This document shows positions 1-44,584 of a stretch of DNA of 44,584 nucleotides, one piece after another. A program made the translations under genes and the position numbers. This DNA is from an uncultured Candidatus Saccharibacteria bacterium (GTDB lineage: Bacteria > Patescibacteriota > Minisyncoccia > Phycocordibacterales > Phycocordibacteraceae). The stretch covers positions 1 to 44,584 of the forward strand of contig CAYXYP010000007.1 of the NCBI GenBank assembly GCA_964469405.1. Direction: 5' to 3'. The stretch's first letter is position 1. Each line of letters begins with the position of its first letter. A model generated the notes under the pieces. That model had not been told where the DNA came from. It saw only the letters and a list, made by a program, of their open reading frames with translations, and did not search any database.

Positions 1-24
1 CGCGTCTAGCGGGCAGACACAAAG

Positions 25-46
25 CCACCGGCCCTGAGGCCGGTGG
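25..46 (+). terminator. GC-rich hairpin, likely intrinsic terminator of an upstream gene
   Basis: ccaccggcc-ctga-ggccggtgg, a perfect 9-bp stem followed by a T-rich tract. Confidence 0.6.
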
Positions 47-72
47 TCGTTTACTATTTTGCACGAGGGAAT

Positions 73-100
73 TTGACAGATACATAAGTAACTGTATACT
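73..100 (+). promoter_or_regulatory. sigma70-type promoter
   Basis: TTGACA (73-78), 16-nt spacer, TATACT (95-100), upstream of ORF 128..709. Confidence 0.6.
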
Positions 101-127
101 TTTCCACAGTGTGATCTTTGAGATTCA

Positions 128-709
128 GTGCGATATCCTAACAAGAAAAGAAAGGGGGGCGACGTGCAAGATACTCATCTACTAATACCAAGAAGCGTGG
201 GCGGGCTTAGTAACGAAAGAACAAATCTCAAGGTCTGGATGACTATCACGCTTGGCTTGTACCATAACGTTGATGCATTACTCGAAGCACTTACGTCGCA
301 AGATTGCTGCATCTCTCATGATGCTGAATGGACAATGAGGCAAGCAAACTTTATTGTCTCGTCCGAAATAAGTAAGGTTGATCTTGTATTGGCATCTGCC
401 CGACAACTTGGACTCAGAAGAGATTCGCACTACGGGAATATTTTTGACTGTGGTATCGGACGCGGGCTCCAACCCTGTTCCGCTGAGATAGCCCCCCAAC
501 TGCGCCGGCAATATGTGAATCAACCGGAGGGAGAAATACTCCGCATCGTCGCAAGGGAAAGAATAACTGATGAGAAGGGTAGACGCAAAATCTTTGCCAT
601 GATGCAGTCCGAGGGTAGACCGTATCTTGATACTTGTGGCGGATGGACTGAAATCTGTTACCGACTGGATGATATCTTTGTCTGGTCATTACCGCGCAAG
701 ATATTGTAG
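128..709 (+). CDS. Hypothetical protein of an uncharacterised family (start uncertain)
   Basis: Pattern VDLVLASARQLG...GLQPCSAEIAPQLRRQYVNQPEGEIL resembles a recurrent uncharacterised GL-x-CP-x-E-x-GP-x-LR-x-QY-x-DQP family (recalled, not searched); has its own promoter and terminator. Confidence 0.65.
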   Translation: MRYPNKKRKGGDVQDTHLLIPRSVGGLSNERTNLKVWMTITLGLYHNVDALLEALTSQDCCISHDAEWTMRQANFIVSSEISKVDLVLASARQLGLRRDSHYGNIFDCGIGRGLQPCSAEIAPQLRRQYVNQPEGEILRIVARERITDEKGRRKIFAMMQSEGRPYLDTCGGWTEICYRLDDIFVWSLPRKIL

Positions 710-714
710 TACCT

Positions 715-754
715 ATGACCGGAATCCTAGAAAGGATTCCGGTCATTCTTTTTG
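715..754 (+). terminator. Intrinsic terminator
   Basis: atgaccggaatcct-agaa-aggattccggtcat, a perfect 14-bp stem followed by a T tract, just after the stop at 709. Confidence 0.8.
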
Positions 755-833
755 AATAGTTAGTACTTTTCTGATATTGTGCTACGCGGCCCAGTTTCTG
801 GGAAACCAAACCGCTACCAGAAAGGAGGTTCGG

Positions 834-1688
834 ATGAACATTCAATCCCATCAAGAAGCTACTGATCCAGGCCTTCGAGTAACTCCGTGTTTCGCCGATT
901 CGATGGCGCATTCGGTGTCCACAAACTGTCGAGATCCTTCCTTTGTGCATCTTGCCACAGAGCCACGTCTTCCCATACGGGATTATGACCAAGCTCTTGA
1001 CGTGCATGAGACGTTTTATTTTCAGGCACTAAAAAAGCCGAAAATACAGATCGTGCATACCAAGGAAGATCTCGAAGCGGACGATAGAATCCGCGTTCTT
1101 CTCGGTATGCGATATGTACCCGACCATATGACACTTCCGCGCGTAGGAATGTTACATTCTCTTGGTGTAAGAGTTCTGTCCCTAGCCTACAAAAATTATC
1201 CAACACCATATGGCGATAGTTCAGGAGGTTGTGGCAAGCTCACCCATAAGGGGATGGAGTTACTCGAATGGATGAACGAATATGGGATAGTCCTCGATCT
1301 TACCGGTACGGGAAACAAGACTGCATGCGATGCCTGCCGTTTTATCCTGGAAAATAATTTCGGCATGATTCCTATAGCGAGTCATTCGGGATGTTACTCA
1401 GTATCTCGGGACACACAAGATTTGACGGATGTTCTTTTGAACATAATTGCCTTGATGAATGGTTATGTCGGCATTCCCCATGAGTATCCTGAGGAGTTCA
1501 TGCTGCACGCAATACATGCGTCAAATGTAATGCGAATGATTGGGACTGGTACAATCGGTGTGTGTTCTGATCGTGGCTACTCCAGCTATTTCGGCATGGT
1601 GGCAGATCTTGAGGGGCAGAATCTCCATCCAGATATTTTCGGTAGAAATTTCTTGAATGTTATTGAACATTCTTTACCTCAATCATAA
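834..1688 (+). CDS. Membrane dipeptidase (peptidase M19)-like protein with degenerate active site
   Basis: LGVRVLSLAY, GKLTHKGMELLEWMNEYGIVLDL, PIASHSG and GYVGI follow the M19 pattern; SD AAAGGAGG precedes ATG at 834. Confidence 0.7.
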   Translation: MNIQSHQEATDPGLRVTPCFADSMAHSVSTNCRDPSFVHLATEPRLPIRDYDQALDVHETFYFQALKKPKIQIVHTKEDLEADDRIRVLLGMRYVPDHMTLPRVGMLHSLGVRVLSLAYKNYPTPYGDSSGGCGKLTHKGMELLEWMNEYGIVLDLTGTGNKTACDACRFILENNFGMIPIASHSGCYSVSRDTQDLTDVLLNIIALMNGYVGIPHEYPEEFMLHAIHASNVMRMIGTGTIGVCSDRGYSSYFGMVADLEGQNLHPDIFGRNFLNVIEHSLPQS

Positions 1689-1702
1689 AACGGCCTACTA
1701 AA

Positions 1703-1734
1703 ATACCCTGCGACAATCTTTTGTCGCAGGGTAT
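1703..1734. terminator. Hairpin, likely terminator
   Basis: ataccctgcgacaa-tctt-ttgtcgcagggtat, a perfect 14-bp stem between the M19-like gene and aspS. Confidence 0.65.
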
Positions 1735-1751
1735 GCTATTTTATACGGTAT

Positions 1752-3113
1752 ATGACAAATAGGACGCTTATCGGGGACCTTGGTGCCCATGCGGGTAAGA
1801 CGGTCTTCATTTCAGGCTGGGTGGATGTGCGTCGCGATCAAGGAAAGATGGTCTTTTTTGATTTTCGAGACCGTAGCGGAAAAGTGCAGGGCGTCGTCCT
1901 GCCGGGAAGTGCTGCAATGAATATCGCTAAAGAAACACGCATGGAGTCCGTCATCCGGGTCGAAGGCGTCGTGAATAAACGTCCAGAGAAAAACATGCAG
2001 ACCGGTAAACAAAACGGCGATATTGAACTCGAAGTGAAAGTAATAGAAGTCCTCTCGCCTTCAGAAGTGCTGCCATTTGATAAAGATGCTGAACTCAATC
2101 TTGATACCTATCTCGACAATTTGCCGATTACGCTCAGGCGGCCACAAGCTCGGGCCACATTCAAGGTTCAGGCAGAGATAGTGAAAGCGTACCGGACATT
2201 CCTCGACGGTGAACACTTCACGGAATTTCAGTCACCGAAGCTTACCGGGGACGACGCTGAAGGTGGAGCAAATGTTTTTTCGGTGCCCTATTTCTACGGT
2301 AAGACTGCGCACCTTGGCACCTCGCCGCAGTTCTATAAGCAGATCATGGTTGGTATTTTTGAGCGCGTCTATACTATTGGCAACGTCTTCCGTGCCGAGA
2401 AGCACTCAACCACGCGTCACTTGAATGAGTACACATCGATGGACGTCGAAATGGGATTCATTAATGACCATCACGACATCATGGAGCTCGAAATTCGCCT
2501 TATGCGCCACCTCATCGAGCATCTGCGCACAACATGCTCAGAAGAATTTAAACTGCTCGACGCAGCATTTCCGACTATATCGGAAATTGTGCCTACGATG
2601 AAATTGAGGGAAGCCCAGGAACTGATCTTCAAAGAAACGGGGGTCGATAAGCACAACGAGCCTGATCTTGATCCAGAAGATGAACGATGGCTGTGTGACT
2701 GGGCAAAGCGAGAGAAGGGAAGCGATTTTGTGTTTGTGACGCATTACCCCGTCGACAAGCGCCCGATGTACACCCTCGAAGACTTGAATGATCCGGGCTA
2801 TACAAAAAGTTTCGATCTCCTTTTCCGTGGCGTCGAGATAACTACCGGGGGCCAGCGCCGACATGATTACGATAATCTAATCGAGGGTATCAAAATGAAA
2901 GGACTTGATCCCGAAAAATTTTCGTACTATCTGCAAGCATTCAAATTCGGCATGCCACCACACGGCGGATGGGGTATGGGTCTTGAACGTCTTACGCAGA
3001 AGATGCTTGGACTTGCGAATGTCAAAGAGGCAGCGCTCTTCCCGCGAGACATCAATCGTATTGACCAGTTACTTTCGATTCAGGCGACAGATACTATTGA
3101 AGTGAAGGACTGA
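1752..3113 (+). CDS. aspS: Aspartate--tRNA ligase, short archaeal/eukaryotic-like form (probably non-discriminating)
   Basis: OB-fold GWVDVRRDQGKMVFFDFRDRSG; class II motifs SPQFYKQ, FRAEKHSTTRHLNEY and PPHGGWGMGLERL; 453 aa with no GAD insertion. Confidence 0.93.
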   Translation: MTNRTLIGDLGAHAGKTVFISGWVDVRRDQGKMVFFDFRDRSGKVQGVVLPGSAAMNIAKETRMESVIRVEGVVNKRPEKNMQTGKQNGDIELEVKVIEVLSPSEVLPFDKDAELNLDTYLDNLPITLRRPQARATFKVQAEIVKAYRTFLDGEHFTEFQSPKLTGDDAEGGANVFSVPYFYGKTAHLGTSPQFYKQIMVGIFERVYTIGNVFRAEKHSTTRHLNEYTSMDVEMGFINDHHDIMELEIRLMRHLIEHLRTTCSEEFKLLDAAFPTISEIVPTMKLREAQELIFKETGVDKHNEPDLDPEDERWLCDWAKREKGSDFVFVTHYPVDKRPMYTLEDLNDPGYTKSFDLLFRGVEITTGGQRRHDYDNLIEGIKMKGLDPEKFSYYLQAFKFGMPPHGGWGMGLERLTQKMLGLANVKEAALFPRDINRIDQLLSIQATDTIEVKD

Positions 3114-3117
3114 TTCG

Positions 3118-4527
3118 ATGAAAATTCTTTTCAAAGAAGCGGATATTGAACATGCGCCGACGGAATACGTGCGCATTCGAATCAAGCAAGAATCCAAAGG
3201 AACAAAGCGTCTTGTAAAAGAAGGCGAGATAGAGACACTGGAAATCGGAGTGTCCGCTGATATGAGCGCGCGCAAATTTATCGTGCTCTGTCGATCTATC
3301 GTAAACGCCACGAAGGCGAACAAATCAAAAAAAATAGCGATTCAATTTGAGCTCATTCCAAAACTATCTAAAAATCCAGAGAATATTTCACCGGAGTATG
3401 TTTTGCAACTCATGGCAGAGAATTTTGAGATGGCAAATTTCGAATTCAACATCTTCAAGACGAAACCGAAAGAAGGGTGGGATGAGGTAGAAGAAATACT
3501 TTTTTGTGGGAAATCATCACCCTTGATTGAAAAAGCTGTAAAGAAAGGCCAGGAAATAGGTAGAGCAGTAAATGCCTGTCGTATACTTGCTAATACCCCC
3601 GGGGGAGATATTACCCCGACATCGCTCGCAAAAGCCGCAAAGGAGGCAATGAAAGGCTTGCCGGTTACAGTCATTATACTAGGCACCACAGAGATGAAAA
3701 AGCTCGGGATGGGTGCGCTCTTAGGTGTTGCAAAAGGTTCGACCGAACCACCAACGTTTACGATTCTAGAGTATATGGGTGGGAAGAATGCTCCGATAGT
3801 GCTTGCAGGGAAGGGCGTCACGTTTGACAGCGGAGGACTCAATTTGAAGCCTTCAAACGGTATCTATGAGATGCATATGGACATGTCGGGAGCCGCCTCG
3901 GTCATTCATGCTGTGGCACTTGCTGCGAGATTGAAACTGAACACATCGGTTATCGGTCTCATCCCTTCGGTTGAAAATATGCCTGGAAATAATGCATATC
4001 GCCCGGGTGACATATTGAAATCCCTTTCGGGGAAGACAATTGAGGTAATGAACACGGATGCGGAGGGCCGTCTCATTCTGGCCGATGCGCTTACGTATGC
4101 GAAACGCTTTAAACCATCAGTCGTCATTGACGTGGCGACACTGACCGGTGCCGCACTCTCTGCGCTCGGTCTCTACGCAAGTGCTCTCCTTACTCGCGAC
4201 GATGCTCTCGCGGAAAAAATTTCTCATGATGGGGAAGTCTCGGGTGATTATGTGTGGAGGCTTCCGCTCTGGGATGAATATGAAGACGGGGTGAAAGGGA
4301 CATTTGCTGACTTGGCGAATGCGGGGACTAGTACGTCGGGGCGTGGAGGAGGAGCAATTGAAGGGGGAATGTTTCTCTGGCAATTTGCAAAAGAGTTAGA
4401 ATGTCCCTGGGCGCATCTCGACATCGCACCTCGTATGACCTCTGCGCCGGGCGATGAGCTCGCAAAGGGTGCTGCTGGTGCTCCGGTGCGACTTCTCATT
4501 CGCTTTATAGAACAATGGAAACCATAA
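3118..4527 (+). CDS. pepA: Leucyl aminopeptidase (M17)
   Basis: GKGVTFDSGG, DMSGAA, NTDAEGRLILAD, DVATLTGA and WAHLDIA motifs. Confidence 0.95.
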   Translation: MKILFKEADIEHAPTEYVRIRIKQESKGTKRLVKEGEIETLEIGVSADMSARKFIVLCRSIVNATKANKSKKIAIQFELIPKLSKNPENISPEYVLQLMAENFEMANFEFNIFKTKPKEGWDEVEEILFCGKSSPLIEKAVKKGQEIGRAVNACRILANTPGGDITPTSLAKAAKEAMKGLPVTVIILGTTEMKKLGMGALLGVAKGSTEPPTFTILEYMGGKNAPIVLAGKGVTFDSGGLNLKPSNGIYEMHMDMSGAASVIHAVALAARLKLNTSVIGLIPSVENMPGNNAYRPGDILKSLSGKTIEVMNTDAEGRLILADALTYAKRFKPSVVIDVATLTGAALSALGLYASALLTRDDALAEKISHDGEVSGDYVWRLPLWDEYEDGVKGTFADLANAGTSTSGRGGGAIEGGMFLWQFAKELECPWAHLDIAPRMTSAPGDELAKGAAGAPVRLLIRFIEQWKP

Positions 4528-5258
4528 CCCCAAAAAAAGGATTTTCAATAAAAACCGCCTCGTATGATGGCCCATTTGAAGTACTACTTGACCTTATCGA
4601 GGCGCGCAAATTTCTCGTCAACGACCTTGCGCTTGCGAACATTACTGAAGATTTTATTCAACACGTGCGAGCACAAGCGACATTTCCGGTTGAGGAGACC
4701 GCGAATTTTATTCACATCGCAGCCACACTGCTTCTCATCAAGTCAAAATCACTCATTCCCGATCTCACGCTGACCGAAGAAGAAAATGCAGATGTCGAGG
4801 ATTTGAAGCGACGGCTCGCGGCGTATGAGAACGTGCGCAATGCAACGCGTGAGCTCGCACGCATTTTTGGAAAAAATGTCATGGTACCGGCAGGGGAGCG
4901 TCCCCCCGAAGTCTCTTTCGCACCTTCTCGTGACCTCTCCGCTGCAGCACTTGCTGATACTCTTGCGCGGGTTCTTGCTGCGCGCGAAGCGGTCCAGGAG
5001 CTTCCTGAAGTGCGTGTGAAGCCACTCGTCACTATCGAAGAGATGATGGACCAGCTCGCAAAGCGTGTCGAAAGCGCCCTAACGCTTTCTTTTAAAGAAT
5101 TTGCCGGGAGTGCGAGTGAGAAAGTGGAGGTTATTGTTTCTTTCTTGGCACTCCTTGAGCTCGTCAAGCAAGGCGCGGTTGCCGCTGAGCAGTTTGGTCC
5201 TCATGGCGACATTCGCATCAGCCACACCGCTTCCTCCTCCGTCCCACGTTACGGGTGA
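4515..5258 (+). CDS. scpA: Segregation and condensation protein A
   Basis: YDGPFEVLLDLIE, AATLLLIKSKSLIP and FLALLELVKQG. Confidence 0.92.
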   Translation: METITPKKGFSIKTASYDGPFEVLLDLIEARKFLVNDLALANITEDFIQHVRAQATFPVEETANFIHIAATLLLIKSKSLIPDLTLTEEENADVEDLKRRLAAYENVRNATRELARIFGKNVMVPAGERPPEVSFAPSRDLSAAALADTLARVLAAREAVQELPEVRVKPLVTIEEMMDQLAKRVESALTLSFKEFAGSASEKVEVIVSFLALLELVKQGAVAAEQFGPHGDIRISHTASSSVPRYG

Positions 5259-5271
5259 TACACTTCAATAC

Positions 5272-5979
5272 ATGAACATTTCGAACAAAGGGTTTATCGT
5301 GCCTCTACTCCTCATACTCGTCGCCATCTTCTTCATTGGTGGAGGATCGTATGCCTATTTGCAGACCAAGCCCGATATACAGCCTGCGGTTGTAGATTCT
5401 AATGTGCAAGTGGCCTCGATGACACGAGTAGTACCAGAACCAATAGCCAGTGAAGGTAAGATGCTACTTGGGAATAGCGCATTTTATGAAAATCTGTCCC
5501 CAGAAGAAAAAGATATGGTCGAAAGTTATTATAGTTCTTTGGGGATTACTACGGGTAGTAAAGACGTCAGTCTAAAAGATTCTCGTTGTTTGTTGAAATA
5601 TTACGATTCAATGAGAATGCTTGTTGCGTGTCCCGTCTCGCAAAATATGACGCTGGTAAATAGAAATAATATGACCGTAGCATTAGGTTCCTTTAGTAGT
5701 TTTTATGCTGGCTATGCGGAATCTATGGGGTATGTTATTTCCGTCAATGACGGTGGTATTTCTTACTATAAAGCGGGGAATTCTGCTATACAGAATATTC
5801 CAAACTCGAAGCCTATCAATGGGGAGTCTTATGTGGATAATGAAATAGGGATGCCGGATTCCAGCTCCTATCATATTTCATTTAATGAATCGACAAAAAC
5901 TCTCTCCGTATCTGTCTACAAATCTGCTGATGGCCCCAGCAGCCCGAAAATCCGCACAGCAAAGTTCGTCCTTCCTTAA
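5272..5979 (+). CDS. Hypothetical exported or pilin-like protein
   Basis: N-terminus MNISNKG/FIVPLLLILVAIFFIGGG resembles a class III (prepilin-like) signal; TACACT lies 7 nt before the ATG. Confidence 0.65.
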   Translation: MNISNKGFIVPLLLILVAIFFIGGGSYAYLQTKPDIQPAVVDSNVQVASMTRVVPEPIASEGKMLLGNSAFYENLSPEEKDMVESYYSSLGITTGSKDVSLKDSRCLLKYYDSMRMLVACPVSQNMTLVNRNNMTVALGSFSSFYAGYAESMGYVISVNDGGISYYKAGNSAIQNIPNSKPINGESYVDNEIGMPDSSSYHISFNESTKTLSVSVYKSADGPSSPKIRTAKFVLP

Positions 5980-6042
5980 GGACCTCTGCATCCCCAAGGA
6001 TATACGTTGCCCAGGAGGGGATAGACGCCTATAATGTGAAAG

Positions 6043-6594
6043 ATGCTTACTCCTCCTGCCGCTGCCCACGCTCTCTTGTTTGCCTCCGGTGAACCTCTTG
6101 GGAAAAAGCAGTTGGCGGTACTTCTGGGTCTCAAAGAAGAAGAACTTTCTGTCATATTTAGAGGGCTCATCGAGTTACTAAAGGGAAGCGGTGTTTCGCT
6201 TGTCGAGACCGCAACAGAGGTAGAATTGCGTACTTCACCGGAAGCAGCTGACATTGTGAGGCAATTTCGTGAGAGCGAGCTTTCGCGCGACCTTGGCTCG
6301 GCAAGTCTCGAAACACTCTCGGTCATCGCGTATCAAGAAGGAGCGACCAGGGGCGAAATCGACTGGGTGCGTGGCGTCAACTCATCGACATCGCTACGTA
6401 CACTCCTCATTCGGGGACTTATCGAGGGTAGCGAGGATGGGCGCGATAAGCGACGTATCCGCTATAGCCTTACGACTGAGGCCCTTGCGCATTTGGGTAT
6501 CACACGGGCAAGTGAGCTCCCGCGTTCCACAGAATTTAGGTTGGAAACTAGTGCGATAATTGCAGAGGAGTCTGCGCGTGCGATCTCTGAATAA
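6043..6594 (+). CDS. scpB: SMC-Scp complex subunit ScpB
   Basis: ALLFASGEP, LETLSVIAY, TRGEIDWVRGVNS and LLIRGLIE. Confidence 0.92.
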   Translation: MLTPPAAAHALLFASGEPLGKKQLAVLLGLKEEELSVIFRGLIELLKGSGVSLVETATEVELRTSPEAADIVRQFRESELSRDLGSASLETLSVIAYQEGATRGEIDWVRGVNSSTSLRTLLIRGLIEGSEDGRDKRRIRYSLTTEALAHLGITRASELPRSTEFRLETSAIIAEESARAISE

Positions 6595-6600
6595 ATATAT

Positions 6601-7548
6601 ATGGACACCGATGATCTTCAGAATCTCGCTCTACGGACCCGCTTTATGCGCGAAGCCGGTTTTGCGCTTCTGTTCGCCTCGGGCCTCCTCACTTTTTTTC
6701 TTTTTTTGCCCATCGCACCACAGGGAATTACACCCGCTCCGATTGTCATAGCGACATCAACAGTACCCAGTGCATTTGAACAGATTCCCCTTGAGGCAAA
6801 AGCGGCAATCGTATACGACCTTGTTCTTGGAGAAACGCTGTACGAAAAAAACGCTAACGCCCAACTTCCACTTGCTTCGCTCACTAAGCTTCTAACCGTG
6901 TATGCGGCACTCATCGAACTTGCCCCGAGCACTCCCATAACTATTTCGGCTGATGCAACCCATCTTGATGGGCCGCATGCTTTTTCCGTAGGGCAGACAT
7001 TTACCCTTGCTGATCTCGCTCGACTCACGCTGGTCGCATCTCTTAATGATGGGGCGGCTGCTATCGCAAGTGCAATCGCGCTGCGCGAAAATCGTTCGCA
7101 ACATGAGGCGCTTGCAGGTGCGGCCGCAGCCCTTAATCTCCCCCAAACGTACGCAATCAACGGTAATGGTCTTGATGAGAATGCAGCAATTTCAGGCGGC
7201 TATGGTTCTGTACTCGACCTCGCCCGTCTTGCTGGCGCCCTATTAGAAAAATCTCCGACTATTGCGGCGGCGACAACGCAGAGTTTTGCGCGAGCTATTT
7301 CAAAGGGCGGCACCTCCTTCAAGGTAAACAACACTGACCCCGTAATTAATACTATTCCGCGGCTCTTGCTCTCGAAGACCGGCTTTACTGACCTCGCGGG
7401 AGGCAATCTCGTACTGGTCTTTGATGTTGGGATTAATCACCCGATCGCTGTAGTTATCCTCGGCTCTTCTATGAAAGCTCGCTTCACCGACGGCACTGCG
7501 CTTATTAATGCTACTCTTGCGCACTTTGCCGGAGTGCAATCCCTATGA
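6601..7548 (+). CDS. D-alanyl-D-alanine carboxypeptidase (S11 family)
   Basis: SxxK (ASLTKL), SxN (SLND) and KTG (SKTGFT) motifs; N-terminal transmembrane segment. Confidence 0.88.
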   Translation: MDTDDLQNLALRTRFMREAGFALLFASGLLTFFLFLPIAPQGITPAPIVIATSTVPSAFEQIPLEAKAAIVYDLVLGETLYEKNANAQLPLASLTKLLTVYAALIELAPSTPITISADATHLDGPHAFSVGQTFTLADLARLTLVASLNDGAAAIASAIALRENRSQHEALAGAAAALNLPQTYAINGNGLDENAAISGGYGSVLDLARLAGALLEKSPTIAAATTQSFARAISKGGTSFKVNNTDPVINTIPRLLLSKTGFTDLAGGNLVLVFDVGINHPIAVVILGSSMKARFTDGTALINATLAHFAGVQSL

Positions 7549-8609
7549 TTACGTCAAACCTCATCAAGGTTTTTATTCCTGCCACGATGGCATTCGTGAC
7601 GGGTATTCTCTTAGCTCCTCTTCTCACACACTACTTGTACAAGTACAGAATATGGAAAAAAACTGCAGGCAAGACGGCACTGGATGGTTCGGTGGCTGTT
7701 GAATTTGAAAAACTTCGAACTGACACTGAGACGAAAACGCCGCGCATGGGCGGTATCCTTATTTGGGCGAGTGTTGTTATTGTCACTGTCGGAGCGTGGT
7801 TGCTCGCTCGATTTCTGCCATCGCCTTTGACTGAAAAACTTGATTTCTTGAATCGAAATCAGACGTGGATTCCTCTTTTTACATTACTTGCCGGAGCTGG
7901 TATGGGTTTTGTGAATGATGTTCTCGATATCCAACCTTCAGGTGAGAGAGGTATTCGCCTGCGCACTCGACTTCTTTTCGTCACCGTTGTGTCACTGTTC
8001 ATTGGATGGTGGTTTTATGCAAAACTTGGTGTAACGGCCATCGGCATTCCAACCGATGGAGCACTCGAACTTGGGCTCTTCATCATCCCATTCTTCATCT
8101 TGATTACGCTCGGACTGTATGCGGGCGGCGTGATAGATGGTATCGACGGACTTGCTGGCGGCGTGTTCAGCTCTGCCTTCATGGCATACGCGGGTATTGC
8201 CTACTTTCAGGATCAACTAAACATAGCTGCCTTTTCAGCGACAGTGGCCGGCGCCATTCTTGCTTTTCTATGGTTCAACATCCCACCCGCACGCTTTTGG
8301 ATGACAGAAACTGGCACAATGGGTCTAACTATGACTCTTGCGGTGGTTGCTCTCATGACCGACACTCTTGGCAACGGTTATGGGGTCGCGGCACTGCCCA
8401 TCATTGCATTTCCACTTGTTATAACCGTGGCGTCAAATGTTTTACAAATTACATCAAAAAAACTGCGCGGAAAAAAAATATTCCGAATCGCTCCACTCCA
8501 TCACCACTTTGAAGCCATTGGATGGCCCTCGTATAAGGTCACGATGCGCTACTGGATCATTTCGATCCTTTGTGCAATCGTCGGTATGACTGTCGCTCTT
8601 TTGAAATAG
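7545..8609 (+). CDS. mraY: Phospho-N-acetylmuramoyl-pentapeptide transferase
   Basis: KTPRMGGILI, DGIDGLAGG, FLWFNIPPARF and APLHHHFE; polytopic membrane protein in a cell-wall cluster. Confidence 0.93.
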   Translation: MITSNLIKVFIPATMAFVTGILLAPLLTHYLYKYRIWKKTAGKTALDGSVAVEFEKLRTDTETKTPRMGGILIWASVVIVTVGAWLLARFLPSPLTEKLDFLNRNQTWIPLFTLLAGAGMGFVNDVLDIQPSGERGIRLRTRLLFVTVVSLFIGWWFYAKLGVTAIGIPTDGALELGLFIIPFFILITLGLYAGGVIDGIDGLAGGVFSSAFMAYAGIAYFQDQLNIAAFSATVAGAILAFLWFNIPPARFWMTETGTMGLTMTLAVVALMTDTLGNGYGVAALPIIAFPLVITVASNVLQITSKKLRGKKIFRIAPLHHHFEAIGWPSYKVTMRYWIISILCAIVGMTVALLK

Positions 8610-8611
8610 GT

Positions 8612-9709
8612 ATGAAATTTGTCTCTGGTGACCGCATGTTCCTCATGCTTGTGCTTGGGATTGCGTTTGTTGGTTTCGCAATTTTTGCGTCGGCAGAGCT
8701 TGGTCTCCTCGCTCGAGAAAGTAGCTCGATATCGCGAAACATTATGGTTCAGGCGGGGCTTGGGCTTGGTCTTGGATTTCTAGCTCTTTTCCTCGCGCGA
8801 ACCGTCCCACTTGCACGCGTAAAGCGATTCGCCCCCTATATATATGGTGTAACGGTCCTTTTTACCGCACTCGTTTTTATACCTAACATCGGTCTCCATG
8901 TGAACGGAGCAACTCGCTGGATTGACCTCGGATTCACTACGGTGCAACCGGCTGAATTCTTGAAAATTGGTTTCGTGATTATGCTCGCATGGTGGCTCGC
9001 AGCTAATGCACAGAAATTAGGAAATCCAAAAAAAGGACTATTTCCTTTTATCGGCCTACTTTCTGTGCCGACCGTACTTTTGCTCGCGCAGCCAAACACC
9101 TCCATGACGCTTCTTATTCTTGCTACAGGTATAGTGATGTACTTTGCTGCAGGAGCACCATGGCGCGATTTCGGCATCCTCGCAATTGCCGCTATTCTGG
9201 CACTCAGTATCGTTATCATTATGCGACCGTATGTGCTTGAGCGCGTTAAGACATTTATTAATCCATCAGCAAATTCCTTGAGTAGTGGCTACCAGATACA
9301 ACAATCATTAATTGCAGTCGGCTCCGGTGGTCTTGTGGGCAGGGGATTTGGTCAAGGCGTGGGTAAATTTAACTACCTTCCAGAGCCTGAAGGGGACTCG
9401 ATATTTGCAGTGTTCGCCGAAGAAACCGGATTTATTGGCGCGATGATTTTACTGGCCCTTTTCATTGCGCTTGCCGCGCGTGGCATCGTGATAGCGGGGA
9501 ACTCTCATGACCTCTTTGGTGGGTGTATCGCGCTCGGTTTTTCTTTTAGCATTATCTTGCAGGCTTTTATCAATATATCTGCCATGCTAGGAATTATTCC
9601 GCTTACTGGCCTACCGCTACCTTTTCTTTCTCATGGTGGAACCGCCCTGGTAGCTATTCTGATTATGTGCGGCTTTATTTTGAACGTGGCCGCTCATCGC
9701 CGTACATGA
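8612..9709 (+). CDS. ftsW: SEDS family peptidoglycan glycosyltransferase FtsW
   Basis: NGATRWI, VQPAEFLK, GYQIQQSLIA, YLPEPEGDSIFAVFAEE and PLTGLPLPFLSHGG; located between mraY and murG. Confidence 0.9.
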   Translation: MKFVSGDRMFLMLVLGIAFVGFAIFASAELGLLARESSSISRNIMVQAGLGLGLGFLALFLARTVPLARVKRFAPYIYGVTVLFTALVFIPNIGLHVNGATRWIDLGFTTVQPAEFLKIGFVIMLAWWLAANAQKLGNPKKGLFPFIGLLSVPTVLLLAQPNTSMTLLILATGIVMYFAAGAPWRDFGILAIAAILALSIVIIMRPYVLERVKTFINPSANSLSSGYQIQQSLIAVGSGGLVGRGFGQGVGKFNYLPEPEGDSIFAVFAEETGFIGAMILLALFIALAARGIVIAGNSHDLFGGCIALGFSFSIILQAFINISAMLGIIPLTGLPLPFLSHGGTALVAILIMCGFILNVAAHRRT

Positions 9710-9723
9710 CCGAAGCCAGCACG

Positions 9724-9778
9724 CAAAAAATGGATAGTAAGACTCGGCTTAGCGGCCCGGAGCGCTATCCATTTTTTG
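9724..9778. repeat. Intergenic 14-bp perfect inverted repeat with 27-nt spacer
   Basis: caaaaaatggatag (9724-9737) and ctatccattttttg (9765-9778). Confidence 0.75.
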
Positions 9779-9810
9779 TTTGATGGCGAAGGTTTTGATA
9801 TACTATTCAC

Positions 9811-10950
9811 ATGACCATAGTGTTTACTGGTGGGGGAACGGGCGGACATTTTTATCCGATTATCGCTATTGCTGAGGCGCTCACCGATCTCGTCCGTGAG
9901 AAGCGACTTATTGAACCTACACTCTATTATCTCGCACCAAACGCATTTGATGAAAAATCGCTTTTTGAGAATGGCATTGCCTATATTCATATACCGGCAG
10001 GAAAGATTCGTCGTTATGCTTCGTTCCTGAATGTTACTGACTTCTTCGTTACTTTCACGGGAATTCTTTCGGCACTCATGACGCTGTTTCGGCTATACCC
10101 GGACGTGGTGATGAGTAAGGGTGGTTATGGTAGCGTACCAACCGTGATTGCTGCGTGGTTGCTGCGTATCCCGGTCATTATTCATGAATCAGATGCGAAA
10201 CCTGGTAGAGCGAATCTGTTTGCTGCAAAATTTGCTACAAAAATAGCTATTTCTTTTGAAAGTGCCGCCACGTATTTCCCCGATCGTGTTCAAAGCAAAA
10301 TTGCTCGCACGGGTATTCCGATCCGTAAGGCCCTCATGAGAATTGAACCAGAAGGTGCGCAGCAGTATCTCAAACTCGAGAAAGATGTGCCGACTATCCT
10401 CATTCTAGGAGGTTCCCAAGGTGCGCTCAAAATAAATGACATTGTCCTCTCATCTCTGGTGCGTCTCGTCTCATTCGCAAATATTATTCATCAAACAGGC
10501 CAAGCGCATTTCGAGAATGCAGAGGCTATAGGCCGTGTCGTTCTAGGTAAGGATCCTCATGCTGACCGATATCATCCGATTAACTATCTTTCCGAAATAT
10601 CGCTCCAAAGGGCAGCTGGAGTTGCAGATATCGTTGTCTCGCGCGCGGGTGCAAACTCTATTGCTGAAATTGGTCTTTGGAAAAAACCGGCGATTCTTAT
10701 CCCGATTCCTGAGTCGATAAGTCACGACCAGCGTATGAACGCGTACGCCTACGCAAAAACAGGGGCCGCCATAGTTCTCGATGAAGAGAACCTTACTCAA
10801 CACATCCTGGTTTCCGAAATCGAACGCATCCTGAACGACCCGGAACTCAGTAAACGCATGGGTGCCTCAGCAGAAGGCTTCACCGACCCGGATGCCGCAC
10901 GTATCCTTGCCAATCAAGTGCTTGCAGTGGCACTCCCTCACGAATCATGA
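9811..10950 (+). CDS. murG: UDP-GlcNAc:lipid I GlcNAc transferase
   Basis: TGGGTGGHFYP, KGGYGSVP, HESDAKPG, GGSQGA and SRAGA motifs. Confidence 0.95.
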   Translation: MTIVFTGGGTGGHFYPIIAIAEALTDLVREKRLIEPTLYYLAPNAFDEKSLFENGIAYIHIPAGKIRRYASFLNVTDFFVTFTGILSALMTLFRLYPDVVMSKGGYGSVPTVIAAWLLRIPVIIHESDAKPGRANLFAAKFATKIAISFESAATYFPDRVQSKIARTGIPIRKALMRIEPEGAQQYLKLEKDVPTILILGGSQGALKINDIVLSSLVRLVSFANIIHQTGQAHFENAEAIGRVVLGKDPHADRYHPINYLSEISLQRAAGVADIVVSRAGANSIAEIGLWKKPAILIPIPESISHDQRMNAYAYAKTGAAIVLDEENLTQHILVSEIERILNDPELSKRMGASAEGFTDPDAARILANQVLAVALPHES

Positions 10951-12389
10951 CACCTGTTGTCACTCGATTTGCTCCTTCGCCAACAGGATTCATGCACGTC
11001 GGCGGCGTGCGTACAGCCCTCTACTCATGGTTATTCGCTCGGAAACACAATGGAAGATTTATTCTTCGGATCGAAGACACCGACAAAGAGCGCGAGGTTG
11101 CCGGCGCTATCCCACACATCATTGAATCACTCTCATGGCTTGGTATCGAATGGGATGAGGGTGTAGATCGCGGTGGTCCACACGCACCCTATCTCCAGTC
11201 TGAGAGGCTTGAGACGTATCGCGCCTACGCAGAGAAACTTATTGCCGGGGGACATGCTTACCCAGACCCATACGCAGAAAGCGAGCTCGAAACATTTCGA
11301 CAGAAAGCGGCTTTAGAAAAACGGCCCTTCCTTTTTCGCGACCACAGACCGGAAACGTCTGAACCTTGGGACGGGACAAAACCTCTCCGTTTCCGTACAC
11401 CGAGAATCATGCGCTACGAGTGGGATGATCTTGCTCGTGGACAGCTTTCAGCAGGGGAAGAGGCAGTTGATGATTTCATTCTTATTAAAAGCGATGGCTA
11501 CCCGACATACAATTTTGCACACATCGTCGACGATATTCTGATGGGCGTTACACACGTAATGCGCGGTGAAGAATTTATTTCCTCGACACCAAAATTTCTC
11601 TCCCTCTATGAAGCGCTTGGCGTTACCCCTCCGGCGTTTGTAACTATGCCGGTCATTCTCAGTCCTGACGGTAAGAAGAAATTAAGCAAGCGTGATGGAG
11701 CAAAAGATATCCTCGAGTATCGTACTGAGGGCTACCTACCTGAAGCGATGATGAACTTTCTCGCCCTTCTTGGATGGAATCCAGGTACCGAACAAGAATT
11801 TTTCTCAAAAGAAGAATTAATACAAGCGTTCGACCTTAATCGAATTCAAATATCGGGAGCAGGCTTCGATGAGACGAAACTTCTTTCGGTAAACCAGTAC
11901 TGGATGCGTCAACTTTCTGTCGATGATTTTATTGCGCGGGGCAATATTTCAGTACCCGACATTCAGAAACTTCGAAAAGTAGTGCCCTTGCTTAAGGATC
12001 GTGCACATACTTTTAACGAGGCTCGCACCATGCTTTCTGGCGAATTAGATTGTCTCTTTAACGAGCCATCCATCGAAAGAAACCGCATTGTTGCGAAAGA
12101 GCCTCCTGAACGTCCTGGAATTACTAAATCTGCCCTAGAAGGCCTTTCTAAGGCCATAGAAACTCTTCCGGAGGGCGTACCTGCCGAGACAGTCAAGAAT
12201 ACACTTATGCCACTTGCTGACGCCGAAGAGGGAAGGGGGAAGGGGGGTCGAGGTGCTGTACTCTGGCCGCTGCGATATGTCCTCTCTGGACAAGAACGTT
12301 CACCCGACCCCTTTACTCTTATTGAAATCCTCGGTTCTGCTGAAACACTTTCGCGAATACAGAAAGCTATTGGTATACTCGAAGGATGA
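10947..12389 (+). CDS. gltX: Glutamate--tRNA ligase
   Basis: TRFAPSPTGFMHVGG, LRIEDTD, THVMRGEE and KLSKRDG. Confidence 0.96.
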   Translation: MTPVVTRFAPSPTGFMHVGGVRTALYSWLFARKHNGRFILRIEDTDKEREVAGAIPHIIESLSWLGIEWDEGVDRGGPHAPYLQSERLETYRAYAEKLIAGGHAYPDPYAESELETFRQKAALEKRPFLFRDHRPETSEPWDGTKPLRFRTPRIMRYEWDDLARGQLSAGEEAVDDFILIKSDGYPTYNFAHIVDDILMGVTHVMRGEEFISSTPKFLSLYEALGVTPPAFVTMPVILSPDGKKKLSKRDGAKDILEYRTEGYLPEAMMNFLALLGWNPGTEQEFFSKEELIQAFDLNRIQISGAGFDETKLLSVNQYWMRQLSVDDFIARGNISVPDIQKLRKVVPLLKDRAHTFNEARTMLSGELDCLFNEPSIERNRIVAKEPPERPGITKSALEGLSKAIETLPEGVPAETVKNTLMPLADAEEGRGKGGRGAVLWPLRYVLSGQERSPDPFTLIEILGSAETLSRIQKAIGILEG

Positions 12390-13732
12390 TGCGATCTGGG
12401 TTTCCGCTCTTTTTTCTTATCCTCGTTTCGGGACTCTCTCTATTAGTGCCGCAACACGCGTACGCTGATGCCGCATCAGACATTCAGGCCCAGATAGACT
12501 CGAACAAGCAGCAATTGAACACGCTTGAGGGAGAAATTGCTATTTTCCAACAACAGCTCGATACGCTCGGCAAAACAAAGAACACACTCCAGTCGACCAT
12601 CAGTACCCTTACTCTGACTCAGCAACAGCTCGCGACACAGATAAAAATAACCCAAAATAAGATAGGCTCGGCAAATTTAAAAATAAAAGAACTCTCACTC
12701 TCCATCGAAGATAAAGAAACATCCATCACTGCAAATCAGGATGCGATTGGGAAAGCCCTTCGAAATATTGCCGAGGATGAAAAATTATCGCTCATTACGC
12801 AACTCATCTCATCACGTACGTTAGGCGAGGCCTGGCAAGTGGCCGATGCGACCGTGCAGTTTAATCGAGCGCTTGCGCACGCCATTACTGATTTGCGTGC
12901 GGTACGCACCGAACTTGCAACCAATCGTGATCAAGTAGCCACTACCAAGGCGAGTCTCATAGCACTCCAAAATGACCTTACTCTGCAAAAACGTTCCGTA
13001 GACGCCGGCAAAGTGGCGCAGCAGCAACTACTCTCGCAAACTAAAAACCAGGAAGCAAATTACCAAAAACTTCTGGCGCAAAAACGAGCGGCAGAAAAAT
13101 CCTTTGAACAAGAACTGACCGATCTACAGAGTAAATTGAATCTCATCGTGCATCCCAATCTTCTACCGAAAGTTGGTTCGGGTGTGCTCTCGTGGCCGAT
13201 GAGTATTGCTTTTATGAATAGCTGCATGCAACGAAAAAATATATTTGGAAATCTTTTCTGTATCACCCAGTATTTCGGCAACACACCATTCTCAACGATA
13301 AATCCTCAGATTTATAATAATCACGGACATAATGCGATTGATCTAGCGACGCCAATTGGTACGCCAATTCAAGCGGCTCTCTCGGGAGTTATTCTTGCCA
13401 CGGGGGATACTGATGGGGTCAACGGTTGTTATAACGGTTCTTTCGGCAAATGGGTCATGATTCAACATTATAATGGGCTCAATACTATGTATGCGCACCT
13501 TTCCATAATCGATGTATCAAAAGGTCAGACAGTAACAGTAGGGCAGACGATCGGTCTCTCGGGTATGACGGGTTACGCCACTGGACCGCACCTCCACTTC
13601 GGCGTCTACGCGACGGAAGGTACCAAAATTATGACCCTACGACAAGACCGTGGTGCGGGGAAAGGTTGCGCTGATGCTGTCATGCCGGTAGCGACACTTA
13701 CGGCCTACCTCAACCCACTTTCGTATCTCTAG
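12386..13732 (+). CDS. Coiled-coil plus M23 peptidase murein hydrolase (EnvC/PcsB-like)
   Basis: Signal peptide, long coiled coil, then HNAID, YAHL and TGPHLHF M23 motifs. Confidence 0.88.
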   Translation: MMRSGFPLFFLILVSGLSLLVPQHAYADAASDIQAQIDSNKQQLNTLEGEIAIFQQQLDTLGKTKNTLQSTISTLTLTQQQLATQIKITQNKIGSANLKIKELSLSIEDKETSITANQDAIGKALRNIAEDEKLSLITQLISSRTLGEAWQVADATVQFNRALAHAITDLRAVRTELATNRDQVATTKASLIALQNDLTLQKRSVDAGKVAQQQLLSQTKNQEANYQKLLAQKRAAEKSFEQELTDLQSKLNLIVHPNLLPKVGSGVLSWPMSIAFMNSCMQRKNIFGNLFCITQYFGNTPFSTINPQIYNNHGHNAIDLATPIGTPIQAALSGVILATGDTDGVNGCYNGSFGKWVMIQHYNGLNTMYAHLSIIDVSKGQTVTVGQTIGLSGMTGYATGPHLHFGVYATEGTKIMTLRQDRGAGKGCADAVMPVATLTAYLNPLSYL

Positions 13733-14356
13733 CTATATACAATAAAAAAAGCGACGGGATGTTGTATCCTGTCGCCTTTTGCACAAAAGTAACATCACCA
13801 GTTGTTTAACAATAGAGCGACGGGTGTAACGACAACACCCCCCACTCTTATGAAGAAGCATTTTCGACAGTTCCTCAGCATGTTCTGGGAATAGAAATGC
13901 TGCAATTATATCTGCAAATCCTGCATGGCCGATGATGGCAATGGACGTCAGTCTACGAACTTTGATGTGTCGGTGGATACCGATAGTGGCGTCCCATCCC
14001 CATCGAAGCAAGCGACCAGCCGTATCTCCCTCGATATAATCACTCAAGTCCCCATTTTTTGAACTCGCCATGTCACGTAGGGCAAGCATTGCAGAGCGCA
14101 AATCACTTCGAACATACAACTCCTCTATCACGATATACTTTCTGTTCGGAAAGACGATCTCGGCAGTTTGTTTGCAGCGCACTGCCGGAGACGTTAACAC
14201 TTCCTGAACCTCAAAATTCTTAAACTCCTTATGTTGGCCTAATGCTTTGTGTCTGCCTCGTACAGACAATTCGCGAAGACGATCATCTTCGCCATCATCT
14301 GAATGAGTAGTCGGTAACACAATAAGTCTATTCAGTCTTGTGTTCGGTTCCAACAT
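13733..14356 (-). CDS. Histidine phosphatase superfamily (SixA/PGAM-like) protein lacking the RHG motif
   Basis: RELSVRG, VLTSPAVRCKQTAEIV and IAIIGHAG match the fold; LIVLPTTH stands where LxRHG is expected; start uncertain. Confidence 0.6.
   Translation of the reverse strand: MLEPNTRLNRLIVLPTTHSDDGEDDRLRELSVRGRHKALGQHKEFKNFEVQEVLTSPAVRCKQTAEIVFPNRKYIVIEELYVRSDLRSAMLALRDMASSKNGDLSDYIEGDTAGRLLRWGWDATIGIHRHIKVRRLTSIAIIGHAGFADIIAAFLFPEHAEELSKMLLHKSGGCCRYTRRSIVKQLVMLLLCKRRQDTTSRRFFYCI
13744..13780. terminator. Probable bidirectional terminator
   Basis: A-tract, gcgacgggat-gttgt-atcctgtcgc stem with one G-U pair, then a T-tract; lies between convergent genes. Confidence 0.6.
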
Positions 14357-14477
14357 AGATAGGGCCCTCACTTTTGTGAATATTGTTAAGAACAAGCCTA
14401 AAATTGCTGGCGCCTTTCAGGCCATTTGTAACTGTAGCATTTCAACGTCGTTATGTCAAATATCACCCGTCCCATCC

Positions 14478-15191
14478 CTATGTAGCGTCTCTTGTTTTCC
14501 AAAGTAGCAGGGAAGCGTATGTACGGTAAGGAGACCATTTTTTTGCTATAGCGAGTAGGGAAGAACGTGGCGAATTTTTTGGAAGATTATAGATTGCTTC
14601 CATCGCTCGAACGAGACCTAGATCGCCCGCCGAGAAGACGTCTTCGCGGCCGAGCGAATGCATCATAAACATATCTACTGACCATGGCCCAAGACCCCAT
14701 ACGCTCAGAAGTATTTCCGCAGCTGCTTCTTCAGGAAGTCTATGTAATGACAGTAAATCGAGTGAATTATTTTCAATGGACATTGCAATCGCTTTAAGCG
14801 TTTTCGTCTTTGTCCCGGATAGACCAGCTTTGCGAAGAAATACCGAATGAGTCCTGAGGACAGATTCAGAGGTTAATCGACCCTTGCACGCTTTCACAAC
14901 TCGCGCATAAATAGTATCGGCCGCAGCAGTTCCTAATTGTTGTGCAATGACGATGGATACCAACGATTCAAATAATTTTACACGAGTATTCTTCCTGGAA
15001 AGTTTTACTGGGAGGGAAGCGTGGTGGGCTCTTGTTGCCGTATAGAAAATTTTGTCAGTATATTTAAAATGTTTGATTGCAGCGTCCTTTCCTGTCTCTC
15101 TTTGCTTAGTAGAGGCAACAACATCAATACGTGACGAACCAAGAGTCTTTTGAGTCTTTGTAGGCTTGTTAGATTCAATTATACTCGTCAT
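14478..15191 (-). CDS. alkA: DNA-3-methyladenine glycosylase II (AlkA, HhH-GPD)
   Basis: FESLVSIVIAQQL, AGLSGTK, WGLGPWSVDMF, DVFSAGDLG and WSPYRTYA; start taken from TGaTACCAT 8 nt upstream of ATG 15191. Confidence 0.85.
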   Translation of the reverse strand: MTSIIESNKPTKTQKTLGSSRIDVVASTKQRETGKDAAIKHFKYTDKIFYTATRAHHASLPVKLSRKNTRVKLFESLVSIVIAQQLGTAAADTIYARVVKACKGRLTSESVLRTHSVFLRKAGLSGTKTKTLKAIAMSIENNSLDLLSLHRLPEEAAAEILLSVWGLGPWSVDMFMMHSLGREDVFSAGDLGLVRAMEAIYNLPKNSPRSSLLAIAKKWSPYRTYASLLLWKTRDAT

Positions 15192-15240
15192 GCCGAGATA
15201 TGGTATCACTAGCCCGTTCTTGTTGTATAATGATCGTACC

Positions 15241-15420
15241 ATGTATCCCGTGTTTAAGGCCTTCTTCTGGATATTCATTCTATTCCTAGCATTGTCGTTC
15301 TTCGGTATCTCTATCCAAACAATCATCAACTCTCCAGCGGGCCAAGCGAATTTTGGCTATCTTATGAGTCTCCTTTCAGAAGGTTTACGGTGGATCACAA
15401 GCTTCGCGCAACATGTTTAG
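15241..15420 (+). CDS. Small membrane protein (59 aa)
   Basis: MYPVFKAFFWIFILFLALSFFGISIQ, hydrophobic; TATAAT lies 9 nt before the ATG. Confidence 0.6.
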   Translation: MYPVFKAFFWIFILFLALSFFGISIQTIINSPAGQANFGYLMSLLSEGLRWITSFAQHV

Positions 15421-15631
15421 TTAGCTATATAGACTCCTAATAATAAGAAGTCTCCGAACCGTTGGTGCGAAAGATTGTGCGATATGAAAGTCACGCAGGA
15501 CAATCTCTCGAATCTTTTTCGGCATGTCGCTGGGTGAATGTCGTAAAAGATATATTGTGCGACCTATTCATAAAACTCGAGCCCAGCCAAGAAAGCCTCA
15601 TTCCCCACCACCTTGAATCTCGTACCGCTAC

Positions 15632-15838
15632 TTACTTTTTAATAGCGATGATAATGACTTGAAGCAAACTAATAAAAGTACTCATTAATCCTGCCCAGAA
15701 TGCGTACACCTCAAGATTTTCTTTCCAGTCTTTATTATTTCGCCTTGCAGAAGAAAGGGCACCATGTCTACCACTTCCCTTTTTATGTTTACGAAAGGTC
15801 TTACCAAGAAGGCGTTTTTGACTATAATCAAGTCCCAT
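15632..15838 (-). CDS. Small protein, basic N-terminus and C-terminal hydrophobic helix
   Basis: 68-aa ORF with TAATAT 7 nt before the ATG; no family recognised. Confidence 0.4.
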   Translation of the reverse strand: MGLDYSQKRLLGKTFRKHKKGSGRHGALSSARRNNKDWKENLEVYAFWAGLMSTFISLLQVIIIAIKK

Positions 15839-15865
15839 ACATTCAATATTAAAATAATATATTCA

Positions 15866-16639
15866 TTAACACGTGACGTTAGCCGCGATGTAATCATAGG
15901 CCTCATCGACTGAATCGACGAGCACGTAGAGCGTCATGTCCTCCTCGCTGATTGATTTTCGCTCCTGATAAAGCGTCGTTTCAATGAAGGCGACTAGCGG
16001 TCCCCAGTAACTCTTTCCAAAGAGTACAATTGGCACTTTGCGAATCTTTTTGGTCTGGACAAGCGTAACAATCTCGAAGAATTCATCTAGGGTGCCGAAG
16101 CCGCCTGGAAAATATACATATACTTCTGACGCATAGGTAAGCATCACTTTGCGCACGAAGAAATGATCGAAACCGAATCGTTGGGTAAGGTAGGGATTAT
16201 AATTCTGCACCTGTGGCAAATTAATATTGAGTCCGACGGAGGCGCCTCCAACCTCGAATGCGCCCTTATTTGCAGCTTGCATGATACCTGAGCTCCCGCC
16301 CGTTATTACGGCAAATCCTTTCTTTGAAAGTCGACGTGCAAGCTCCTCGGCATCCTTATAAGAACCCTCTCCGACAGAAGTGCGAGCGCCGCCGAAGAAA
16401 GATACTGCGAGACCATGTTGACGAATAATATCGAACCCTTCGATGAACTCAGACATGATTTTAAATATGCGCCACGACTCTATTCGTTGTGGTCTACAGA
16501 CGAGTGGAGGACGCTCGACAGGCATAGTGCGCTGCCCTTCGTGAATTACTTTCGCCAACCGTTCAGATGTCTCCTGAAGCGGCAGCCCGTTTGGTACGGG
16601 ACGTGCAATCGACGCATGCTGAACTACATCATCATTCAT
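15866..16639 (-). CDS. LOG family Rossmann-fold protein (TIGR00730-like)
   Basis: TGGSSGIMQAANKGA, FFVRKVML and PGGFGTLDE. Confidence 0.9.
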   Translation of the reverse strand: MNDDVVQHASIARPVPNGLPLQETSERLAKVIHEGQRTMPVERPPLVCRPQRIESWRIFKIMSEFIEGFDIIRQHGLAVSFFGGARTSVGEGSYKDAEELARRLSKKGFAVITGGSSGIMQAANKGAFEVGGASVGLNINLPQVQNYNPYLTQRFGFDHFFVRKVMLTYASEVYVYFPGGFGTLDEFFEIVTLVQTKKIRKVPIVLFGKSYWGPLVAFIETTLYQERKSISEEDMTLYVLVDSVDEAYDYIAANVTC

Positions 16640-16663
16640 GTGTAATGATTTTATACTACCAGA

Positions 16664-17029
16664 CTAGAGGCCTGCGCAATTTAAGGCAGGAGTATAACCT
16701 GCCATTTGCGCAGCCGAGATAGAAACGAACCATACTTTATTAGCGTCGGAAATACGGTCGGCACCTGCGCAGGTCGGCAGATAGTATCTCGTCCCTGTTT
16801 TTGAGGCGACGACCTTCCCTGTTGTTGTTGAGGTCGTAATGGGGGATATGGGCGAAGAAAGCTGAAAAGAGACGTTGCTTGATGCTTGTTGGCCGGCATC
16901 TTCGCCCGCTAAATAGCCCAGTCCGAAGCTTAGAGAAGACGCTAGTATGAGAATGCCGATACTAAGCACATCCCGGGGCACACGCCCCACGAGACTTTTG
17001 CATTTTTCACGTGTTTCTGCTATAGTCAT
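16664..17029 (-). CDS. Membrane-anchored protein with Ada metal-binding-like C-terminal domain
   Basis: Transmembrane segment, Ser/Thr linker, then VVASKTGTRYYLPTC...NKVWF...AGYTPALNC. Confidence 0.7.
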   Translation of the reverse strand: MTIAETREKCKSLVGRVPRDVLSIGILILASSLSFGLGYLAGEDAGQQASSNVSFQLSSPISPITTSTTTGKVVASKTGTRYYLPTCAGADRISDANKVWFVSISAAQMAGYTPALNCAGL

Positions 17030-17048
17030 AGGGTAAAACTATACCACT

Positions 17049-17321
17049 ATGGCATCAACTAAAGCTGGAGGTTCAGCGAAAAACCTTAATGATTCGAATC
17101 CAAAATACCTTGGAGTAAAGCTCGCCGATGGCGCAGCAGCTCGTCCGGGTATGGTCATTGTCCGTCAACGCGGGACCAAAATCGAAGCAGGTAAGAACGT
17201 AGCGGTCGGTCGCGACCACACTCTTTTTTCACTTGCGACTGGCACAGTCTCCTTCCGTACTCGCCGCAAAACAAGCTTTACCGGCCGTAATTTCATGAAG
17301 AAAGTCGCTGACGTTGTTTAA
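17049..17321 (+). CDS. rpmA: 50S ribosomal protein L27
   Basis: [23 protein letters not shown] and VGRDHTLF. Confidence 0.97.
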
Positions 17322-17330
17322 TAAGTAGCA

Positions 17331-17365
17331 AAAAAACCGTGACGCTCAAGAGCGTCACGGTTTTT
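17331..17365. terminator. Bidirectional intrinsic terminator
   Basis: aaaaaccgtgacgct-caag-agcgtcacggttttt between convergent rpmA and rplI. Confidence 0.85.
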
Positions 17366-17382
17366 ATTTATGTGACTGCGAA

Positions 17383-17826
17383 TTATTCAGCCTCGATAAT
17401 GATAGAAAACTTTCCAAATGTGCCAGCCGCGGCAACCGGAATATCAAACGTACCAATCTCTTTTATTGGCTTTGGGAGCTTAATCGCATCATCGGAGAGA
17501 TCGATATGAGCTTGCTCCTTTGCTGCCGCTCGTATGTCGGACTCCCCTACTGCATCGTATAAATGACCTTTTTCGTTCGCTTTCGACTTAATTACGATAC
17601 GCGCCTCTGCAAGAGTAGCTATGTTCTGCGCAAGGAGTGCGGTGTCGAGCGCAGTGCGATCAGTCACCTTCTTGAGGCGCAGCTCCGCCTCTTTCATCGC
17701 TGATGGAGTTGCGGGGATAGCAAGCTTACTCGGAATGAGGTAATTGAGAGCGTGTCCATCGGATATTTCGATAGTCTCGTGTTTGCGTCCGATTCCTTTT
17801 ACGTCTTTTAGTATAATTACTTTCAT
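17383..17826 (-). CDS. rplI: 50S ribosomal protein L9
   Basis: MKVIILKDVKGIG, DGHALNYLIP, GHLY and PIKEIG. Confidence 0.95.
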   Translation of the reverse strand: MKVIILKDVKGIGRKHETIEISDGHALNYLIPSKLAIPATPSAMKEAELRLKKVTDRTALDTALLAQNIATLAEARIVIKSKANEKGHLYDAVGESDIRAAAKEQAHIDLSDDAIKLPKPIKEIGTFDIPVAAAGTFGKFSIIIEAE

Positions 17827-17845
17827 GTGCAGCTAGCCTAGCTTA

Positions 17846-19105
17846 TTATATGTCCTTAGTCAAAAAATCTATGGCACGGGCCATTTGAGGGTCACGTTTT
17901 GCGGCAGCATCAGCAGCCACGAAAGGCACTGTAATATCAGGAACGACGCCGTTGCCCATGATCCAATGTCCTGCGGGGGTTACCCATCGTGCAATTGTAA
18001 TTTTGAGTGATCCGCCATCGAGAGGCATTAATGTCTGTACGGACCCTTTACCAAAAGACTTTGTGCCGATCAATGTAGCCCGCTGAGCATCTTGCAGAGC
18101 TCCTGCAAAAATCTCTGATGCGGATGCGGAACCTCCATCAATAAGCACAACGATCTTTGTCCCTGTCGGAAGGTCGCCGTAGCCAAGACTGGTATGTTCC
18201 TGTTTCGGTTCATTGCCGCCAAAGTCTTCAGTCACTACTATCGCTCCCTTTGGAAGAAAGTGACTCGCAATATCAACCGCCGCATCGAGATATCCGCCTG
18301 GATTGCTTCGGAGATCTATGACGAGCTTTTTTGAGCCCGATGCTTTAAAACGTGCAAAAGCTTGGTTAAAAAGATCTGCGGAGTTTGAAGTGAATTCGTA
18401 CAAGGCGATGCTATACACCCCGCTTTTTTCATCGAGAGCATCTTTGGTTTCAGGAATTTGAATTGTGTCGCGAACGACATTTATTTCAAGAGGTTTTCGG
18501 TCTCGCATAAGAGTGAAATGTACTGTCGAGCCAATAAGCCCACGAATTTTTTTAACGGCAGTTTCGGTAGACAGGCCTTCCGTCGATTTTCCATCAATGG
18601 CAACTATTTGATCTCCGGCCTTGATTCCGGCTATGTCTGCAGGAGTACCCTTAAGCGGAGCGATGACGGTCAGGATGTTATTTTTTATATCAATTTCCAT
18701 ACCAACACCCCCAAAACTTCCCGAGATAGTTTCCGAGAACGCTTTTGCCTCCTCAGGTGGGAAAAAGACGGTATAAGGATCACCGTAGGAGGCTGCGAGA
18801 CCGCTGATAGCTCCATATAGTCGCTCTTTGTCCGATGGAAGCGTAGAAGAAGCGTGTGTAATGACGTAGTTCGTAGAAAGCGTATTCCACGCCTTCCAGA
18901 AAGCAGTTAGATCGGCGTTAGTATCTGGGGTAGCGTCAAGACCATCACCGACAAATGGAACATGCGTCACAAGCGTTCCTGCGGAACCGCTCGTACCCAT
19001 GGAGAGTCCTATAAAAAAAGAAAGTGCTGCGACTAACGCAAATGATATGCCGCGAGATGCGACGCTGCGCCCTCGCTGAAACGCCTCTCTGGATTCCATC
19101 GTCAT
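17846..19105 (-). CDS. C-terminal processing protease (S41A, PDZ)
   Basis: GVGMEI PDZ domain, IDLRSNPGGYL, SASASEI (Ser) and FGKGSVQ (Lys). Confidence 0.92.
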   Translation of the reverse strand: MTMESREAFQRGRSVASRGISFALVAALSFFIGLSMGTSGSAGTLVTHVPFVGDGLDATPDTNADLTAFWKAWNTLSTNYVITHASSTLPSDKERLYGAISGLAASYGDPYTVFFPPEEAKAFSETISGSFGGVGMEIDIKNNILTVIAPLKGTPADIAGIKAGDQIVAIDGKSTEGLSTETAVKKIRGLIGSTVHFTLMRDRKPLEINVVRDTIQIPETKDALDEKSGVYSIALYEFTSNSADLFNQAFARFKASGSKKLVIDLRSNPGGYLDAAVDIASHFLPKGAIVVTEDFGGNEPKQEHTSLGYGDLPTGTKIVVLIDGGSASASEIFAGALQDAQRATLIGTKSFGKGSVQTLMPLDGGSLKITIARWVTPAGHWIMGNGVVPDITVPFVAADAAAKRDPQMARAIDFLTKDI

Positions 19106-19170
19106 AGCATACCATGCGATATTTCCCGTGCGATTGGGGACACTGTCATACGCTGTGGTATTCTAAACTC

Positions 19171-20091
19171 ATGATATTTAGACACGAGTATCGAGGTGGA
19201 GTATGGGTTGATCTGGAGCAGCCGAGCGAAGAGGAGATGCGACACATTGTGAATGAATTCTCTATTGGTGAGCGTATCGAGAGAGAACTGATCTCTCCCA
19301 CCCCTACGCCACTCGTTGCAAACGACGCTGGTGCGACACTTCTTGTTCTCCATTTCCCGACACATAGTACCGAGGACAACCAAACAGGAAATCAGGAGAT
19401 TGACTTCGTTGTCGGCAAGAATTTTATCGTCACGGTGCGGTATGAAGTTATCGCGCCCCTGCATCATTTAAGAAAACTCTTCGAGACACAGCAACTCGTT
19501 ACTCCGCACGCCTCTATCACTGCCAATGTGTTATTCGAAATTCTTTTTGTACATCTCTATACTGCTGTGCGCGATCATATTAATCACGCGGTGGACCACC
19601 TTGCGCGTGTTGAGCAGAGTATGTTCGATGGGCACGAACGCACCACGGTGCGTTCGATTTCAAATATTAGTCGGGAATTTCTCCATATGGAGGCTGCGAT
19701 TGCTGACCAGGAAGAACCTTTGGGTCGTTTTTTAAATGTCCTCGCGCAGCAAGGTTTTTTTAATGCTTCCTTTGCGGAGCATAGGGAACATATTCTTGCA
19801 GAACGCACTCAGATCTCACGACTCATCGAGACACATCGTGCCGTAGCAGGTGAGTTACGCGAGACTAACATCGCACTGCTTGAGGCGGGCCAAAATGAGA
19901 TTATGAAAACTCTGACTATCGTCAACTTCATTTTCCTCCCGCTCGGACTCATAAGCTGGACATTCACCATGCGCACAGAAGGTATGCCTTTTATTGACTC
20001 CCCCAATGCTTTCTGGATCGTGCTCGGTATTATGCTCACTGTCGCATTGATTTTGACTGTATTCTTTATTAGAAAGCGGTGGCTCTTCTAG
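19171..20091 (+). CDS. CorA/ZntB-family divalent cation transporter with altered signature
   Basis: WVDL, QEIDFVVG, NEIMKTLT, FLPL and two C-terminal transmembrane helices; TMR replaces GMN. Confidence 0.82.
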   Translation: MIFRHEYRGGVWVDLEQPSEEEMRHIVNEFSIGERIERELISPTPTPLVANDAGATLLVLHFPTHSTEDNQTGNQEIDFVVGKNFIVTVRYEVIAPLHHLRKLFETQQLVTPHASITANVLFEILFVHLYTAVRDHINHAVDHLARVEQSMFDGHERTTVRSISNISREFLHMEAAIADQEEPLGRFLNVLAQQGFFNASFAEHREHILAERTQISRLIETHRAVAGELRETNIALLEAGQNEIMKTLTIVNFIFLPLGLISWTFTMRTEGMPFIDSPNAFWIVLGIMLTVALILTVFFIRKRWLF

Positions 20092-20107
20092 TGGTGTACT
20101 CGACAGT

Positions 20108-21580
20108 ATGATTAAGAATCACATGGGGTTCTTCGCACGAATATTTGGGAGTAGTAGGGAGTCGACTAATCGACTGCCACAAGTATTTTTCACCAATACC
20201 CTTTCCGGCCGTAAAGAAATTTTCGTATCTCAGACACCACGACTCGCGCTTATTTATTCGTGCGGACCAACCGTCTACGGCCGCGTGCATATCGGTAATC
20301 TCCGCGCGTACCTATTCTCAGATACAATTGCTCGCGTACTTACTGCGGCAGGATACCGCGTACAACGAGTCATGAATATCACGGATGTTGGCCACCTCGT
20401 TGGCGATGGCGACAATGGGGAGGACAAGATGGCTGTCGGTGCGGCAAAAGAGCGTACGACACCCGAAGCGATTGCTATCCGCTACACGAAGCTTTTTATT
20501 GAGGATATTGAGGAACTTAATTTTGATATTGGCGCCATACTTTTCCCCCGCGCGACCGAATATATCAACGAGCAAATAGCTCTCGCTAAAACTCTGGAGG
20601 AAAAGGGATATACGTATCGTCTTCCCGATGGTCTCTATTTCAATACGCAGGAATTTTCCGGTTATGGAAAGCTCGGCGGATTGTCTCAAATGAAACTTGA
20701 GGCTGGTGCACGCATTAAGGTCGTCGAGGGGAAACGTCATCCTGCAGACTTCGTCCTCTGGAGGGCAGCTAAACCGGAAGATCTTCAGCAGTGGGACAGT
20801 CCGTGGGGTCGTGGCAATCCAGGTTGGCATATCGAATGTTCAGCCATGGCACGAGCACTACTTGGACAAGAAATAGATATCCACACCGGAGGGGAGGATC
20901 TTTCGCAAATACATCACAACAATGAAATTGCCCAATCTGAAGCTGCCTCCGGACGGCCGTTTGTCCATTATTGGATGCACAATGCCTTCATTACTATGAA
21001 AGGGGAAAAAATTTCTAAATCTCTTGGTAATGTCGTATATCTTTCTGATATCGTCACAAAAGGATTCCACCCGCTCTCATTGCGTTACTTCTTTCTTCAG
21101 GCCCATTATCGCACTCCCCTCTCCTTCTCATGGGATGCCCTTACAGGTGCCGCAAGTGCACTTGACCGGATATGGAAAATCTCGATCGAAATTGCAGAGG
21201 AATCTAGGCGCAAGAGCGCGCCTTCCGAGGCGCGCGAACGCTTCCTTGGGGTCATGCGGGACGACCTAGGGACTCCCCAAGCACTGAGCGTTCTTTGGGA
21301 TTCTCTCAAGAGCGAGGAGTACACGGCTAAAGAAAAGTGGGGTCTCTTGGAAGATGCCGAGGCTCATCTCGGTCTCTCACTTCTTCATCCGCCTGTTCGC
21401 AATACTCTTTTGGAAAAAGATGTGCCTAAAGAGGTACAGAATTTGCTAAAAGCACGTATGGCGGCACGCACGGCTCAAGATTTTAAAGAAGCCGACCGTA
21501 TCCGGGGCGAAATCCTACGCAGGGGATATCGTGTGGATGACGGGCCGGACGGACCTATGTTGACTCAGACGACTCTTTGA
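20108..21580 (+). CDS. cysS: Cysteine--tRNA ligase
   Basis: CGPTVY, HIGN, PGWHIECSAM, HHNNE and KISKS. Confidence 0.95.
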   Translation: MIKNHMGFFARIFGSSRESTNRLPQVFFTNTLSGRKEIFVSQTPRLALIYSCGPTVYGRVHIGNLRAYLFSDTIARVLTAAGYRVQRVMNITDVGHLVGDGDNGEDKMAVGAAKERTTPEAIAIRYTKLFIEDIEELNFDIGAILFPRATEYINEQIALAKTLEEKGYTYRLPDGLYFNTQEFSGYGKLGGLSQMKLEAGARIKVVEGKRHPADFVLWRAAKPEDLQQWDSPWGRGNPGWHIECSAMARALLGQEIDIHTGGEDLSQIHHNNEIAQSEAASGRPFVHYWMHNAFITMKGEKISKSLGNVVYLSDIVTKGFHPLSLRYFFLQAHYRTPLSFSWDALTGAASALDRIWKISIEIAEESRRKSAPSEARERFLGVMRDDLGTPQALSVLWDSLKSEEYTAKEKWGLLEDAEAHLGLSLLHPPVRNTLLEKDVPKEVQNLLKARMAARTAQDFKEADRIRGEILRRGYRVDDGPDGPMLTQTTL

Positions 21581-21594
21581 TACAATCAGTAGCA

Positions 21595-22962
21595 ATGGCT
21601 GCTACCACCCGGGATAGAATCCCTCCGCAATCTCTTGAATCCGAGCGCGCCCTCTTGGGCGCGCTGCTTCTCAAACCTGATGCCATTCACGACGTTTCAG
21701 ATCTCATCCATCCCGATTCTTTCTACGCGGAAAAGCATCGGCTCATATTCAGCGCGATGCGTGAACTCGCAGACCGAGGCGAGCCAATTGATCAACTTTC
21801 TCTCTCCGAACGCCTGCAAAATCAGGGGTTACTCGAGCGCAGCGGCAGTCGAAGCTATTTGGCTGAACTTGCCGGCTCAGCACCAGCTCCCGGGAACTTC
21901 TCTCATTATGCCGATCTCGTATCGCGTAAGTTCCTCATGCGTTCTCTCATTGACGCTGCGTACAGTATTTCTGAATCCGCCTACGACGATGCGCGAGAAA
22001 CGATGGAAGTGCTCGATGAGGCCGAGAAAAGTATCTATGCCATTGGTAATGCTTCGGCTGCGCACAAGTTCACTGCTATTGGCGATAAAGTGCACGAGGC
22101 ATGGGATCGTATCGAAGCACTCTCCAAGAAAGAGGATGGCATCCGCGGAGTGCCCTCTGGCTTTCCCACTCTTGATAATTTACTCTCGGGCTTTCATCCG
22201 TCCGATCTCATTATCCTCGCCGCCCGTCCCTCGATGGGTAAAACATCGCTTGCGCTCGATATTGCACGAAATGCCGCCGTACGACATAACGTCCCCGTCG
22301 GTATTTTCTCACTTGAAATGAGTTCGGAGCAACTCATCGATCGTATGCTTGCAGCAGAATCGTTCGTCAATTCTTGGAAACTCCGCACGGGACAAGTAAA
22401 GGAGGAAGAGGATTTCAACCGAATACGAGATGCACTCGAGACGCTTTCGAAAGCCCCAATATTCATCGACGACAAGCCCGGTAATAATATTCTTGCGATG
22501 CGTGCAGTGGCTAGGCGACTGAAACGTGAGCGCGGTATCGGACTTATTGTCGTCGACTATCTCCAACTTATGGCGCCGACCTCGACAAAAGCTTCTGATT
22601 CTATGGTCCAACAAGTGACTGAAATTTCACGCTCCTTGAAGTCGCTCGCACGCGAGCTCGAGGTTCCGGTTATTGCTCTCTCGCAGCTCTCGCGTGCGGT
22701 GGAACAGCGTGGTGGCAAACCTCGTCTATCGGATTTGCGCGATTCCGGCTCCATTGAGCAAGATGCCGATGTTGTGATGTTCATTCACCGCGAAGATAAG
22801 CGTAATCCCGAGAGTGACCGGCCAGGCATTGCTGAAATCCTCATAGAGAAGCACCGCAATGGTCCCACAGGCAGTACCGAACTCTTTTTTGACGAAAAAC
22901 GAGCTACTTTCCAGCCAGTCGATACAGCCGGATACGGAGATCTCGCTTCAGAATTCAAATAA
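21595..22962 (+). CDS. dnaB: Replicative DNA helicase
   Basis: PPQSLESE, AARPSMGKT, VDYLQL, LSQLSRAVE and DLRDSGSIEQDAD; no intein seen. Confidence 0.97.
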   Translation: MAATTRDRIPPQSLESERALLGALLLKPDAIHDVSDLIHPDSFYAEKHRLIFSAMRELADRGEPIDQLSLSERLQNQGLLERSGSRSYLAELAGSAPAPGNFSHYADLVSRKFLMRSLIDAAYSISESAYDDARETMEVLDEAEKSIYAIGNASAAHKFTAIGDKVHEAWDRIEALSKKEDGIRGVPSGFPTLDNLLSGFHPSDLIILAARPSMGKTSLALDIARNAAVRHNVPVGIFSLEMSSEQLIDRMLAAESFVNSWKLRTGQVKEEEDFNRIRDALETLSKAPIFIDDKPGNNILAMRAVARRLKRERGIGLIVVDYLQLMAPTSTKASDSMVQQVTEISRSLKSLARELEVPVIALSQLSRAVEQRGGKPRLSDLRDSGSIEQDADVVMFIHREDKRNPESDRPGIAEILIEKHRNGPTGSTELFFDEKRATFQPVDTAGYGDLASEFK

Positions 22963-22987
22963 TAATCTGCACGACTGAATACACTTC

Positions 22988-23590
22988 ATGGACCATATTG
23001 ACGAACTCGCTCATGCGCTCTCCCGTCTCCCGGGTATCGGTCCCCGACAAGGAAAACGTTTTGTGTTCTATCTTCTTGCGGCTCCTGCCGCTGAGCGAAC
23101 CAAACTCGCGGAACTCATAGCGTCACTCGGGAAAGACGTCCGCCAATGCCCCGAGTGTCTGCGTTTCTATAATGGTTCTGCCGCTGTAATGTGCAATTAC
23201 TGTTCTGACATAAAACGTGATGATACTCTTTTGATGATTATTGAAAAAGATCAGGACCTCGCTGCTATCGAGCGTGCTGGTACCTATCGTGGCCGTTATT
23301 TCGTCCTTGGTGGCGTGCTGACACTCACAGGGAAAGGCGCGATTCGTGGGAAGGAGCTACTACGAACAATTGAGAAGAGACTAAAAAATAATTTAAAAGA
23401 GATCGTGCTCGCACTTTCGGCGACAAGCGAAGGTGAGCATACTGCCGATCATGTGCGAGAATTACTCGCGCCCTATCGTGACACCGTAAAAACTTCAGTC
23501 CTTGGTCGCGGTCTTGCGACCGGTAGCGAACTTGAATACTCTGACGCCGAAACCCTCCGCGCCGCGCTCACCAACCGTAAAGAAACCTGA
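22988..23590 (+). CDS. recR: Recombination mediator RecR
   Basis: LPGIGP, C4 zinc finger CPEC...CNYC, YFVLGG and ELEYSD. Confidence 0.94.
   Translation: MDHIDELAHALSRLPGIGPRQGKRFVFYLLAAPAAERTKLAELIASLGKDVRQCPECLRFYNGSAAVMCNYCSDIKRDDTLLMIIEKDQDLAAIERAGTYRGRYFVLGGVLTLTGKGAIRGKELLRTIEKRLKNNLKEIVLALSATSEGEHTADHVRELLAPYRDTVKTSVLGRGLATGSELEYSDAETLRAALTNRKET
23493..23590 (+). repeat. Direct repeat copy 1 (3' end of recR)
   Basis: 98 nt, 90/98 identical to 24351-24448, with the first 61 nt identical. Confidence 0.95.
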
Positions 23591-23593
23591 TTC

Positions 23594-23628
23594 TATACAT
23601 GAAGGGTTTCGTAAACCCTTCATGTATA
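23594..23628. repeat. Left REP-like hairpin
   Basis: tatacatgaagggttt-cgt-aaacccttcatgtata, a perfect 16-bp stem. Confidence 0.9.
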
Positions 23629-23640
23629 ATGATGAGTAAA

Positions 23641-24324
23641 ATGAATTTGTGGCATGTACTAAACCGAGGTGTTGAAGGACGCGACCTTTTCCTAGATTCG
23701 CAAGATTATGCACGCTTCGTTCACAACCTCTATGAGTTTAATGATAGCGCTCCAGCCGATAATCTCTCACGGCTTTTTGATCCGTCTGGAATAAGGGATT
23801 TCGTAAACCCCTCATTTAGAAAAGCACGCGAGCGATTAGTGGATATTCATGGCTGGGTCTTGATGAAAAACCACTATCACCTTTTACTCTCTGAACGTAT
23901 CGAGGGCGGTATTAGTCTATTCCTTCGTAAACTGAATGTCGGTTATGCGAATTATTTCAACGAACGATATAGACGAAAGGGGACGTTATTTCAAGGCCGT
24001 ACCAAGAAAATCTTAGTTGAGCGCGAATCGCATTTCCTTTACATTCTTCATTATCTTCACCTTAATCCACTTGATTATTTACAGGGCGCGCAAGAATGGC
24101 GTGCGCGTAGCAAGAGCGGCATTCGGAATGCAAACGAGGCGCTAGATTATCTTGATTCATACCGATGGAGCAGTTATCTTGACTATATCGACAAGAAGAA
24201 CTTCCCTTCCATCCTTACTACTTCGTTTTTTAAAGAAGCGCTTGATGATTATCAAGGTTCACTTAGAGAATACCTTGGCGATGCCGAGCATGATAATATT
24301 ATTGTAAAATTGACTTTGGAATGA
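23641..24324 (+). CDS. REP-associated tyrosine transposase (RAYT / Y1 HUH family); start may be 23632
   Basis: WHVLNRG, LMKNHYHLL (HUH), YFNERY-x3-GTLFQGR, YLHLNP and YRWSSY. Confidence 0.9.
   Translation: MNLWHVLNRGVEGRDLFLDSQDYARFVHNLYEFNDSAPADNLSRLFDPSGIRDFVNPSFRKARERLVDIHGWVLMKNHYHLLLSERIEGGISLFLRKLNVGYANYFNERYRRKGTLFQGRTKKILVERESHFLYILHYLHLNPLDYLQGAQEWRARSKSGIRNANEALDYLDSYRWSSYLDYIDKKNFPSILTTSFFKEALDDYQGSLREYLGDAEHDNIIVKLTLE
23791..23815. repeat. Degenerate REP-like copy inside the transposase coding sequence
   Basis: ataagggatttcgtaaacccctcat compared with atgaagggtttcgtaaacccttcat. Confidence 0.75.
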
Positions 24325-24347
24325 AGGGTTTACGAAACCCTTCATTC
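24319..24347. repeat. Right REP-like hairpin (inverted copy of the left)
   Basis: gaatgaagggttt-acg-aaacccttcattc, a 13-bp stem; its 25-nt core is the exact reverse complement of 23599-23623. Confidence 0.9.
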
Positions 24348-24350
24348 TGT

Positions 24351-24448
24351 CTTCAGTCCTTGGTCGCGGTCTTGCGACCGGTAGCGAACTTGAATACTCT
24401 GACGCCGAAACTCTCCGCGCTGCCCTCACCAACCGCAAAGAAGCTTAG
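24351..24448 (+). pseudogene. Orphan duplicate of the recR 3' end (direct repeat copy 2)
   Basis: Reads SVLGRGLATGSELEYSDAETLRAALTNRKEA*, with no upstream gene body. Confidence 0.9.
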
Positions 24449-24889
24449 TTAGACCTTTCCCTCTCCAGTCTGTTTCACTTCTACTGTCACTTTTGGAATA
24501 CCATCTCCATGCGCCGATGCGGCTATAATTTCCTGCACTTTAGCGACTATTTCTTTTGGATCGTACTGGCTCTTTACCAGATAGAGTACCGCCCCTAAGC
24601 TTAAGCCATTTTCAGCGTCGCTGTCGCCAGCCAAGTTGGTAAGCATGATGACGGGAATGCTTTTGAGTTTCTCGTCCTCTTTTACCTTACGCAATACATC
24701 AAAGCCGTTCATTTTTGGCATCATGACATCGAGTAATATTACAGCCGGTTTTTCTTCTGTTTTTTGTAATACTGCGAGAGCTTCTTCCCCATCGTGCGCC
24801 ATCGTGAGCTCGTGTCCGCCAAGACGGAATGCCCGCTCGTACATACGACTCATCAAAGGATCATCTTCTGCCATGAATAGTTTTGCCAT
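24449..24889 (-). CDS. Single-domain (CheY-like) response regulator
   Basis: MAEDD, ILLDVMMP, LTN and YLVKS; TATACT 7 nt before the ATG. Confidence 0.92.
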   Translation of the reverse strand: MAKLFMAEDDPLMSRMYERAFRLGGHELTMAHDGEEALAVLQKTEEKPAVILLDVMMPKMNGFDVLRKVKEDEKLKSIPVIMLTNLAGDSDAENGLSLGAVLYLVKSQYDPKEIVAKVQEIIAASAHGDGIPKVTVEVKQTGEGKV

Positions 24890-24915
24890 AGTCGTAAGTA
24901 TACTATACCTTGATA

Positions 24916-26646
24916 TCACTCGGAAATAGGCAGTGTGAACACGAAGGTACTTCCCTTGCCAAGCTCACTCTTCTCAATTCCTATGGTACCACCCATGCTC
25001 GAGATAATGAGTTTAGAAATATAAAGACCGAGACCGGTGCTCTGGGTAACGTCTCGTGCAAGCATCTGCTCTCCCGCCTGCTGGAACTTCCTGAAGAGCA
25101 GTGCTTGATTATGTTCTGAAATACCAAGACCAGTATCAATAACCCGTATACCGATGAAGTTACCTGCCACACTGGCTGTAATAGTAATACCGCCTTCTTT
25201 CGTAAATTTTGCCGCATTACCCACAAGATTAACGAGGATTTGTTCGGTTCTATTCTTGTCGGCAAACACGATAGGCAAAGGAGATGGCGGTGCGATATAC
25301 ACAAGGGACAACCCTTTCTGTTCGTCCATAGTTTTGAGATCGCGTACCACCTTTTCAACCACGTCAGACACATTGAAATTCTCTTTTTTAATTTCGATTT
25401 TACCTTGCTCAAGACGAGACACTTCAAGAAAGTCGTTCACGATATTGATGAGCCGAACACTCGAAGTATCGATATCTTGAAGCATTTCTTTCATATCTTT
25501 GTCGACTATTTTGTCTGTATACATCTCTAACATCATGTCTGCATTACCGCGTATGGCGGTAAGTGGTGTGCGCAATTCGTGGGAAGCAACCGCAAAAAAT
25601 TCATCGCGACTCCGCTCCATGATTTTTGCTTCAGTAACGTCTTCAATAAGCATTGCGTAGCCAATAACCGTCTCTTGCATATCTTGCGACGTCTCGTTTT
25701 TCATGATGATAGGGGTACAAAAAACACGCAAATATTTTTTCCCGTGAGAAATTTCTTTCAATTCCACGACTTTTTTCAGATCGATGCACTCCCGACAAGA
25801 ATGTGTGAGGACATCGAGTCCGGATGTAACCCCTTTGAAGGAATCGATGATACTTTTCATCGAGACCGGTTCCTCGGTAAGTTCCAGGATGGTCGACAGC
25901 ACTGCGTTTTTTACGATGACGTTGTCATTAAGATCGGCAATGACGAACCCGAACGACAGGCTGTTTATGGAAGCGAGAAGACGAGCCTGCTCCTCCTGCA
26001 ATTCCTTGGTTTTCTCTTTGACTTTCTCATCTACTCTTTTCTTTTCAGATATGAGCATGCGCTCATATTCTTTATTCTTTGTCACGTCAGTCTCGAGTCC
26101 AACAAAAAATTTTAGTTCGCCCTTGGCATTGACGACGGGAGATATTACCGCGAACGCCGTATATGTCTCGCCATTTTTTTTCTTATTTTGCAATTCACCG
26201 GCAAAGGTCTTTTTTTCATCTTTAATCGTCCGCCACATATCGGCATAAAACTCCTTCGGCATCTGCTTCCCCCACAATGATGGCTTACTACCTATTATTT
26301 CCTCATGCGAGTATCCGGTCAGTTTCTCCACTGCTTGGTTCGCATAAATGACAACACCGCTAGCGTCGGTAATGACAACGTGCTGGGACGTATTTTCAAC
26401 GACAAGCTGAAACTTCTGCAATTCTTCCGCTCTTTCTTCCGACTTTTTCTTTTCTTCGGAAAGATCGTCAAGTAAATTTAGTGTCGCTTTTTTTGTATTT
26501 TCCAAATCAATCAGTTTCTCTTGCAATTCCTTATTGATGCTCCCCAGCTCAGCGGATCTTTTTTGCAACTGGAACTCGGCCTTTCCCAAGGCTTTTTTCA
26601 TCTCATCGAACTCTTTCAATAAATTTTGAATTTCATCAAGAGCCAT
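24916..26646 (-). CDS. Soluble PAS-domain sensor histidine kinase
   Basis: Coiled coil, PAS (VITDASG...LTGYS), H-box SHELRTPL, N-box NLVGNAAKFT, DTGLGI and GLGL; no transmembrane segment seen. Confidence 0.92.
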   Translation of the reverse strand: MALDEIQNLLKEFDEMKKALGKAEFQLQKRSAELGSINKELQEKLIDLENTKKATLNLLDDLSEEKKKSEERAEELQKFQLVVENTSQHVVITDASGVVIYANQAVEKLTGYSHEEIIGSKPSLWGKQMPKEFYADMWRTIKDEKKTFAGELQNKKKNGETYTAFAVISPVVNAKGELKFFVGLETDVTKNKEYERMLISEKKRVDEKVKEKTKELQEEQARLLASINSLSFGFVIADLNDNVIVKNAVLSTILELTEEPVSMKSIIDSFKGVTSGLDVLTHSCRECIDLKKVVELKEISHGKKYLRVFCTPIIMKNETSQDMQETVIGYAMLIEDVTEAKIMERSRDEFFAVASHELRTPLTAIRGNADMMLEMYTDKIVDKDMKEMLQDIDTSSVRLINIVNDFLEVSRLEQGKIEIKKENFNVSDVVEKVVRDLKTMDEQKGLSLVYIAPPSPLPIVFADKNRTEQILVNLVGNAAKFTKEGGITITASVAGNFIGIRVIDTGLGISEHNQALLFRKFQQAGEQMLARDVTQSTGLGLYISKLIISSMGGTIGIEKSELGKGSTFVFTLPISE

Positions 26647-26665
26647 AAACCTTTTTGAAAATTAC

Positions 26666-27349
26666 TCAGTCCTCCTTATACTCTCTTAGTCCGACAATTC
26701 CCGTTTCCAAAATTTTCAGCGGTTTTATAACTATGAACTTGATTAAGAGCCAAAGAACGAGAGTCAGGAGCAAAAAGCTCGAAATTATAATCAAAGAAAT
26801 CTCGCGCTGTGCCTTAAAAATATTTGCGTTCAAACTATCAAGCGTATAGTAGGTCTCTACTACGCCAATTACCCCGTCGTCTGTTTTGGATTCTATAGGA
26901 ACATATACTTCCATCAATTGCGTATAACCTTTCTCCGCCACATGTTCCGCATCCAGAGGCATCTTGATGTCCGCCACCACTTCGCCTCCGATTGCTTTCT
27001 GGAAATACGCATTTTCTCTAAAGTTCTTTCCGATGATAGATGTATCATCGGAAAAAATAATCGTGCCGTCTGTATTCCACACCTTAATGCGTATAAGGTC
27101 ACGGACTTTAACCTCTTCCAGAAGTTTAATGAACACTTGGTCTGTCTGATTTGAATCCGCCAAGGAAAAATCCGCCGGTGACGTGTGCTGTCTCGTTTGA
27201 ATGCTTACGAAATCGGCAACAATATTTTTGGATCCCTCAATCGCTTCTTGCCGCAAAATCGAGTTTACTTGATACGTCAAGATAGCACCGATGAACACTA
27301 GAGCGGCGAAGATGGGAACTAAGAACTTCTGGGCAATACCTATGTTCAT
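26666..27349 (-). CDS. Two-transmembrane protein with Cache-like extracytoplasmic domain and no output domain
   Basis: TM, then RIKVWNTDGTIIFSD...EVYVPI...IGVVETY, then TM and a short tail. Confidence 0.7.
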   Translation of the reverse strand: MNIGIAQKFLVPIFAALVFIGAILTYQVNSILRQEAIEGSKNIVADFVSIQTRQHTSPADFSLADSNQTDQVFIKLLEEVKVRDLIRIKVWNTDGTIIFSDDTSIIGKNFRENAYFQKAIGGEVVADIKMPLDAEHVAEKGYTQLMEVYVPIESKTDDGVIGVVETYYTLDSLNANIFKAQREISLIIISSFLLLTLVLWLLIKFIVIKPLKILETGIVGLREYKED

Positions 27350-28737
27350 GATTTCATCCTACCATGCCCATCGAGCCGCTCCCCCTGCTCCAGGTCAGGC
27401 GGTGAGGTGCTCTTTAGTTTTGCTATTTCATCCTTGAGTTCCGACATCTTCACCTCCCGATCAATCATAAATTTATTCAAGTGCTCTAGTTCTTCGGATT
27501 TTTTCTGAAGCTCCTGTACTCTTCCCAGAATTTCGTTATTTGATGCGATAAGCTCCTTCCCAATTGTGTTGAATGATTCCCCGACTTCCCCCAATTCGTC
27601 ATTACTCAAAACTATGACCTCTGTCGCCTTCCCGCTTATTAATTGCTTCGCGATATTTTCAAAGTTGCACACAGTGCGAGCCACAAGAATATAAAATCCA
27701 ATGAAGACATAAAAAATAAGTATGTAGCTAAGTATCGTAATTCCAACAATTATCTGCTTATCACTCTGGAACCGTTCAACACGGTGGTGAAGAAGATCAT
27801 GAAGAGACCAAGACAAAGAATCCCGGAGGGAGAAATTCTTATCAATAACAGCTGTTGAAACCGTGTAATACTCGAGTAATGGCATCTCTACTTTATTCGT
27901 ATTGACGAACGTATCCAGTAACGATGCAAAGTTTCTTACAGACACAGACATATCCTTCAGAGGATTGTCGAAAACTGCTACCAGAGAACTGGTCTGTCCG
28001 AATGCAACCTGAGTATCCCTTTTTATTTTTTCATCCGCAACAAGAGCTATTTTCGAGTAATTAATGATTACTCTCCTATCAGCAGCAGCAGCAATCTTTT
28101 TTGGGTCATCAATGCTAAGTACGAATTCCCGTGCTTGACTGAGATTTTCGGAAAGATCCGGAAGCGTATTCACAACGGTATTCATGAGATAATACGTGTC
28201 GAGATCCGGATCAAGAATTAAATTCGATATGTCACCGATATAACGAATTAAAATAAAGACATCTGAGATAAGCTCGGTATGCTGACGAACGCTCTCTTTT
28301 AGCGTTAATTGTGCGTAGTTTTTTTCCAAGGAAGCCCATTTTTTCTGAATGGCACTTAACGACTCTGTCGTTCGGAGCTCTTTCCCAAATTCTTGATCTT
28401 TTACGTTAATTAAAACGAGATCCTCTTTTATTTTATTTTCTTTCTCCTCAAGGAGGGGCAAAAAAGATGTATCACCCCGAAGATATACGCTCGCCATGTC
28501 ACGATGCTGTTGGAGATCTTGAAGAAGAATACCTACTGGAAACAGATAATGGACACCGCTAATTTCCTTTTCTGAAAAAGCAATGCTTCTATCAATCTGA
28601 GCAGTAAAAGAAAAAAGGGCATAACCAACGGGAATCGTGAAAAGAATTATTATCAGGGTAAATTTCTGCCAGTACCACAACCGGCTCACGAGTATGACCG
28701 CTGGAGCAAATATTCTTTCTACGACAGCTCTTATCAT
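27346..28737 (-). CDS. Membrane sensor-like protein with helical extracytoplasmic domain, HAMP and coiled coil, no kinase
   Basis: Two TMs, NFISDISNLILDPDLD-type receptor motif (YIGDISNLILDPDLDTYY), HAMP-like SNDELGEVGESFN and coiled-coil tail LNKFMIDREVKMSELK. Confidence 0.7.
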   Translation of the reverse strand: MIRAVVERIFAPAVILVSRLWYWQKFTLIIILFTIPVGYALFSFTAQIDRSIAFSEKEISGVHYLFPVGILLQDLQQHRDMASVYLRGDTSFLPLLEEKENKIKEDLVLINVKDQEFGKELRTTESLSAIQKKWASLEKNYAQLTLKESVRQHTELISDVFILIRYIGDISNLILDPDLDTYYLMNTVVNTLPDLSENLSQAREFVLSIDDPKKIAAAADRRVIINYSKIALVADEKIKRDTQVAFGQTSSLVAVFDNPLKDMSVSVRNFASLLDTFVNTNKVEMPLLEYYTVSTAVIDKNFSLRDSLSWSLHDLLHHRVERFQSDKQIIVGITILSYILIFYVFIGFYILVARTVCNFENIAKQLISGKATEVIVLSNDELGEVGESFNTIGKELIASNNEILGRVQELQKKSEELEHLNKFMIDREVKMSELKDEIAKLKSTSPPDLEQGERLDGHGRMKS

Positions 28738-28743
28738 ATATGG

Positions 28744-30240
28744 CTATCCCCCACTCGTGAGGCGTCTGGTGAACACATAGATGGGGTATGCGAGCACCAG
28801 CATGATGAGAATGATAGTGATAAGCGTGAGCCGGTTTGTGGCATTCACAATGTCGAGAATATCCTGTTGTGGTTTTGCGGCCGAGAGCATACCGACGACC
28901 TTATCGTCGCCGCTCATGAGCGGCAGATAGCTCGCAAGAAATGTCTGGCCAAAGAAGCTCGCCGATGCTGTCACATTCTGGCCGCCCTTGAGTACCGAAT
29001 TTTCCACCTCGCTGTTCCCAAGCGGGATGTTGGTCAAGCGTGTACGGCCATCCTCGGTAAACGCGGTCGCCGCGATAGACATATCGTTCTCATAGACAAA
29101 CATCTCAAGCCCCGTAACACGCTTGATGCCGTCCACAAGCGCATTATCGAGCGGATAACCGGCGATGGCCGCACCAACCACCTTACCCTTGTGCGTGACG
29201 GGCGCGCCCGCGCGAATAGAAAGCTTCTCCACGGGACTGTTCTCAACCGTAACGAACGTTGTACCATGAAGCGCTTCTTCAAGCGCGCGTTCTCCCGAGA
29301 GAGAATCTCCGCGTTTTGAAAGCGCATGTGCACGGATAAGTACGGTGCCCTGTGCGTCGGTAATGGTTACGAATCCGAGGGTATAACGCTCCATAAAACT
29401 CTCCGCTATCGTCTCTAGTGTCAGAAAATCGTTTGTGGCAATCGCGTCCCCGAGCCGAGGATCTGCCGAGAGAAGTGCGGTTTCCGCGAGCGATTCTTGC
29501 TGCAGCCCTTTGATATGCAAATCCAGTACCCGAGCATCGGTAAGAAGACTCGTTTGCGTCTGACTGGTTATCTGCGTAATGAGAATAGTTGAGAACGCGA
29601 GCGTGACAATAGTCGAGAGGAGGAGCGCTACCGAGATAAAGATAATGATTAGACTTTCTTGAATACGCAGAGCAAGAAACTGCCATACCCATGCGATAAG
29701 GAACAAGAAGCCAGCCAGCTCAAATGCATAACCCGTGAGAGAAAAGAGACTGATCTCATTACCCTTCGCAAAAATCGTAAGCACTGATGCGATACCAAGA
29801 AGTAAAAAAGCAATTGAGAACGACCTCCACGTAGGATTGAATTCCTTTTTTGATTGCAAATTTGAAGCGTATGCAATGGCGATAAGAAGAATCGCCCCGA
29901 CACCGTGAAGCAATCCTTCAAAAGCCGTAAAGGAAGGGATGATGAGAATAGCCGGCATTGCCGCGAGCCGTTGTTGTTTAAGAAAGCTGCCAAGTATGCA
30001 AACGAGCCCTATGACAAAGAGCGTAAAACCGATAAAAGAGAGCAAGTCACTCCCCGTATTAATCGCGGCAATAACTTGCCACAGTGCAACAAGTCCAAAA
30101 CCAAAAGTTCGCACCAGTATTCTCCCCTCTTTGCTCACCGAATACGTATCAAAGGTAAGCCATGCCGCCATGAAGAGCGCTACCGCTCCGAGCAACTCAA
30201 GCGCGAAGTGAAAATTATTTATAAAGAAATAAAAGGACAT
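28744..30240 (-). CDS. Multi-TM membrane protein with Cache domain and no output domain
   Basis: About 7 N-terminal hydrophobic segments, Cache-like FVTITDAQG...GKVVGA...VVGML, and a C-terminal TM; TACACT 8 nt before ATG 30240. Confidence 0.72.
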   Translation of the reverse strand: MSFYFFINNFHFALELLGAVALFMAAWLTFDTYSVSKEGRILVRTFGFGLVALWQVIAAINTGSDLLSFIGFTLFVIGLVCILGSFLKQQRLAAMPAILIIPSFTAFEGLLHGVGAILLIAIAYASNLQSKKEFNPTWRSFSIAFLLLGIASVLTIFAKGNEISLFSLTGYAFELAGFLFLIAWVWQFLALRIQESLIIIFISVALLLSTIVTLAFSTILITQITSQTQTSLLTDARVLDLHIKGLQQESLAETALLSADPRLGDAIATNDFLTLETIAESFMERYTLGFVTITDAQGTVLIRAHALSKRGDSLSGERALEEALHGTTFVTVENSPVEKLSIRAGAPVTHKGKVVGAAIAGYPLDNALVDGIKRVTGLEMFVYENDMSIAATAFTEDGRTRLTNIPLGNSEVENSVLKGGQNVTASASFFGQTFLASYLPLMSGDDKVVGMLSAAKPQQDILDIVNATNRLTLITIILIMLVLAYPIYVFTRRLTSGG

Positions 30241-30260
30241 GCTAGTTAAGTGTAGCCTAC

Positions 30261-30294
30261 TTATTGCAAGATTTTTTCTATCTTGTTCATAAGT
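30261..30294 (-). repeat. Orphan duplicate of the redoxin gene 3' end
   Basis: 33/34 identical to 30819-30852; encodes LMNKIEKILQ*. Confidence 0.9.
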
Positions 30295-30343
30295 GTGGAT
30301 TGGCACCGATGTTCCGTTAGTTACACTCTTTTTTAAAAGAACG

Positions 30344-30565
30344 CTATTTTAGATCTTCTATAGTTAGTCCTGCATCTTTCATAATGCTCGAAAGAGTGCC
30401 AGCTTTGAGTTGTTTATGGAGTGGCACGGTAACTTTTTTCGCATTCGGATTAAAGTCAGGAGGGTACAATCTGGCGTGACTCCCCTTTGTTCTTACTTCG
30501 GAATACCCTTTCCGTTCAAGAATTTTCATCAGCGCGATACCAGAAAGTACGGGCAACTTTGGCAT
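30344..30565 (-). CDS. hicA: HicA family toxin
   Basis: KILERKGY...TKGSH...VTVPLH...GTLSSIMK pattern. Confidence 0.88.
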   Translation of the reverse strand: MPKLPVLSGIALMKILERKGYSEVRTKGSHARLYPPDFNPNAKKVTVPLHKQLKAGTLSSIMKDAGLTIEDLK

Positions 30566-30568
30566 GCG

Positions 30569-30781
30569 TCAAACTGTAATCAGATGGAGGCTTACGTCAT
30601 CGTTTTCTACCGAAAAATTTTTTTGATCCTCAAGACATAGAAGCGTTGCTTCTTTGATATTCGCAAGGGCCTCTTCCACCGTCTCGCCCTGAGAGTAGCA
30701 ACCCTCAAGAGCGAAGTTGGTTACCGAGTAACCACCCTCTTTTTCCTTTTGCAGAATTATAGGATACATGCCATGTTGCAT
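30569..30781 (-). CDS. hicB: HicB family antitoxin, short form
   Basis: GGYSV...GCYSQGETVEEALANIKEA; TGcTATACT 6 nt before ATG 30781. Confidence 0.88.
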   Translation of the reverse strand: MQHGMYPIILQKEKEGGYSVTNFALEGCYSQGETVEEALANIKEATLLCLEDQKNFSVENDDVSLHLITV

Positions 30782-30818
30782 GTCGACAGTATAGCACACA
30801 GAGAAATGGGACAAGGTT

Positions 30819-31385
30819 TTACTGCAAGATTTTTTCTATCTTGTTCATAAGTACGCGCTGGCTGAGTACACCAGAATATACCTCTCGAATGACCCCAGCA
30901 CGATCCACAAAAAAGAAGGTCGGTACGCTCTTAATACTGTAATGCTCGCTTGTAATACCTTCTGCATCAAGAAGTGTCTGCACCTGATATCCTCCGCGCC
31001 TCATAAACGAGGAAACGACACTCTTTTCTTCTTGGCTATCGATGGCAACAACTTTTACCAACCGGTTTTGCGAAGTTGTATCTGCAAGATACTGGTCAAG
31101 GATATGTATTTCGTCAGCTGCCTGTGTATTCCAGGTCGACCAAAACACGATGACGAGAGGAGTGTCGGTGAAGTCACTACTCCGCACGCGGTCTCCGATG
31201 AGATTAGGCAAGTCAAAATATGGCAGCCGATTGTTCAAGAGCCCTACGCCGGAGATAGGGGCACCGGTAGCATTCTCCCCCGTAACATCGAGTACGAGTC
31301 CTGACCCGCCCAGATACACAACACCGAAAAGAGTAGCGAGCACCGCCACACCAATGAGCAGAGTTGTGAGATGAGAAGTTTTCAT
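30819..31385 (-). CDS. TlpA/ResA-like membrane-anchored redoxin lacking cysteines
   Basis: FDLPNL-x-G, VIVFWSTWNTQA, SVPTFFFVD and G-x-IRE; no Cys anywhere in the protein. Confidence 0.8.
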   Translation of the reverse strand: MKTSHLTTLLIGVAVLATLFGVVYLGGSGLVLDVTGENATGAPISGVGLLNNRLPYFDLPNLIGDRVRSSDFTDTPLVIVFWSTWNTQAADEIHILDQYLADTTSQNRLVKVVAIDSQEEKSVVSSFMRRGGYQVQTLLDAEGITSEHYSIKSVPTFFFVDRAGVIREVYSGVLSQRVLMNKIEKILQ

Positions 31386-34300
31386 AATGAGAAGATGCGG
31401 TCAATCATACGCTGTATGAACCCCCATATGCCGCTGAATTTTTCAGTCGAGAAAGATACATTCACAAAACCGGCACGTTCAAGCGTAATCTTTTGCGCCA
31501 TACTGCGGTATCCGCTCTTGCGGAGAGAAAGTTCATACATCCCTTGCGGGAGAGCAAGCGCATACTCCCCTTGTGCGTCGCTCGTGATTACGGATGACGA
31601 AGAGAATGGAATGGAATTCCCCGTTCTCTCGTCCAATACTAACACCTTGATACTGGCTCCCGAGAGAGGTTCTGTGTTTCCGTCAGGAATGGATGTCGTA
31701 ACCACACCGTATTTTATGGCGACAAAAGATCCAATGGGTGTTCGAATGAGTACATTGCGCGTCTTGTCTTCTGCACTAATGTATATCGTCGTTGTTCCTG
31801 TACTACCAGAGTCAACCGTCGCTTGCCACAAGCCAGAGACAATATCTTTTTCTAAAGGAATGGTTGTACTGCCAAGTGTTAGAGACGCACTGTTCGTATC
31901 TCCCTCGAGCGATACTTCAAACAAGGTTTTCATTCCTTTATAAAGGGAGATGGCACCCCGTGCATCTGGAACAATACGTACTTCCTGCGCCATCACGTCG
32001 AAACTGCCGATGCGCGGTGGCGAAGCATCGACCGTGACAATGCGTGAGAGCATCGGCGAGACATTGCCGGCGGCGTCTACCGCTCGCACATAGACCGTGT
32101 ACGTCCCATCCTCAATTTTTGTCGGATACTTCAGAGTAAAGGTGGCATTCTCCTGTAAGAAGCCCCCGGTCAGTAATGTCGTGGAGAATGACGTCGGCTT
32201 ATCCTGTGTTACCGCGTATTCGACATATTCGATACCCGAGAGAGAGTCTTGTGCCGTGCCTCGACCGAGCAGAACATCACCTTCCCCAAGTACCGATGCG
32301 CCAAGCGTAAAAGAAGAGAGCACCGGCGGGGTCCTGTCGACCGAGAAATTCACGGTGTCAGTGCCGGTTGCCATACCATCGTTTGCGGCAAGTCGGAGCT
32401 GATAATCATTTGCCTCAGGGAAAGCGGAGGCATCGAAAGCGAAAGAGTTTTTAGCTTGGTCTATCGGTAACAATTTATACGCCTCATGGCCACGCCGATA
32501 TCCTAGAGTGACATTTTTTATCGAATCATTGTCCGCATCAGTAATCCTCCACGATACCGTCGCTTTCCCCATGAGCCCGCGGAATGGTTTTGGCGCAAGG
32601 ATAGAAACCGTTGGCGGATTGTCATACACTACATTCACGATTGAGGCGATACTTGTATTAAGCGCTTCGTCGCGAGCTATAATCTTAAATTGATTCGTTC
32701 CTCGATGTGGTACATCAACCGCACGGAAGATGAAGCTCCCGTCTACTCTCACCTTCTCAGTGAGAGTAGTGCTCTCATTCTGCAAGATAACGACGCTCTG
32801 CGGCTCGGCAGTACCAGAGATACTTATCTGCAACCCTTCTTTTGAGGCGTTTTCATCCTTGTTATTAGACACTAAAGTGTTGTTTGCGGGAGAGTTCACT
32901 ATGGGTGCGAACGGAGCTTTCGTATCGACTATCACCGGATGACTCGTGCGGCCTGAGAGATTACGACTGTCCTTCGCTCGCCACAGTATCCCCTGCGTTC
33001 CCTCTCGAAGATCGGTGAAGGTTACCGAGAAGCGCACTTCAGGAGTGCCGCTCCCGGAGATAAGCGGGACCAATTTCCATTTATTGCCATTATCGAGGCT
33101 GTATTCAACGGTTTTGACCGTTGGTTGAGGCGAAATGGCACTCGGCGTGATAGCGCGCCCGACGATTGCTGCGGTCGATAGATTAGTTATCGTCTTTCGA
33201 CCATCTTCAAAACGGAAGAATGGGAGCGTATTGTGGATGGAAAATGGAGTGGGGTTCGAATACGTTTTTGCGAAACCATCATCTGCCATGACACGCAAGA
33301 AATATTGCCCGTCTTCCACTTCAGTGGAGTCCCACGAGAAGCTCGGAGCTGGTAGTGCATCGCCAATGATGTTCCATTCGTTCTTCGTCGACGTAGCGGC
33401 CACGGTCGCATCAAAATCTTGTGCAGGAATTATTTGGTAGGTAAACAAGAGAGGGTCAGTATTCTCGTCCCCCGCTCGCGCTGTGAGCGCGACAGTTGCG
33501 CTCACAATCGCCTTATCCGTAGGCAAAGAAATCGCAACGGTCGGCGCAATATTGTACTTAATCTGAATCGGCATTGCTTCGCTCATAAGCCCAGTCTGAT
33601 CGCGCGCCCTGACGCTCAAAACATTGAGCCCGTGATTCGTGTCCTTGCTCAGACGAATATTTGAAATAGTAAACACACCATTTTGAGTTGAGCTTGCCAC
33701 ATACGTATCGATACCGTTGACGAGAAGTACTGCCACGGTATCGGAACGCGGGAGAGTGCCAGCCACCGCAACCATGCTCGTCCCGACCACGACATTATTT
33801 TGCGGAGACACGACACTCGGCGCCGGTGGTGGATTAATGCCCACCGCAAACGTACCTCCGCTCACAATAGTCGTCCCAACATTGCCGGCAACGTCAGTAC
33901 CGGAAACGGTAACATTAGCCACGCCATCGTACCCCTTACTGATAATATAGGTTCCTTCATAATGACTGCCCTGCCCCGTCATGACGAGCGATACTGCTTT
34001 CCCGCCAGCTTGCGTAACAGTAATCGTCGGCGCCTCTTGTAGATTTTCCGAGACGTCGACGCTGATGGTGACATCTTTACCCTGTGTTGCTGGCGGATTT
34101 GCTCTTGTGATAAAGGTCGGCGCGGTAAAATCCACCGTAAAGAAATCCGAGACGGTTTCTCCGGAAGTCCCCGCCGCGTCGATAACATTCGCAATAATTC
34201 GATAGAAAACTCCAGGGATGAGGTCGGTAATGCTCCAAGAATAAGAAGCTTCTGCGGGCTGTTTCTCCGCAATAAGCGTTTTAAGGTCCGGAGCGATAGA

Positions 34301-34993
34301 CGCGCCGCCACTGTACCACTCAGCAATCTTGTCCGAGTAATAGAGCGTGACCGGGGTTTTCAGTAAGCCGTAGACATCTCTTTCACTTTGATTCCCTTGG
34401 TCATTGCGGTCGGTCGCTGTATAGCTAATAGTTCCAAGATGCGAAAAAATGGTGCCAACTTTTGGAGAGAAGATGCTGATGCTAGGGCCATACTGAGGAG
34501 TGCCGGCGGATGGAGTCTGTAATTCGTTTTCAGAACTAGCGCCGCCGCCGCTAGGCGGCGGCGGAGGCAGTTCCACCGAGAAAAAGAATTCGTTGATGAA
34601 TTCCGGCGCCTGTCGACACTCGTCTATACTCTGTTGCGACTGATAACAGGGAATATCCGGCGATGTATGCTCCATGATAACGTACCGGCTTTCGGTAAGG
34701 ACCAGGTCGCCGAAATCGTTTCGGTTCACATCCCAGTTCGCTTCGTATCCGAACTTCAAGATCATCGGCGCGTCCGAGGTGATATTGTACAGAATCGCCG
34801 CGGCACCGCCAGATGTCGTAAGTATCTCCTCGCCTTCGAAGTAACCGGACTTATTCAGCGTTATAGCCTCCGCCTCAGTAACGAAAGAAAGAAAGAAAGA
34901 AAGAAAGAAAGCGGTCGCGAAGAACAACAGGAACCGTGAGTTCCGCAAGGGAAACGCGACACGCACACTATCGGTTCTCTTGAGCGGACGCAT
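31382..34993 (-). CDS. Large secreted Ig-like repeat surface protein (start uncertain: 35008 TTG, 34993 ATG or 34966 GTG)
   Basis: Signal peptide, repeated D-x-AGN and D-x-T-x-P beta-sandwich motifs, and a C-terminal carboxypeptidase-regulatory-like segment (DAQGEYAL...G-x-Y-x-L). Confidence 0.8.
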   Translation of the reverse strand: MRPLKRTDSVRVAFPLRNSRFLLFFATAFFLSFFLSFVTEAEAITLNKSGYFEGEEILTTSGGAAAILYNITSDAPMILKFGYEANWDVNRNDFGDLVLTESRYVIMEHTSPDIPCYQSQQSIDECRQAPEFINEFFFSVELPPPPPSGGGASSENELQTPSAGTPQYGPSISIFSPKVGTIFSHLGTISYTATDRNDQGNQSERDVYGLLKTPVTLYYSDKIAEWYSGGASIAPDLKTLIAEKQPAEASYSWSITDLIPGVFYRIIANVIDAAGTSGETVSDFFTVDFTAPTFITRANPPATQGKDVTISVDVSENLQEAPTITVTQAGGKAVSLVMTGQGSHYEGTYIISKGYDGVANVTVSGTDVAGNVGTTIVSGGTFAVGINPPPAPSVVSPQNNVVVGTSMVAVAGTLPRSDTVAVLLVNGIDTYVASSTQNGVFTISNIRLSKDTNHGLNVLSVRARDQTGLMSEAMPIQIKYNIAPTVAISLPTDKAIVSATVALTARAGDENTDPLLFTYQIIPAQDFDATVAATSTKNEWNIIGDALPAPSFSWDSTEVEDGQYFLRVMADDGFAKTYSNPTPFSIHNTLPFFRFEDGRKTITNLSTAAIVGRAITPSAISPQPTVKTVEYSLDNGNKWKLVPLISGSGTPEVRFSVTFTDLREGTQGILWRAKDSRNLSGRTSHPVIVDTKAPFAPIVNSPANNTLVSNNKDENASKEGLQISISGTAEPQSVVILQNESTTLTEKVRVDGSFIFRAVDVPHRGTNQFKIIARDEALNTSIASIVNVVYDNPPTVSILAPKPFRGLMGKATVSWRITDADNDSIKNVTLGYRRGHEAYKLLPIDQAKNSFAFDASAFPEANDYQLRLAANDGMATGTDTVNFSVDRTPPVLSSFTLGASVLGEGDVLLGRGTAQDSLSGIEYVEYAVTQDKPTSFSTTLLTGGFLQENATFTLKYPTKIEDGTYTVYVRAVDAAGNVSPMLSRIVTVDASPPRIGSFDVMAQEVRIVPDARGAISLYKGMKTLFEVSLEGDTNSASLTLGSTTIPLEKDIVSGLWQATVDSGSTGTTTIYISAEDKTRNVLIRTPIGSFVAIKYGVVTTSIPDGNTEPLSGASIKVLVLDERTGNSIPFSSSSVITSDAQGEYALALPQGMYELSLRKSGYRSMAQKITLERAGFVNVSFSTEKFSGIWGFIQRMIDRIFSL
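34883..34910 (-). repeat. Simple sequence repeat (TTTC)7 in the signal-peptide coding region
   Basis: Seven perfect GAAA units on the + strand, encoding FFLSFFLSF. Confidence 0.95.
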
Positions 34994-35366
34994 TATCCGA
35001 GCCGCCAACGTTCAGCGGTGCGACTTCGACGAGCTTCTTGATAATCGGGTCATAGAGGTATGCCTTGCGTGCCGTCGAGTAGAGAAGCACTTTGTCTCCT
35101 GCTTTCGCATTGGCAAAAAACGGCTGGTCTTTCAAACGCCCGGGATCGGACACGGTTGCGACGGTCGGTGTCTCTCCTTCGGGAAGGACAATCAGGGCGC
35201 TGATTTCCGCGACAAGAGACTCAACTTCATTCGCGGTAATGGATTGCTGGTCAGTCTTTAGTTTTTGCGCTTCAGAATAAAAATAATAAGCCGTGCCACC
35301 CACCCCGAGCATTATAACAACGAGAATGCCGATAAGGATTTCTTGAATGTACCTTTTCATCTGCAT
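34968..35366 (-). CDS. Conserved hypothetical membrane-anchored protein
   Basis: TM followed by LPEGETPTVATV, QPFFANAKAGDKVL and AYLYDP (family recalled from CPR genomes); TGgTACACT 7 nt before the ATG. Confidence 0.75.
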   Translation of the reverse strand: MQMKRYIQEILIGILVVIMLGVGGTAYYFYSEAQKLKTDQQSITANEVESLVAEISALIVLPEGETPTVATVSDPGRLKDQPFFANAKAGDKVLLYSTARKAYLYDPIIKKLVEVAPLNVGGSDNASAQENR

Positions 35367-35369
35367 GTG

Positions 35370-35388
35370 TATCAGTGTACCACTGATA
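35370..35388. promoter_or_regulatory. Palindrome overlapping a -10 element
   Basis: tatcagtg-tac-cactgata covers the minus-strand TACACT (35374-35379). Confidence 0.4.
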
Positions 35389-35437
35389 TCTAAAGCTCGC
35401 GCCATACGCTTTCCACAGCCGTGGTATTATTGCCTGA

Positions 35438-36418
35438 ATGCGCCTTTCTCGCCTGACTCTCCCAGTTCTCACTCTTGCCATCGGGCTCATCGTAGGGCTG
35501 TGGTATGGACAGAGCAACGGCTCATCAACGAGTGCCTCGACTTCAATGCAGATGCGGAATAACGAAGGAACATTTACGAACCCTCTGCTTGAGTGCGACG
35601 TTGCCGAAGACACGATTACCGCCTTGAAGATAAACTTCAAGGCGGAACTCGAGAAATTCGTACACACCATGGAAGACAGGACGTCGGTACAGAGGATTGC
35701 GGTGTATTTCCGCGATCTCAATAACGGTCCGACATTCGGTATTCAACAGAATGATCCGTTTATCCCAGCCAGCCTTCTAAAGGTTCCTGTCATGATGGCA
35801 TACTTCAGCGAGACAGAGAGTGATCCAAACATATTGCAGAAGAAACTCCTCTTTACGAAGTCCGCGGCTCCGGACATACGGCAGACCATCCTCCCAGCGC
35901 AACATCTGACCTCTGGGAAAGAGTACTCGATCAATGAATTGATCAAGCGGATGATCGTTTACTCTGACAACGACGCGCTGATCCTCCTCTTCAAGACATT
36001 GCCGATCGAAGACCATCGGCACCTCTACAATCTCCTCGGCGTCGATTCCTCGGTGATTTCCGATCCTACCGCCGCGCTTACCGTAAAGCAGTATGCGGCG
36101 TTCTTCCGGATTCTCTTCAATGCGTCGTTTATTTCGCAAAAGTATTCGGAGGAGGCGCTTACCCTGCTCGCCAGTACCGATTTCGACAGTGGTCTGCGCA
36201 AGGGAGTCCCTGAGAGAATCCCCGTCGCACATAAATTCGGGGAGAGGCAAATCGCTACCAGCGAGCAGCACCTGCATGATTGCGGCATCGTCTATTATCC
36301 CAAGCACCCGTATCTGCTGTGCGTCATGACCCGCGGCGCGAATACATCGACTCTTGAGCGCGCGATCGCCGACATCTCGAAATTCGTGTACGAGAAGATA
36401 GATGAGCAGTATCGTTAG
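35438..36418 (+). CDS. Class A beta-lactamase-related serine hydrolase
   Basis: SxxK (ASLLK), SDN (YSDND), HKFG in place of KTG, and HDCGIVY. Confidence 0.82.
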   Translation: MRLSRLTLPVLTLAIGLIVGLWYGQSNGSSTSASTSMQMRNNEGTFTNPLLECDVAEDTITALKINFKAELEKFVHTMEDRTSVQRIAVYFRDLNNGPTFGIQQNDPFIPASLLKVPVMMAYFSETESDPNILQKKLLFTKSAAPDIRQTILPAQHLTSGKEYSINELIKRMIVYSDNDALILLFKTLPIEDHRHLYNLLGVDSSVISDPTAALTVKQYAAFFRILFNASFISQKYSEEALTLLASTDFDSGLRKGVPERIPVAHKFGERQIATSEQHLHDCGIVYYPKHPYLLCVMTRGANTSTLERAIADISKFVYEKIDEQYR

Positions 36419-36425
36419 ATGCCAA

Positions 36426-39400
36426 TTAATTGCTCGTCGGAGTATTTTCCGGAGGAGAAGCAGGGGCGGATGGTGGCTCGGGTTCATGAGTAGGCTCCGG
36501 CGCAGGTTCAACCGCTGGCTCTTCTAGTGGCGGCGCAGGCGTATCAGAGGTTGGTTCAACTACCGGAGGATCCTCGATGACCGGAGGCGTGGATGTTGCG
36601 CCGGTCTCTTCAGCCGGTGCGGCTTCTGGCGGGGTATCCTTGGCTAGCGGTGTTTCTTCGGAAGTCGGTTCCTTGGATGGAGCAACTTCAGGGAGAACGT
36701 CTGGTTCGGATTGGGCTGTGTTTCCTTGGTTTTCCGGCACCGACTCAGGCGGAATCTCGGGTGGATCTTCGGGTGCAGCTGGCACTACTGATACCGATTC
36801 AGTGGTGCGCGCGCCCTTCACCGCGAGCGCGATCCAGTTGAAGGAGATGTCTTCTCCTGCGGGTTTGTTCAAGAATATTGTGAAGCCGGTCGTCGTGGCA
36901 TTGCCGATCAGGAACCGTATGTCTTTCCCGAGGAGCGCTTGGATTGCTACAGCGCTTTGCTTGCTTGCTGCGATACCGTCCGAACTAGACAGGGTTGCAT
37001 GTACAACTGGCTTTTCAAGGTATTCGCGCTCGAAGGCGATGCGCACTTCGCTGTCCCCTTTCTTCACCACGGCAAAACCGGCCATATCCCGCGTGAAGTA
37101 CGGTGTGCCGAAGAAGATGATGTCGGGATTGACCTTGATCGCCTCGGCAAGCGCATCGAGCGTGTCTACACGCAGGCCGTTTGCGACGATGCGCGGCGCG
37201 AATATCTCGATCCCCGCATTCAGGCGATCAGTAAATATCTCGGAATCGAGCGAAGAATTGCTATCAATCGTCGCCTTGTAGTCGCGGAGGAATTCGAGGA
37301 TATCGAGCTCGCGATCAGCAGTAATGAGCGTCGGAGTAGCGGCGGCTTGCGGCGAGCTAGTCGAGACGGCAGTGAATGTCGCGGTCGTGGTCGTAGCCGA
37401 GAGCACGAACACATCTTCGGGCACGCACTCTTCGATCGTGCTCGCCGTACCGTCCGTACTCGTCACACTGTCCGAGGCACCACACGAAGGAAGCGCGGGC
37501 GCCGCCTCCGTATTTTCGCTTGCTGGCACAACCCCCTCCGCAAGCGCAATCTCCTTCTTTTCATTCATCAAGACCGAGAGCGAGAGGCCGCCGTAGTCCA
37601 CGAGATTGACGAACACCATCACCTGCCCGCATCGCTTCTTCGACAATCCTTCCAGATCATCGGGGCAGTTTGCAAGCTGTTCGACATCCATATTCTCCAG
37701 CGCCGCGCCCATCACGCGCCCGGCTTTCGTCGCACGCATGCCGTACCCAGCGGTGGGCGAGGCCGCGATGCGATCCCCCGCTTTTATAATGCCGTTTTCA
37801 GTCGTTACCTTCACCGGCACGCGGCCGACGAGTGCGACGGGGTAGGTGTTCTCCACGTACGCGCCAAGAACAATACCGGGCTTTGTCGCAACCACACCAA
37901 GTACATTCTTTTGATACGCGCTCGTCGCCATACGCACTTTCTGCGCTTCGGTGCCGTCCACCGCTACAATGTGTCCCGCCTCGAGCGGATCGTCAGAGAC
38001 GTAATTTTCCGCGAGGTCGACGCCGTTGCCTACTCCCAGCGTGTTTTGCGTAGAGCCGAACAAGTAGTGCGATATCAATTCTTGCTGGATTCCGTTGATG
38101 GCGCCGATAAGGAGAAGACGGTCCTCTTCCGCGCTCGCATCGCTCTGCGTAGCGCGGATGAACGCGAGCGATCCGTATGCAACCGTGCCGGATTGCACCG
38201 CAATCGCCTGAATGTCGTCCGCGTCAGTTCCCGACCAAGCGCTGCCGAAGTCGTCGGCGGAGACATCTGCATCAGAGTGAAGGGCGTCGATCACATACGA
38301 TCCAACACCTACGTCAGAAAGAACAGTCACCGCACCTCCGTCCGTACCATCACTCGTACCCACGTAGACACGCCGCGCTTTGCCGAACTGCACCATCGGG
38401 TCAACCGCAACGGCAGTCACATTGTTACTCGCACCTATCAAGTGTTCGGGGTCAACCTCAAAATCCGACGTGGTATCCGGTGTCGTGCCCCAGTTGGATT
38501 GCACGGTAATCACGGTCGCCGTGTTTGAAATAACGCGGCGCGTCTGGCCCGCACCCGTACCCCCCGTGATGGTGACTATCTTGCCGACAAACTCGTTCGG
38601 AATCCACGCCTCACCCGAATCACCAATAGTATTCACGCTCACCGTCGTCGCGGCCGTAACGGCTCTGTTTTTCTGCATGAGATGAGTGCGGCCGTCGAGG
38701 TAGAGCACATTTGCTCCGTCTGTAGTGACACCGCTCGCCGTTGAGGCGAGGTTTGAACTCCAAACGAGGTCGTCGATAGAACCGTCCCAAAAGTTCGCCC
38801 CTGTTGTGCAGTTGGCGGCCGAACATGTTCCACCGACGGTAACTATTTGAGTGGTTGCGGTGTCGAGTGTGGCAGCGGCGGTGAGCCCTGTGTCGCACGC
38901 CACAGCCTGCTTACCATCGATGTACATACAGATATCGGTGTCGGTGTTGGTGAAGACTGCGTGATGCCACACGTTGTCATTGTAGGTTCCCGTTGACGTA
39001 ATAAGGTCATCGTAAGATGTTTGGAGAGTAAATGTTGCATCATCGTCAATAGCGAATATTATATTGCCGGCCGCATTCATTCCTGTATAAATGCATCCGA
39101 CTGTCTGCGCCGGAGTCGAGTTCCAACATCTTTCAACCAAAGTATCCGCTGCTGCTGTCACACTGTGTTTGAACCAAAGAGAAATAGTAAAACTCACGGC
39201 AACGACGTTGTAATCGGCATCGCTGTCGCAGGTGCCGTCAGCGTTTGCATCGGAACACAGGTATGAGTTGTTATTAAGGGCCACCGAATTACCGCGGACG
39301 CCGTCCCCGCCGAAAGTGGGGGCTGTCGCGGCGGCGCTGTCGAGAACATTACGCGTGGAACCCGCGACCCCCATGGCGCTGTGCGATCGTGTGGCCCCAG

Positions 39401-42400
39401 TCGGCTCCTCAAAGAGGAACACACTGCGAGGAGCCGCTGGGCGAAGCGGAGTCGAGGTCGCCGTCGTAAGTACCTTCGTCCACGAGCCGGACGTGCCCGC
39501 GATAAGGTTGCCACCCGAGTCGTGAATCTCGACGAGGCCGAGGTTGGTGCCGAAGAGCACGACATCACCCGCATCGTTGTTGCTGGCTGCGGCGGCTTCT
39601 TTCGCCTTCGAGGCACGTTCAATAACTGAAATCGTTGAAGGCGAGGTGAGAATGGTCGGCACCGCACCGGTAGCGGTGATCGCACCATTGGCCGCCGTCT
39701 CATCGTACGTCTCGTCGGGCGTGCCGTTCGCCTCGGCTATGAGGTCGCGATCCAGGTTGCGCCATGTCTCAAGTTGGGCTTGGGTTTCATTTGCCGCGTA
39801 CATACGGCCGCGCGAGGTCAAATGTACCGTGTTGTAGTCGTCGTTTGTTACATCCGAATAGTTCAACACTTTTTGGTATTCGGGGTGGATAACGCTCACG
39901 CCTGAATCATTCGCAACCGCGACAAGCACCGTGCCGCGCAAGGGGCCTGAACCGGAGTCGAGCGGCAAAGTGGGGGTGTTACCCAGCGCGTCCGCGTTAC
40001 CGAGTTGCATCGCCGCCGAGACGTCGTTGACTACTCCATTGAGGATCCCGAGACTGGTTACCGCATTCGTCGCATATGCAGTAGTTGTGTTTCTGTTCGC
40101 GATGTCCTTGTCTCCCTGTGTTCGATCGACCGCATCGTAGTTGTACATACGGTCTTGCGTAAAGTCGAACGCGTAGAGTCCCGTTGCCGATGCGCCATTG
40201 GCGCCGACATAGATAACGCCATTCACCGCGCCGACACCAGACGGATTGTTGTTGGTATCTGCGCCAAGCGCGAAGGTGCCGCCAGACTGTGTGAATTTCA
40301 TCCAAAGAGTGTTGTCCTTGGCGTCGAAGATATAGAGGCCGTCGACAGTCGTCGCAAGAATCGCTTTACGGGGGAATTCGGAAGAACCGCATCGATCGTC
40401 TGTCGCGATAACGCACGGATCCGACGGTCCGTCGTCCTTCGTCTCCGTGTACCACGAGAGTCCCGAGGCCCTGTCGTTCTTGCGCCAGGCGCCTTTGTCG
40501 CTGTCCTTTGTCGTGTCATAAATTACCATGTCTATGATGTTGGCGAGTGAGCGCTGGATCGTGTAGCCCTTACTTATGACGTCACCGTATACGTTGATAT
40601 CCGAACGACCATTTTCGGCACTCCCCACCGTAAGACCTCCCGTCTCGGACACAGCGAAGAGGTCAACCCCCGCGTCGTCTTCAACGAGCACTGGGAAACC
40701 TGTGTTTTGTGACTGGTCCACAACAATGTGGAGTCCATTGCCCGTGTAGGCATTTGCATCTACGGCATCCATCGTTATCTGGAGCGCGTCACCTGAATAC
40801 GTTCCGCCTGTTGCAGGATTCGGCGAGAGCTGAAGGAGATCGTGAGAACTGCCTGCTGCTGCCGTCTCGGTAATCACGACTGGAGTTGCCGCTGCAGTCT
40901 CAATCGTTGCTCCACTAGTGTATGCGTCTTGCAAGTTACTGCTCCCGCCACCACTTATCGTACAGTCGGTCTGCCCTGTACCGTTCACACAGTTCACTCC
41001 CGCACCAGTGAAGTTGAGGGTTGTAAATTGCGTGAGCGGAGTGTCTTCATTTTCAATGGTTGCATATCCCCCACCACCAGCCGATGATGTCGCCATAAGT
41101 ACCAGGCCGCCGGTAACGTTTGACCACCCAACGACTTGGCCACCAGTACCTATTCCGTAGAGTGTGGAGGTCGCGATAGCTGTTGGAACCGCGCTCCCTG
41201 CCGTTCCGTTCGCTAAGACGGTATTTGCCGCTTGTGCTGAGAGACTTCCGCCACTGAGACACGTGCCGTTCACCGCGTAGCATTGGTTCGCTGCAAGGTT
41301 GATGCCGTTGCCGTAGAAAGTGGTGGTGCCAGTGGTGAAGTTGGCGATGCCTTGGATGGAGAGAAGTGAGCCAGGGGTGGTGGAGCCGATGCCGACATTC
41401 CCGTTATCAAGAATCTGCATCAGTGTCGTAGAGGCATTATTGATGACTGAAAATGCCTGCCCGATGCCTGTGCCGCTGCCCCAAACAGAGAGTTTTGAGT
41501 AGGGCGAGGTGGTGCCGATGCCCACGTTGCCAGCGGTTGTAGAAAGTAACACCGTCCCATCAATGAGTGATGTTCCACCCAGTCCTACATTATCAACCCA
41601 CAAAGAGTAGTTTTTACCCGAGACGACGGTGGTGGTAGCGGCTCCTTCTATGTAGAAAGAAGCGGTGTTGGAGACGGTGGCGGCACCAGCAGTAATAACG
41701 AGTGGTTTTATAGCGAATTGGGAAAAGAGAGGGTGGTTTCCTGACACTCCTTCAGTGGGAGAAAGTTGTGATACTAGTATGCGAGCAAACGAACGGTCTG
41801 AAAGGATAGCTAGAGCCGGGCTTGTATTAGCGAAGGCGACTACTGCAGCAGTGTTAGCAGAATTAAGTGTAAGCGTGCTGTCAGAAAACCACATTTGTCC
41901 AGCAATTCGCAACTGTCCAGTAGCGCCAGTAGCGCCAGCGTCAAGAGAAGAGCTTTCTAGAAACATTCCATTTCCAGTGAGTGTACCCGTTGAGGTAAGA
42001 GATGTACTAAACGTCTTTCCCCCTGCAATCGTCTGCGTCCCCGTCGTTACCAATCCATTCGCCGTTGCTGAAGCAGGCGGGATATTTAATGTATGCACGC
42101 CCCCAGCAGAAGTAATCGTAAAGTTTGTACTGGCTGTCGTGGAAGTAGCAAATGTTTGTATTGCTCCAGTTTGAGCATTGAGAGAAGTGATACCGCCAAG
42201 ACAAGAACCGTTCACCGCATAACATTGGTTCGCTGCGAGATTGATACCGTTGCCGTAGAAGGTAGTGGTACCGGTAGTGAAGTTGGCGATGCCTTGGATG
42301 GAGAGGAGTGAGCCAGGAGTAGTGGTGCCGATGCCGACGTTTCCATCATTCATCACCGTGAAGAGCGTCGTCGAAGCAGAGTTAGCAATTTCAAGTGCTT

Positions 42401-44582
42401 TTGATGTTGCAAGTGTGTCCCCTCCCCAGATGGTGAGTTTGGCATAGGGACTGGAGGTACCGACACCGAGTTTGCCCGTGAGTGGTGTGTTGCCGATGAC
42501 GGTAGAGGTGGTGGTGGCAGGAAGGTTGGCGAAGAGGAAGTTGCCGACGTTCAACATGTTGTTTGTGCCAGTCGATGGGAACTTGATGTTGTATCCCATG
42601 CCGATGTTGCCCCCGCCTGTGGTAAGTGAACCGTTGCCGCCGGTGTTTTCATCGTGACCGAGGAAGATGTTGTCGTAGCCGGTGGTGACGTTGAATCCAG
42701 ATAAGTATCCCACACCAATGTTGTATGAGCCGGTACTGTTGCTGGAGAGGACGCTGTAGCCATTCGCGGTATTGAAGGAGCCAGTCGAGTTGGCGACGAG
42801 AGTGTCGATGCCATAGGCGGTGTTGCTAGAGCCAGTGGTGTTGTTGAGGAGTGATTCGAAACCGGTAGCGGTGTTAGTGGAGCCGGTGGTGTTGTTGGCG
42901 AGGGAGGCACGACCATTGGCGGTATTTTGGAAGCCGGAAGTGTTGGCGGAGAGGGCTTGATAGCCAGTGGCGGTATTGGAGTAACCATCAATGTCAGCGA
43001 AAAGTGCTTGGTAACCAAGGGCGGTGTTGGCATCGCCGGCGGTGTTACTCGCTCCTGCACCGTTACCCACAAAAGTATTGAGCAGTGTCGAAGTCCCCGC
43101 CCGAAGTTCAAATGATACATTTCCGAGAGGGTCACGCAGCGTGATGATGGCGGAGCTTGTGGCAGAGTTGGTGATGTCGAGACGGGAGGAGGGAGTCACT
43201 GTACCAATGCCGATATCGCCACTACCATTTATGATGAATAGGGTTGAGGTGGAAACACCGATTGAGGAAGAAGCAACCACGAAGAGAGGTTTGAGCGTTG
43301 TCGCGTTTGCACTTCCTACGGAGAGATTTGCCCATGGAGTAGAAGTTCCTACTCCGGCAAATGTTCCTGTATTTAGGAATGTATTGACTCCAGAATTCGT
43401 CCAGTAGTTACTTCCTGCGGTACCAGTAAGAGTAGTGCCGTCCCATGAAAGCCCACTGCCTATGACTGCTGTCTTCATCGCTGACGTACCGTTACCTGCC
43501 AGGATTCCACCGAGGGTCGTACTTCCAGTACCACCACCAGCGACACCGAGAAGACCCGCGAGAGTGTTGGTGAAGGTGAGAGTTTGGCCGGAACCGATAA
43601 CGGTGGTGGAGGATGTGAGCCCGTTAAATGCCGTCGAGGAAGTTGCAATGACGACGGCGCCTGTGAGGAGCTGCCCTGTTGGGCCGATCGAGGTAACACC
43701 TCCACCTGCAACCGTTGATGTCGCAACCCACCCAATACCTCCCGTGGAATTATTCCAGCCTAACACCATGCCTCCGGTTGAGGCTCCATAGAGAGTCGAG
43801 GTAGCGAGAGACGTAGGGATGGTTGCTCCTGGAAATGGATTCCCGAGAATACCTTGTGCAAGAGTGCCAAATGCTGTGACGTTAGAACCTGAACTTGTCA
43901 CTGCACCGGTGAGGTTCGCGTTCGTGGTGACGGTGGCAGCATTGCCACTGATGTTCATATTAATAGGAGTGGAGGTTGAGACGGATGCGAAGGTGTTGAC
44001 GCCTGTGGCGTATAAGAGGCCGGAAGCGGCAGCAATATTTGATGAGGTAGCGATACCGCCCCACGTGAGGTTCGGGGTGGAACCACCAGAAGAAATGATT
44101 GGCCAGGTGCCGGTGACCGCGGTGACGCCCGAGACCGCAGACGACGTTGCGATGAAGGCGAGACCACCCGTCACGTTCGACCACCCGAGGACTTGCCCAC
44201 CAACGCCGGTGCCATAGAGAGAGGAGGTTGCTTGGGAGGTTGGGACACCAGAGGCGGGATTGCCGAGGACACCGGCTGCAATTGAAGCAAGAGAGATTGC
44301 ACCACCACCTCCAAGAACGGTATGTGCGGTACACGATATTCCGGTGGAACACGTCTCGGAAGTGGTAGCAACGCCATAGACTCCTGACAATCCATTGGAG
44401 ACAAGGAGATTGCTTGATGATGGTTGTGTTGTTGTAGCGAGGCCGGTATAGGTGACCGTGGAGTTAGAGCCACCGATGAGTGCTCCTAGTGTTCCTGAGA
44501 TAGCGAACGGCCCTGAGAATGAATTCGTCGTGGTCGCCACATTTGCAAAGGTGTTAGCACCACTGAAGTATGGAATGTTCCC
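36426..44582 (-). CDS. Giant surface or adhesin-like protein, 5'-partial (frame open to the window edge)
   Basis: >2700 aa, Thr/Ser/Gly-rich; GNVGIGT repeats, NTAxG repeats, a LamG-like domain, a DLAENY...GRVPVKV domain and a Pro/Glu-rich tail; no in-frame stop up to 44582. Confidence 0.85.
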   Translation of the reverse strand, partial: GNIPYFSGANTFANVATTTNSFSGPFAISGTLGALIGGSNSTVTYTGLATTTQPSSSNLLVSNGLSGVYGVATTSETCSTGISCTAHTVLGGGGAISLASIAAGVLGNPASGVPTSQATSSLYGTGVGGQVLGWSNVTGGLAFIATSSAVSGVTAVTGTWPIISSGGSTPNLTWGGIATSSNIAAASGLLYATGVNTFASVSTSTPINMNISGNAATVTTNANLTGAVTSSGSNVTAFGTLAQGILGNPFPGATIPTSLATSTLYGASTGGMVLGWNNSTGGIGWVATSTVAGGGVTSIGPTGQLLTGAVVIATSSTAFNGLTSSTTVIGSGQTLTFTNTLAGLLGVAGGGTGSTTLGGILAGNGTSAMKTAVIGSGLSWDGTTLTGTAGSNYWTNSGVNTFLNTGTFAGVGTSTPWANLSVGSANATTLKPLFVVASSSIGVSTSTLFIINGSGDIGIGTVTPSSRLDITNSATSSAIITLRDPLGNVSFELRAGTSTLLNTFVGNGAGASNTAGDANTALGYQALFADIDGYSNTATGYQALSANTSGFQNTANGRASLANNTTGSTNTATGFESLLNNTTGSSNTAYGIDTLVANSTGSFNTANGYSVLSSNSTGSYNIGVGYLSGFNVTTGYDNIFLGHDENTGGNGSLTTGGGNIGMGYNIKFPSTGTNNMLNVGNFLFANLPATTTSTVIGNTPLTGKLGVGTSSPYAKLTIWGGDTLATSKALEIANSASTTLFTVMNDGNVGIGTTTPGSLLSIQGIANFTTGTTTFYGNGINLAANQCYAVNGSCLGGITSLNAQTGAIQTFATSTTASTNFTITSAGGVHTLNIPPASATANGLVTTGTQTIAGGKTFSTSLTSTGTLTGNGMFLESSSLDAGATGATGQLRIAGQMWFSDSTLTLNSANTAAVVAFANTSPALAILSDRSFARILVSQLSPTEGVSGNHPLFSQFAIKPLVITAGAATVSNTASFYIEGAATTTVVSGKNYSLWVDNVGLGGTSLIDGTVLLSTTAGNVGIGTTSPYSKLSVWGSGTGIGQAFSVINNASTTLMQILDNGNVGIGSTTPGSLLSIQGIANFTTGTTTFYGNGINLAANQCYAVNGTCLSGGSLSAQAANTVLANGTAGSAVPTAIATSTLYGIGTGGQVVGWSNVTGGLVLMATSSAGGGGYATIENEDTPLTQFTTLNFTGAGVNCVNGTGQTDCTISGGGSSNLQDAYTSGATIETAAATPVVITETAAAGSSHDLLQLSPNPATGGTYSGDALQITMDAVDANAYTGNGLHIVVDQSQNTGFPVLVEDDAGVDLFAVSETGGLTVGSAENGRSDINVYGDVISKGYTIQRSLANIIDMVIYDTTKDSDKGAWRKNDRASGLSWYTETKDDGPSDPCVIATDDRCGSSEFPRKAILATTVDGLYIFDAKDNTLWMKFTQSGGTFALGADTNNNPSGVGAVNGVIYVGANGASATGLYAFDFTQDRMYNYDAVDRTQGDKDIANRNTTTAYATNAVTSLGILNGVVNDVSAAMQLGNADALGNTPTLPLDSGSGPLRGTVLVAVANDSGVSVIHPEYQKVLNYSDVTNDDYNTVHLTSRGRMYAANETQAQLETWRNLDRDLIAEANGTPDETYDETAANGAITATGAVPTILTSPSTISVIERASKAKEAAAASNNDAGDVVLFGTNLGLVEIHDSGGNLIAGTSGSWTKVLTTATSTPLRPAAPRSVFLFEEPTGATRSHSAMGVAGSTRNVLDSAAATAPTFGGDGVRGNSVALNNNSYLCSDANADGTCDSDADYNVVAVSFTISLWFKHSVTAAADTLVERCWNSTPAQTVGCIYTGMNAAGNIIFAIDDDATFTLQTSYDDLITSTGTYNDNVWHHAVFTNTDTDICMYIDGKQAVACDTGLTAAATLDTATTQIVTVGGTCSAANCTTGANFWDGSIDDLVWSSNLASTASGVTTDGANVLYLDGRTHLMQKNRAVTAATTVSVNTIGDSGEAWIPNEFVGKIVTITGGTGAGQTRRVISNTATVITVQSNWGTTPDTTSDFEVDPEHLIGASNNVTAVAVDPMVQFGKARRVYVGTSDGTDGGAVTVLSDVGVGSYVIDALHSDADVSADDFGSAWSGTDADDIQAIAVQSGTVAYGSLAFIRATQSDASAEEDRLLLIGAINGIQQELISHYLFGSTQNTLGVGNGVDLAENYVSDDPLEAGHIVAVDGTEAQKVRMATSAYQKNVLGVVATKPGIVLGAYVENTYPVALVGRVPVKVTTENGIIKAGDRIAASPTAGYGMRATKAGRVMGAALENMDVEQLANCPDDLEGLSKKRCGQVMVFVNLVDYGGLSLSVLMNEKKEIALAEGVVPASENTEAAPALPSCGASDSVTSTDGTASTIEECVPEDVFVLSATTTTATFTAVSTSSPQAAATPTLITADRELDILEFLRDYKATIDSNSSLDSEIFTDRLNAGIEIFAPRIVANGLRVDTLDALAEAIKVNPDIIFFGTPYFTRDMAGFAVVKKGDSEVRIAFEREYLEKPVVHATLSSSDGIAASKQSAVAIQALLGKDIRFLIGNATTTGFTIFLNKPAGEDISFNWIALAVKGARTTESVSVVPAAPEDPPEIPPESVPENQGNTAQSEPDVLPEVAPSKEPTSEETPLAKDTPPEAAPAEETGATSTPPVIEDPPVVEPTSDTPAPPLEEPAVEPAPEPTHEPEPPSAPASPPENTPTSN
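41257..41402 (-). repeat. Intragenic repeat copy A
   Basis: 49-aa unit GNVGIG...CYAVNGxCL, repeated 942 nt away at 42199-42344. Confidence 0.9.
42199..42344 (-). repeat. Intragenic repeat copy B
   Basis: 47/49 aa identical to copy A; DNA differs mostly at third codon positions. Confidence 0.9.
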
Positions 44583-44584
44583 TT

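Follow-up and report, generated by a model that had tools for sequence, protein, structure and literature searches.

Small Accessory-Gene Cassettes Flanked by Copies of a Host Gene's 3′ End in a Groundwater Patescibacteria Genome

Results

Two Host Genes Are Each Followed by a Cassette and a Second Copy of Their 3′ Tail

We examined a 44.6-kb window, i.e., the whole stretch of DNA analysed, of a Patescibacteria genome from groundwater. Across this window, 20-mers shared within 3 kb occurred at spacings of 558, 858 and 942 only, and none were found in 100 dinucleotide shuffles. The spacing of 942 represents an internal protein repeat. At a spacing of 858, a direct repeat of 92 nt with 4 mismatches (23493-23584 and 24351-24442) runs on in register for 6 more nt, up to the stop codon, so that 98 nt of the 3′ end of recR are present twice. 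The features of this locus (cassette 1) are:

22988-23590, plus strand: recR, host gene of cassette 1 (Pfam RecR_HhH, Toprim_4 and RecR_C)
23493-23590, plus strand: gene-attached copy of the recR tail (copy 1), with a non-resident allele in the last 37 nt
23594-23628, no strand: left REP-like hairpin with a stem of 16 bp (folding as DNA at -14.9 kcal/mol, z -9.5)
23632-24324, plus strand: RAYT-like Y1 (HUH) transposase gene, 230 aa (HYH and YLHLNP motifs in the translation)
23789-23816, no strand: third, degenerate copy of the hairpin within the RAYT ORF, coding for GIRDFVNPSF
24319-24347, no strand: right REP-like hairpin, which overlaps the stop codon of the RAYT gene (fold -12.8 kcal/mol, z -8.2)
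24351-24448, plus strand: orphan recR tail, the resident tail, in frame and with its own TAG stop
24449-24889, minus strand: response-regulator gene, the native right-hand neighbour, convergent with recR (Pfam Response_reg; gene call in L001)

Synteny of dnaB and recR is kept in 80 related species. The in-frame TAG at 24446-24448 that closes the second recR copy touches the response-regulator stop codon at 24449-24451, just as a preliminary description of this DNA had stated.

The second direct repeat is 34 nt long with 1 mismatch (CAG/CAA; 30819-30852 and 30261-30294, spacing 558) and represents the end of a redoxin gene, repeated on the far side of a hicBA pair (cassette 2):

30819-31385, minus strand: TlpA/ResA-like thiol-disulfide oxidoreductase (redoxin) gene, host gene of cassette 2 (Pfam AhpC-TSA and Redoxin)
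30819-30852, minus strand: gene-attached redoxin tail, ending CAG TAA (36-37 nt in sister strains)
30804-30818, minus strand: relic of an earlier RAYT2 cassette, AACCTTGTCCCATTT (alignment with L108, L109 and L114)
30569-30781, minus strand: hicB antitoxin gene, 70 aa (Pfam HicB_lk_antitox, 37 bits; gene call in L010)
30344-30565, minus strand: hicA toxin gene, 73 aa (Pfam HicA_toxin, 58 bits)
30261-30294, minus strand: orphan redoxin tail, the resident tail, ending CAA TAA
30241-30260, minus strand: conserved stretch with TAYACT, from the orphan tail to the Cache start codon (alignment of 7 occupied and empty sites)
28744-30240, minus strand: Cache-domain membrane protein gene, the native downstream neighbour of the redoxin gene (Pfam sCache_3_3 and dCache_3; 498-aa call in L010)

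NCBIfam ResA and DsbE also matched the redoxin gene, in all cases under the cut-off. The HicA and HicB domains are adjacent and both above cut-off, as in a HicAB type II toxin-antitoxin system. The true start of the Cache gene is the ATG at 30240; an ORF called from the GTG at 30306 swallows the orphan, an instance of how orphan tails inflate ORF calls, and such tails are also open to misreading as pseudogenes or assembly errors. The preliminary description had placed the orphan redoxin tail just before the -10 of the Cache gene; a simple sigma-70 scan gave no promoter for this gene, although the conserved TAYACT does follow the orphan, and that placement was not borne out.

Both duplications, flanking the RAYT-like gene (92/98 nt, recR) and hicBA (34 nt, redoxin), thus proved to be real, and the earlier view that the paired tails differ almost only synonymously also holds. 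Between the recR tail and its orphan, four of the differences are synonymous and at third positions; the others affect one Thr/Ala codon and the stop codon. The redoxin tails differ at one synonymous site.

A RAYT-like Gene Lies between Inverted Hairpins in Cassette 1

The RAYT-like ORF matched Pfam Y1_Tnp at 24 bits (cut-off 23). Its top NCBIfam match was NF047646 (REP_Tyr_transpos), where the scores obtained, i.e., 34.5 (the window RAYT) and 41.9 bits, fall below the cut-off of 80, so that the curated RAYT family model is not matched. REP hairpins lie on both sides of the gene in opposite orientations, the loop of the right hairpin being inverted relative to the left (TACG versus CGTA). Stems covary between species, with compensatory changes in that of the left hairpin in L026, L038, L063 and L099, and the GIRDFVNPSF peptide is kept in the L099 homolog. 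An alternative RAYT start at 23599 falls within the left hairpin. No dispersed REP hairpins were found elsewhere in the 44.6-kb window; on metagenome contigs, the RAYT hairpin was found in other contexts. Among the tail cassettes, REP-like hairpins are confined to those with a RAYT, and most tail cassettes contain no RAYT. In cassette 2, the RAYT2 relic AACCTTGTCCCATTT corresponds to the right arm of the left hairpin of the RAYT2 cassette together with the bases after it.

Empty Sites Carry the Orphan Version of Each Tail

Alignment of orthologous loci gave empty sites at both junctions, so that the cassettes are insertions, as had been proposed. At recR, the empty sites are L024 and L025, in which the end of recR abuts the response-regulator gene directly. 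The window orphan is 100% identical to the recR end of these contigs. Occupied and empty alleles have a 100% identical recR body and flanks with 0 differences in 840 nt, yet 8 positions of the gene-attached tail, none of them before 23554, depart from the empty-site allele. These differences are confined to the last 37 of the 98 nt, with none in the preceding 61 (P = 2.5e-4), and L026 and L027 carry a third allele in the same 37 nt on the same background. Because the recR body is identical while the differences are clustered, the pattern is a recombination mosaic rather than divergence in place. The recR empty-site contigs are of low coverage or from k=31 assemblies, in which the 61-nt perfect repeat exceeds k and collapse is possible; the redoxin empty sites are unaffected. 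Logan depths in run X7 fit about 70% occupied and about 30% empty recR sites.

At the redoxin|Cache junction, empty sites were found in L112 (same aquifer), L113 and L115. The window orphan is identical to the real redoxin end in L112 and L115, shows one A/G difference from that in L113, and is identical to the orphan in L109, a species whose site is occupied by a second RAYT family (RAYT2). Its homology to QST-type redoxin alleles extends to about 30302. By contrast with this strong nucleotide-level constraint on the orphan across species, the gene-attached tail is only 76% identical to the orphan in L108, and L109 has diverged similarly. The orphan is probably also retained for its overlap with a conserved upstream element of the Cache gene. 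The 592-nt hicBA block shows zero SNPs between strains, and its flanks differ by 12-22% up to the outer ends of the tails.

Because empty sites carry the orphan version, the orphan is the resident tail, and the gene-attached tail an allele imported with the cassette. This agrees with the original suggestion that a tail from another allele had come in with the cassette.

Similar Cassettes with Other Cargo Recur at recR, rmuC and redoxin

The recR and redoxin cassette structures both recur in at least 10 independent assemblies. Contigs with the same structures numbered 13 (recR), 11 (redoxin), 14 (hicA) and 12 (RAYT), from different samples and two assemblers; loci were collected by exact-protein look-ups, so that identity of recR, hicA and RAYT is partly by construction. 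As had been anticipated, similar cassettes with other cargo occur elsewhere. At redoxin|Cache the alternative cargo is RAYT2 (L108-L111 and L114), at recR it is a 338-aa ORF (L059), and the same tail-cassette architecture is found at rmuC in L049 and L065. At rmuC, arrays of two are present as well, in L055 (two orphans) and L029 (two cassettes, with RAYT-like cargo); no orphan arrays were seen within the window itself. In L038, recR is followed directly by a RAYT homolog, with no orphan, which is a donor-type arrangement.

Tail cassettes span 0.4-1.6 kb and their cargo comprises RAYT-like genes, HicAB, Phd/ParE, RusA and ORFs without assigned function. When seven independent cases were pooled, differences between tail and orphan fell at codon positions 1/2/3 in the numbers 28/27/79 (P = 1e-9 versus equal use). 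Frame and stop codon were kept in 6/7 orphans, the exception (L065) ending one codon early. Short-patch mosaics of 66 and 124 nt inside otherwise identical DNA show that very local recombination occurs in the population.

Discussion

Host Recombination as the Proposed Route

We consider it moderately likely that these accessory-gene insertions were made, and are spread, by host homologous recombination without a dedicated integrase. The ends (last tens of bases) of recR, rmuC and the TlpA-like redoxin gene could act as portable homology arms, because they are near-identical between diverged strains and species. DNA from a relative would bring a gene tail joined to small cargo and pair with the resident tail; the recombinant would carry the incoming tail on an intact gene, with the resident tail pushed downstream as an in-frame orphan. 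Repeated events would build arrays of orphans, an existing tail-cargo-tail unit could spread between strains by crossovers confined to both tails, and recombination of tail with tail would delete the unit and restore an empty site. The route would presumably require RecA and DNA uptake, and the host population is recombinogenic and probably competent. The incoming DNA may have been a linear fragment, homologous on one side only and completed by an illegitimate join; it may also have been a circle, or a tail-cargo-tail fragment that bridged sister chromosomes. Addictive or self-maintaining cargo might be expected to be enriched, since repeat-flanked inserts would otherwise be easily lost.

Some points sit less easily with host recombination. 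Homology of 34-37 nt is close to the lower limit for RecA-dependent exchange, an identity block ending at the outer ends of the tails fits a site-specific recombinase equally well, and the model leaves the first right-hand (illegitimate) joint unexplained.

The preliminary description had invoked sub-kilobase circles entering by a single crossover, a more specific version for which no support was obtained. No circle joints, tandem copies or excess cassette depth were present in the k=31 Logan contigs, in which repeats of 30-61 nt exceed junction resolution. The recR pattern, with an orphan 100% resident and all 8 differences in the last 37 nt, is also not predicted by a plain Campbell crossover with a diverged donor.

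Alternative Explanations

Integrases that target gene 3′ ends and supply a replacement tail (e.g., that of ICESt1 at fda) are well known, and so are att-flanked elements that lack one. The cassettes might accordingly be integrase-less satellites, CIME-like or integron-cassette-like, moved by a recombinase of the tyrosine or serine type whose gene lies elsewhere in the genome or on a helper element, with the tails as attL and attR. Besides this general precedent, such satellites would account for the re-use of insertion points by different cargo, the existence of arrays, the compactness of the cassettes (the orphan begins ≤10 nt from the end of the cargo or hairpin) and the hicBA identity block that stops exactly at the outer ends of the repeats. 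We nevertheless think them unlikely. As originally noted for the window, the ORFs scanned there gave no integrase or recombinase domain, and roughly 12 cassettes examined contained neither an integrase nor a fragment of one. Repeats at a single gene differ widely in length (at rmuC 70, 105 and 172 nt; at recR 76 and 98 nt), and no common motif is evident among the tails of recR, rmuC and redoxin. Such inverted repeats as the tails contain fall short of significance (z -0.9 to -2.3), and the short-patch mosaics indicate general recombination. Duplication of the target where it stands, through staggered breaks, template switching during replication or a transposition-like event, appears very unlikely. 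The copies would then have diverged, the gene-attached one under coding and the orphan under neutral or regulatory constraint; a constrained redoxin orphan facing a diverged gene-attached copy would also give mostly synonymous differences, and the literature frames such cases as "insertion with long target duplication" (PMC2853133). However, at recR the flanks are identical while the tail differences are packed into 37 nt, a third tail allele exists in the same background, and the pooled third-position excess is above that predicted by duplication in place (P = 8e-4).

The preliminary description had also suggested RAYT activity in trans as a possible route. Much as in ISCR/IS91 capture with subsequent homologous rescue, a RAYT (HUH) protein acting in cis or trans might cut the hairpins to give single-stranded circles that include the adjacent tail and then integrate. 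A RAYT-like gene with strong flanking hairpins does occur at recR (window), redoxin (L108-L111 and L114) and rmuC (L029), a RAYT2 hairpin relic is kept in the hicBA cassette, and Y1 genes lie at the recR 3′ junction in 8/80 species. Against this, eight other RAYT-like loci adjoining recR lack tail duplication, neither a RAYT nor comparable hairpins were seen in the cassettes of L049, L055, L059 and L065, and the identical RAYT is found in one context only. To our knowledge, Y1 transposases insert without target duplication. The mechanism as a whole seems to us highly improbable; action in cis is unlikely in view of the RAYT-less cassettes, the restriction of REP-like hairpins to RAYT cassettes and the RAYT loci without duplication. 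Finally, an origin of the duplications as chimeras of strains that occur together, formed in assembly or binning, is effectively refuted. Strains are mixed in the population and several contigs stop exactly 55 nt into the repeat, but strain SNPs that converge on an identical block account for these breaks. Whole occupied structures were assembled through in many samples by two assemblers (SPAdes and Logan), and unitig depths are coherent, the 61-mer repeat having twice the cassette depth in X6.

Comparison with Known Systems

In ICE, IME and CIME, the element supplies a tail that keeps the gene intact, the direct repeats equal the gene's 3′ end, and tandem accretion gives arrays. The cassettes share all three properties, but they and the window contain no integrase (a tyrosine or serine recombinase within the element was not found), they span just 0.4-1.6 kb, and their repeats vary in length; in comparing repeat lengths with the extent of att sites, crossover points are not visible. 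Unlike integron cassettes, they show no attC with adjacent IntI, the repeats being coding gene tails. In Neisseria, alternative cassettes between conserved genes are exchanged by transformation and homologous recombination, with no mobility genes. Exchange of the present cassettes without dedicated mobility genes is similar, but the Neisseria elements use long flanking genes as arms and have no gene-tail duplication; the term minimal mobile elements is found in PMC3082526.

The cassette pattern had been put forward as an undescribed system, a claim that is not warranted in view of two precedents that it resembles. Furuta et al. 2010 (PMC2853133), citing Nobusato et al. 2000 (their ref. 37), describe insertion with long target duplication as a long (>30 bp; 46 to about 420 bp) and variable target duplication at restriction-modification genes with no other mobile element. 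They report mostly naturally competent species and some repeats that overlap the 3′ end of a neighbouring gene, and give the mechanism as not established. As there, a small selfish unit is present or absent between relatives (empty sites in L024 and L025, and in L112, L113 and L115), the repeats exceed 30 bp (98 nt; 34-37 nt) and are single copy at the empty site, and no integrase is found. The hicBA cassette has no other mobile element; the recR cassette encodes a Y1 transposase-like protein. The cargo is not restriction-modification, the hosts are Patescibacteria, successive orphans form arrays, and the repeat copies are demonstrably distinct alleles, one resident and one imported, so that the target itself is not duplicated. 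The second precedent is the orphan 3′-end arrays of Rhs, CDI and T6SS effector loci, attributed to homology-facilitated illegitimate recombination (PMC5361080). Here too a conserved upstream part would anchor the exchange, a new 3′ end comes in with linked genes, the old 3′ end (the empty-site allele) is displaced downstream, orphans form arrays (L055 and L029), and there is no integrase. What is displaced in the Rhs, CDI and T6SS loci is a variable toxin domain together with its immunity gene, with continued immunity as the benefit; in our cassettes, it is a conserved housekeeping tail of no obvious use, with the redoxin site perhaps excepted, and the cargo has no relation to the host gene. 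Cassette 1 is also like REP/RAYT systems (PMC3116915, PMC3337134) in having a single-copy Y1 HUH gene between inverted palindromic hairpins, extragenic and at a gene 3′ end, but unlike them in scoring below the curated cut-off and in the lack of dispersed REPs in the window. Tail duplication is no known property of RAYTs or of IS200/IS605 elements.

Implications

We regard as quite doubtful a broader reading, in which Patescibacteria would possess an integron-like general system of cassette capture and exchange. In that reading, conserved 3′ gene tails would serve as attachment sites that are portable, units bearing such a tail (circles or tail-cargo-tail fragments) would circulate across strains and species and form arrays behind genes including recR and rmuC, and the system would be run by host recombination functions alone or by an unrecognised recombinase.

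How insertion with long target duplication comes about has been a standing question since 2000. Because occupied sites, empty sites and sites with alternative cargo co-exist in this aquifer, it offers a natural population for read-level study of that mechanism. The ultra-small Patescibacteria have few classical mobile elements yet variable gene content. Conserved gene ends may suffice as landing pads at which small selfish modules enter, stack and cross between diverged strains without an integrase. If true, streamlined and competent bacteria would gain genes by a route that is both simple and general.

Structure of the Two Cassettes

The preliminary description of this DNA had reported two duplicated gene tails, each pair enclosing a very small module, and a direct-repeat search of the window bore out their coordinates, their coding nature and the modules between them. 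As it had also claimed, no integrase or recombinase domain was found among the window ORFs scanned. Shared 20-mers less than 3 kb apart occurred at spacings of 558, 858 and 942 only, and none appeared in 100 shuffles. The spacing of 942 comes from a 180-nt direct repeat (41257-41436 and 42199-42378, 81% identical) inside a 2704-aa ORF (36426-44540); it reflects repetition within this giant protein and is unrelated to the cassettes.

Below, the attached tail is the 3' end now carried by the host gene, the orphan is the second copy beyond the cargo, and an empty site is the same junction without a cassette. At recR, the copies found by the search extend in register by 6 bases up to the stop codon, giving 98 nt. 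The features of this cassette are as follows.

22988-23590: recR, host of copy 1, with RecR_HhH, Toprim and RecR_C domains
23493-23584 and 24351-24442: recR repeat, 92 nt with 4 mismatches, spacing 858
23594-23628: left palindrome, 16-bp stem, fold z -9.5 versus shuffled
23632-24324: Y1/HUH transposase-like ORF, 230 aa (the RAYT gene)
23789-23816: degenerate third palindrome copy inside the RAYT ORF
24319-24347: right palindrome, inverted loop, fold z -8.2 versus shuffled
24446-24448: TAG of the orphan recR tail (copy 2, an in-frame fragment), abutting the response-regulator stop
24449-24889: response-regulator gene, convergent

Both hairpins flanking the RAYT gene are thus much more stable than shuffled sequence and, judged from sequence, appear to share an origin with the internal coding segment. 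The 4-nt hairpin centre (CGTA/TACG; window 23601-23621 and 24323-24343) changes orientation from the left copy to the right one both in the window and at the related locus L063, but is identical in both copies of another, L099. The stems covary across species (GAAGGG/CCCTTC, GATGGG/CCCATC, GAAAGG/CCTTTC, GATGGAC/GTCCATC). The internal copy is in-frame coding sequence (GIRDFVNPSF, kept as GVRDFVNPSF in L099), and the left hairpin translated in frame reads MKGFVNPSC. Contigs from two metagenome runs, X6 and X7, match the hairpin only (window 23598-23623 and 24320-24344) and then run into unrelated sequence, which places the REP-like hairpin at further loci or in further genomes from the community, perhaps as doublets like REPINs; one X6 contig, of depth 106, fuses the internal and right copies. 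The predicted circle or tandem junction of the RAYT cassette would read ...CCCTTCATTCTGT/CTTCAGTCC...ACCTGA/TTCTATACATG.

The second cassette lies between a redoxin gene and a Cache-domain gene.

30240: ATG of the Cache-domain gene, 20 nt from the orphan redoxin tail upstream of it
30261-30294 and 30819-30852, minus strand: redoxin repeat (3' end of a TlpA/ResA-like redoxin gene), 34 nt with 1 mismatch, spacing 558
30344-30565: hicA, between the tail copies
30569-30781: hicB, between the tail copies

Orphan tails can make gene calls too long. The mechanical Cache ORF (28744-30306) begins at a GTG at 30306 and engulfs the orphan, the true start being the ATG; the Cache protein has 498 aa in other assemblies. 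The hicBA cassette opens with AACCTTGTCCCATTT, the right arm, with the bases after it, of the hairpin of RAYT2, a second RAYT family that is the cargo at this junction in other species. Upstream of the window's orphan stands CAATCCAC, made up of codons from the QST-type redoxin allele that those species carry, and from these two relics we infer that an older cassette once contained RAYT2, which hicBA replaced. The predicted circle or tandem junction of hicBA would read ...GGTGCCAATCCAC/ACTTATG...CAGTAA/AACCTTGTCCC.

In an alignment of seven occupied and empty redoxin-Cache sites, whose redoxins are 67-100% identical, the tail is invariant but for one A/G position and is followed by a conserved GNAGGCTAYACTTA. 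The last 11 redoxin codons and about 15 nt past the stop (window 30241-30302) are near-invariant in nucleotides where the proteins are only 67% identical. This stretch of about 50 nt probably also serves expression of the Cache gene, as a regulatory element overlapping the coding end, a role that would explain both why only insertions duplicating it survive and why it can serve as a universal homology arm. The suggestion that the orphan lies just before the Cache promoter drew no support from a simple sigma-70 scan, which confirmed no site in the Cache upstream stretch or the orphan tail.

Assembly of the Cassettes in Other Samples

The preliminary description had allowed that the duplications might be assembly or binning chimeras. 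The window comes from Hainich groundwater metagenomes, whose runs include ERR3858130, ERR3858132 and those behind ERZ1292616-39; RecR relatives are labelled Kaiserbacteria, Paceibacteria or Patescibacteria. Both SPAdes and Logan recovered recR-RAYT-tail and redoxin-hicBA-tail whole from many samples, which effectively excludes an assembly artefact. In the redoxin region, four contigs stop at 30798, precisely 55 nt from where the repeat starts; further contigs begin at 30852 or stop at 30260. A reading of these ends as branches that circle or tandem junctions introduced into the de Bruijn graph was rejected, since strain SNPs at 30853-30855 and 30258-30259 meet an identical block: strains that differ just outside the repeat converge on that block, breaking the k=55 graph. 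Where the repeat is identical over 30-61 nt, Logan contigs, assembled at k=31, have no k-mer that would be specific to a circle or an empty junction.

Empty Sites and the Resident Tail

Empty sites at orthologous loci, which the preliminary description had proposed to look for, were found at both junctions. In L024 and L025, contigs from two other data sets, RecR equals that of the window except for its last residue (...RKEA), and recR runs directly into the response-regulator gene; the recR body is identical to the window's, and the tail is 100% identical to the window's orphan. These contigs come from low-coverage or k=31 assemblies, in which the 61-nt perfect stretch of the repeat exceeds k, so that a small chance of collapse is left. 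Unitig depths in X7 (cassette 49.7, response-regulator side 70.6, shared 61-mer 121) fit about 30% empty recR sites, and in X5 and X6 the sites look essentially fully occupied.

At the redoxin junction, a tail-pattern scan of metagenome contigs gave three empty sites, which are free of the collapse problem because their repeat is shorter than k. One (L112) is from the same aquifer, with a Cache protein 95% identical, and two (L113 and L115) are from more distant species; in all three the redoxin ends in the orphan version (...CAA TAA), with the Cache gene immediately after it. Species-representative genomes scanned with the Cache protein gave no match. Because empty sites carry the orphan version, the orphan is the resident tail and the attached copy the newcomer at both junctions, in agreement with the earlier inference that a gene tail from a related allele had entered.

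The Attached Tail as an Imported Allele

The occupied and empty recR alleles show no differences over 840 nt of flank. Between the attached recR tail and the orphan there are 8 differences, all in the last 37 nt and none in the preceding 61 nt (P = 2.5e-4). To judge by this distribution, the attached tail is another allele, not a diverged copy. These identical flanks and the clustered, allele-like patch contradict, at recR, the possibility that the target was duplicated in place and the copies then diverged, a possibility that we regard as improbable. When seven independent tail-orphan pairs were pooled, the differences at codon positions 1, 2 and 3 numbered 28, 27 and 79, and frame and stop codon were kept in six of the seven orphans, that of L065 stopping one codon early; for most of the time since they separated, both copies thus changed as coding sequence. 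The imported recR tail resembles the clade consensus, and no exact donor allele was found among 80 species.

In L026 and L027, a third allele of the 37 nt is joined to the same recR body and RAYT, together with a compensatory pair in the hairpin stem. Compared with window 23554-23619, these two loci differ by a 66-nt patch of 10 SNPs amid otherwise identical kilobase stretches, and in L027 the RAYT gene contains a second patch, 124 nt long and with 12 SNPs (window 23703-23826). Such patches are short recombination mosaics, pointing to very short tracts in the population.

Strains with identical HicA have zero SNPs across the 592 nt from 30261 to 30852 (tail, hicBA, tail), of which hicA is identical by construction of the look-up and the other 370 nt are not. 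The flanks differ by 12-22%, beginning 1-3 nt outside each tail, with three redoxin alleles and two Cache-side alleles. So sharp a block implies that strains exchange tail, cargo and tail as one unit and that the crossovers fall only within the tails; it is expected equally from recombination limited to identical stretches and from a site-specific enzyme. One low-coverage contig, L022, joins a window-type Cache side to an L017-type redoxin side, with the switch inside the identical hicBA block; either it arose by natural recombination or its assembly path is chimeric.

Proposed Mechanism and Alternatives

The explanation that we favour, with a little better than even confidence, needs no dedicated integrase: recombination would be anchored on the conserved ends of genes. 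DNA that arrives with a tail joined to cargo would pair with the resident tail; the host gene would keep a full imported tail, and the resident tail would be pushed downstream. Repeated events would build arrays, and tail-tail recombination could delete a unit. The first event would require an illegitimate joint or a circularised fragment, and a plausible donor type is seen in L038, where a RAYT homolog directly follows recR with no orphan. The single crossover envisaged in the preliminary description accounts less well for recR: an orphan that is wholly resident and an attached tail that is mosaic from position 62 are better explained by one-sided homology and an illegitimate joint at the far end than by a plain Campbell crossover with a diverged donor. 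The hicBA block agrees with crossovers in both tails.

Each step could be supplied by a known process. Homology-facilitated illegitimate recombination is one, according to references in PMC5361080; transformation-driven duplication can arise by alternative repeat pairing across sister chromosomes (PMC3784515); and Patescibacteria keep genes for recombination and are believed to be competent (PMC12455944).

The main rival, which we consider unlikely, is a site-specific recombinase acting in trans, as for CIME-like or satellite-like elements. It would account for the re-use of sites, the arrays and the sharp ends, but about a dozen cassettes contain no integrase or relic of one, which also upholds the earlier claim of integrase-free cassettes; of this genome itself, the analysis covered 44.6 kb. 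Moreover, repeat length varies at one gene, the tails have no common motif, and inverted repeats within them are insignificant. Tail hairpins as targets of a recombinase or HUH enzyme (CAAGAT..ATCTTG in redoxin, GGTCGC..GCGACC in recR) were rejected at z -0.9 to -2.3 versus shuffled sequence, and that of recR is also not conserved in L059. Capture driven by RAYT, one of the routes first suggested, seems very improbable, being weakened by tail cassettes that lack RAYT or hairpins and by RAYT-like genes that adjoin recR without tail duplication. A phage or plasmid vector was sought and not found: viral contigs gave no match to the tail pattern, the REP hairpin or the RAYT protein, and plasmids none to the RAYT cassette.

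Relation to Known Systems

The system had been put forward as undescribed, a view that does not stand. Building on Nobusato et al. (2000), Furuta et al. (PMC2853133) defined "insertion with long target duplication" for restriction-modification units flanked by direct repeats of more than 30 bp (46 to about 420 bp), with a single copy in the empty genome and no other mobile element. These occur mostly in naturally competent bacteria, include two Haemophilus cases in which the repeat overlaps a gene 3' end, and are of unknown mechanism (PMC2853133). Structures of the window type match that definition except in their cargo, with the reservation that the recR cassette itself encodes a Y1 transposase-like protein. 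In type VI secretion clusters, Kirchberger et al. (PMC5361080) described old 3' ends and immunity genes displaced behind new ones; they also cite this idea for orphaned Rhs 3' regions that lie in strings, the route proposed being homology-facilitated illegitimate recombination. What is new here is the host lineage, the cargo, and the proof that the two "target" copies are different alleles, which makes the event an import with displacement, not a duplication. The earlier interpretation is supported in part, in that the tail is imported, an integrase is absent and the pattern recurs.

Recurrence with Other Cargo and Host Genes

Comparison of recR neighbourhoods from 80 related species, together with the redoxin junction, confirmed the predicted recurrence of tail-flanked cassettes with other cargo. 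Behind recR in L059 come, in order, a 338-aa ORF whose family is unknown, an orphan recR tail of 76 nt (87% identical, with 12 synonymous and 3 non-synonymous codon differences) and the native terminator hairpin. A few kb from recR, rmuC has the tail-cargo-orphan architecture in four species. Its cargo is Phd/ParE and a 259-aa ORF in L065 (repeat 70 nt), an 85-aa ORF in L049 (repeat 172 nt), and RusA with a Phd relic, followed by two orphans in succession, in L055; in L029 the order is rmuC, RAYT-like gene, orphan, Phd/ParE, orphan. These arrays are the housekeeping-gene counterpart of the T6SS and Rhs orphan 3' ends (PMC5361080). At the redoxin-Cache junction, species with redoxins 79-81% identical carry RAYT2, 35% identical to the window's RAYT and with its own inverted hairpins, instead of hicBA; the orphan behind it is the same as the window's in L109 and nearly so in L108 and L114.

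Eight of the 80 species (L029, L038, L063, L067, L068, L077, L099 and L107) have a Y1/RAYT-like gene downstream of recR; these genes belong to two families, occur in either orientation and mostly sit where recR meets its next neighbour; the L029 copy is about 4 kb downstream, behind rmuC. No orphan recR tail above shuffle scores was detected behind these eight genes, and the recR region is a preferred home of RAYT-like genes even without tail duplication. Repeats resembling tail arrays in L034 and L079 were rejected as internal repeats of giant surface proteins.

Relatives of HicA elsewhere in Patescibacteria occupy other flexible spots, and among these loci one T5orf172 gene is bracketed by a 64-nt repeat. 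In L121-L124, a 3-kb island (SHOCT, hicBA, a 346-aa ORF and OmdA) lies between two full-length, diverged DsrE genes (about 1536-1920 and 4660-5044), with promoters and 5' parts 89% identical and 12, 7 and 52 differences at codon positions 1, 2 and 3. This island follows the same principle, with a whole gene in place of a tail.

The bias of the cargo towards toxin-antitoxin pairs and RAYT would be expected if repeat-flanked inserts are easily lost unless addictive. With both cargo and host genes varying, the phenomenon is general in the clade and bound to no single cargo or host gene.

Follow-up and report, generated by a model that had tools for sequence, protein, structure and literature searches.

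RAYTs are generally regarded as immobile, domesticated genes, and long target duplications are, to our knowledge, not known from Y1/HUH transposases of the IS200 or RAYT type. One-ended or read-through transposition that captures flanking DNA is a feature of IS91, ISCR and Helitrons, which use Y2 or Rep-type enzymes and rolling-circle replication. Class 2 RAYTs are recognized by the HUH motif together with a catalytic tyrosine in the context Y-x-x-x-N-P, and the IS200 group by the context Y-x-x-x-Q (PMC6006769). RAYT genes are described as single copy per genome and vertically inherited (PMC5581495). Prophage e14 is flanked on one side by icd, which extends into the prophage, and on the other by the C-terminal pseudogene icdC (PMC13626634). 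The RAYT literature that we consulted makes no mention of flanking duplicated gene ends, and a literature search for RAYT or IS200 elements in the Candidate Phyla Radiation/Patescibacteria gave nothing relevant. Here we analyze a stretch of 44,584 nucleotides from an uncultured Candidatus Saccharibacteria bacterium (hereafter, the window), in which a RAYT-class cassette lies between two copies of the 3' end of recR.

The recR gene of the window has 3124 homologues at E<=1e-20, the closest 83–100% identical, and is followed by a 747-nt cassette and by a second, orphan copy of its own end (Table 1). The two copies form a 98-nt direct repeat (23493-23590 and 24351-24448) whose left boundary is sharp, because the base directly left of each copy differs (A versus T). 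Repeat positions 1–61 are the same; the mismatches that follow, at positions 62, 71, 74, 86, 93, 95, 97 and 98, keep the RecR frame. Four of the affected codon pairs are synonymous (ACC/ACT, GCC/GCT, GCG/GCC, CGT/CGC), one replaces Thr by Ala (ACC/GCT) and one replaces a stop by a stop (TGA/TAG). A first-pass annotation, made from the sequence alone, had described this repeat of 61 identical nucleotides and eight mismatches, with these mismatch types; direct comparison of the two copies and of their recR-frame codons reproduced it exactly, and the terminal hairpins that it placed 3 nt from each copy are real (z-scores in Table 1). The small hairpin that it noted inside the identical block also exists; it is unexceptional (z -1.0) and its arms are non-complementary in the related loci L014 and L095, and it was rejected as a functional site and looks incidental. 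The last 37 nt of recR (tail 1) are followed by TTCTATAC and then by hairpin L, and the stop codon of the orphan tail (tail 2) adjoins that of a convergent response-regulator gene.

Table 1. Features of the recR locus, numbered as positions in the window
Feature	Position	Strand	Remarks
recR, 200 aa as now read	22988..23590	+	Ends in the putatively imported tail; Pfam RecR_HhH, Toprim_4, RecR_C
Identical block, copy 1, 61 nt	23493..23553	+	Putative crossover region; 100% identical to 24351-24411; also the same in sister strains
Tail 1, distal recR tail in use (...LRAALTNRKET, TGA)	23554..23590	+	Probably arrived with the cassette; 3 nt from hairpin L
Hairpin L, 16-nt arms, 3-nt loop	23594..23628		Arms 23594-23609/23613-23628; 25-nt core 23599-23623; -14.9 kcal/mol, z -9.5
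Y1/HUH transposase, REP-associated class, 227 aa from family-consensus start MNLWH	23641..24324	+	Pfam Y1_Tnp, NCBIfam REP_Tyr_transpos
Internal copy of the hairpin sequence within the transposase ORF, encoding IRDFVNPS	23791..23815	+	21/25 identical to hairpin L
Hairpin R, 13-nt arms, overlapping the transposase stop codon	24319..24347		Arms 24319-24331/24335-24347; core 24321-24345; -12.8 kcal/mol, z -7.1
TGT, three bases between hairpin R and the orphan repeat	24348..24350		Junction of the cassette end with recR position -98
Identical block, copy 2, 61 nt, first part of the orphan recR end	24351..24411	+	Sequence identity to copy 1
Tail 2, orphan distal recR tail (...LRAALTNRKEA, TAG)	24412..24448	+	Probable former host end; exactly the recR end of the cassette-free L090, L091 and X20 contigs
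Response-regulator gene, convergent neighbour of recR	24449..24919	-	Pfam Response_reg; outside the element, marks the host side; directly after recR in empty-site contigs

The cassette consists of a RAYT-class Y1/HUH transposase gene and two perfect 25-nt hairpins in inverted orientation, the cores of which are perfect reverse complements of each other. The longest transposase ORF starts at 23599, within hairpin L, and a TATAAT box (23624-23629, by direct reading of the sequence) overlaps the 3' arm of the same hairpin; a scan for promoter and terminator consensus sequences returned nothing at the hairpins, and an Rfam scan of 23300-24600 gave no match at E<=1. Hairpins are present on both sides in nearly all of 150 related loci, with a relative orientation that varies among relatives (direct in L014), and a compensatory double change in hairpin L is found in L092-L094 (GAAGGG/CCCTTC to GATGGG/CCCATC). 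The catalytic motifs H81-Y-H83 and Y141-L-H-L-N145-P146 are invariant in an alignment of 33 homologues. A total of 2354 transposase homologues were retrieved, of which the best 120 are 68–84% identical and mostly unnamed metagenomic proteins; the few with names come from Kaiserbacteria and Paceibacterota. AlphaFold2 applied to the 33-sequence alignment gave a mean pLDDT of 48.8, too poor for a fold search. Of the ORFs of at least 40 aa situated entirely between the two repeats, all but that of the transposase are short overlapping frames that match no family, and no site-specific tyrosine or serine recombinase is encoded there.

Comparison with the RAYT/TnpA-REP group reveals both shared and distinct features. 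The HUH motif and the tyrosine in the class 2 context Y-x-x-x-N-P are shared, as are the position of the gene between two inverted copies of one palindrome and the weak matches to Pfam Y1_Tnp (24.0 bits, barely above the cut-off of 23) and to NCBIfam REP_Tyr_transpos. Hairpin doublets without a transposase gene, joined by CAG or CTG, reach high depth in the same metagenomes and may or may not stem from this genome. In contrast, the curated REP_Tyr_transpos cut-off is far from reached (34.5 versus 80 bits), and a PDB profile search with the family alignment found no chain at E<=1. The protein is also distinguished by its length of ~225 aa with a long conserved C-terminal part, and several related MAGs hold two or three diverged transposase copies, making the family multi-copy in relatives. 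No further hairpin copy with up to three mismatches exists in the remaining 43.7 kb of the 44.6-kb window, and the copy inside the ORF is a further difference. Across 80 loci this internal copy matches the hairpin of its own flank at 21.6 of 25 positions on average and foreign hairpins at 14.5 of 25; in the window it gives no folding signal (z 0.13). The RAYT label of the first-pass annotation is thus upheld by the HUH and Y-x-x-x-N-P motifs and the hairpin flanks, and falls short on the curated score.

The IS200 group is similar in its size of ~0.75 kb, its single Y1 transposase gene with terminal or subterminal hairpins, its several copies per genome and the frequent breakage of contigs within the element, but here the tyrosine context is Y-LHL-NP rather than Y---Q, and copies within one genome are diverged rather than near-identical. 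IS200/IS605 elements neither duplicate their target nor bring along the ends of host genes, whereas an identical block followed by a diverged gene tail is found here at 15 or more loci; likewise, their fixed 4–5-nt target contrasts with the 98-nt duplication and the lack of a common junction motif observed here.

Structural evidence was drawn from unitigs (k = 31) and contigs, and the 61-nt block is longer than the word sizes of the assemblers. Such an arrangement could in principle be produced by assembly, if two strains with different recR ends, one of them with the cassette downstream, were threaded through the 61-nt block, or if an empty chromosome coexisted with a free 858-bp circle. Because the block exceeds k, an integrated cassette and an empty site accompanied by a circle do indeed give one and the same unitig graph, and the sequence of the circle junction equals that of the integrated right junction, the two being indistinguishable in unitigs. 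We nevertheless consider an artefact very improbable. The integrated order is present in at least eight metaSPAdes contigs from different Hainich groundwater samples and assemblies, at coverage of up to 550x, and a single unitig (23524-24380) spans the junction of hairpin R and the orphan block in runs X1, X2, X3 and X6 at the depth of the cassette. In four runs the block is a unitig to itself, about twice as deep as the flanks (121 versus 62/50/71, 560 versus 267–303, 216 versus 94–109, and 59 versus 30–32), and the depths of flank, cassette and block stand at 1:1:2 in runs X3, X6 and X24. Since the structure is unchanged in the nine contigs fetched from different Hainich assemblies and the block has about double depth, the structure of the window is confirmed as real.

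Cassette-free alleles were found in other samples at low coverage (~2–3x): three contigs (L090, L091 and one in run X20) equal the window minus exactly 858 bp. The first-pass annotation had proposed a comparison of recR ends in relatives lacking the transposase gene, and these contigs carry one tail only, the orphan tail. The exact transposase protein has no record in the samples that yielded L090 and L091. As judged by sequence, the empty sites could be either ancestral or products of excision. In run X1 the depth of the cassette unitig (49.7), compared with the flanks (62 and 71) and the block (121), fits a population with 20–30% empty genomes. Among the runs looked at, no high-depth run was without the cassette: all good-depth runs hold it, X24 in the form of a variant allele. 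The locus is, on these alignments, a presence/absence polymorphism of a RAYT-class cassette in a natural population.

Filled and empty alleles have no difference over ~900 nt upstream of 23554 and eight, mostly silent, in the 37 nt beyond it, so that tail 1 cannot have formed in place. In sister strains L092-L094 the cassette is accompanied by yet another synonymous tail (tail 3), and in L093 the differences from the window are confined to 23554-23826, beginning exactly at 23554. Tail 1 differs at eight positions from tail 2, at eight from tail 3 and at five from the tail of a more distant relative, L095. Comparison of these alleles shows tail 1 to be foreign, and indicates that it came with the cassette and that tail 2 is the former recR end of the host. 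No donor combining tail 1 with a different recR body was present among the fetched loci, L095 having merely the most similar tail, and GTDB relatives with recR upstream of a transposase gene each have a single recR tail.

Direct repeats at mobile DNA are usually target duplications, and the identity of the first 61 nt would agree with a cassette that inserted at the recR end, with 98 host nucleotides duplicated by the insertion or by a later slip and the two copies diverging by drift. Against this, it is the orphan, and not the tail in use, that matches the cassette-free allele, in a locus where filled and cassette-free alleles otherwise differ at only 0–2 positions. The eight mismatches are moreover clustered in the last 37 of 98 nt (P = 2.5e-4 if placed at random), and the changes are mostly silent in both copies: at least five of six sense-codon changes are silent (P = 0.008), where 28% of random changes there would be. 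With a third tail allele in an otherwise identical strain, and with a serine codon that differs at all three bases in the duplicated recR end of locus L126, we regard local duplication followed by drift as extremely improbable. The suggestion of the first-pass annotation that both tails had once been real recR ends is supported by the eight mostly silent changes in 37 nt and by the presence of tail 2 at the recR end of the cassette-free contigs.

The gene-end duplication is not confined to the window. Relatives show the same anatomy, newly described here, at the ends of further genes: no fewer than 15 related cassettes, from Paceibacteria genomes and from metagenomes, lie between two copies of the end of recR, RNase R, SMC, a DEAD-box helicase or another helicase, with an identical block against the cassette end and then a synonymously diverged tail. 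RNase R ends are duplicated in L022, L024, L032, L136, L146 and L165, SMC ends in L143, L146 and L165, and DEAD-box helicase ends in L011, L103, L105-L107, L112, L116 and L123; in L012 the other helicase has 36 identical nucleotides, after which the copies read MR* versus MKN*. Two further recR loci, L111 and L126, have boundaries ~-57 to -67 and -45 from the stop, compared with -98 in the window, and the two tails of L126 have 20 nt in common followed by silent changes that include TCC/AGT, both serine. A 26-nt identical core with silent differences on either side is found in L116, a pattern that a crossover between diverged genes should produce. At all duplicated loci the orphan adjoins a cassette end, within ~0–26 nt, and its position is not tied to one end of the cassette or to one strand. 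Duplications at these related loci span 20–70 nt, and no duplicated tail is detectable in ~85–90% of the 150 related loci. Identical blocks of only 20–26 nt, as seen at some loci, are at the lower limit for RecA-type recombination.

Considering these patterns together, we think it probable that an 858-bp unit, composed of the last 98 nt of another lineage's recR and the 747-nt hairpin-bounded transposase cassette, integrated by a single crossover in the 61-nt block common to the unit and the host recR. The outcome would have a Campbell topology, in which the host recR body runs through the common block into the imported last 37 nt, while the host's own last 98 nt are stranded as an orphan beyond the other cassette end. 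As recR is kept intact, the insertion would be cheap for the host. A crossover in the identical block that left recR with a donor tail was also the proposal of the first-pass annotation, and it is the simplest reading of the empty form, of tail 3 and of the divergence of L093 from 23554 onward. The crossover itself may be the work of the host's homologous recombination machinery, for which a short identical block would suffice, and the unit may pass from strain to strain either in circular form or as part of a linear fragment. A tail could have been captured in the first place when the transposase or an illegitimate event joined the true cassette end to a site in the neighbouring gene. Such a join would amount to an aberrant, one-ended excision of a cassette that had simply been inserted between genes, as in L014.

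Two other routes were considered and rejected. Insertion of the cassette together with tail 2 after a native tail 1 is unparsimonious, as it requires an inserted piece that stops precisely at one recR stop codon and is placed precisely at another with no help from homology. For the first event, homology-facilitated illegitimate recombination of a linear fragment has the wrong topology, in which host DNA is exchanged or lost but never duplicated.

The transposase itself might instead integrate the unit. A single-stranded circle of recR tail and cassette would be cut at the true right end and at a surrogate site 98 nt upstream in recR, and the Y1 enzyme would insert it beside the same short target in a naive recR; the gene would be restored, target and left cleavage site being identical in sequence. 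IS200/IS605-type enzymes do insert beside a short sequence that flanks their left end (PMC6006769). One junction always lies a few bases from the true cassette end (3 nt after hairpin R in the window, 0–26 nt elsewhere), the HUH and Y-x-x-x-N-P motifs are kept invariant in the 33 homologues, the hairpins are maintained through compensatory change, and this route would also cover integration at loci with an identical block as short as 20 nt. On the other hand, no short motif is shared by the junctions of the window, L012, L022, L032, L111 and L126, the recR boundary is at a different place in each of the three recR loci, and an orphan at either cassette end and on either strand is not predicted by a left-end-specific mechanism. 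A cleavage site 98 nt from the hairpin is without precedent, and the constant perfect identity of the proximal block would be left unexplained. We therefore consider integration by the transposase unlikely; single-crossover recombination in the identical block, whether carried out by host recombination or by the transposase, appears most likely.

The perfect identity of the block deserves comment in its own right. A uniformly diverged donor should give mismatches within the 61-nt block as well, and because L095 differs from the window at 9 of these 61 positions, the identity needs an added assumption, either gene conversion or repeated cycling. In the latter case, a unit that is excised and re-integrated many times within a single species would have its recombining block homogenized with the host, and the densely mismatched distal tail would remain locked to the cassette.

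The anatomy is paralleled by e14 and phage 21 in icd/icdC and by islands in tRNA or tmRNA genes. An identical core, an element-borne and synonymously diverged 3' end that is now read, a pseudo-tail beyond the element that was once the host's own end, and an empty site composed of core and host tail are common to both, and excision of such elements alters only silent or conservative sites (PMC13626634). Unlike them, the unit here measures 858 bp in total, and the single protein that it encodes is a Y1 HUH enzyme rather than a tyrosine or serine integrase; the ends of several unrelated genes serve as targets, and the identical block varies in length (20–61 nt) and in position within one target gene, which points to homology rather than to a fixed att core. 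IS91, ISCR and Helitrons are similar in that one junction lies at the precise element end and the other at an arbitrary point in a neighbouring gene, with flanking host DNA joining the mobile unit; however, those elements do not home to the captured gene, and there is no sign of replication of the unit here.

More broadly, we tentatively hypothesize, as a possibility rather than an expectation, that the REP-class Y1/HUH cassettes of Paceibacteria are undescribed minimal integrative elements of ~0.75–0.9 kb whose att site is the 3' end of a conserved host gene. They would enter by recombination in a short identical block, swapping in their own gene end, and their own single-stranded DNA transposase may catalyse the tail capture or even a site-specific exchange, in which case it would do the work of an integrase although it is none. 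On that hypothesis both tails would be under selection, because the orphan returns to use whenever the unit leaves.

A RAYT-class member is here polymorphic at one locus and linked to a gene end of foreign origin that replaces the host's own, and several conserved genes in a whole group of ultra-small bacteria bear this signature. In practical terms, metagenome assemblies of such genomes can be expected to break or to be mis-threaded at these sites. The findings make a case either for homology-driven, Campbell-type mobility of a transposase cassette or for a new recombination activity of the RAYT class. If correct, the proposed integration would offer a very small element a route into gene-dense, streamlined genomes without gene breakage, and would account for local hypervariability in the final codons of recR and other conserved genes.

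The final 98 nt of recR recur downstream of a 747-nt hairpin-bounded cassette encoding a putative Y1 transposase. The two copies are identical over their initial 61 nt (the block); the other 37 nt, termed tail 1 in the recR end now in use and tail 2 in the orphan, carry 8 mismatches, of which four are silent third-position changes; the others turn ACC into GCT (Thr to Ala) and TGA into TAG. The left repeat boundary is sharp, the adjoining bases of the two copies being unlike. Were the 8 mismatches placed at random, the chance of all lying in those 37 nt would be P = 2.5e-4; for silence of at least 5 of the 6 sense-codon changes, P = 0.008. The ORF is enclosed by two strong hairpins (folding z-scores -9.5 and -7.1) with 25-nt cores that are perfect reverse complements of each other; 3 nt separate each hairpin from its adjoining repeat copy. 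Re-reading of the sequence, statistics and folding bore out the first-pass annotation's account of repeat, mismatches and hairpins in all details.

Coordinates and loci of the repeat, the cassette and related features (asterisk, stop codon)
Feature	Sequence	Position	Strand	Remarks
recR	window	22988-23590	+	Pfam RecR_HhH, Toprim, RecR_C
98-nt repeat	window	23493-23590; 24351-24448		
Block	window	23493-23553; 24351-24411		
Tail 1; tail 2	window	23554-23590; 24412-24448		
Transposase ORF	window	between repeat copies		227-241 aa; Pfam Y1_Tnp 24 bits; NCBIfam REP_Tyr_transpos 34.5 bits
Left-hairpin reading frame	window	23599-23640		opens with ATG, in frame with transposase, no stop
Internal hairpin copy	window	23791-23815		folding lost
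Degenerate DnaA-box-like motif	window	23589-23598		
Seven clustered substitutions	window	24839-24896		5' end of response-regulator gene
Terminal hairpins	L014	1631-1657; 2350-2376		direct
Other Y1 transposase gene	L095	3604-4372		
dnaB with intein	L096	343-2979		878 aa
Duplicated helicase end	L012		-	36 nt identical, then ...LMR* in use vs ...LMKN* orphan
Duplicated RNase R end	L022, L024, L032, L136, L146, L165			e.g. VMEKELDFIPV* vs VMEKELDFVPVT*
Duplicated SMC end	L143, L146, L165		-	
Duplicated DEAD-box helicase end	L011, L103, L105-L107, L112, L116, L123			
Duplicated recR end	L111, L126			boundaries about -57 to -67 and -45 from stop, vs -98 in window

Nine contigs (L001-L009; coverage up to 550x), drawn from different Hainich groundwater assemblies, contain the arrangement. 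Over a 1932-nt interval that takes in recR and the response-regulator gene, L001, L002 and L009 match the window throughout, and L003-L008 depart from it only within the response-regulator gene. Between the two main Hainich strains, this interval holds seven substitutions clustered within 58 nt, one at 24608 and no others. Among the Logan unitigs (k = 31), four runs give the block as a unitig of its own, about twice as deep as flanks and cassette, and a single unitig runs from tail 1 through the cassette to nt 30 of the second copy. By the unitig graph alone, the integrated form looks the same as an 858-bp circle (the cassette with one recR tail copy) beside an empty chromosome; all metaSPAdes contigs have the integrated order.

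recR 3' ends were compared with and without the transposase. Two contigs, L090 (ENA ERZ1300416) and L091 (Logan, another run), encode a RecR protein (P0122) that departs from that of the window only by its C-terminal Ala. Both contigs equal the window less exactly 858 bp; tail 2 ends recR, and its TAG adjoins the response-regulator gene stop. A contig of run X20 has the same empty joint, skipping 858 letters with 61 fitting either side. All three cassette-free contigs are of low coverage, and no high-depth run without the cassette was found. The exact window transposase protein is recorded only in Hainich ERZ12926xx assemblies and not in the source samples of L090 and L091. In run X1, the cassette unitig is at depth 49.7, the flanks are at 62 and 71 and the block is at 121, which fits a 20-30% empty subpopulation.

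Because the orphan is the empty-site allele, from which the tail in use departs at silent sites in an otherwise identical locus, tail 1 appears to have been imported with the cassette, and tail 2 would be the host's former recR end. The proposal that recR now ends with a donor tail was thereby upheld. A local duplication with subsequent drift is excluded, since it is the orphan, not the tail in use, that equals the empty-site allele, with differences at silent sites.

Further tails occur among related strains. In L092-L094, strains of well H43, recR ends in a third tail (...ALSNRKEA, TGA) and is followed by the cassette, whose hairpin stem shows a compensatory double change. L093 equals the window over 21144-23553 and 23827-24187, with all 22 differences falling within 23554-23826. 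Any two of the three tails differ at 8 of 37 positions, and the block and recR body are the same among these strains. L092 is about 12% diverged from the window over 21199-22332 (cysS, dnaB) and identical over 22333-23553, a switch reflecting either a strain-recombination mosaic or a chimeric assembly. The tail nearest to tail 1, with 5 differences, belongs to the more distant relative L095, whose block differs from that of the window at 9 of 61 positions. At the same recR/response-regulator junction, L095 (RecR 96% identical) has no orphan tail and another Y1 transposase gene, only 26% identical, on the opposite strand and with unrelated palindromes (TTCCACGCAGTCTGACTGCGTGGAA); the junction is a repeated landing place. 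In L096 (RecR 93% identical), dnaB contains an intein that bears a LAGLIDADG endonuclease domain; no intein is present in the window dnaB.

Both flanks of every fetched cassette were compared at the nucleotide and six-frame levels, and matches were then read. A gene end is duplicated across the cassette at no fewer than 15 distinct loci, and at L143, L146 and L165 both convergent gene ends are duplicated (the L143 RNase R tail was not scored). An identical block of 20-61 nt begins at the cassette end, on either end and either strand, and beyond it the tail has diverged in the manner of functional coding sequence. The recR tails of L126 share 20 nt, followed by GCG/GCC, CTC/CTT, TCC/AGT (both Ser), CGA/CGT, GAA/GAG, ACT/GCA and TAG/TAA; L116 has a 26-nt identical core with silent differences on either side. 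DEAD-box helicase orphans range from protein-level identity (L116) to decay (L106). Most cassettes lack a duplication, for example L014, which lies simply downstream of recR.

A circle of 98 nt of recR tail plus the cassette, entering by one crossover left of 23554, would yield exactly the observed order. Integration of an imported tail and cassette by a single crossover in the shared block is considered probable, short of certain, as the mechanism is read from anatomy and the empty sites come from low-coverage contigs. A linear fragment replacing host DNA cannot yield the duplication; a circular or equivalent intermediate is needed. Insertion of the cassette with tail 2 behind a native tail 1 was also rejected, as it would require a non-homologous event with ends coinciding twice with the recR stop codon. 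The identical block varies in length and in position, recR itself being no exception, and this favors recombination driven by homology over a fixed att core. Insertion of the unit beside a short target by the Y1 enzyme itself seems unlikely, given that no common junction motif is visible. One junction always lies at a true cassette end, and the opposite cassette end runs continuously into donor flank. This points to an aberrant, one-ended excision of a simple intergenic insertion as the event that originally picked up the tail, a step for which the transposase is an obvious, though unproven, candidate. A single crossover with a diverged donor leaves the perfect identity of the proximal block unexplained. 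Such identity could arise through repeated passage of the unit into and out of genomes of a single species, in which crossovers would swap the element's block for the host's as far as mismatches turn too dense, and the distal tail would remain locked to the cassette. The anatomy matches that of prophage e14 in icd, where icd runs on into the prophage, the opposite end holds a C-terminal pseudogene (icdC), and excision alters icd at silent and conservative sites (PMC13626634); unlike e14, the window unit has no integrase.

The ORF's Y1_Tnp and REP_Tyr_transpos matches are weak yet specific, the latter below its cut-off of 80 bits. In an alignment of 33 homologues (68-84% identical), H-Y-H and Y-L-H-L-N-P are invariant; Y---NP is the signature of class 2, REP-associated enzymes, and Y---Q that of IS200 transposases (Quentin et al., PMC6006769). 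By motif and hairpin flanks, the gene can be assigned to the RAYT class, albeit as a distant member, since a profile search found no solved structure for the family and structure prediction gave a poor model. Detectable family members number 2354, mostly unnamed metagenomic proteins; the few named ones come from Kaiserbacteria, Paceibacterota and other Patescibacteria. Several MAGs hold 2-3 diverged copies per genome, and of the roughly 150 loci retrieved, nearly all have palindromes on both sides.

The asymmetric loop shows the terminal hairpin pair to be inverted in the window and direct in L014. Codons 53-61 of each transposase gene copy its own flanking hairpin sequence, in the window and at 80 related loci (mean 21.6/25 against the own hairpin vs 14.5/25 against foreign ones; 25/25 at 14 loci), and the resulting peptide (RDFVNPS, RDFRNPS, RDFVGPS...) varies along with the hairpin. 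Owing to the in-frame ATG in the left hairpin, gene callers append an N-terminal extension (MKGFVNPSCIMMSK...), which repeats the internal FVNPS peptide and is also seen in several homologues. A DnaA-box-like motif (TTATCCACA, TTATTCACA) precedes the left hairpin by 5-10 nt at L103, L106, L116, L123 and others (16 of 155 loci vs 0.18 expected) and marks the true left cassette end in the closest relatives. Metagenome unitigs on window 23604-23623 and 24321-24343 link the two hairpins by CAG or CTG alone, without the transposase gene (X2, X3, X6, X9, X12, X24), at depths up to 195-285x vs 20-30x for this genome; these doublets look like REPIN-like or miniature derivatives.

A literature search for RAYT or IS200 elements in Patescibacteria or the Candidate Phyla Radiation turned up no relevant work. 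The RAYT papers examined portray single-copy, vertically inherited genes with REP flanks and do not describe duplicated gene ends. Gene-end-targeting integrative elements and RAYTs are each known separately; what is new here is a RAYT-class cassette that appears to act like such an integrative element.

What the first reader, a model, noticed from the sequence alone, without database searches (positions are those of the whole stretch)
23594..24347. REP-like hairpins cap the RAYT gene, cover its promoter and stop codon, and recur inside its ORF
Seen: the left 16-bp hairpin overlaps TATAAT (23625-23630). The right 13-bp hairpin is an inverted copy that contains the TGA stop. A third, degenerate copy lies in frame at 23791-23815 and reads IRDFVNPSF, matching MKGFVNPSC if the left copy is translated. 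Known: RAYTs bind and nick REP hairpins. No GTAG/CGTC tetranucleotide of classical REPs was noticed next to these. Inference: the enzyme may repress its own promoter by binding the left hairpin, and a REP has been accommodated in a variable protein loop. No other copy was seen in the window.
Basis: partly seen in the sequence, partly recalled or inferred. Interest (0 to 1): 0.65.

Follow-up and report, generated by a model that had tools for sequence, protein, structure and literature searches.

The report
RAYT gene with three matching hairpins
A domesticated transposase-like gene (RAYT/TnpA-Y1 type) in a Patescibacteria genome is bracketed by its own 25-nt palindromic hairpins and carries a third copy in frame inside a floppy protein loop; across a very large gene family all three copies change together, a new variant of the known REP–RAYT association.

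Summary
The left hairpin (23594-23628), the right hairpin (24319-24347, containing the TGA stop) and the degenerate in-frame copy (23791-23815, 21/25 identical) are all present and are not chance matches.

The gene encodes a Y1 HUH protein. Its motifs are NHYH, FQ, YLHLNP and an SS tail. Its closest solved fold is E. coli TnpAREP (4ER8).

The new result concerns the whole family. In 55 of 59 related loci, and in six representatives only 31-45% identical, one private palindrome occurs upstream of the ATG, inside the ORF before the HUH motif, and at the stop codon. I found 21 hairpin classes. Copies within a locus are 22-25/25 identical, against about 16.5/25 between loci.

The internal copy is read in two frames and lies in either orientation. 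It encodes the most variable, lowest-confidence loop of the protein. The constraint is therefore on the DNA, not the peptide.

A -10 box follows the left hairpin at leaderless spacing, which makes autoregulation plausible but leaves it untested. Solo and doublet copies of the hairpin occur elsewhere, as REPs and REPINs do.

In-frame REPs inside tnpAREP genes were already reported for a different subclass (2.4). I therefore call this a new variant of a known kind.

A 92-nt duplication of the recR 3' end flanks the cassette in the window.

The parts
23493..23584 (+). Direct repeat copy 1. It forms the last ~31 codons of the intact recR ORF (22988-23590).
23594..23628 (.). Left cognate hairpin: 16-bp arms, loop CGT. 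The 25-nt family core is 23599-23623.
   Evidence: I3, I1. DNA -14.9 kcal/mol, z -9.7. The position, centred about 30 nt before the ATG, is conserved in 59 loci.
23625..23630 (+). -10-like box TATAAT overlapping the 3' arm of the left stem. It is the inferred promoter of a leaderless or near-leaderless RAYT mRNA.
   Evidence: Read from sequence. Family-wide -10 box after the hairpin in 44/59 loci, 6-7 nt before the ATG in 33/44. Not called by the -35/-10 scan.
23641..24324 (+). RAYT-like Y1 HUH gene, 227 aa, starting MNLWH. Upstream in-frame ATGs at 23632, 23629 and 23599 are probably not used. HUH motif: H78-Y79-H80 at 23872-23880. Catalytic Tyr138 at 24052-24054, within YLHLNP.
23791..23815 (+). 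Internal in-frame copy of the hairpin: 21/25 identical to the left core, 9 of 11 stem pairs, two A.C mismatches. It encodes residues 51-59 (IRDFVNPSF) in the alphaA-beta2 loop.
24319..24347 (.). Right cognate hairpin: 13-bp arms, loop ACG, an inverted copy of the left core at 24321-24345. It contains the stop TGA at 24322-24324.
   Evidence: I5, I1.: -13.3 kcal/mol, z -6.7. The right copy lies at or just after the stop codon in 57 loci.
24351..24448 (+). Direct repeat copy 2 (24351-24442) plus GCT TAG. This is an orphan second recR 3' end. It differs from copy 1 at 4 positions, all synonymous, and abuts the convergent response-regulator gene.

Best explanation
This is a REPtron/TIRtron-type unit: a domesticated Y1 HUH endonuclease gene bracketed by its own cognate perfect palindromes. 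The gene is RAYT/TnpAREP-like and resembles Quentin subclass 2.1 (the TIRYTs) by motif.

**How the enzyme probably works (by homology).** By homology with E. coli TnpAREP and IS608 TnpA, it should bind these palindromes when they fold as hairpins in single-stranded DNA, then cut and rejoin DNA beside them. That activity would generate the solo and doublet copies seen elsewhere in related genomes.

**The third copy.** It is an ancient in-frame insertion of the same palindrome into a disordered surface loop between helix alphaA and strand beta2, just before the HUH motif. It has been retained throughout a very large clade. It is kept matched to the flanking copies by repeated conversion or replacement among the three sites, possibly stimulated by the enzyme's own nicking. 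The loop peptide is therefore a passenger of the DNA element.

**The other two copies.** The left hairpin occupies the -35/spacer region of a promoter whose -10 box drives a leaderless mRNA. Hairpin extrusion or enzyme binding there would be expected to throttle transcription; this is inferred. The right hairpin supplies or abuts the stop codon.

**In this window.** The internal copy has started to decay and probably acts only as coding sequence.

**Shown:** the anatomy, the family-wide three-way co-variation, the fold and the loop disorder.
**Inferred:** binding and cleavage, the conversion mechanism and autoregulation.
For: **Protein identity**
- Pfam Y1_Tnp scores 24 bits against a cut-off of 23.
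- NCBIfam REP_Tyr_transpos scores 34.5 bits.
- The AlphaFold2 (AF2) model has pLDDT 90.1.
- The best PDB fold match is 4er8_A, TnpAREP bound to a REP (E 4e-6, TM 0.67), followed by the IS608 and ISDra2 TnpA structures.

**Triple hairpin**
- Left, internal and right copies sit at conserved positions in 59 loci. Own-locus identity averages 23.85/25 against 16.5/25 across loci. There are 21 classes, and 31 loci have a perfect internal copy.
- The loop triplet is the same in all three copies in 53 of 56 loci.
- The same architecture appears in six distant representatives that are 31-45% identical.

**Constraint at the DNA level**
- The internal copy is read in two frames (35 and 23 loci).
- All four orientation combinations occur at similar frequency (16, 16, 14, 10).
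- Internal stems are as perfect as the flanking ones. Mismatches on the sense strand show no G.U bias, 10 G.T against 11 A.C.

**Loop**
- Residues 51-60 are the most variable block of the protein, at 3.86 bits.
- Residues 41-60 are the only internal low-confidence stretch in the model, with pLDDT about 60.

**Dispersal**
- There are 22 extra copies in 510 kb of flanking sequence.
- Exact copies occur as solo hairpins and as inverted doublets with no RAYT gene nearby.
- Paralogues within one MAG have different hairpins, 5-12 mismatches of 25.

**Inheritance and promoter**
- Synteny is conserved.

**Precedent**
- REPs inserted in frame in tnpAREP genes of subclass 2.4 (PMC6006769).
Against: - No biochemical or expression data exist for any member of this clade.
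- The NCBIfam equivalog cut-off of 80 bits is not reached.
- The window's hairpin lacks the GT[AG]G head.
- No extra copy lies in the 44.6-kb window, so dispersal in this particular genome is not shown.
- A purely neutral conversion process has to keep a perfect 25-nt palindrome at one site across proteins down to about 31% identity. That arguably points to selection (rival 1).
- The consensus scan found no -35 element for the proposed promoter.
Confidence: 0.6

Rival explanations
1. The in-ORF hairpin is itself a selected cis-acting site, not a tolerated passenger. The enzyme would bind or nick its own coding sequence. Possible roles are negative feedback, a self-excision switch between the left-internal or internal-right copies, or a protected master copy that keeps enzyme specificity and target physically linked.
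For: - The position is conserved in a very large clade, down to about 31-45% protein identity.
- The internal copy is as perfectly paired as the flanking ones.
- Compensated stem differences occur where the internal copy differs from the flanks, for example in L043 and L077.
- Only 1 of 59 loci lacks the internal copy outright (L056), and three more fall below 22/25.
Against: - In the window's own clade the internal copy is decaying (8-9 of 11 pairs), yet the gene stays intact and conserved at 70-84% identity. The site is therefore dispensable at least there.
- No excision or inversion product of the gene could be identified (one search is ambiguous; one search is negative).
- Palindromes can stay symmetrical through repair alone.
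Confidence: 0.3
2. The unit is an autonomous IS200/IS605-like insertion sequence. The left and right hairpins would be the transposon ends, and the whole gene would move by peel-and-paste.
For: - It has a Y1 HUH fold and subterminal hairpins.
- Several copies occur per MAG.
- The cassette is flanked by long direct repeats in the window (92 nt) and in L002 (36 nt).
- The neighbourhood downstream of recR is variable.
Against: - Copies within one genome are diverged paralogues with different hairpins, not identical IS copies.
- Synteny is conserved among MAGs.
- The Tyr motif is Y-x-x-x-N-P (class 2), not the IS200 motif Y-x-x-x-Q (PMC6006769).
- There is no tnpB.
- Hairpin orientation at the two ends is random, whereas IS200/IS605 needs both ends on one strand.
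- IS200/IS605 elements make no target duplication.
Confidence: 0.07
3. The hairpins are ordinary expression signals unrelated to the enzyme, such as a terminator of recR, an attenuator or an mRNA stabiliser. The internal similarity would then be incidental.
For: - The left hairpin starts 4 nt after the recR stop codon.
- The right hairpin sits at the stop codon of the gene.
- REPs are known to affect 3' ends of transcripts (general literature).
Against: - No T-run follows either hairpin; the scan found 0 terminator-like sites.
- There is no Rfam match.
- This reading does not explain three-way co-variation over 21 classes.
- It does not explain the random orientation.
- It does not explain dispersal as doublets.
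- It does not explain the lack of G.U tolerance on the sense strand.
Confidence: 0.03

Closest known systems
REPtron: E. coli TnpAREP (RAYT) with flanking REP/BIME (Nunvar 2010, PMC2817692; Ton-Hoang 2012, PMC3333891; Messing 2012, PMC3479197)
   Same: - A Y1 HUH enzyme; 4ER8 is the best fold match.
- The gene is bracketed by cognate palindromes.
- Each paralogue has its own repeat family.
- Low copy number and largely vertical inheritance.
- Solo and doublet copies occur elsewhere.
   Different: - The palindromes here are perfect 11-16-bp stems with 1-3-nt loops. They have no free 5' GTAG head.
- The protein is longer (227 aa) and its motifs are NHYH/FQ/YLHLNP rather than DHLH/WE/YIHYNP.
- A third copy lies inside the ORF.
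- The hosts are Patescibacteria.
TnpAREP subclass 2.4 with REPs inserted in frame inside the tnpAREP gene (Quentin et al. 2018, PMC6006769)
   Same: - The enzyme's own repeat sits inside its own gene without breaking the reading frame.
- The repeat lies in a peripheral variable region.
- 'Double-foot' REPs (GT[AG]G ... C[TC]AC) resemble the ATGTAGG...CCTACAT stems seen in 17 of 59 loci.
   Different: [quoted passage not shown] Here there is a single site upstream of the HUH motif, between alphaA and beta2, fixed across the clade.
- The subclass 2.4 motifs (NH[IFV]H, WQ, YIxNNP) are not those of this protein.
- The text I read does not describe three-way concerted evolution or random orientation.
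TIRYT / TIRtron (Di Nocera et al. 2013, PMC3733652), equated with subclass 2.1 / Bertels group 1 by Quentin et al.
   Same: - The protein motifs match: NH[YF]H, FQ, Y[IV]HLNP-like, SS tail, length about 238 aa.
- Flanking inverted repeats lie at fixed distances and overlap the gene ends.
- The GGGGWSAS motif is present in one distant relative (L092, GGGGGGTCAGACCCCCC).
   Different: - Quentin et al. found no REP-like structures near subclass 2.1 genes.
- Di Nocera et al. describe only flanking TIRs and no internal copy.
- Here the repeats are self-complementary hairpins, and they occur three times per gene.
IS200/IS605 TnpA with subterminal hairpins (IS608, ISDra2, IS200)
   Same: - The fold is the same.
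- Hairpins are recognised in single-stranded DNA.
- In IS200 a left-end hairpin lies next to the transposase start and limits expression.
   Different: - This is not a multi-copy insertion sequence.
- The Tyr motif is of class 2.
- The end orientation is not fixed.
- There is no tnpB.
- Known insertion sequences of this family have no internal copy.
In-frame palindromic insertions in unrelated genes (intragenic REPs, PMC3733652; Rickettsia palindromic elements, from my own knowledge)
   Same: Palindromic repeats are tolerated in frame in surface loops of proteins.
   Different: Those are scattered insertions in host genes. Here the host gene is the repeat's own enzyme, and the site is conserved and co-evolving.

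Membership tests
Y1 HUH transposase superfamily (TnpA-Y1) | HUH metal-binding motif on a beta strand | tested here: met
   NHYH at residues 77-80 (23869-23880). The two histidines are near-invariant or invariant (H78 >=90%, H80 invariant) in 110 sequences.
Y1 HUH transposase superfamily (TnpA-Y1) | Single catalytic tyrosine on a C-terminal helix | tested here: met
   Y138 within YLHLNP. It is invariant in alignment A3 and lies on helix 129-146 of the model.
Y1 HUH transposase superfamily (TnpA-Y1) | Fold and profile match | tested here: met
   Pfam PF01797 scores 24 bits against a cut-off of 23. Foldseek hits: 4er8_A at E 4e-6 with probability 1.00, and 2a6m, 2vjv and 2xqc at E 1e-4. A sequence-only PDB search found nothing.
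RAYT / TnpAREP REPtron | Gene flanked by its cognate palindromic repeats | tested here: met
   Perfect 25-nt inverted copies at both gene ends. The same holds in 57 of 59 relatives.
RAYT / TnpAREP REPtron | 5' GT[AG]G head at the foot of the REP | tested here: not met
   The window has GAAG at the equivalent stem positions. GT[AG]G is present in 17 of 59 relatives, but paired inside the stem ('double foot'-like).
RAYT / TnpAREP REPtron | The same repeat dispersed in the genome outside the gene | tested here: inconclusive
   None in the 44.6-kb window. There are 22 extra copies in 510 kb of relatives' flanks. Exact solo and doublet copies occur on metagenome contigs without a RAYT gene. The rest of this genome was not available.
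RAYT / TnpAREP REPtron | NCBIfam equivalog REP_Tyr_transpos (NF047646) above cut-off | tested here: not met
   34.5 bits against a cut-off of 80. This is a distant relative, not the canonical subclass.
RAYT / TnpAREP REPtron | Enzyme binds and cleaves its single-stranded REP | not testable with these tools
   Needs a purified protein assay.
Quentin subclass 2.1 (TIRYT, Bertels group 1) | Motifs NH[YF]H, FQ, Y[IV]HLNP, SS in the proximal tail, length about 238 aa | tested here: met
   NHYH, LFQG, YLHLNP (the family consensus is YIHLNP), RWSSY, 227 aa, compared with Table 1 of PMC6006769. This was judged by motif reading only; the authors' HMMs were not available.
Quentin subclass 2.1 (TIRYT, Bertels group 1) | No REP-like hairpins near the gene (as published) | tested here: not met
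   Hairpins are present at both ends and inside the gene.
Quentin subclass 2.4 (REP inserted in tnpAREP) | Motifs NH[IFV]H, WQ, YIxNNP; insertion between HuH and Y | tested here: not met
   The motifs differ. The insertion lies upstream of the HUH motif, at residues 51-59 against HUH at 78-80.
IS200/IS605 insertion sequence | Multiple near-identical copies, Y-x-x-x-Q motif, both ends on one strand, often with tnpB | tested here: not met
   Paralogues within one MAG differ in protein and in hairpin. The motif is Y-x-x-x-N-P. Orientation is random. No tnpB lies nearby.

The most novel reading that the evidence does not exclude
The cognate hairpin inside the ORF is a selected, family-defining cis site. 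The enzyme would act on its own coding sequence as well as on the two flanking sites. Its nicking would drive the three-way homogenisation, including flip-flop of the loop, much as hairpin resolution by parvoviral HUH nickases does. The specificity of the enzyme would thus be hard-wired into its own gene. Such an arrangement could also serve as a self-limiting switch, through excision between the left and internal copies or between the internal and right copies.
Probability: 0.3. Interest if true: 0.75.

Novelty: new variant of a known kind. Interest (0 to 1): 0.55.

Why it matters
What RAYT-type domesticated transposases do, and how REP families stay homogeneous and co-evolve with their enzyme, are still open questions.

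This clade offers a compact natural experiment. It comprises thousands of proteins, mostly from uncultured Patescibacteria. Published work reported no REPs for the matching subclass. Each gene carries three copies of its private target within 750 bp, one of them inside the coding sequence. More than 20 specificity classes have switched in concert.

This makes several things directly testable:
- enzyme-target co-evolution;
- nick-driven gene conversion;
- possible autoregulation, using short synthetic hairpins and one small protein.

It also matters for annotation. The hairpin-encoded loop and the spurious N-terminal extensions (for example MKGFVNPSC...) are DNA-element artefacts in protein databases.

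Tried and rejected
- **Chance similarity of the internal copy.** Rejected by shuffles and by the family-wide pattern.
- **Assembly chimera as the origin of the 92-nt repeat.** Rejected. The identical structure, with the same 4 differences, is present in six independent assemblies. The shared 61-mer also has double depth in Logan contigs.
- **Search for an empty recR site or excision products in public runs.** Only contigs were available. A 61-nt exact repeat cannot be resolved with 31-mers. The observed 'joints' are hairpin-CAG-hairpin doublets with foreign flanks, so they are most simply other REP doublets. Inconclusive.
- **Metatranscriptomes.** They hold none of the sequence.
- **First AlphaFold2 run with a shallow alignment.** Unusable, pLDDT 44. 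It was replaced by a run with a diverse alignment.
- **Sequence-only PDB search.** No hit.
- **Idea that homologues whose similarity starts at the internal hairpin (for example P0124) carry an inverted N-terminal segment.** The DNA shows an unrelated N-terminus, no hairpins and no inversion. No DNA was available for P0188.
- **Protein-only test comparing N-terminal extensions with loop peptides in distant representatives.** Uninformative, because those N-termini are genuine protein.
- **RNA-level function.** No Rfam family matches, and there is no G.U bias.

Full report
**1. Observation**

- The left palindrome has 16-bp arms (23594-23609 and 23613-23628, loop CGT).
- The right palindrome has 13-bp arms (24319-24331 and 24335-24347, loop ACG) and contains the TGA stop at 24322-24324.
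- Their 25-nt cores (23599-23623 and 24321-24345) are perfect inverted copies.
- A third copy at 23791-23815 is 21/25 identical to the left core and lies in frame.
- TATAAT at 23625-23630 overlaps the 3' arm of the left stem.

The internal match exceeds anything found in 300 block-shuffled windows, where the best was 19/25. No other copy occurs in the window.

As single strands the flanking hairpins are very stable (z -9.7 and -6.7). The window's internal copy is not. It has two A.C mismatches and gives z about -0.6 as DNA and -0.2 as RNA.

**2. The gene**

The ORF most likely starts at the ATG at 23641 (MNLWH...) and encodes 227 aa.
- It matches Pfam Y1_Tnp just above its cut-off.
- It matches the NCBIfam RAYT equivalog well below its cut-off.
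- It has 3,597 close database relatives, annotated 'transposase' where named, from Kaiserbacteria, Paceibacterota and other Patescibacteria MAGs.
- A whole-library profile search gives 18,854 cluster representatives at E <= 1e-3.

With a diverse alignment AlphaFold2 gives a confident model (pLDDT 90.1). Its best solved-structure match is E. coli TnpAREP bound to a REP hairpin (4er8_A, E 4e-6), followed by the IS608 and ISDra2 TnpA structures.

The motifs are NHYH, LFQG, YLHLNP and RWSSY, and the length is 227 aa. These fit subclass 2.1 of Quentin et al. 2018 (PMC6006769). That paper equates subclass 2.1 with the TIRYTs of Di Nocera et al. 2013 (PMC3733652).

**3. The family-wide result**

I fetched 80 related loci from species-representative genomes. 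In each I located the left hairpin, and then searched for it inside the ORF and at the 3' end.

Of the 59 analysable loci:
- The same 25-nt palindrome occurs centred 18-48 nt before the ATG (mostly 20-35), and again 132-162 nt into the ORF (44-75 nt before the IHGW strand that precedes the HUH motif). In 57 of them it also occurs at or just after the stop codon.
- The palindrome differs greatly between loci. There are 21 classes, for example ATGAAGGGTTT, ATGTAGGACGT, TATCGGGAGAT, ATGTTCGACCT and TGTCGGGACGT.
- Within a locus the internal copy matches the left copy at a mean of 23.85/25. Fifty-five loci are at >=22/25 and 31 are perfect. Across loci the mean is 16.5/25.
- The 3-nt loop is the same in all three copies in 53 of 56 loci.
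- Paralogues within one MAG have different private hairpins.

Six much more distant representatives, 31-45% identical, show the same triple arrangement with other palindromes. An example is ATGTTTAGAGGTTCAACCTCTAAACAT, present three times in L089. L092 carries GGGGGGTCAGACCCCCC, which contains Di Nocera's TIRYT motif GGGGWSAS.

The architecture is therefore a hallmark of a very large clade. It is not a peculiarity of this window.

**4. What is constrained**

- The internal copy is read in two different frames (35 and 23 loci).
- It lies in either orientation. The four orientation combinations of the internal and right copies relative to the left are about equally common (16, 16, 14, 10).
- The encoded peptides are accordingly unrelated: IRDFVNPSF, NVGRTTSYI, YREIVSPDI, MFDLRGRTF and others.
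- Residues 51-60 are the most variable block of the protein (3.86 bits).
- Residues 41-60 are the only internal low-confidence stretch of the model. They form the linker between helix 20-32 and strand 67-74.
- Internal stems are as perfect as flanking ones: 33 of 58 have 11/11 pairs, against 36 of 59 and 33 of 57.
- Mismatches on the sense strand show no G.U preference, 10 G.T against 11 A.C.

The constraint is therefore on the DNA palindrome and the peptide is a passenger.

In the window's own subclade (70-84% protein identity) the internal copy is partly decayed, with 8-9 of 11 pairs, while the peptide MRDFVNPSF is fairly conserved. Even so, the inner stem still follows the flanks in L005 and L007.

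**5. REP-like behaviour**

- Extra copies of a locus's own palindrome occur in its flanks: 22 in 510 kb, several as close pairs.
- An exact-match scan of metagenome contigs for the window's 25-mer found 10 loci. Three flank RAYT genes, three are inverted doublets (hairpin-CAG/CTA-hairpin) and four are solo copies. None of the last seven flanks a RAYT gene; one doublet (L095) lies about 3 kb from a different, 54%-identical RAYT.
- Logan contigs of the source groundwater samples also contain such doublets with foreign flanks.
- The gene sits in conserved synteny in several groups. One is dnaB-recR-(0-800 nt of variable cargo)-RAYT in L003, L005, L007, L009 and L011. Another is the shared flanking genes of the L037 group.

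Private repeat families, low copy number and mainly vertical inheritance are the published hallmarks of RAYT/REP systems (PMC2817692, PMC6006769).

**6. Promoter**

In 44 of 59 loci a -10-like hexamer (TATAAT, TATACT or TATGAT) follows the left hairpin. In 33 of those 44 its end is 6-7 nt from the ATG. No Shine-Dalgarno sequence is visible in that 6-7-nt gap (my reading; not scored). This is the geometry of a leaderless mRNA.

The hairpin would then occupy the -35/spacer region. In the window the spacing from TATAAT to the ATG is 10 nt. The simple -35/-10 scan did not call a promoter there.

Autoregulation through the left hairpin is thus positionally plausible but untested. No terminator-like T-run follows either hairpin, and no Rfam family matches.

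**7. The recR duplication**

The cassette is bracketed by a 92-nt direct repeat (23493-23584 and 24351-24442).
- Copy 1 completes the intact recR ORF.
- Copy 2 is an orphan second recR 3' end. It abuts the stop codon of the convergent response-regulator gene.
- The copies differ at 4 positions. All four are synonymous (P about 0.005) and all lie in the last 31 nt. Each variant also occurs among relatives' recR genes.
- The structure is identical in six independent assemblies.

This looks like recombination with a diverged recR-RAYT allele rather than in-situ duplication followed by drift. One route is homology-facilitated illegitimate recombination, with the illegitimate joint 3 nt beyond the right hairpin. 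Another is Campbell-type insertion of an 858-nt circle.

L002 has a perfect 36-nt direct repeat around its cassette. The cassette therefore does occasionally move or get replaced.

**8. Comparison with what is known**

REPtrons are well described. [quoted passage not shown]

For subclass 2.1, which this protein resembles, that study found no REP-like structures. Di Nocera et al. described only flanking TIRs.

What is new here:
- cognate hairpins in this subclass and in these phyla;
- a single conserved in-ORF site upstream of the HUH motif;
- quantitative three-way concerted evolution with random loop orientation;
- the leaderless-promoter arrangement.

I found no paper describing this. The literature search covers open-access text only.

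**9. Mechanism and verdict**

Most likely (about 0.6), the internal copy is an ancient, tolerated in-frame REP. It is kept matched to the flanking copies by conversion or replacement among the three sites. The enzyme acts on the hairpins in single-stranded DNA, as TnpAREP does.

The main rival (about 0.3) is that the in-ORF site is itself selected as a target of the enzyme.

An autonomous IS200-like element and plain expression signals are both unlikely.

It is a new variant of a known kind, of moderate to good interest.

Noticed in passing
window 23493-23584 and 24351-24442: A 92-nt direct repeat of the recR 3' end brackets the RAYT cassette. All 4 differences are synonymous and cluster in the last 31 nt. 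The structure is identical in six independent assemblies. This suggests the cassette was acquired or replaced by recombination with a diverged recR-RAYT allele.
   Followed up: partly
L002, about 100-65 nt before the ATG and 52-87 nt after the stop: A perfect 36-nt direct repeat (CATAAGCCGCACGAGGCGGATGGTTTCAAACGAGTG) flanks another RAYT cassette, about 30 nt outside each hairpin. This is a second case of a long duplication around the unit.
   Followed up: no
L003, L005, L009, L011 (between recR and the RAYT gene); L011 4525-4555: In relatives with dnaB-recR synteny, 475-800 nt of unrelated 'cargo' ORFs lie between recR and the RAYT gene. In L011 a further hairpin variant sits right at the recR stop, so hairpins bracket the cargo. 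The site looks like a recombination hot spot.
   Followed up: partly
L095 5291-5343, L099 1232-1284, L103 3573-3625: Inverted doublets of the window's exact hairpin, separated by 3 nt (CAG or CTA), occur away from the cognate RAYT gene. They are arranged like REPINs or BIMEs. Some lie inside long open reading frames.
   Followed up: partly
window 23599-23640; many database proteins (for example P0086, P0234): Gene callers often start these ORFs upstream, within the left hairpin. This produces spurious N-terminal extensions that mimic the internal loop peptide, for example MKGFVNPSC / IRDFVNPSF and KSHVGSRVSHIK / NVGSRVSHIK.
   Followed up: yes
window 24446-24451: The orphan recR stop (TAG) directly abuts the stop of the convergent response-regulator gene (24449-24919, minus strand). 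This is what a compact 'empty site' junction between recR and the response-regulator gene would look like.
   Followed up: no
L104 115-804: A homologue (P0124) in which the first ~38 residues, including the YHV strand, are replaced by unrelated sequence and no hairpins are recognisable. It is probably a degraded copy.
   Followed up: partly

Follow-up and report, generated by a model that had tools for sequence, protein, structure and literature searches.

A predicted Class 2 hicBA toxin–antitoxin pair in a pre-existing cassette slot between a redoxin gene and a Cache-sensor operon of a groundwater Parcubacteria chromosome

Introduction

How does a toxin–antitoxin pair come to lie between two operons, enclosed by two copies of the last codons of its upstream neighbor? 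This question is raised by a locus in the 44,584-nt stretch of DNA analyzed here (the window), in which the redoxin, hicB, hicA and Cache genes all lie on the minus strand and a direct repeat of 34 nt encloses only hicB, hicA and short spacers. Comparison with related genomes showed that hicBA lies in a pre-existing cassette slot at the redoxin/Cache-operon junction of a groundwater Parcubacteria (Patescibacteria) chromosome. The evidence for the slot, for its earlier content and for the way in which the present arrangement may have arisen is set out below.

Results

Layout of the cassette

A repeat search placed the two copies of the 34-nt direct repeat at 30261-30294 (TTATTGCAAG...) and 30819-30852 (TTACTGCAAG...), with 33/34 positions identical (97%) and a spacing of 558; by our arithmetic, the chance expectation of such a match in window-sized DNA is about 1e-10. 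The sole other comparable repeat pair in the 44.6-kb window is a 92-nt pair around a RAYT gene. A possible third 34-nt copy at 18481, 68% identical, was treated as a chance match. Copy 1 corresponds to the last 10 codons and the stop of the redoxin gene (...LMNKIEKILQ*, CAG TAA), and comparison of homologues showed this tail peptide to be native to redoxins. Copy 2 reads CAA TAA and is located 20 nt upstream of the ATG of the Cache-sensor gene, which is followed in its operon by a PAS histidine kinase and then a receiver (Pfam). On the minus strand, the order within the cassette is 37 nt, hicB, 3 nt, hicA and 49 nt.

An initial annotation of the locus had described hicBA as bounded by a duplicated redoxin tail whose copies differ at one site (CAG versus CAA before TAA), with the antitoxin gene first, a short HicB of 70 aa without a DNA-binding domain and an extended -10 promoter of its own. 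The repeat coordinates and the position of hicB upstream of hicA, 3 nt apart, agree with this description; Pfam and PDB alignments bear out the reading of HicB, and the promoter, which stays a prediction, is common to homologous hicBA loci.

Table 1. Features of the hicBA slot and of the analogous recR locus
Feature	Position	Strand	Details	Basis
Cache gene	28744..30240	-	membrane Cache-domain sensor; downstream neighbor of the slot; heads the sensor operon	Pfam
Putative -10 of the Cache operon	30249..30254	-	TACACT; 8 nt before the ATG	inferred
Cache-proximal pseudo-tail	30259..30294	-	repeat copy 2 (30261-30294, CAA TAA) plus 2 nt
Spacer	30295..30343	-	49 nt; 3' part (..ggtgccaatccac) adds QST codons to the pseudo-tail
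hicA	30344..30565	-	toxin, 73 aa; GSH motif at the catalytic-histidine position	Pfam PF07927, 9e-16
hicB	30569..30781	-	antitoxin, 70 aa; partial RNase H-like neutralizing domain only	Pfam PF15919, 4.5e-9
Predicted hicBA promoter	30788..30796	-	extended -10 TGCTATACT; 6 nt before the hicB ATG	read from sequence
Probable relic of REP hairpin 3' arm	30804..30818	-	AACCTTGTCCCATTT	15/15 vs L024, 14/15 vs L025
Repeat copy 1	30819..30852	-	functional redoxin 3' tail; codons LMNKIEKILQ + TAA, CAG variant
Redoxin gene	30819..31385	-	AhpC/TSA, TlpA-like; upstream neighbor of the slot	Pfam, homologues
Analogous structure at the recR 3' end	23493..24442	+
recR tail	23493-23584	+
REP hairpin	23601-23621	+
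RAYT ORF	23599-24324	+
Inverted REP	24323-24343
Second recR tail copy	24351-24442	+	96% identical

Class assignment of the hicBA module

HicA matched HicA_toxin (PF07927) with 58.1 bits (curated cutoff 27) over profile positions 4-58 of 58, spanning the dsRBD-like domain, and its structural matches were PDB 1WHZ (3e-5) and the Burkholderia HicA structures 6G26 and 4C26. The segment KGSHARL was aligned to GS(A)HH of 6G26, and the histidine of the GSH motif is presumed to be the catalytic one, as in the family. HicB matched HicB_lk_antitox (PF15919) with 36.9 bits (cutoff 27) over profile positions 1-47 of 123. In the solved structures of HicB, 6HPB and 6U0I, it aligned with residues 3-57, the match to their N-terminal domains being at 1e-3; it also matched the short HicB-like protein 2YZT. 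The C-terminal HTH/RHH DNA-binding domain of classical HicB (Classes 3/4) is absent from the 70-aa protein: no Pfam match was found past residue 63 of its 81-aa reading (residue 52 of the 70-aa protein), and the PDB alignments end at residue 50. In this family, HicA cleaves RNA and HicB neutralizes it by binding.

From these sequence features, the module is predicted to be a compact Class 2 hicBA type II toxin–antitoxin system. Class 2 loci, one of the two most prevalent classes, have closely linked genes in the order hicB to hicA, a HicB of 63-103 codons with a partial RNase H fold only and no recognizable DNA-binding domain, and a HicA of about 60-85 aa (Gerdes 2024, mBio, PMC10865869). Here, too, hicB comes first, HicB is small and has no DNA-binding domain, and the two genes are closely linked; nothing essential differs from the published class. 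Particular to this case are a leaderless-type promoter, TGCTATACT-N6-ATG, and membership of a Patescibacteria-restricted subfamily: among 128 HicA homologues, all those with an organism name were from Patescibacteria except one archaeal match. The arrangement TGCTATACT-N6-ATG was also found upstream of hicB in the hicBA loci L035-L037 (HicA P0068, 81% identical), and the hicBA mRNA would be leaderless. A scan of the coding strand of the block for promoter and terminator consensus sequences returned none, and did not list TGCTATACT because it has no -35. In the single metatranscriptome searched, no hicBA signal was seen, and the Cache gene was present at a depth of only 2.

The slot in related Parcubacteria

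In four loci (L017, L018, L028 and L029), the redoxin gene is joined directly to the Cache gene with a single 34-nt copy, which is the junction that the initial annotation had suggested looking for in relatives. The locus thus has the form of an integrative element, in that its direct repeats include a gene tail and the empty site has one copy. Other relatives carry in the slot a RAYT, a single-copy Y1 transposase-like gene between inverted REP hairpins. Type 1 (Y1 transposase gene) was found in L024 and L025-27, while type 2, which is inverted and only 40% identical to type 1, was found in L032-34. All of the RAYT-bearing loci have a drifted real tail and a pseudo-tail adjoining the Cache gene. 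Their duplication reaches past the palindrome formed by the repeat (see below), is 48-92 nt long and is drifting. The GTDB representative genomes yielded neither a relative of the Cache protein nor a synonymous tail variant, and IMG/VR yielded no copy of the 34 nt.

These loci bear on the model implied by the initial annotation, according to which hicBA was inserted de novo behind the redoxin gene and its arrival created the duplication, with 34 nt of the host tail as a target-site duplication. The single copy at empty sites and the one-site difference between the repeats are consistent with such an event. Nevertheless, the same Cache-proximal copy is present in relatives without hicBA (L024, L025 and L032), with a RAYT between the copies, which contradicts the model and is an observation that the annotation had itself named as speaking against it. 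Moreover, the upstream extension of the distal copy is unlike the host tail, the opposite end of the cassette holds a REP relic, and the cassette has neither a transposase nor terminal inverted repeats. To our knowledge, 34 nt exceeds the target-site duplications of known transposon families. De novo insertion is highly improbable, and a transposon with target-site duplication was rejected on the lack of terminal inverted repeats and transposase and on the age of the duplication, which predates the cargo. No tail duplication flanks three further hicBA loci of this subfamily (L035, L037 and L043); the duplication therefore belongs to the site and not to hicBA.

An analogous structure was found within the window at the 3' end of recR. 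The duplication there is 92 nt long and unrelated in sequence to the 34 nt, and the architecture is the same, so that the likeness to the RAYT cassette at 23.5 kb claimed in the initial annotation stands. In the metagenome, the REP belonging to the recR RAYT occurs in multiple copies. Joints skipping about 697 nt at this RAYT were attributed to dispersed REP copies matching both REPs, and were rejected as signs of excision.

Relics inside the cassette

The position of AACCTTGTCCCATTT after the tail is the same as that of the REP flanking the RAYT gene at this site in L024 and L025. No complete copy of an L024/L025-type REP was found in the window. At the other end of the cassette, alignment showed homology between the 3' part of the 49-nt spacer and the right end of the relatives' RAYT cassette, the identity of the spacer to that cassette being only about 60%. 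The spacer contains 'caatccac', which is the real tail of L024 and L025 and differs from 'cagcgcgt', the window's own. The cassette thus appears to carry relics of an earlier RAYT cassette, namely a REP remnant and a QST extension. Together with the pseudo-tail of the RAYT-bearing relatives, these relics suggest that hicBA replaced a RAYT in a slot of this kind.

Strain variation in the Hainich aquifer

More than 10 independent assemblies, drawn from several wells and runs, contained the same occupied sequence. Across contigs of co-occurring Hainich aquifer strains with different flanking alleles, the 592-bp block was 592/592 identical, and the flanking alleles diverged exactly at the outer edges of the repeats. 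Identity to the other strains was 76-90% in the 200-600 nt beside the block and 96-100% further out. With such close similarity (96-100%) between the strains across most of the operon, an invariant block alone is no proof of horizontal spread. The depth of the shared 586-nt unitig was at least that of the two flank-variant unitigs summed (22.4 vs 16.7 in X5 and 67.5 vs 59.2 in X6), and contigs broke at a shared 55-mer. Mosaic recombination was seen in A' (L019), which resembles A near the block and B further upstream.

A single-repeat, cassette-free allele coexists with the occupied allele. The occupied contig L016 and the empty contig L017, both from well H43, have the same left flank over the 25 nt available; the empty allele of the same species is known from one contig, L017, with a coverage of 7. 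Loss of the cassette probably proceeds by recombination or slippage between the repeats. In Logan contigs of eight runs (7 DNA, 1 RNA), no joint skipping 558 bp was detected, although a 31-mer cannot span both a flank base and the G/A site, and k=31 unitigs cannot separate empty from occupied sites.

Many contigs break at the repeat, as would be expected if the repeat or the empty allele had been made by metagenome assembly, and misassembly had also been raised in the initial annotation. Nevertheless, the occupied form is the same in the more than 10 assemblies, which were made with different assemblers, and in Logan unitigs. The 55-mer at which contigs break is common to different alleles, as real strain variation predicts, and the repeat, with 30 exact nt, falls short of k=55 and so cannot collapse an assembly. 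An assembly artefact can be practically dismissed.

The conserved hairpin and the start of the Cache operon

Copy 2 forms an interrupted hairpin or palindrome, ACTTAT-GAA-CAAGAT-AGAAAAA-ATCTTG-CA-ATAAGT. The 34 nt are identical (34/34) even between lineages with no more than 67-83% identity in the flanking coding DNA, and no other long tract is perfectly conserved between diverged alleles. The inner helix was paired in 98% of cells, with two pairs changed on both sides (covariation), and G-U 'pairs' are tolerated in the stem. Recombination joints fall in this conserved hairpin-forming element of 34-36 nt, which precedes the Cache operon; selection appears to maintain the distal copy as a cis-acting part of the operon that follows. 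The putative -10 of this operon, TACACT, is represented by TAYACT in relatives (GCTAYACT in A, B, D, E and F; TTAYACT in C and G), with the variants GTATACT in I and TCTATAAT in H. No Rfam family matched the junction.

Alternatively, a site-specific recombinase encoded by the host, either of the tyrosine/Xer type or a Y1 HUH enzyme acting on the hairpin, might use the palindrome as its core site. Two inverted arms of about 14 nt would surround a 7-nt asymmetric spacer, and cassettes would be inserted and excised in trans, as with dif modules, IMEX elements and floxed cassettes. The length and limits of the repeat coincide with the palindrome, the architecture is a direct site–cassette–site arrangement with single-site empty alleles, and three different cargos have been found at the same site. 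The G/A difference lies outside the spacer and always segregates as expected for an exchange to its left. Against this stands the lack of a recombinase gene beside the cassette or in the scanned part of the window, where a Pfam scan of 35 ORFs, exclusive of those at 19.1-23.0 kb and two giant ORFs, identified none. The tolerated G-U in the stem points to a single-stranded RNA or DNA element and not to a duplex protein site, and the longer duplications in RAYT-bearing relatives and the unrelated 92 nt at recR argue for a sequence-independent process. No resemblance to dif consensus sequences was seen, and GC skew shows no switch at the site and therefore gives no support to a dif/terminus reading. 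Taken together, a recombinase core site is distinctly unlikely. Equally doubtful is the broader proposal that the palindrome is a dedicated site at which a recombinase or Y1 HUH enzyme, acting in trans, would swap promoter-bearing cassettes (two RAYT types and hicBA), with the recR 92-nt duplication and the three tail-duplicated RAYT cassettes representing an undescribed, tail-duplicating mode of RAYT insertion in compact CPR genomes.

Proposed history of the locus

The account that we favor, with a probability of roughly 0.6, is that a Class 2 hicBA came to lie in a pre-existing slot in place of a RAYT, and that the unit was joined to the redoxin allele by recombination within the 34 nt. To judge from the relics, hicBA would have replaced the RAYT gene inside the slot, with 15 nt of REP, the spacer and a QST-type pseudo-tail extension unlike the host tail surviving the replacement. 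Recombination within the conserved 34 nt would then have placed the unit of about 558 bp beside the present redoxin allele and produced the two near-identical 34-nt repeats. A Campbell-type single crossover of a circular copy is a possible route; copy-choice between repeats, or crossovers of an imported flank ending in the 34 nt, may have served as alternatives.

The same observations can be read without a transplant. The slot, holding first a RAYT and then hicBA, may have been vertically inherited in the species, the conserved pseudo-tail having converted the real tail of the redoxin gene within the genome, which would account for the near-identity of the two copies. The sharp boundaries would then reflect imports of diverged flanks, which can end only in a perfectly conserved stretch, and the empty alleles would be later deletions or imports. 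Given strain identities of 96-100% away from the junction, the invariance of the 592-bp block fits a clonal frame, the mosaic A' (L019) makes recombination evident, and the 34 nt are the sole long tract of perfect conservation between the diverged alleles. Nevertheless, this history needs a conversion tract ending exactly at the edges of the conserved element and at least two imports per side, each ending at that element, and in L024, L025 and L032 the real tail has stayed unconverted over a comparable time. We consider it unlikely.

Comparison with known mobile systems

Several known types of element were compared with the cassette and rejected. An integron gene cassette has an attC site, which is an imperfect palindrome of 57-141 nt with R''/L''-L'/R' boxes, is usually promoterless and lies near an integron integrase or an attC array. 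Here the repeat is 34 nt with a 6+6-bp stem, the cassette has a predicted promoter of its own, no GTTRRRY core box was seen by eye, no integrase was found in the scanned part of the window, and there is no array. Elements mobilized by Y1 transposases have subterminal hairpins at both ends and make no target duplication. An IS200/IS605-type or REPIN element does not fit, as the cassette has half of one REP only (30804-30818), no second REP and a 34-nt duplication.

Sites of pdif/Xer modules are 28 bp long (XerC-6-XerD) and are usually inverted around the module. They are found on plasmids, and the modules are often toxin–antitoxin pairs. A pdif/Xer module was rejected here, the repeats being direct, the spacer 7 nt and the arms unlike the dif consensus. 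Acinetobacter pdif modules and IMEX, which depend on XerC/D, are likewise small and recombinase-free, have palindromic sites of about 28 bp and are shuffled among replicons (PMC6449649, PMC13141974). The repeats of the slot, in contrast, are in direct orientation on a chromosome, are partly coding and do not resemble the dif sequence.

Genomic islands and SCC-type cassettes sit in the 3' end of a conserved gene, and some such elements are without a recombinase of their own. They likewise consist of tail, cargo and second tail copy, with exchangeable cargo and an excision that leaves one copy. The slot differs from SCC-type cassettes in that it has no integrase or Ccr, the unit is only 558 bp, and the duplication in relatives is 48-92 nt long and drifting. 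Campbell-type insertion-duplication, as in plasmid integration in naturally transformable bacteria, yields a homologous segment, an insert and a second homologous segment, and is reversible by recombination between the duplicates. That process is known as a laboratory outcome involving hundreds of bp of homology, whereas the present case would be natural and involve 30-90 nt. The hicAB genes of the Haemophilus influenzae hic locus were reportedly first noticed as a small insertion between conserved genes in some strains; that locus differs from the window in gene order, in a HicB with a DNA-binding domain and in its flanking repeats.

RAYTs are described in the RAYT papers queried as single-copy, vertically inherited genes (PMC3116915, PMC5581495). 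Neither these queries nor a text search of PMC5581495 brought up a flanking duplication of a neighbor's 3' tail. Compared with the RAYT/REP (REPIN) systems, the present loci comprise three RAYT types with tail duplications, one of them apparently replaced by hicBA.

Discussion

As a toxin–antitoxin system, the hicBA module is ordinary and falls into the commonest HicAB class. In the addiction role proposed for it in the initial annotation, the toxin, being longer-lived, would be set free once the cassette is lost, which may disfavor deletion of what the slot contains; hicBA could equally well act in phage defense.

The significance of the locus lies in its slot, the occupant of which appears to alternate, in an uncultivated lineage with small genomes, between a supposedly sedentary RAYT gene and a toxin–antitoxin pair. 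The joints left by recombination fall within a short, conserved hairpin element, which doubles as a gene tail. Compact genomes may thus accept insertions between packed genes by duplicating the overlap of a coding tail with the cis element of the next operon, and a slot of this kind can pass to a toxin–antitoxin pair, which may lock it. With occupied and empty alleles present together in one aquifer, gain and loss of the cassette are directly testable.

Layout of the hicBA cassette

A repeat search of the window found a 34-nt direct repeat with one mismatch (33/34) and a spacing of 558, enclosing hicBA as the initial annotation had described. All genes of the locus are carried by the minus strand. 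The only comparable repeat pair in the window, of 92 nt, lies around a RAYT (Y1_Tnp transposase-like) gene at 23.5–24.4 kb.

Features of the redoxin–Cache junction and of RAYT cassettes with duplicated gene tails (window positions unless a contig is named)
Feature	Position or length	Strand	Remarks
Copy 1	30819-30852	minus	true end of 188-aa AhpC/TSA-type redoxin, …LMNKIEKILQ-stop; CAG TAA
Spacer, copy 1 to hicB	37 nt	minus	
hicB	30569-30781	minus	70 aa; PF15919, 4.5e-9, first 47/123 profile positions only
Spacer, hicB to hicA	3 nt	minus	
hicA	30344-30565	minus	73 aa; PF07927, 9e-16
Spacer, hicA to copy 2	49 nt	minus	
Copy 2	30261-30294	minus	CAA TAA; 20 nt upstream of membrane Cache-domain sensor ATG
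recR RAYT cassette	23493-24442		Y1_Tnp, 241-aa ORF directly after recR
Inverted REP hairpins, GAAGGGTTTCGTAAACCCTTC	23601 and 24323		flank the recR RAYT
RAYT cassettes of relatives	L024:3064-3735, L025:3647-4306, L032:3129-3800		duplicated upstream-gene 3' tail

HicA is alignable to the solved structures 1WHZ and 6G26, with a GSH motif at the position of the catalytic His, and HicB matches solved HicBs over their N-terminal neutralising domain only. Class 2 modules, one of the two most prevalent HicAB classes, place hicB first and have a small HicB that lacks a DNA-binding domain (Gerdes 2024, PMC10865869). Judged from its sequence, the pair fits that definition exactly and is ordinary for its class. 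The antitoxin-first order and the short HicB without a DNA-binding domain proposed earlier were borne out by Pfam, the structure alignments and the class definition. The putative promoter of its own, likewise proposed earlier, is the extended −10 TGCTATACT, 6 nt upstream of the hicB ATG. TGCTATACT-N6-ATG recurs at the hicBA loci most like this one in other Patescibacteria, where HicA (P0068) is 81% identical, and the putative promoter is therefore taken as part of the module. With this spacing, the hicBA mRNA is probably leaderless. Judging by its family, HicA is presumably an RNase toxin that HicB would neutralise by binding.

Repeats of this kind are absent from other loci of the same hicBA subfamily. 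At the closest of these, contigs L035 (2238) and L037 (226) are 99.9% identical from 44 nt 5' of hicB onward and carry unrelated DNA 5' of that point. Here too the boundary is abrupt and falls right ahead of the hicBA promoter; nearby is a DGR-like bAvd/RVT_1 pair. In another Patescibacteria lineage (L038), two copies of a stretch of 300 nt or more (1036-1335 and 4160-4459; 82% identical), each covering a whole DsrE gene, enclose 3.1 kb with SHOCT, hicBA, a 346-aa ORF and OmdA.

Upstream of the redoxin, two giant minus-strand ORFs encode putative surface proteins: 31382-35008 (1208 aa), with weak or faint Big-type Ig-like matches in gene-call tables, and 36426-44540 (2704 aa), in which a 180-nt stretch is repeated internally (41257 and 42199; 81% identical) and GC is higher, at 0.53–0.58.

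RAYT cassettes and empty sites at the same junction

In two lineages with a redoxin about 80% identical (contigs L024 and L025-27), the junction holds a 219–223-aa Y1_Tnp/RAYT gene with inverted REP hairpins (AACAAGGTTAAACCTTGTT) on either side. A different RAYT (40% identical, other REP, opposite strand) takes this place in a more distant lineage (L032-34). In all three RAYT-bearing lineages the redoxin's own tail has drifted, with 24–27/34 positions matching the 34-nt element, and a second tail copy adjoins the Cache gene; this copy matches the window's 34 nt at 34/34 positions in L025 and 33/34 in L024. The duplication had by implication been tied to the arrival of hicBA, a claim contradicted by relatives without hicBA (L024, L025, L032), which carry the second copy. 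On this comparison, the slot is older than hicBA.

Directly after the redoxin TAA, AACCTTGTCCCATTT matches the L024 REP 3' arm and following bases at 15/15 positions, and the 49-nt spacer resembles the right end of the L024/L025-27 (type-1) cassette, with about 60% identity in the alignment. The spacer ends in caatccac, encoding the QST of an …NQSTLMNK… tail as in the real tails of L024 and L025, whereas the window's own tail reads QRV (cagcgcgt). As aligned, the window cassette keeps relics of a type-1 RAYT cassette. Identity of the window's two copies ends with the conserved element, not with the end of tail homology, and the site is therefore read as a recombination joint; this limit and the QST/QRV mismatch speak against fresh duplication of the host's own redoxin tail.

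The recR RAYT cassette has the same tail-duplicated architecture: the final 92 nt of recR occur on either side of the RAYT in copies that are 96% identical, and the distal copy adjoins the stop of a convergent response-regulator gene. The REP of this cassette occurs in multiple copies in the metagenome, at depth 230 where the baseline is 17 (run X5). The three RAYT types are 38–40% identical mutually, each with its own REP and a duplicated upstream-gene 3' tail; two of them share the redoxin–Cache site, where they point in opposite directions. In two types the RAYT coding region itself contains a degenerate copy of the type's own REP hairpin, placed alike in a variable N-terminal part (window 23791-23821, L032:3608-3630); the L024/L025 type has no such copy.

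The direct redoxin-to-Cache junction predicted for relatives was found. A DNA-pattern scan returned two contigs, L017 and the more distant L018, with one 34-nt copy (CAA TAA) and the redoxin joined straight to the Cache gene; redoxin homologues P0025 and P0013 also lie at empty junctions (L028, L029). L017, from Hainich well H43, shares 97% identity with the window across 5.4 kb, and its 25-nt left flank equals that of an occupied contig from the same well (L016). It is the sole within-species empty allele, at coverage 7, and cannot be a simple assembly collapse because the k=55 contig spans both flanks over a 30-nt exact repeat. At L028:1287-2780, gene calling gives two ORFs of 192 and 266 aa for the Cache sensor, which may be split or frameshifted.

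A conserved hairpin element

The Cache-proximal copy is conserved at 34/34 positions in lineages A (the window), B, C, D and F, 33/34 in E and 32/34 in G, against only 63–83% identity in neighbouring coding DNA. Between A and D, we calculate the chance of 34/34 as about 0.71^34, roughly 1e-5. With the next two bases (30259-30294), it is predicted to fold into an outer helix (ACUUAU/AUAAGU) and an inner helix (CAAGAU/AUCUUG) separated by GAA and CA and closed by an AGAAAAA loop. When nine lineages are compared, pairing holds in 98% of the inner-helix cells, two pairs have changed on both sides and several are G-U. The observed covariation score was reached in only 2/500 shuffles, a suggestive result given that just nine related sequences were used. 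Because G-U is tolerated, the hairpin is more likely one of sense-strand RNA or single-stranded DNA. Rfam holds no family for the hairpin or junction, and IMG/VR no copy of the 34 nt. Homologues of the interrupted 12-bp hairpin occur in L017, L018, L024, L025, L028, L029 and L032; those of L029 and L032 show compensatory changes.

Where a second copy is present (L024, L025, L032), the hairpin has been lost from the redoxin's own tail; the element therefore appears to serve the Cache side, for which we infer a promoter-proximal or 5'-UTR sequence. A conserved TAYACT lies downstream.

Strain variation and mechanism

Exact-protein look-ups placed the source of the locus in Hainich groundwater metagenomes; named redoxin and HicA homologues belong to Parcubacteria/Minisyncoccia/Patescibacteria. 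Every base of the 592-bp block (repeat, hicBA, repeat) is the same in contigs with flanking alleles A, A' (L019, a mosaic of A and B), B and C, which differ from the first base beyond either repeat. Recombination breakpoints are firmly placed at the outer edges of both repeats. SPAdes contigs of different alleles stop at one common 55-mer (the 34-nt repeat plus 21 nt), and one 586-nt Logan unitig spans 30267-30852, its depth at least the sum of the two flank-variant unitigs compared (22.4 vs 16.7 in run X5; 67.5 vs 59.2 in X6). The block also occurs beside an 88%-identical flank in a run from another study.

The backgrounds are not distant organisms, being 96–100% identical across most of the Cache operon, with 76–90% identity confined to the 200–600 nt abutting the block. 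The invariance of the block therefore fits recent spread or a clonal frame. Comparison of window 29600-31400 with L011, L017, L019 and L021 shows the slot flanks as a local peak of recombination or divergence. In the occupied C' variant (L012:378-887), a T-to-A change makes a premature TAA 17 codons before the usual redoxin stop (169-aa product); this single low-coverage contig has a copy 2 reading CAGTAA at its end.

We propose that a hicBA pair bearing its own promoter took the place of a RAYT between the REP arms in the tail-duplicated slot, and that the unit of about 558 bp plus one element copy would then have joined the present redoxin allele by recombination inside the 34 nt; loss by the same route would be possible. 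A circle entering a single-copy site by Campbell-type crossover, or copy-choice from one repeat to the other, would account for every feature: the outer-edge boundaries, the fact that copy 1 always has G and copy 2 always A, and the A of single-copy empty alleles. Vertical inheritance, with the real tail gene-converted and imported flanks stopping within the sole tract of perfect conservation, would sit well with a clonal frame, but set beside the joint at the element edge we consider it rather unlikely. A dedicated recombinase could act on the palindrome (two arms of about 14 nt with a 7-nt spacer between them). A Pfam scan of 35 window ORFs shows no recombinase gene, what it covered being otherwise core chromosome (including tRNA synthetases, cell-wall genes, ScpAB and RecR), and this reading seems quite improbable.

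Of the initial account, the observation and the hicBA pair stand, and dating of the duplication from hicBA arrival does not. The slot is a variant of known cassette and att-duplication themes; its less ordinary part is a shared tail-duplicated slot alternating RAYT, hicBA and empty states, with a conserved hairpin element as boundaries. By analogy, hicBA might stabilise the slot or act in phage defence. Duplicated tails may be a general signature of RAYT-cassette insertion in Parcubacteria. As the redoxin coding tail overlaps the neighbour's putative cis element, only events keeping both would survive, which suggests an explanation for duplicated tails at insertions in this compact genome.

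Follow-up and report, generated by a model that had tools for sequence, protein, structure and literature searches.

Short sequence repeats near the start of a gene can act as ON/OFF switches, and the initial annotation of the locus described here proposed such a phase-variation switch in the signal peptide of a surface protein. The question is whether this tract alternates between ON and OFF states in nature or varies in length while the gene stays in frame. We analyzed the window, that is, the whole stretch of 44,584 nucleotides in which the tract lies, and compared the tract across related loci, assemblies, and public sequencing runs. The organism is a groundwater Patescibacteria; the homologues come from groundwater metagenomes, and their named sources fall in the Minisyncoccia or the Patescibacteria group. 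The window also contains ordinary chromosomal genes, including those for several aminoacyl-tRNA synthetases, DnaB, and MurG.

A tetranucleotide tract in a predicted signal peptide

The gene and the parts of it concerned are as follows.

31382–34993, minus strand: gene for an Ig-like-rich secreted or surface protein of 1203 aa, with Big_13, Big_6, and a CarboxypepD_reg-like C-terminal domain
34865–34993, minus strand: coding region of the 43-aa signal peptide, with an AxA↓(I/V)(T/S)LDK junction conserved in 17 family members
34883–34911, minus strand: (TTTC)7 tetranucleotide microsatellite, codons 28–37, encoding A-FFLSFFLSF; natural alleles of 7 and 4 units

On the plus strand, positions 34883–34910 consist of seven perfect GAAA units followed by an extra G at 34911, which read as (TTTC)7 on the minus strand. 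TRF returned 7.2 copies with 100% matches at this site, in agreement with the seven perfect units first annotated. Within the reading frame, the tract begins at the third base of codon 28 and takes in all of codons 29–37. A scan of all 44,584 bases for perfect microsatellites found the next-longest ones to be only 12 nt, so that the tract is indeed the sole long perfect microsatellite in the window. Similarly, a 20-nt TTTC pattern, with at most two mismatches allowed, matched one site in the window, the tract itself, and was found in 0 of 100 dinucleotide-preserving shuffles. The microsatellite scan and the shuffles together indicate that the tract is real, unique within the window, and far beyond chance. 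As in contingency loci, it is a perfect non-triplet simple-sequence repeat inside a reading frame and downstream of the start codon. We also considered whether the plus strand, (GAAA)n, might itself have a function, and rejected this; no plus-strand gene lies within ~500 nt downstream.

Based on its n-, h-, and c-regions, the 43-aa N-terminus is predicted to be a Sec-type cleavable signal peptide. The n-region, MRPLKRTDSVRVAFPLRNSR, has five basic residues; the h-region, FLLFFATAFFLSFFLSFV, has 18 aa with seven units and a mean Kyte–Doolittle hydropathy of 2.39; and the c-region, TEAEA, precedes cleavage before ITLNK. The FFLSFFLSF encoded by the tract forms the hydrophobic core. Additionally, the predicted cleavage site, A-E-A↓I, aligns with the AxA↓(I/V)(T/S)LDK junction of 17 homologues, each of which has a preceding signal peptide.

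The in-frame candidate start codons are ATG 34993, GTG 34966, TTG 34948, and TTG 34927, all upstream of the tract, and the first in-frame start downstream of it is Met82. The MxP(F/L)K(R/K)TD N-terminus is found again in P0005, the weak GGCGG upstream of ATG 34993 has the same spacing as the GGAGG in orthologous locus L010, and the public gene calls of the ENA-derived assemblies also chose this ATG. Together with the junction shared by the 17 homologues, these comparisons settle the start, and the concern that the true start might lie downstream of the tract does not apply. The tract therefore lies in the signal peptide and 3′ of every candidate start, and the gene is currently in frame, with 1203 aa from the ATG, both as the initial annotation had described.

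To follow the coding effect of unit number, we rebuilt the gene in silico with 1–12 units. Only 1, 4, 7, or 10 units yield the full-length protein; the other lengths run into one of two stops.

34875–34877, minus strand: TGA stop reached with 2, 5, 8, or 11 units; the peptide ends in …FFRY
34861–34863, minus strand: TAA stop reached with 3, 6, 9, or 12 units; the peptide ends in …SLLRRRL

With the out-of-frame lengths, the stop falls 3–7 codons past the tract and the protein is truncated at codons 32–46. A change of one unit thus produces a frameshift and a truncated product in silico, as in contingency loci, and the effect foreseen for the gain or loss of one or two units is reproduced. In contrast, in-frame steps add or remove one FFLS block only, because every frame of the tract reads the same F, L, and S residues. 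The h-region has 10, 14, 18, and 22 residues for 1, 4, 7, and 10 units, respectively, with nearly constant mean hydropathy. The expectation that a three-unit change alters the hydrophobic core alone is consequently borne out, and the natural difference described below, four versus seven units, is of this kind. Programmed ribosomal frameshifting was considered at the tract and rejected, as both alternative frames stop within seven codons and hold no alternative ORF.

Unit number in natural populations and orthologues

The allele survey comprised five independent assemblies and ~25 public runs from six studies. The runs (35 DNA runs were found) were read as Logan k=31 contigs, which drop rare variants. 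In the assembly alignment, seven units are present in the window, L002, L003, and L004, and four units are present in L001/L005 (L001 being from Hainich well H41). Over 280 nt around the tract, L001 is otherwise identical to the others except for the SNP at 34935. Among the runs, spanning contigs show seven units in X8 and X11, as do tract-spanning k-mers in X1–X5 and X9. Four units were found in spanning contigs of X7, X12, and X15, as well as in X27 (290x) and X29 (390x), each of which has one unbranched contig through the tract.

Both alleles were found in X6, X26, and X30, in allele-specific unitigs exactly as predicted for a mixture of four and seven units. The depths of the 4-unit allele, the 7-unit allele, and the flank are 44.8, 26.5–29.6, and 58–64 in X6; 141.2, 68.8, and 176–202 in X26; and 401.5, 207.5, and 457–560 in X30. 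In these mixed samples, the 4-unit and 7-unit depths together approximate the flank depth. The 4:7 depth ratio is ~2:1 in all three, which come from two studies; a stable ratio of strains is one possible cause, and a bias of k-mer counting against the longer repeat is another. Compared across strains and samples, the unit number is therefore not invariant: tract length varies both between and within natural populations, as in contingency loci, and the sole lengths resolved, four and seven units, differ by 12 nt in frame.

Out-of-frame alleles (5, 6, 8, or 9 units) were resolved in none of the five assemblies and ~25 runs at the contig or consensus level, at which OFF alleles below ~5–10% could be missed. 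The branch point expected for five or six units is absent from every run's contigs. The OFF states of the proposed switch thus appear in no assembly or contig set, although k=31 contigs would miss rare ones. Since an alternation of ON and OFF alleles was sought at the consensus level and not found, we do not class the tract as a proven contingency locus, although in principle it works like one. In a collection of 15 billion proteins, four distinct sequences of this species are present, all of them full length; three fall in the 90%-identity cluster of the window protein, and P0002, a 4-unit allele, falls in a second cluster. A scan of metagenome contigs with a pattern of both flanks and a variable gap matched only the known H41 contig, and the sampled query words were absent from all three RNA runs.

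The k-mers of two runs bear on longer alleles. In X9, where the 7-unit k-mer has a depth of 33, C(GAAA)7G+x reaches 13.5 and x(GAAA)7GC reaches 15, or ~10 once a foreign contig is subtracted. These depths are compatible with, and hint at, an allele of at least eight units in about a quarter of the population. Overall, k-mers compatible with at least eight units make up ~10–25% of local depth in X9 and, less clearly, in X5, where the signal is weaker and its right-hand part comes mostly from a 441-nt contig of another genome. All of these k-mers include only 1–2 nt of locus-specific flank, and unrelated GAAA repeats, which are abundant in these metagenomes, confound the inference. In X10, X12, X19, and other runs, pure (GAAA)n 31-mers have depths that range from several hundred to ~180,000, far above those of any genome present; they may be microsatellites of another organism or a library artefact, and they break k=31 contigs at the locus.

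Two nearby features bear on the relation between the alleles and the strains that carry them.

34935: C/T SNP (R20Q) at a distance of 25 nt from the tract; each of its two states occurs with both the 4- and the 7-unit allele
34415–34611, minus strand: hypervariable Pro/Gly/Ser linker patch between the first two β-sandwich domains, where the strain divergence of the gene body begins

The combinations are seven units with C in the window, seven with T in X8 and X6, four with T in L001, X15, and X6, and four with C in X7. We had considered these four combinations as proof of recurrent slippage and dropped the argument, as the SNPs at 34935 and 35201 are likewise combined with each other in all four ways. 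The allele distribution can therefore be accounted for by recombination, with no need for recurrent slippage. Moreover, in X6 the 4:7 ratio of 63:37 matches that of two haplotypes ~300 nt downstream, with depths of 30.2 and 18.9, which indicates two strains living side by side, each with its own tract length, rather than a single strain that switches.

The divergence between strains is mosaic, as seen when window positions 31100–34611 are compared with 34612–40400. L001, the H41 strain, differs from the window at 0–3 sites per 200 nt over ~5.8 kb, upstream of the surface-protein gene and into its codon 128, whereas the remainder of the gene is 5–24% different, with 88% protein identity. Such a pattern points to recombination, or to diversifying selection, limited to the portion of the protein that is exposed. 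Between L002 or L003 and the window, the gene is identical except for 18 changes in the patch 34415–34611 (SGGGASSENELQTP versus DGGGSSTDEVPNTP); the patch is a disordered linker in the structural model, with pLDDT <50. Separately, the coding sequence of the n-region contains a small hairpin, GGAACTCACGGTTCC, at 34930–34944 on the minus strand, between the TTG alternative start and the tract. The polymorphic site 34935 lies inside it, and the change would convert a G-U pair into an A-U pair.

The repeat is absent from all examined orthologues (42–70% identity), whose signal peptides, roughly 20–55 residues as called, have the same AxA cleavage junction. The signal peptide of L007, for example, reads GGT TTT GTA TCG CTA TTT CCT TCG, and those of L010, L011, and L012 likewise lack the repeat. 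The orthologue signal-peptide sequences are T/C-rich and as such are raw material for the growth of a TTTC run. With four units, the h-region is 14 aa long, as is typical of the family, whereas the 18-aa h-region of the 7-unit allele is four residues longer than that of every other member. Because the orthologues lack the repeat and the 4-unit core is family-typical, the tract is a recent feature of one species. A scan of species-representative genomes found only one relative, 39% identical. P0007 and P0008, which at first seemed to lack a signal peptide, were considered as OFF alleles and rejected: the start of one was called wrongly, a contig end truncates the other, and in both the reading frame is open through a normal signal peptide.

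The surface protein and its conserved neighborhood

Pfam and NCBIfam searches with the 1203-aa protein found Big_13, Big_6, a Ca-tandemer-like repeat, an OmpL47-type barrel, and the CarboxypepD_reg-like C-terminal domain. An AlphaFold2 model of mature residues 1–257 (pLDDT 84) shows two β-sandwich domains and a disordered Pro/Gly/Ser linker. Foldseek matched the modeled domains only to generic Ig-like structures, among them the Deinococcus S-layer protein HPI and the adhesin SiiE, and a sequence search of the PDB with the surface protein gave no useful match.

The genes on either side overlap the surface-protein gene.

34968–35405, minus strand: upstream gene for a membrane-anchored protein of 145 aa, whose end overlaps the ATG of the surface gene by 26 nt; a partner in all orthologous loci
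30819–31385, minus strand: downstream gene for a TlpA/ResA-like, membrane-anchored protein with a thioredoxin fold; its start codon and the stop codon of the surface-protein gene overlap (ATGA)

Gene order was compared among orthologous loci at 56–70% protein identity, and overlaps were scored where the junction is visible. The conserved order comprises a giant protein, a class-A β-lactamase-like protein, a membrane-anchored protein of 130–145 aa that overlaps the start of the Ig-like protein, the Ig-like protein itself, the thioredoxin-fold protein that overlaps its stop, and a Cache-domain protein. The redoxin gene that the initial annotation called coupled does overlap the surface-gene stop (ATGA), and the arrangement is conserved; translational coupling, and hence polarity of an upstream frameshift on the thioredoxin-fold gene, is plausible. 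The thioredoxin-fold protein has zero cysteines, with WSTWNTQ in place of WCxxC, and the orthologues in L007, L010, L011, and L012 retain this loss. Because the loss is conserved, the protein is probably not a thiol oxidoreductase.

Several further features of the neighborhood were observed. The giant upstream ORF of 2704 aa (36426–44540, minus strand) is almost without Pfam matches, and its G+C content is 53–58%, compared with 42–51% elsewhere in the window. It contains a 51-nt tandem repeat at 42811–42945 and adjoins the surface-protein gene in related loci too. The class-A β-lactamase-like gene (35438–36418, plus strand), well under the NCBIfam cut-off, belongs to the conserved neighborhood, and its orientation in the window and L011 is inverted relative to L007 and L010. 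Finally, a variable slot lies 3′ of the thioredoxin-fold gene at ~30560–30790 on the minus strand; in this species it is occupied by a HicB-like antitoxin gene, and in the 70% orthologue locus (L007 9246–9905) by a gene for an IS200/Y1-type transposase.

Switch or tolerated length polymorphism

We consider it probable that the tract is a coding microsatellite born of slippage that is seen only in in-frame states, that is, a tolerated length polymorphism. A young, species-specific tract would have grown in the pyrimidine-rich Phe/Leu/Ser codons of the Sec signal-peptide core, and strand slippage or unequal pairing within it would alter the unit number. Steps of three units (12 nt) would add or remove one FFLS block and give an h-region of 14 aa (4 units) or 18 aa (7 units), and both alleles would circulate among closely related, recombining strains. 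Both might persist because signal peptides tolerate both h-region lengths, while other unit numbers would be kept rare or removed because they would abolish a protein conserved across the family, in a gene neighborhood that is conserved too. In contrast to this reading, a passage between four and seven units by the usual single-unit slips would go through OFF intermediates. Furthermore, a pure repeat just after the start, with prompt stops in both other frames, is the classic contingency layout, and the allele of at least eight units suggested by k-mers in X9, and less clearly in X5, might be out of frame.

The rival reading is a true contingency locus, in which slipped-strand mispairing would cause frequent, reversible ON/OFF changes and the samples examined would be under selection for ON. 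This account, in which the coupled gene may be lost by polarity and an episymbiont varies its attachment or phage-receptor structure, is in our judgment unlikely but deserves to be taken seriously. It is favored by a perfect non-triplet repeat near the start whose other frames stop within 3–7 codons, by the variation of tract length in nature, by a diversified gene body beside a near-identical upstream region, as expected of a selected surface protein, by the occurrence of both alleles on all combinations of the SNP 25 nt away, and by the possible k-mers of at least eight units in X9 and X5. However, the five assemblies and ~25 runs contain no resolved OFF allele at the contig level, four and seven units account for the whole flank depth in mixed samples, and the alleles follow strain haplotypes in X6. 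The recombination evident from the SNPs at 34935 and 35201 suffices for the allele distribution. Moreover, seven units are few compared with well-studied tetranucleotide switches; Haemophilus tetranucleotide tracts usually have well over 10 units, and the switching rate falls with length. No further tract of this kind is present in the window, which covers 44.6 kb of the genome. Collectively, the anatomy of the switch first proposed stands, namely the tract, its position, and its frameshift effect, whereas the ON/OFF alternation is possible but not supported, given only in-frame alleles, their tracking of strains in X6, and the absence of the tract from orthologues.

The two core lengths could also differ in function and be kept by selection, as a rheostat rather than a switch, with core length tuning the export route, cleavage efficiency, or N-terminal membrane anchoring. 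We regard this as improbable. Both alleles occur at substantial frequency in several wells and studies and coexist at ~2:1 in three samples, the 7-unit core exceeds all others in the family by four residues, and the mean hydrophobicity stays at 2.4–2.5 while the length nears a membrane span. However, coexisting strains explain the coexistence of the alleles well enough, and signal peptides tolerate wide variation in h-region length. As for an artefact of assembly or sequencing behind the tract or its length difference, contigs do break at the tract in many k=31 assemblies, and the same metagenomes abound in k-mers from unrelated GAAA repeats. Nevertheless, ENA assemblies, the identical L004 contig, and Logan contigs of six studies provide independent recoveries of both alleles, with allele-specific unitig depths of 26–400x, and these recoveries effectively refute an artefact.

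The tolerated polymorphism that we favor and the switch can also be viewed against known systems. The closest analogue, and the nearest precedent for a contingency locus, is the phase-variable CTCTT coding repeat in the leader-peptide region of Neisseria opa (PMC3745409, PMC3960869). In both, a pyrimidine-rich non-triplet repeat lies within the part of a surface-protein gene that codes for the signal peptide, hydrophobic leader residues result whichever frame is read, and only one unit-number class modulo 3 gives the full-length protein (PMC3745409, PMC3960869). By analogy, the present locus could possibly work as a similar ON/OFF switch. The likeness is one of repeat mechanism only. The unit is 4 nt here and 5 nt in opa, a single gene stands against an opa family of about 11, and a 1203-aa Ig-like chain stands against an eight-stranded β-barrel. 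With its Ig-like and CarboxypepD_reg-like domains and modeled β-sandwiches, the protein falls outside the Opa family of eight-stranded outer-membrane β-barrels. Additionally, opa switches at ~1e-3 per generation and its OFF alleles are common, whereas only in-frame alleles are seen here.

Tetranucleotide contingency loci are also known in Haemophilus influenzae and Neisseria meningitidis, such as lic1A (CAAT) and hgp (CCAA). As in these, the repeat lies near the 5′ end of a gene with a surface function, and one unit shifts the frame. In contrast, those species have many loci, usually with longer tracts and documented ON and OFF states, whereas here one short tract was found in 44 kb of one species, with OFF alleles unseen in contigs. 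In human CNDP1, leucine-repeat length variants lie in the hydrophobic core of the signal peptide. Such variants resemble the sole kind of variation resolved at the TTTC tract, in that whole-codon differences in the h-region stay in frame and the protein is exported, export being predicted for the present protein. However, CNDP1-type variants are triplet repeats in which no frameshift is possible, whereas the unit here has 4 nt and every third step is in frame. Enrichment of simple-sequence repeats at the N-terminus is a recognized signature, and indels are tolerated at protein termini (PMC3315296).

Our literature searches turned up no account of phase variation in either Patescibacteria or the Candidate Phyla Radiation. 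That the tract represents the first simple-sequence contingency locus in this radiation is doubtful; it would entail opa-like switching, in an ultra-small groundwater episymbiont, of the conserved 1203-aa protein and, by polarity, of its coupled partner, with the alleles of at least eight units in X9 and X5 as OFF or next-ON states. If switching were true, slipped-strand phase variation would extend from host-associated pathogens to uncultivated groundwater episymbionts, and the conserved gene set of giant protein, small membrane protein, Ig-like protein, and thioredoxin-fold protein would be a surface structure under fluctuating host or phage selection. On present evidence, the more modest value of the locus is as a clean example from nature of a frameshift-prone signal-peptide repeat seen only in in-frame states, and the difference between four and seven units is a convenient strain marker for this population.
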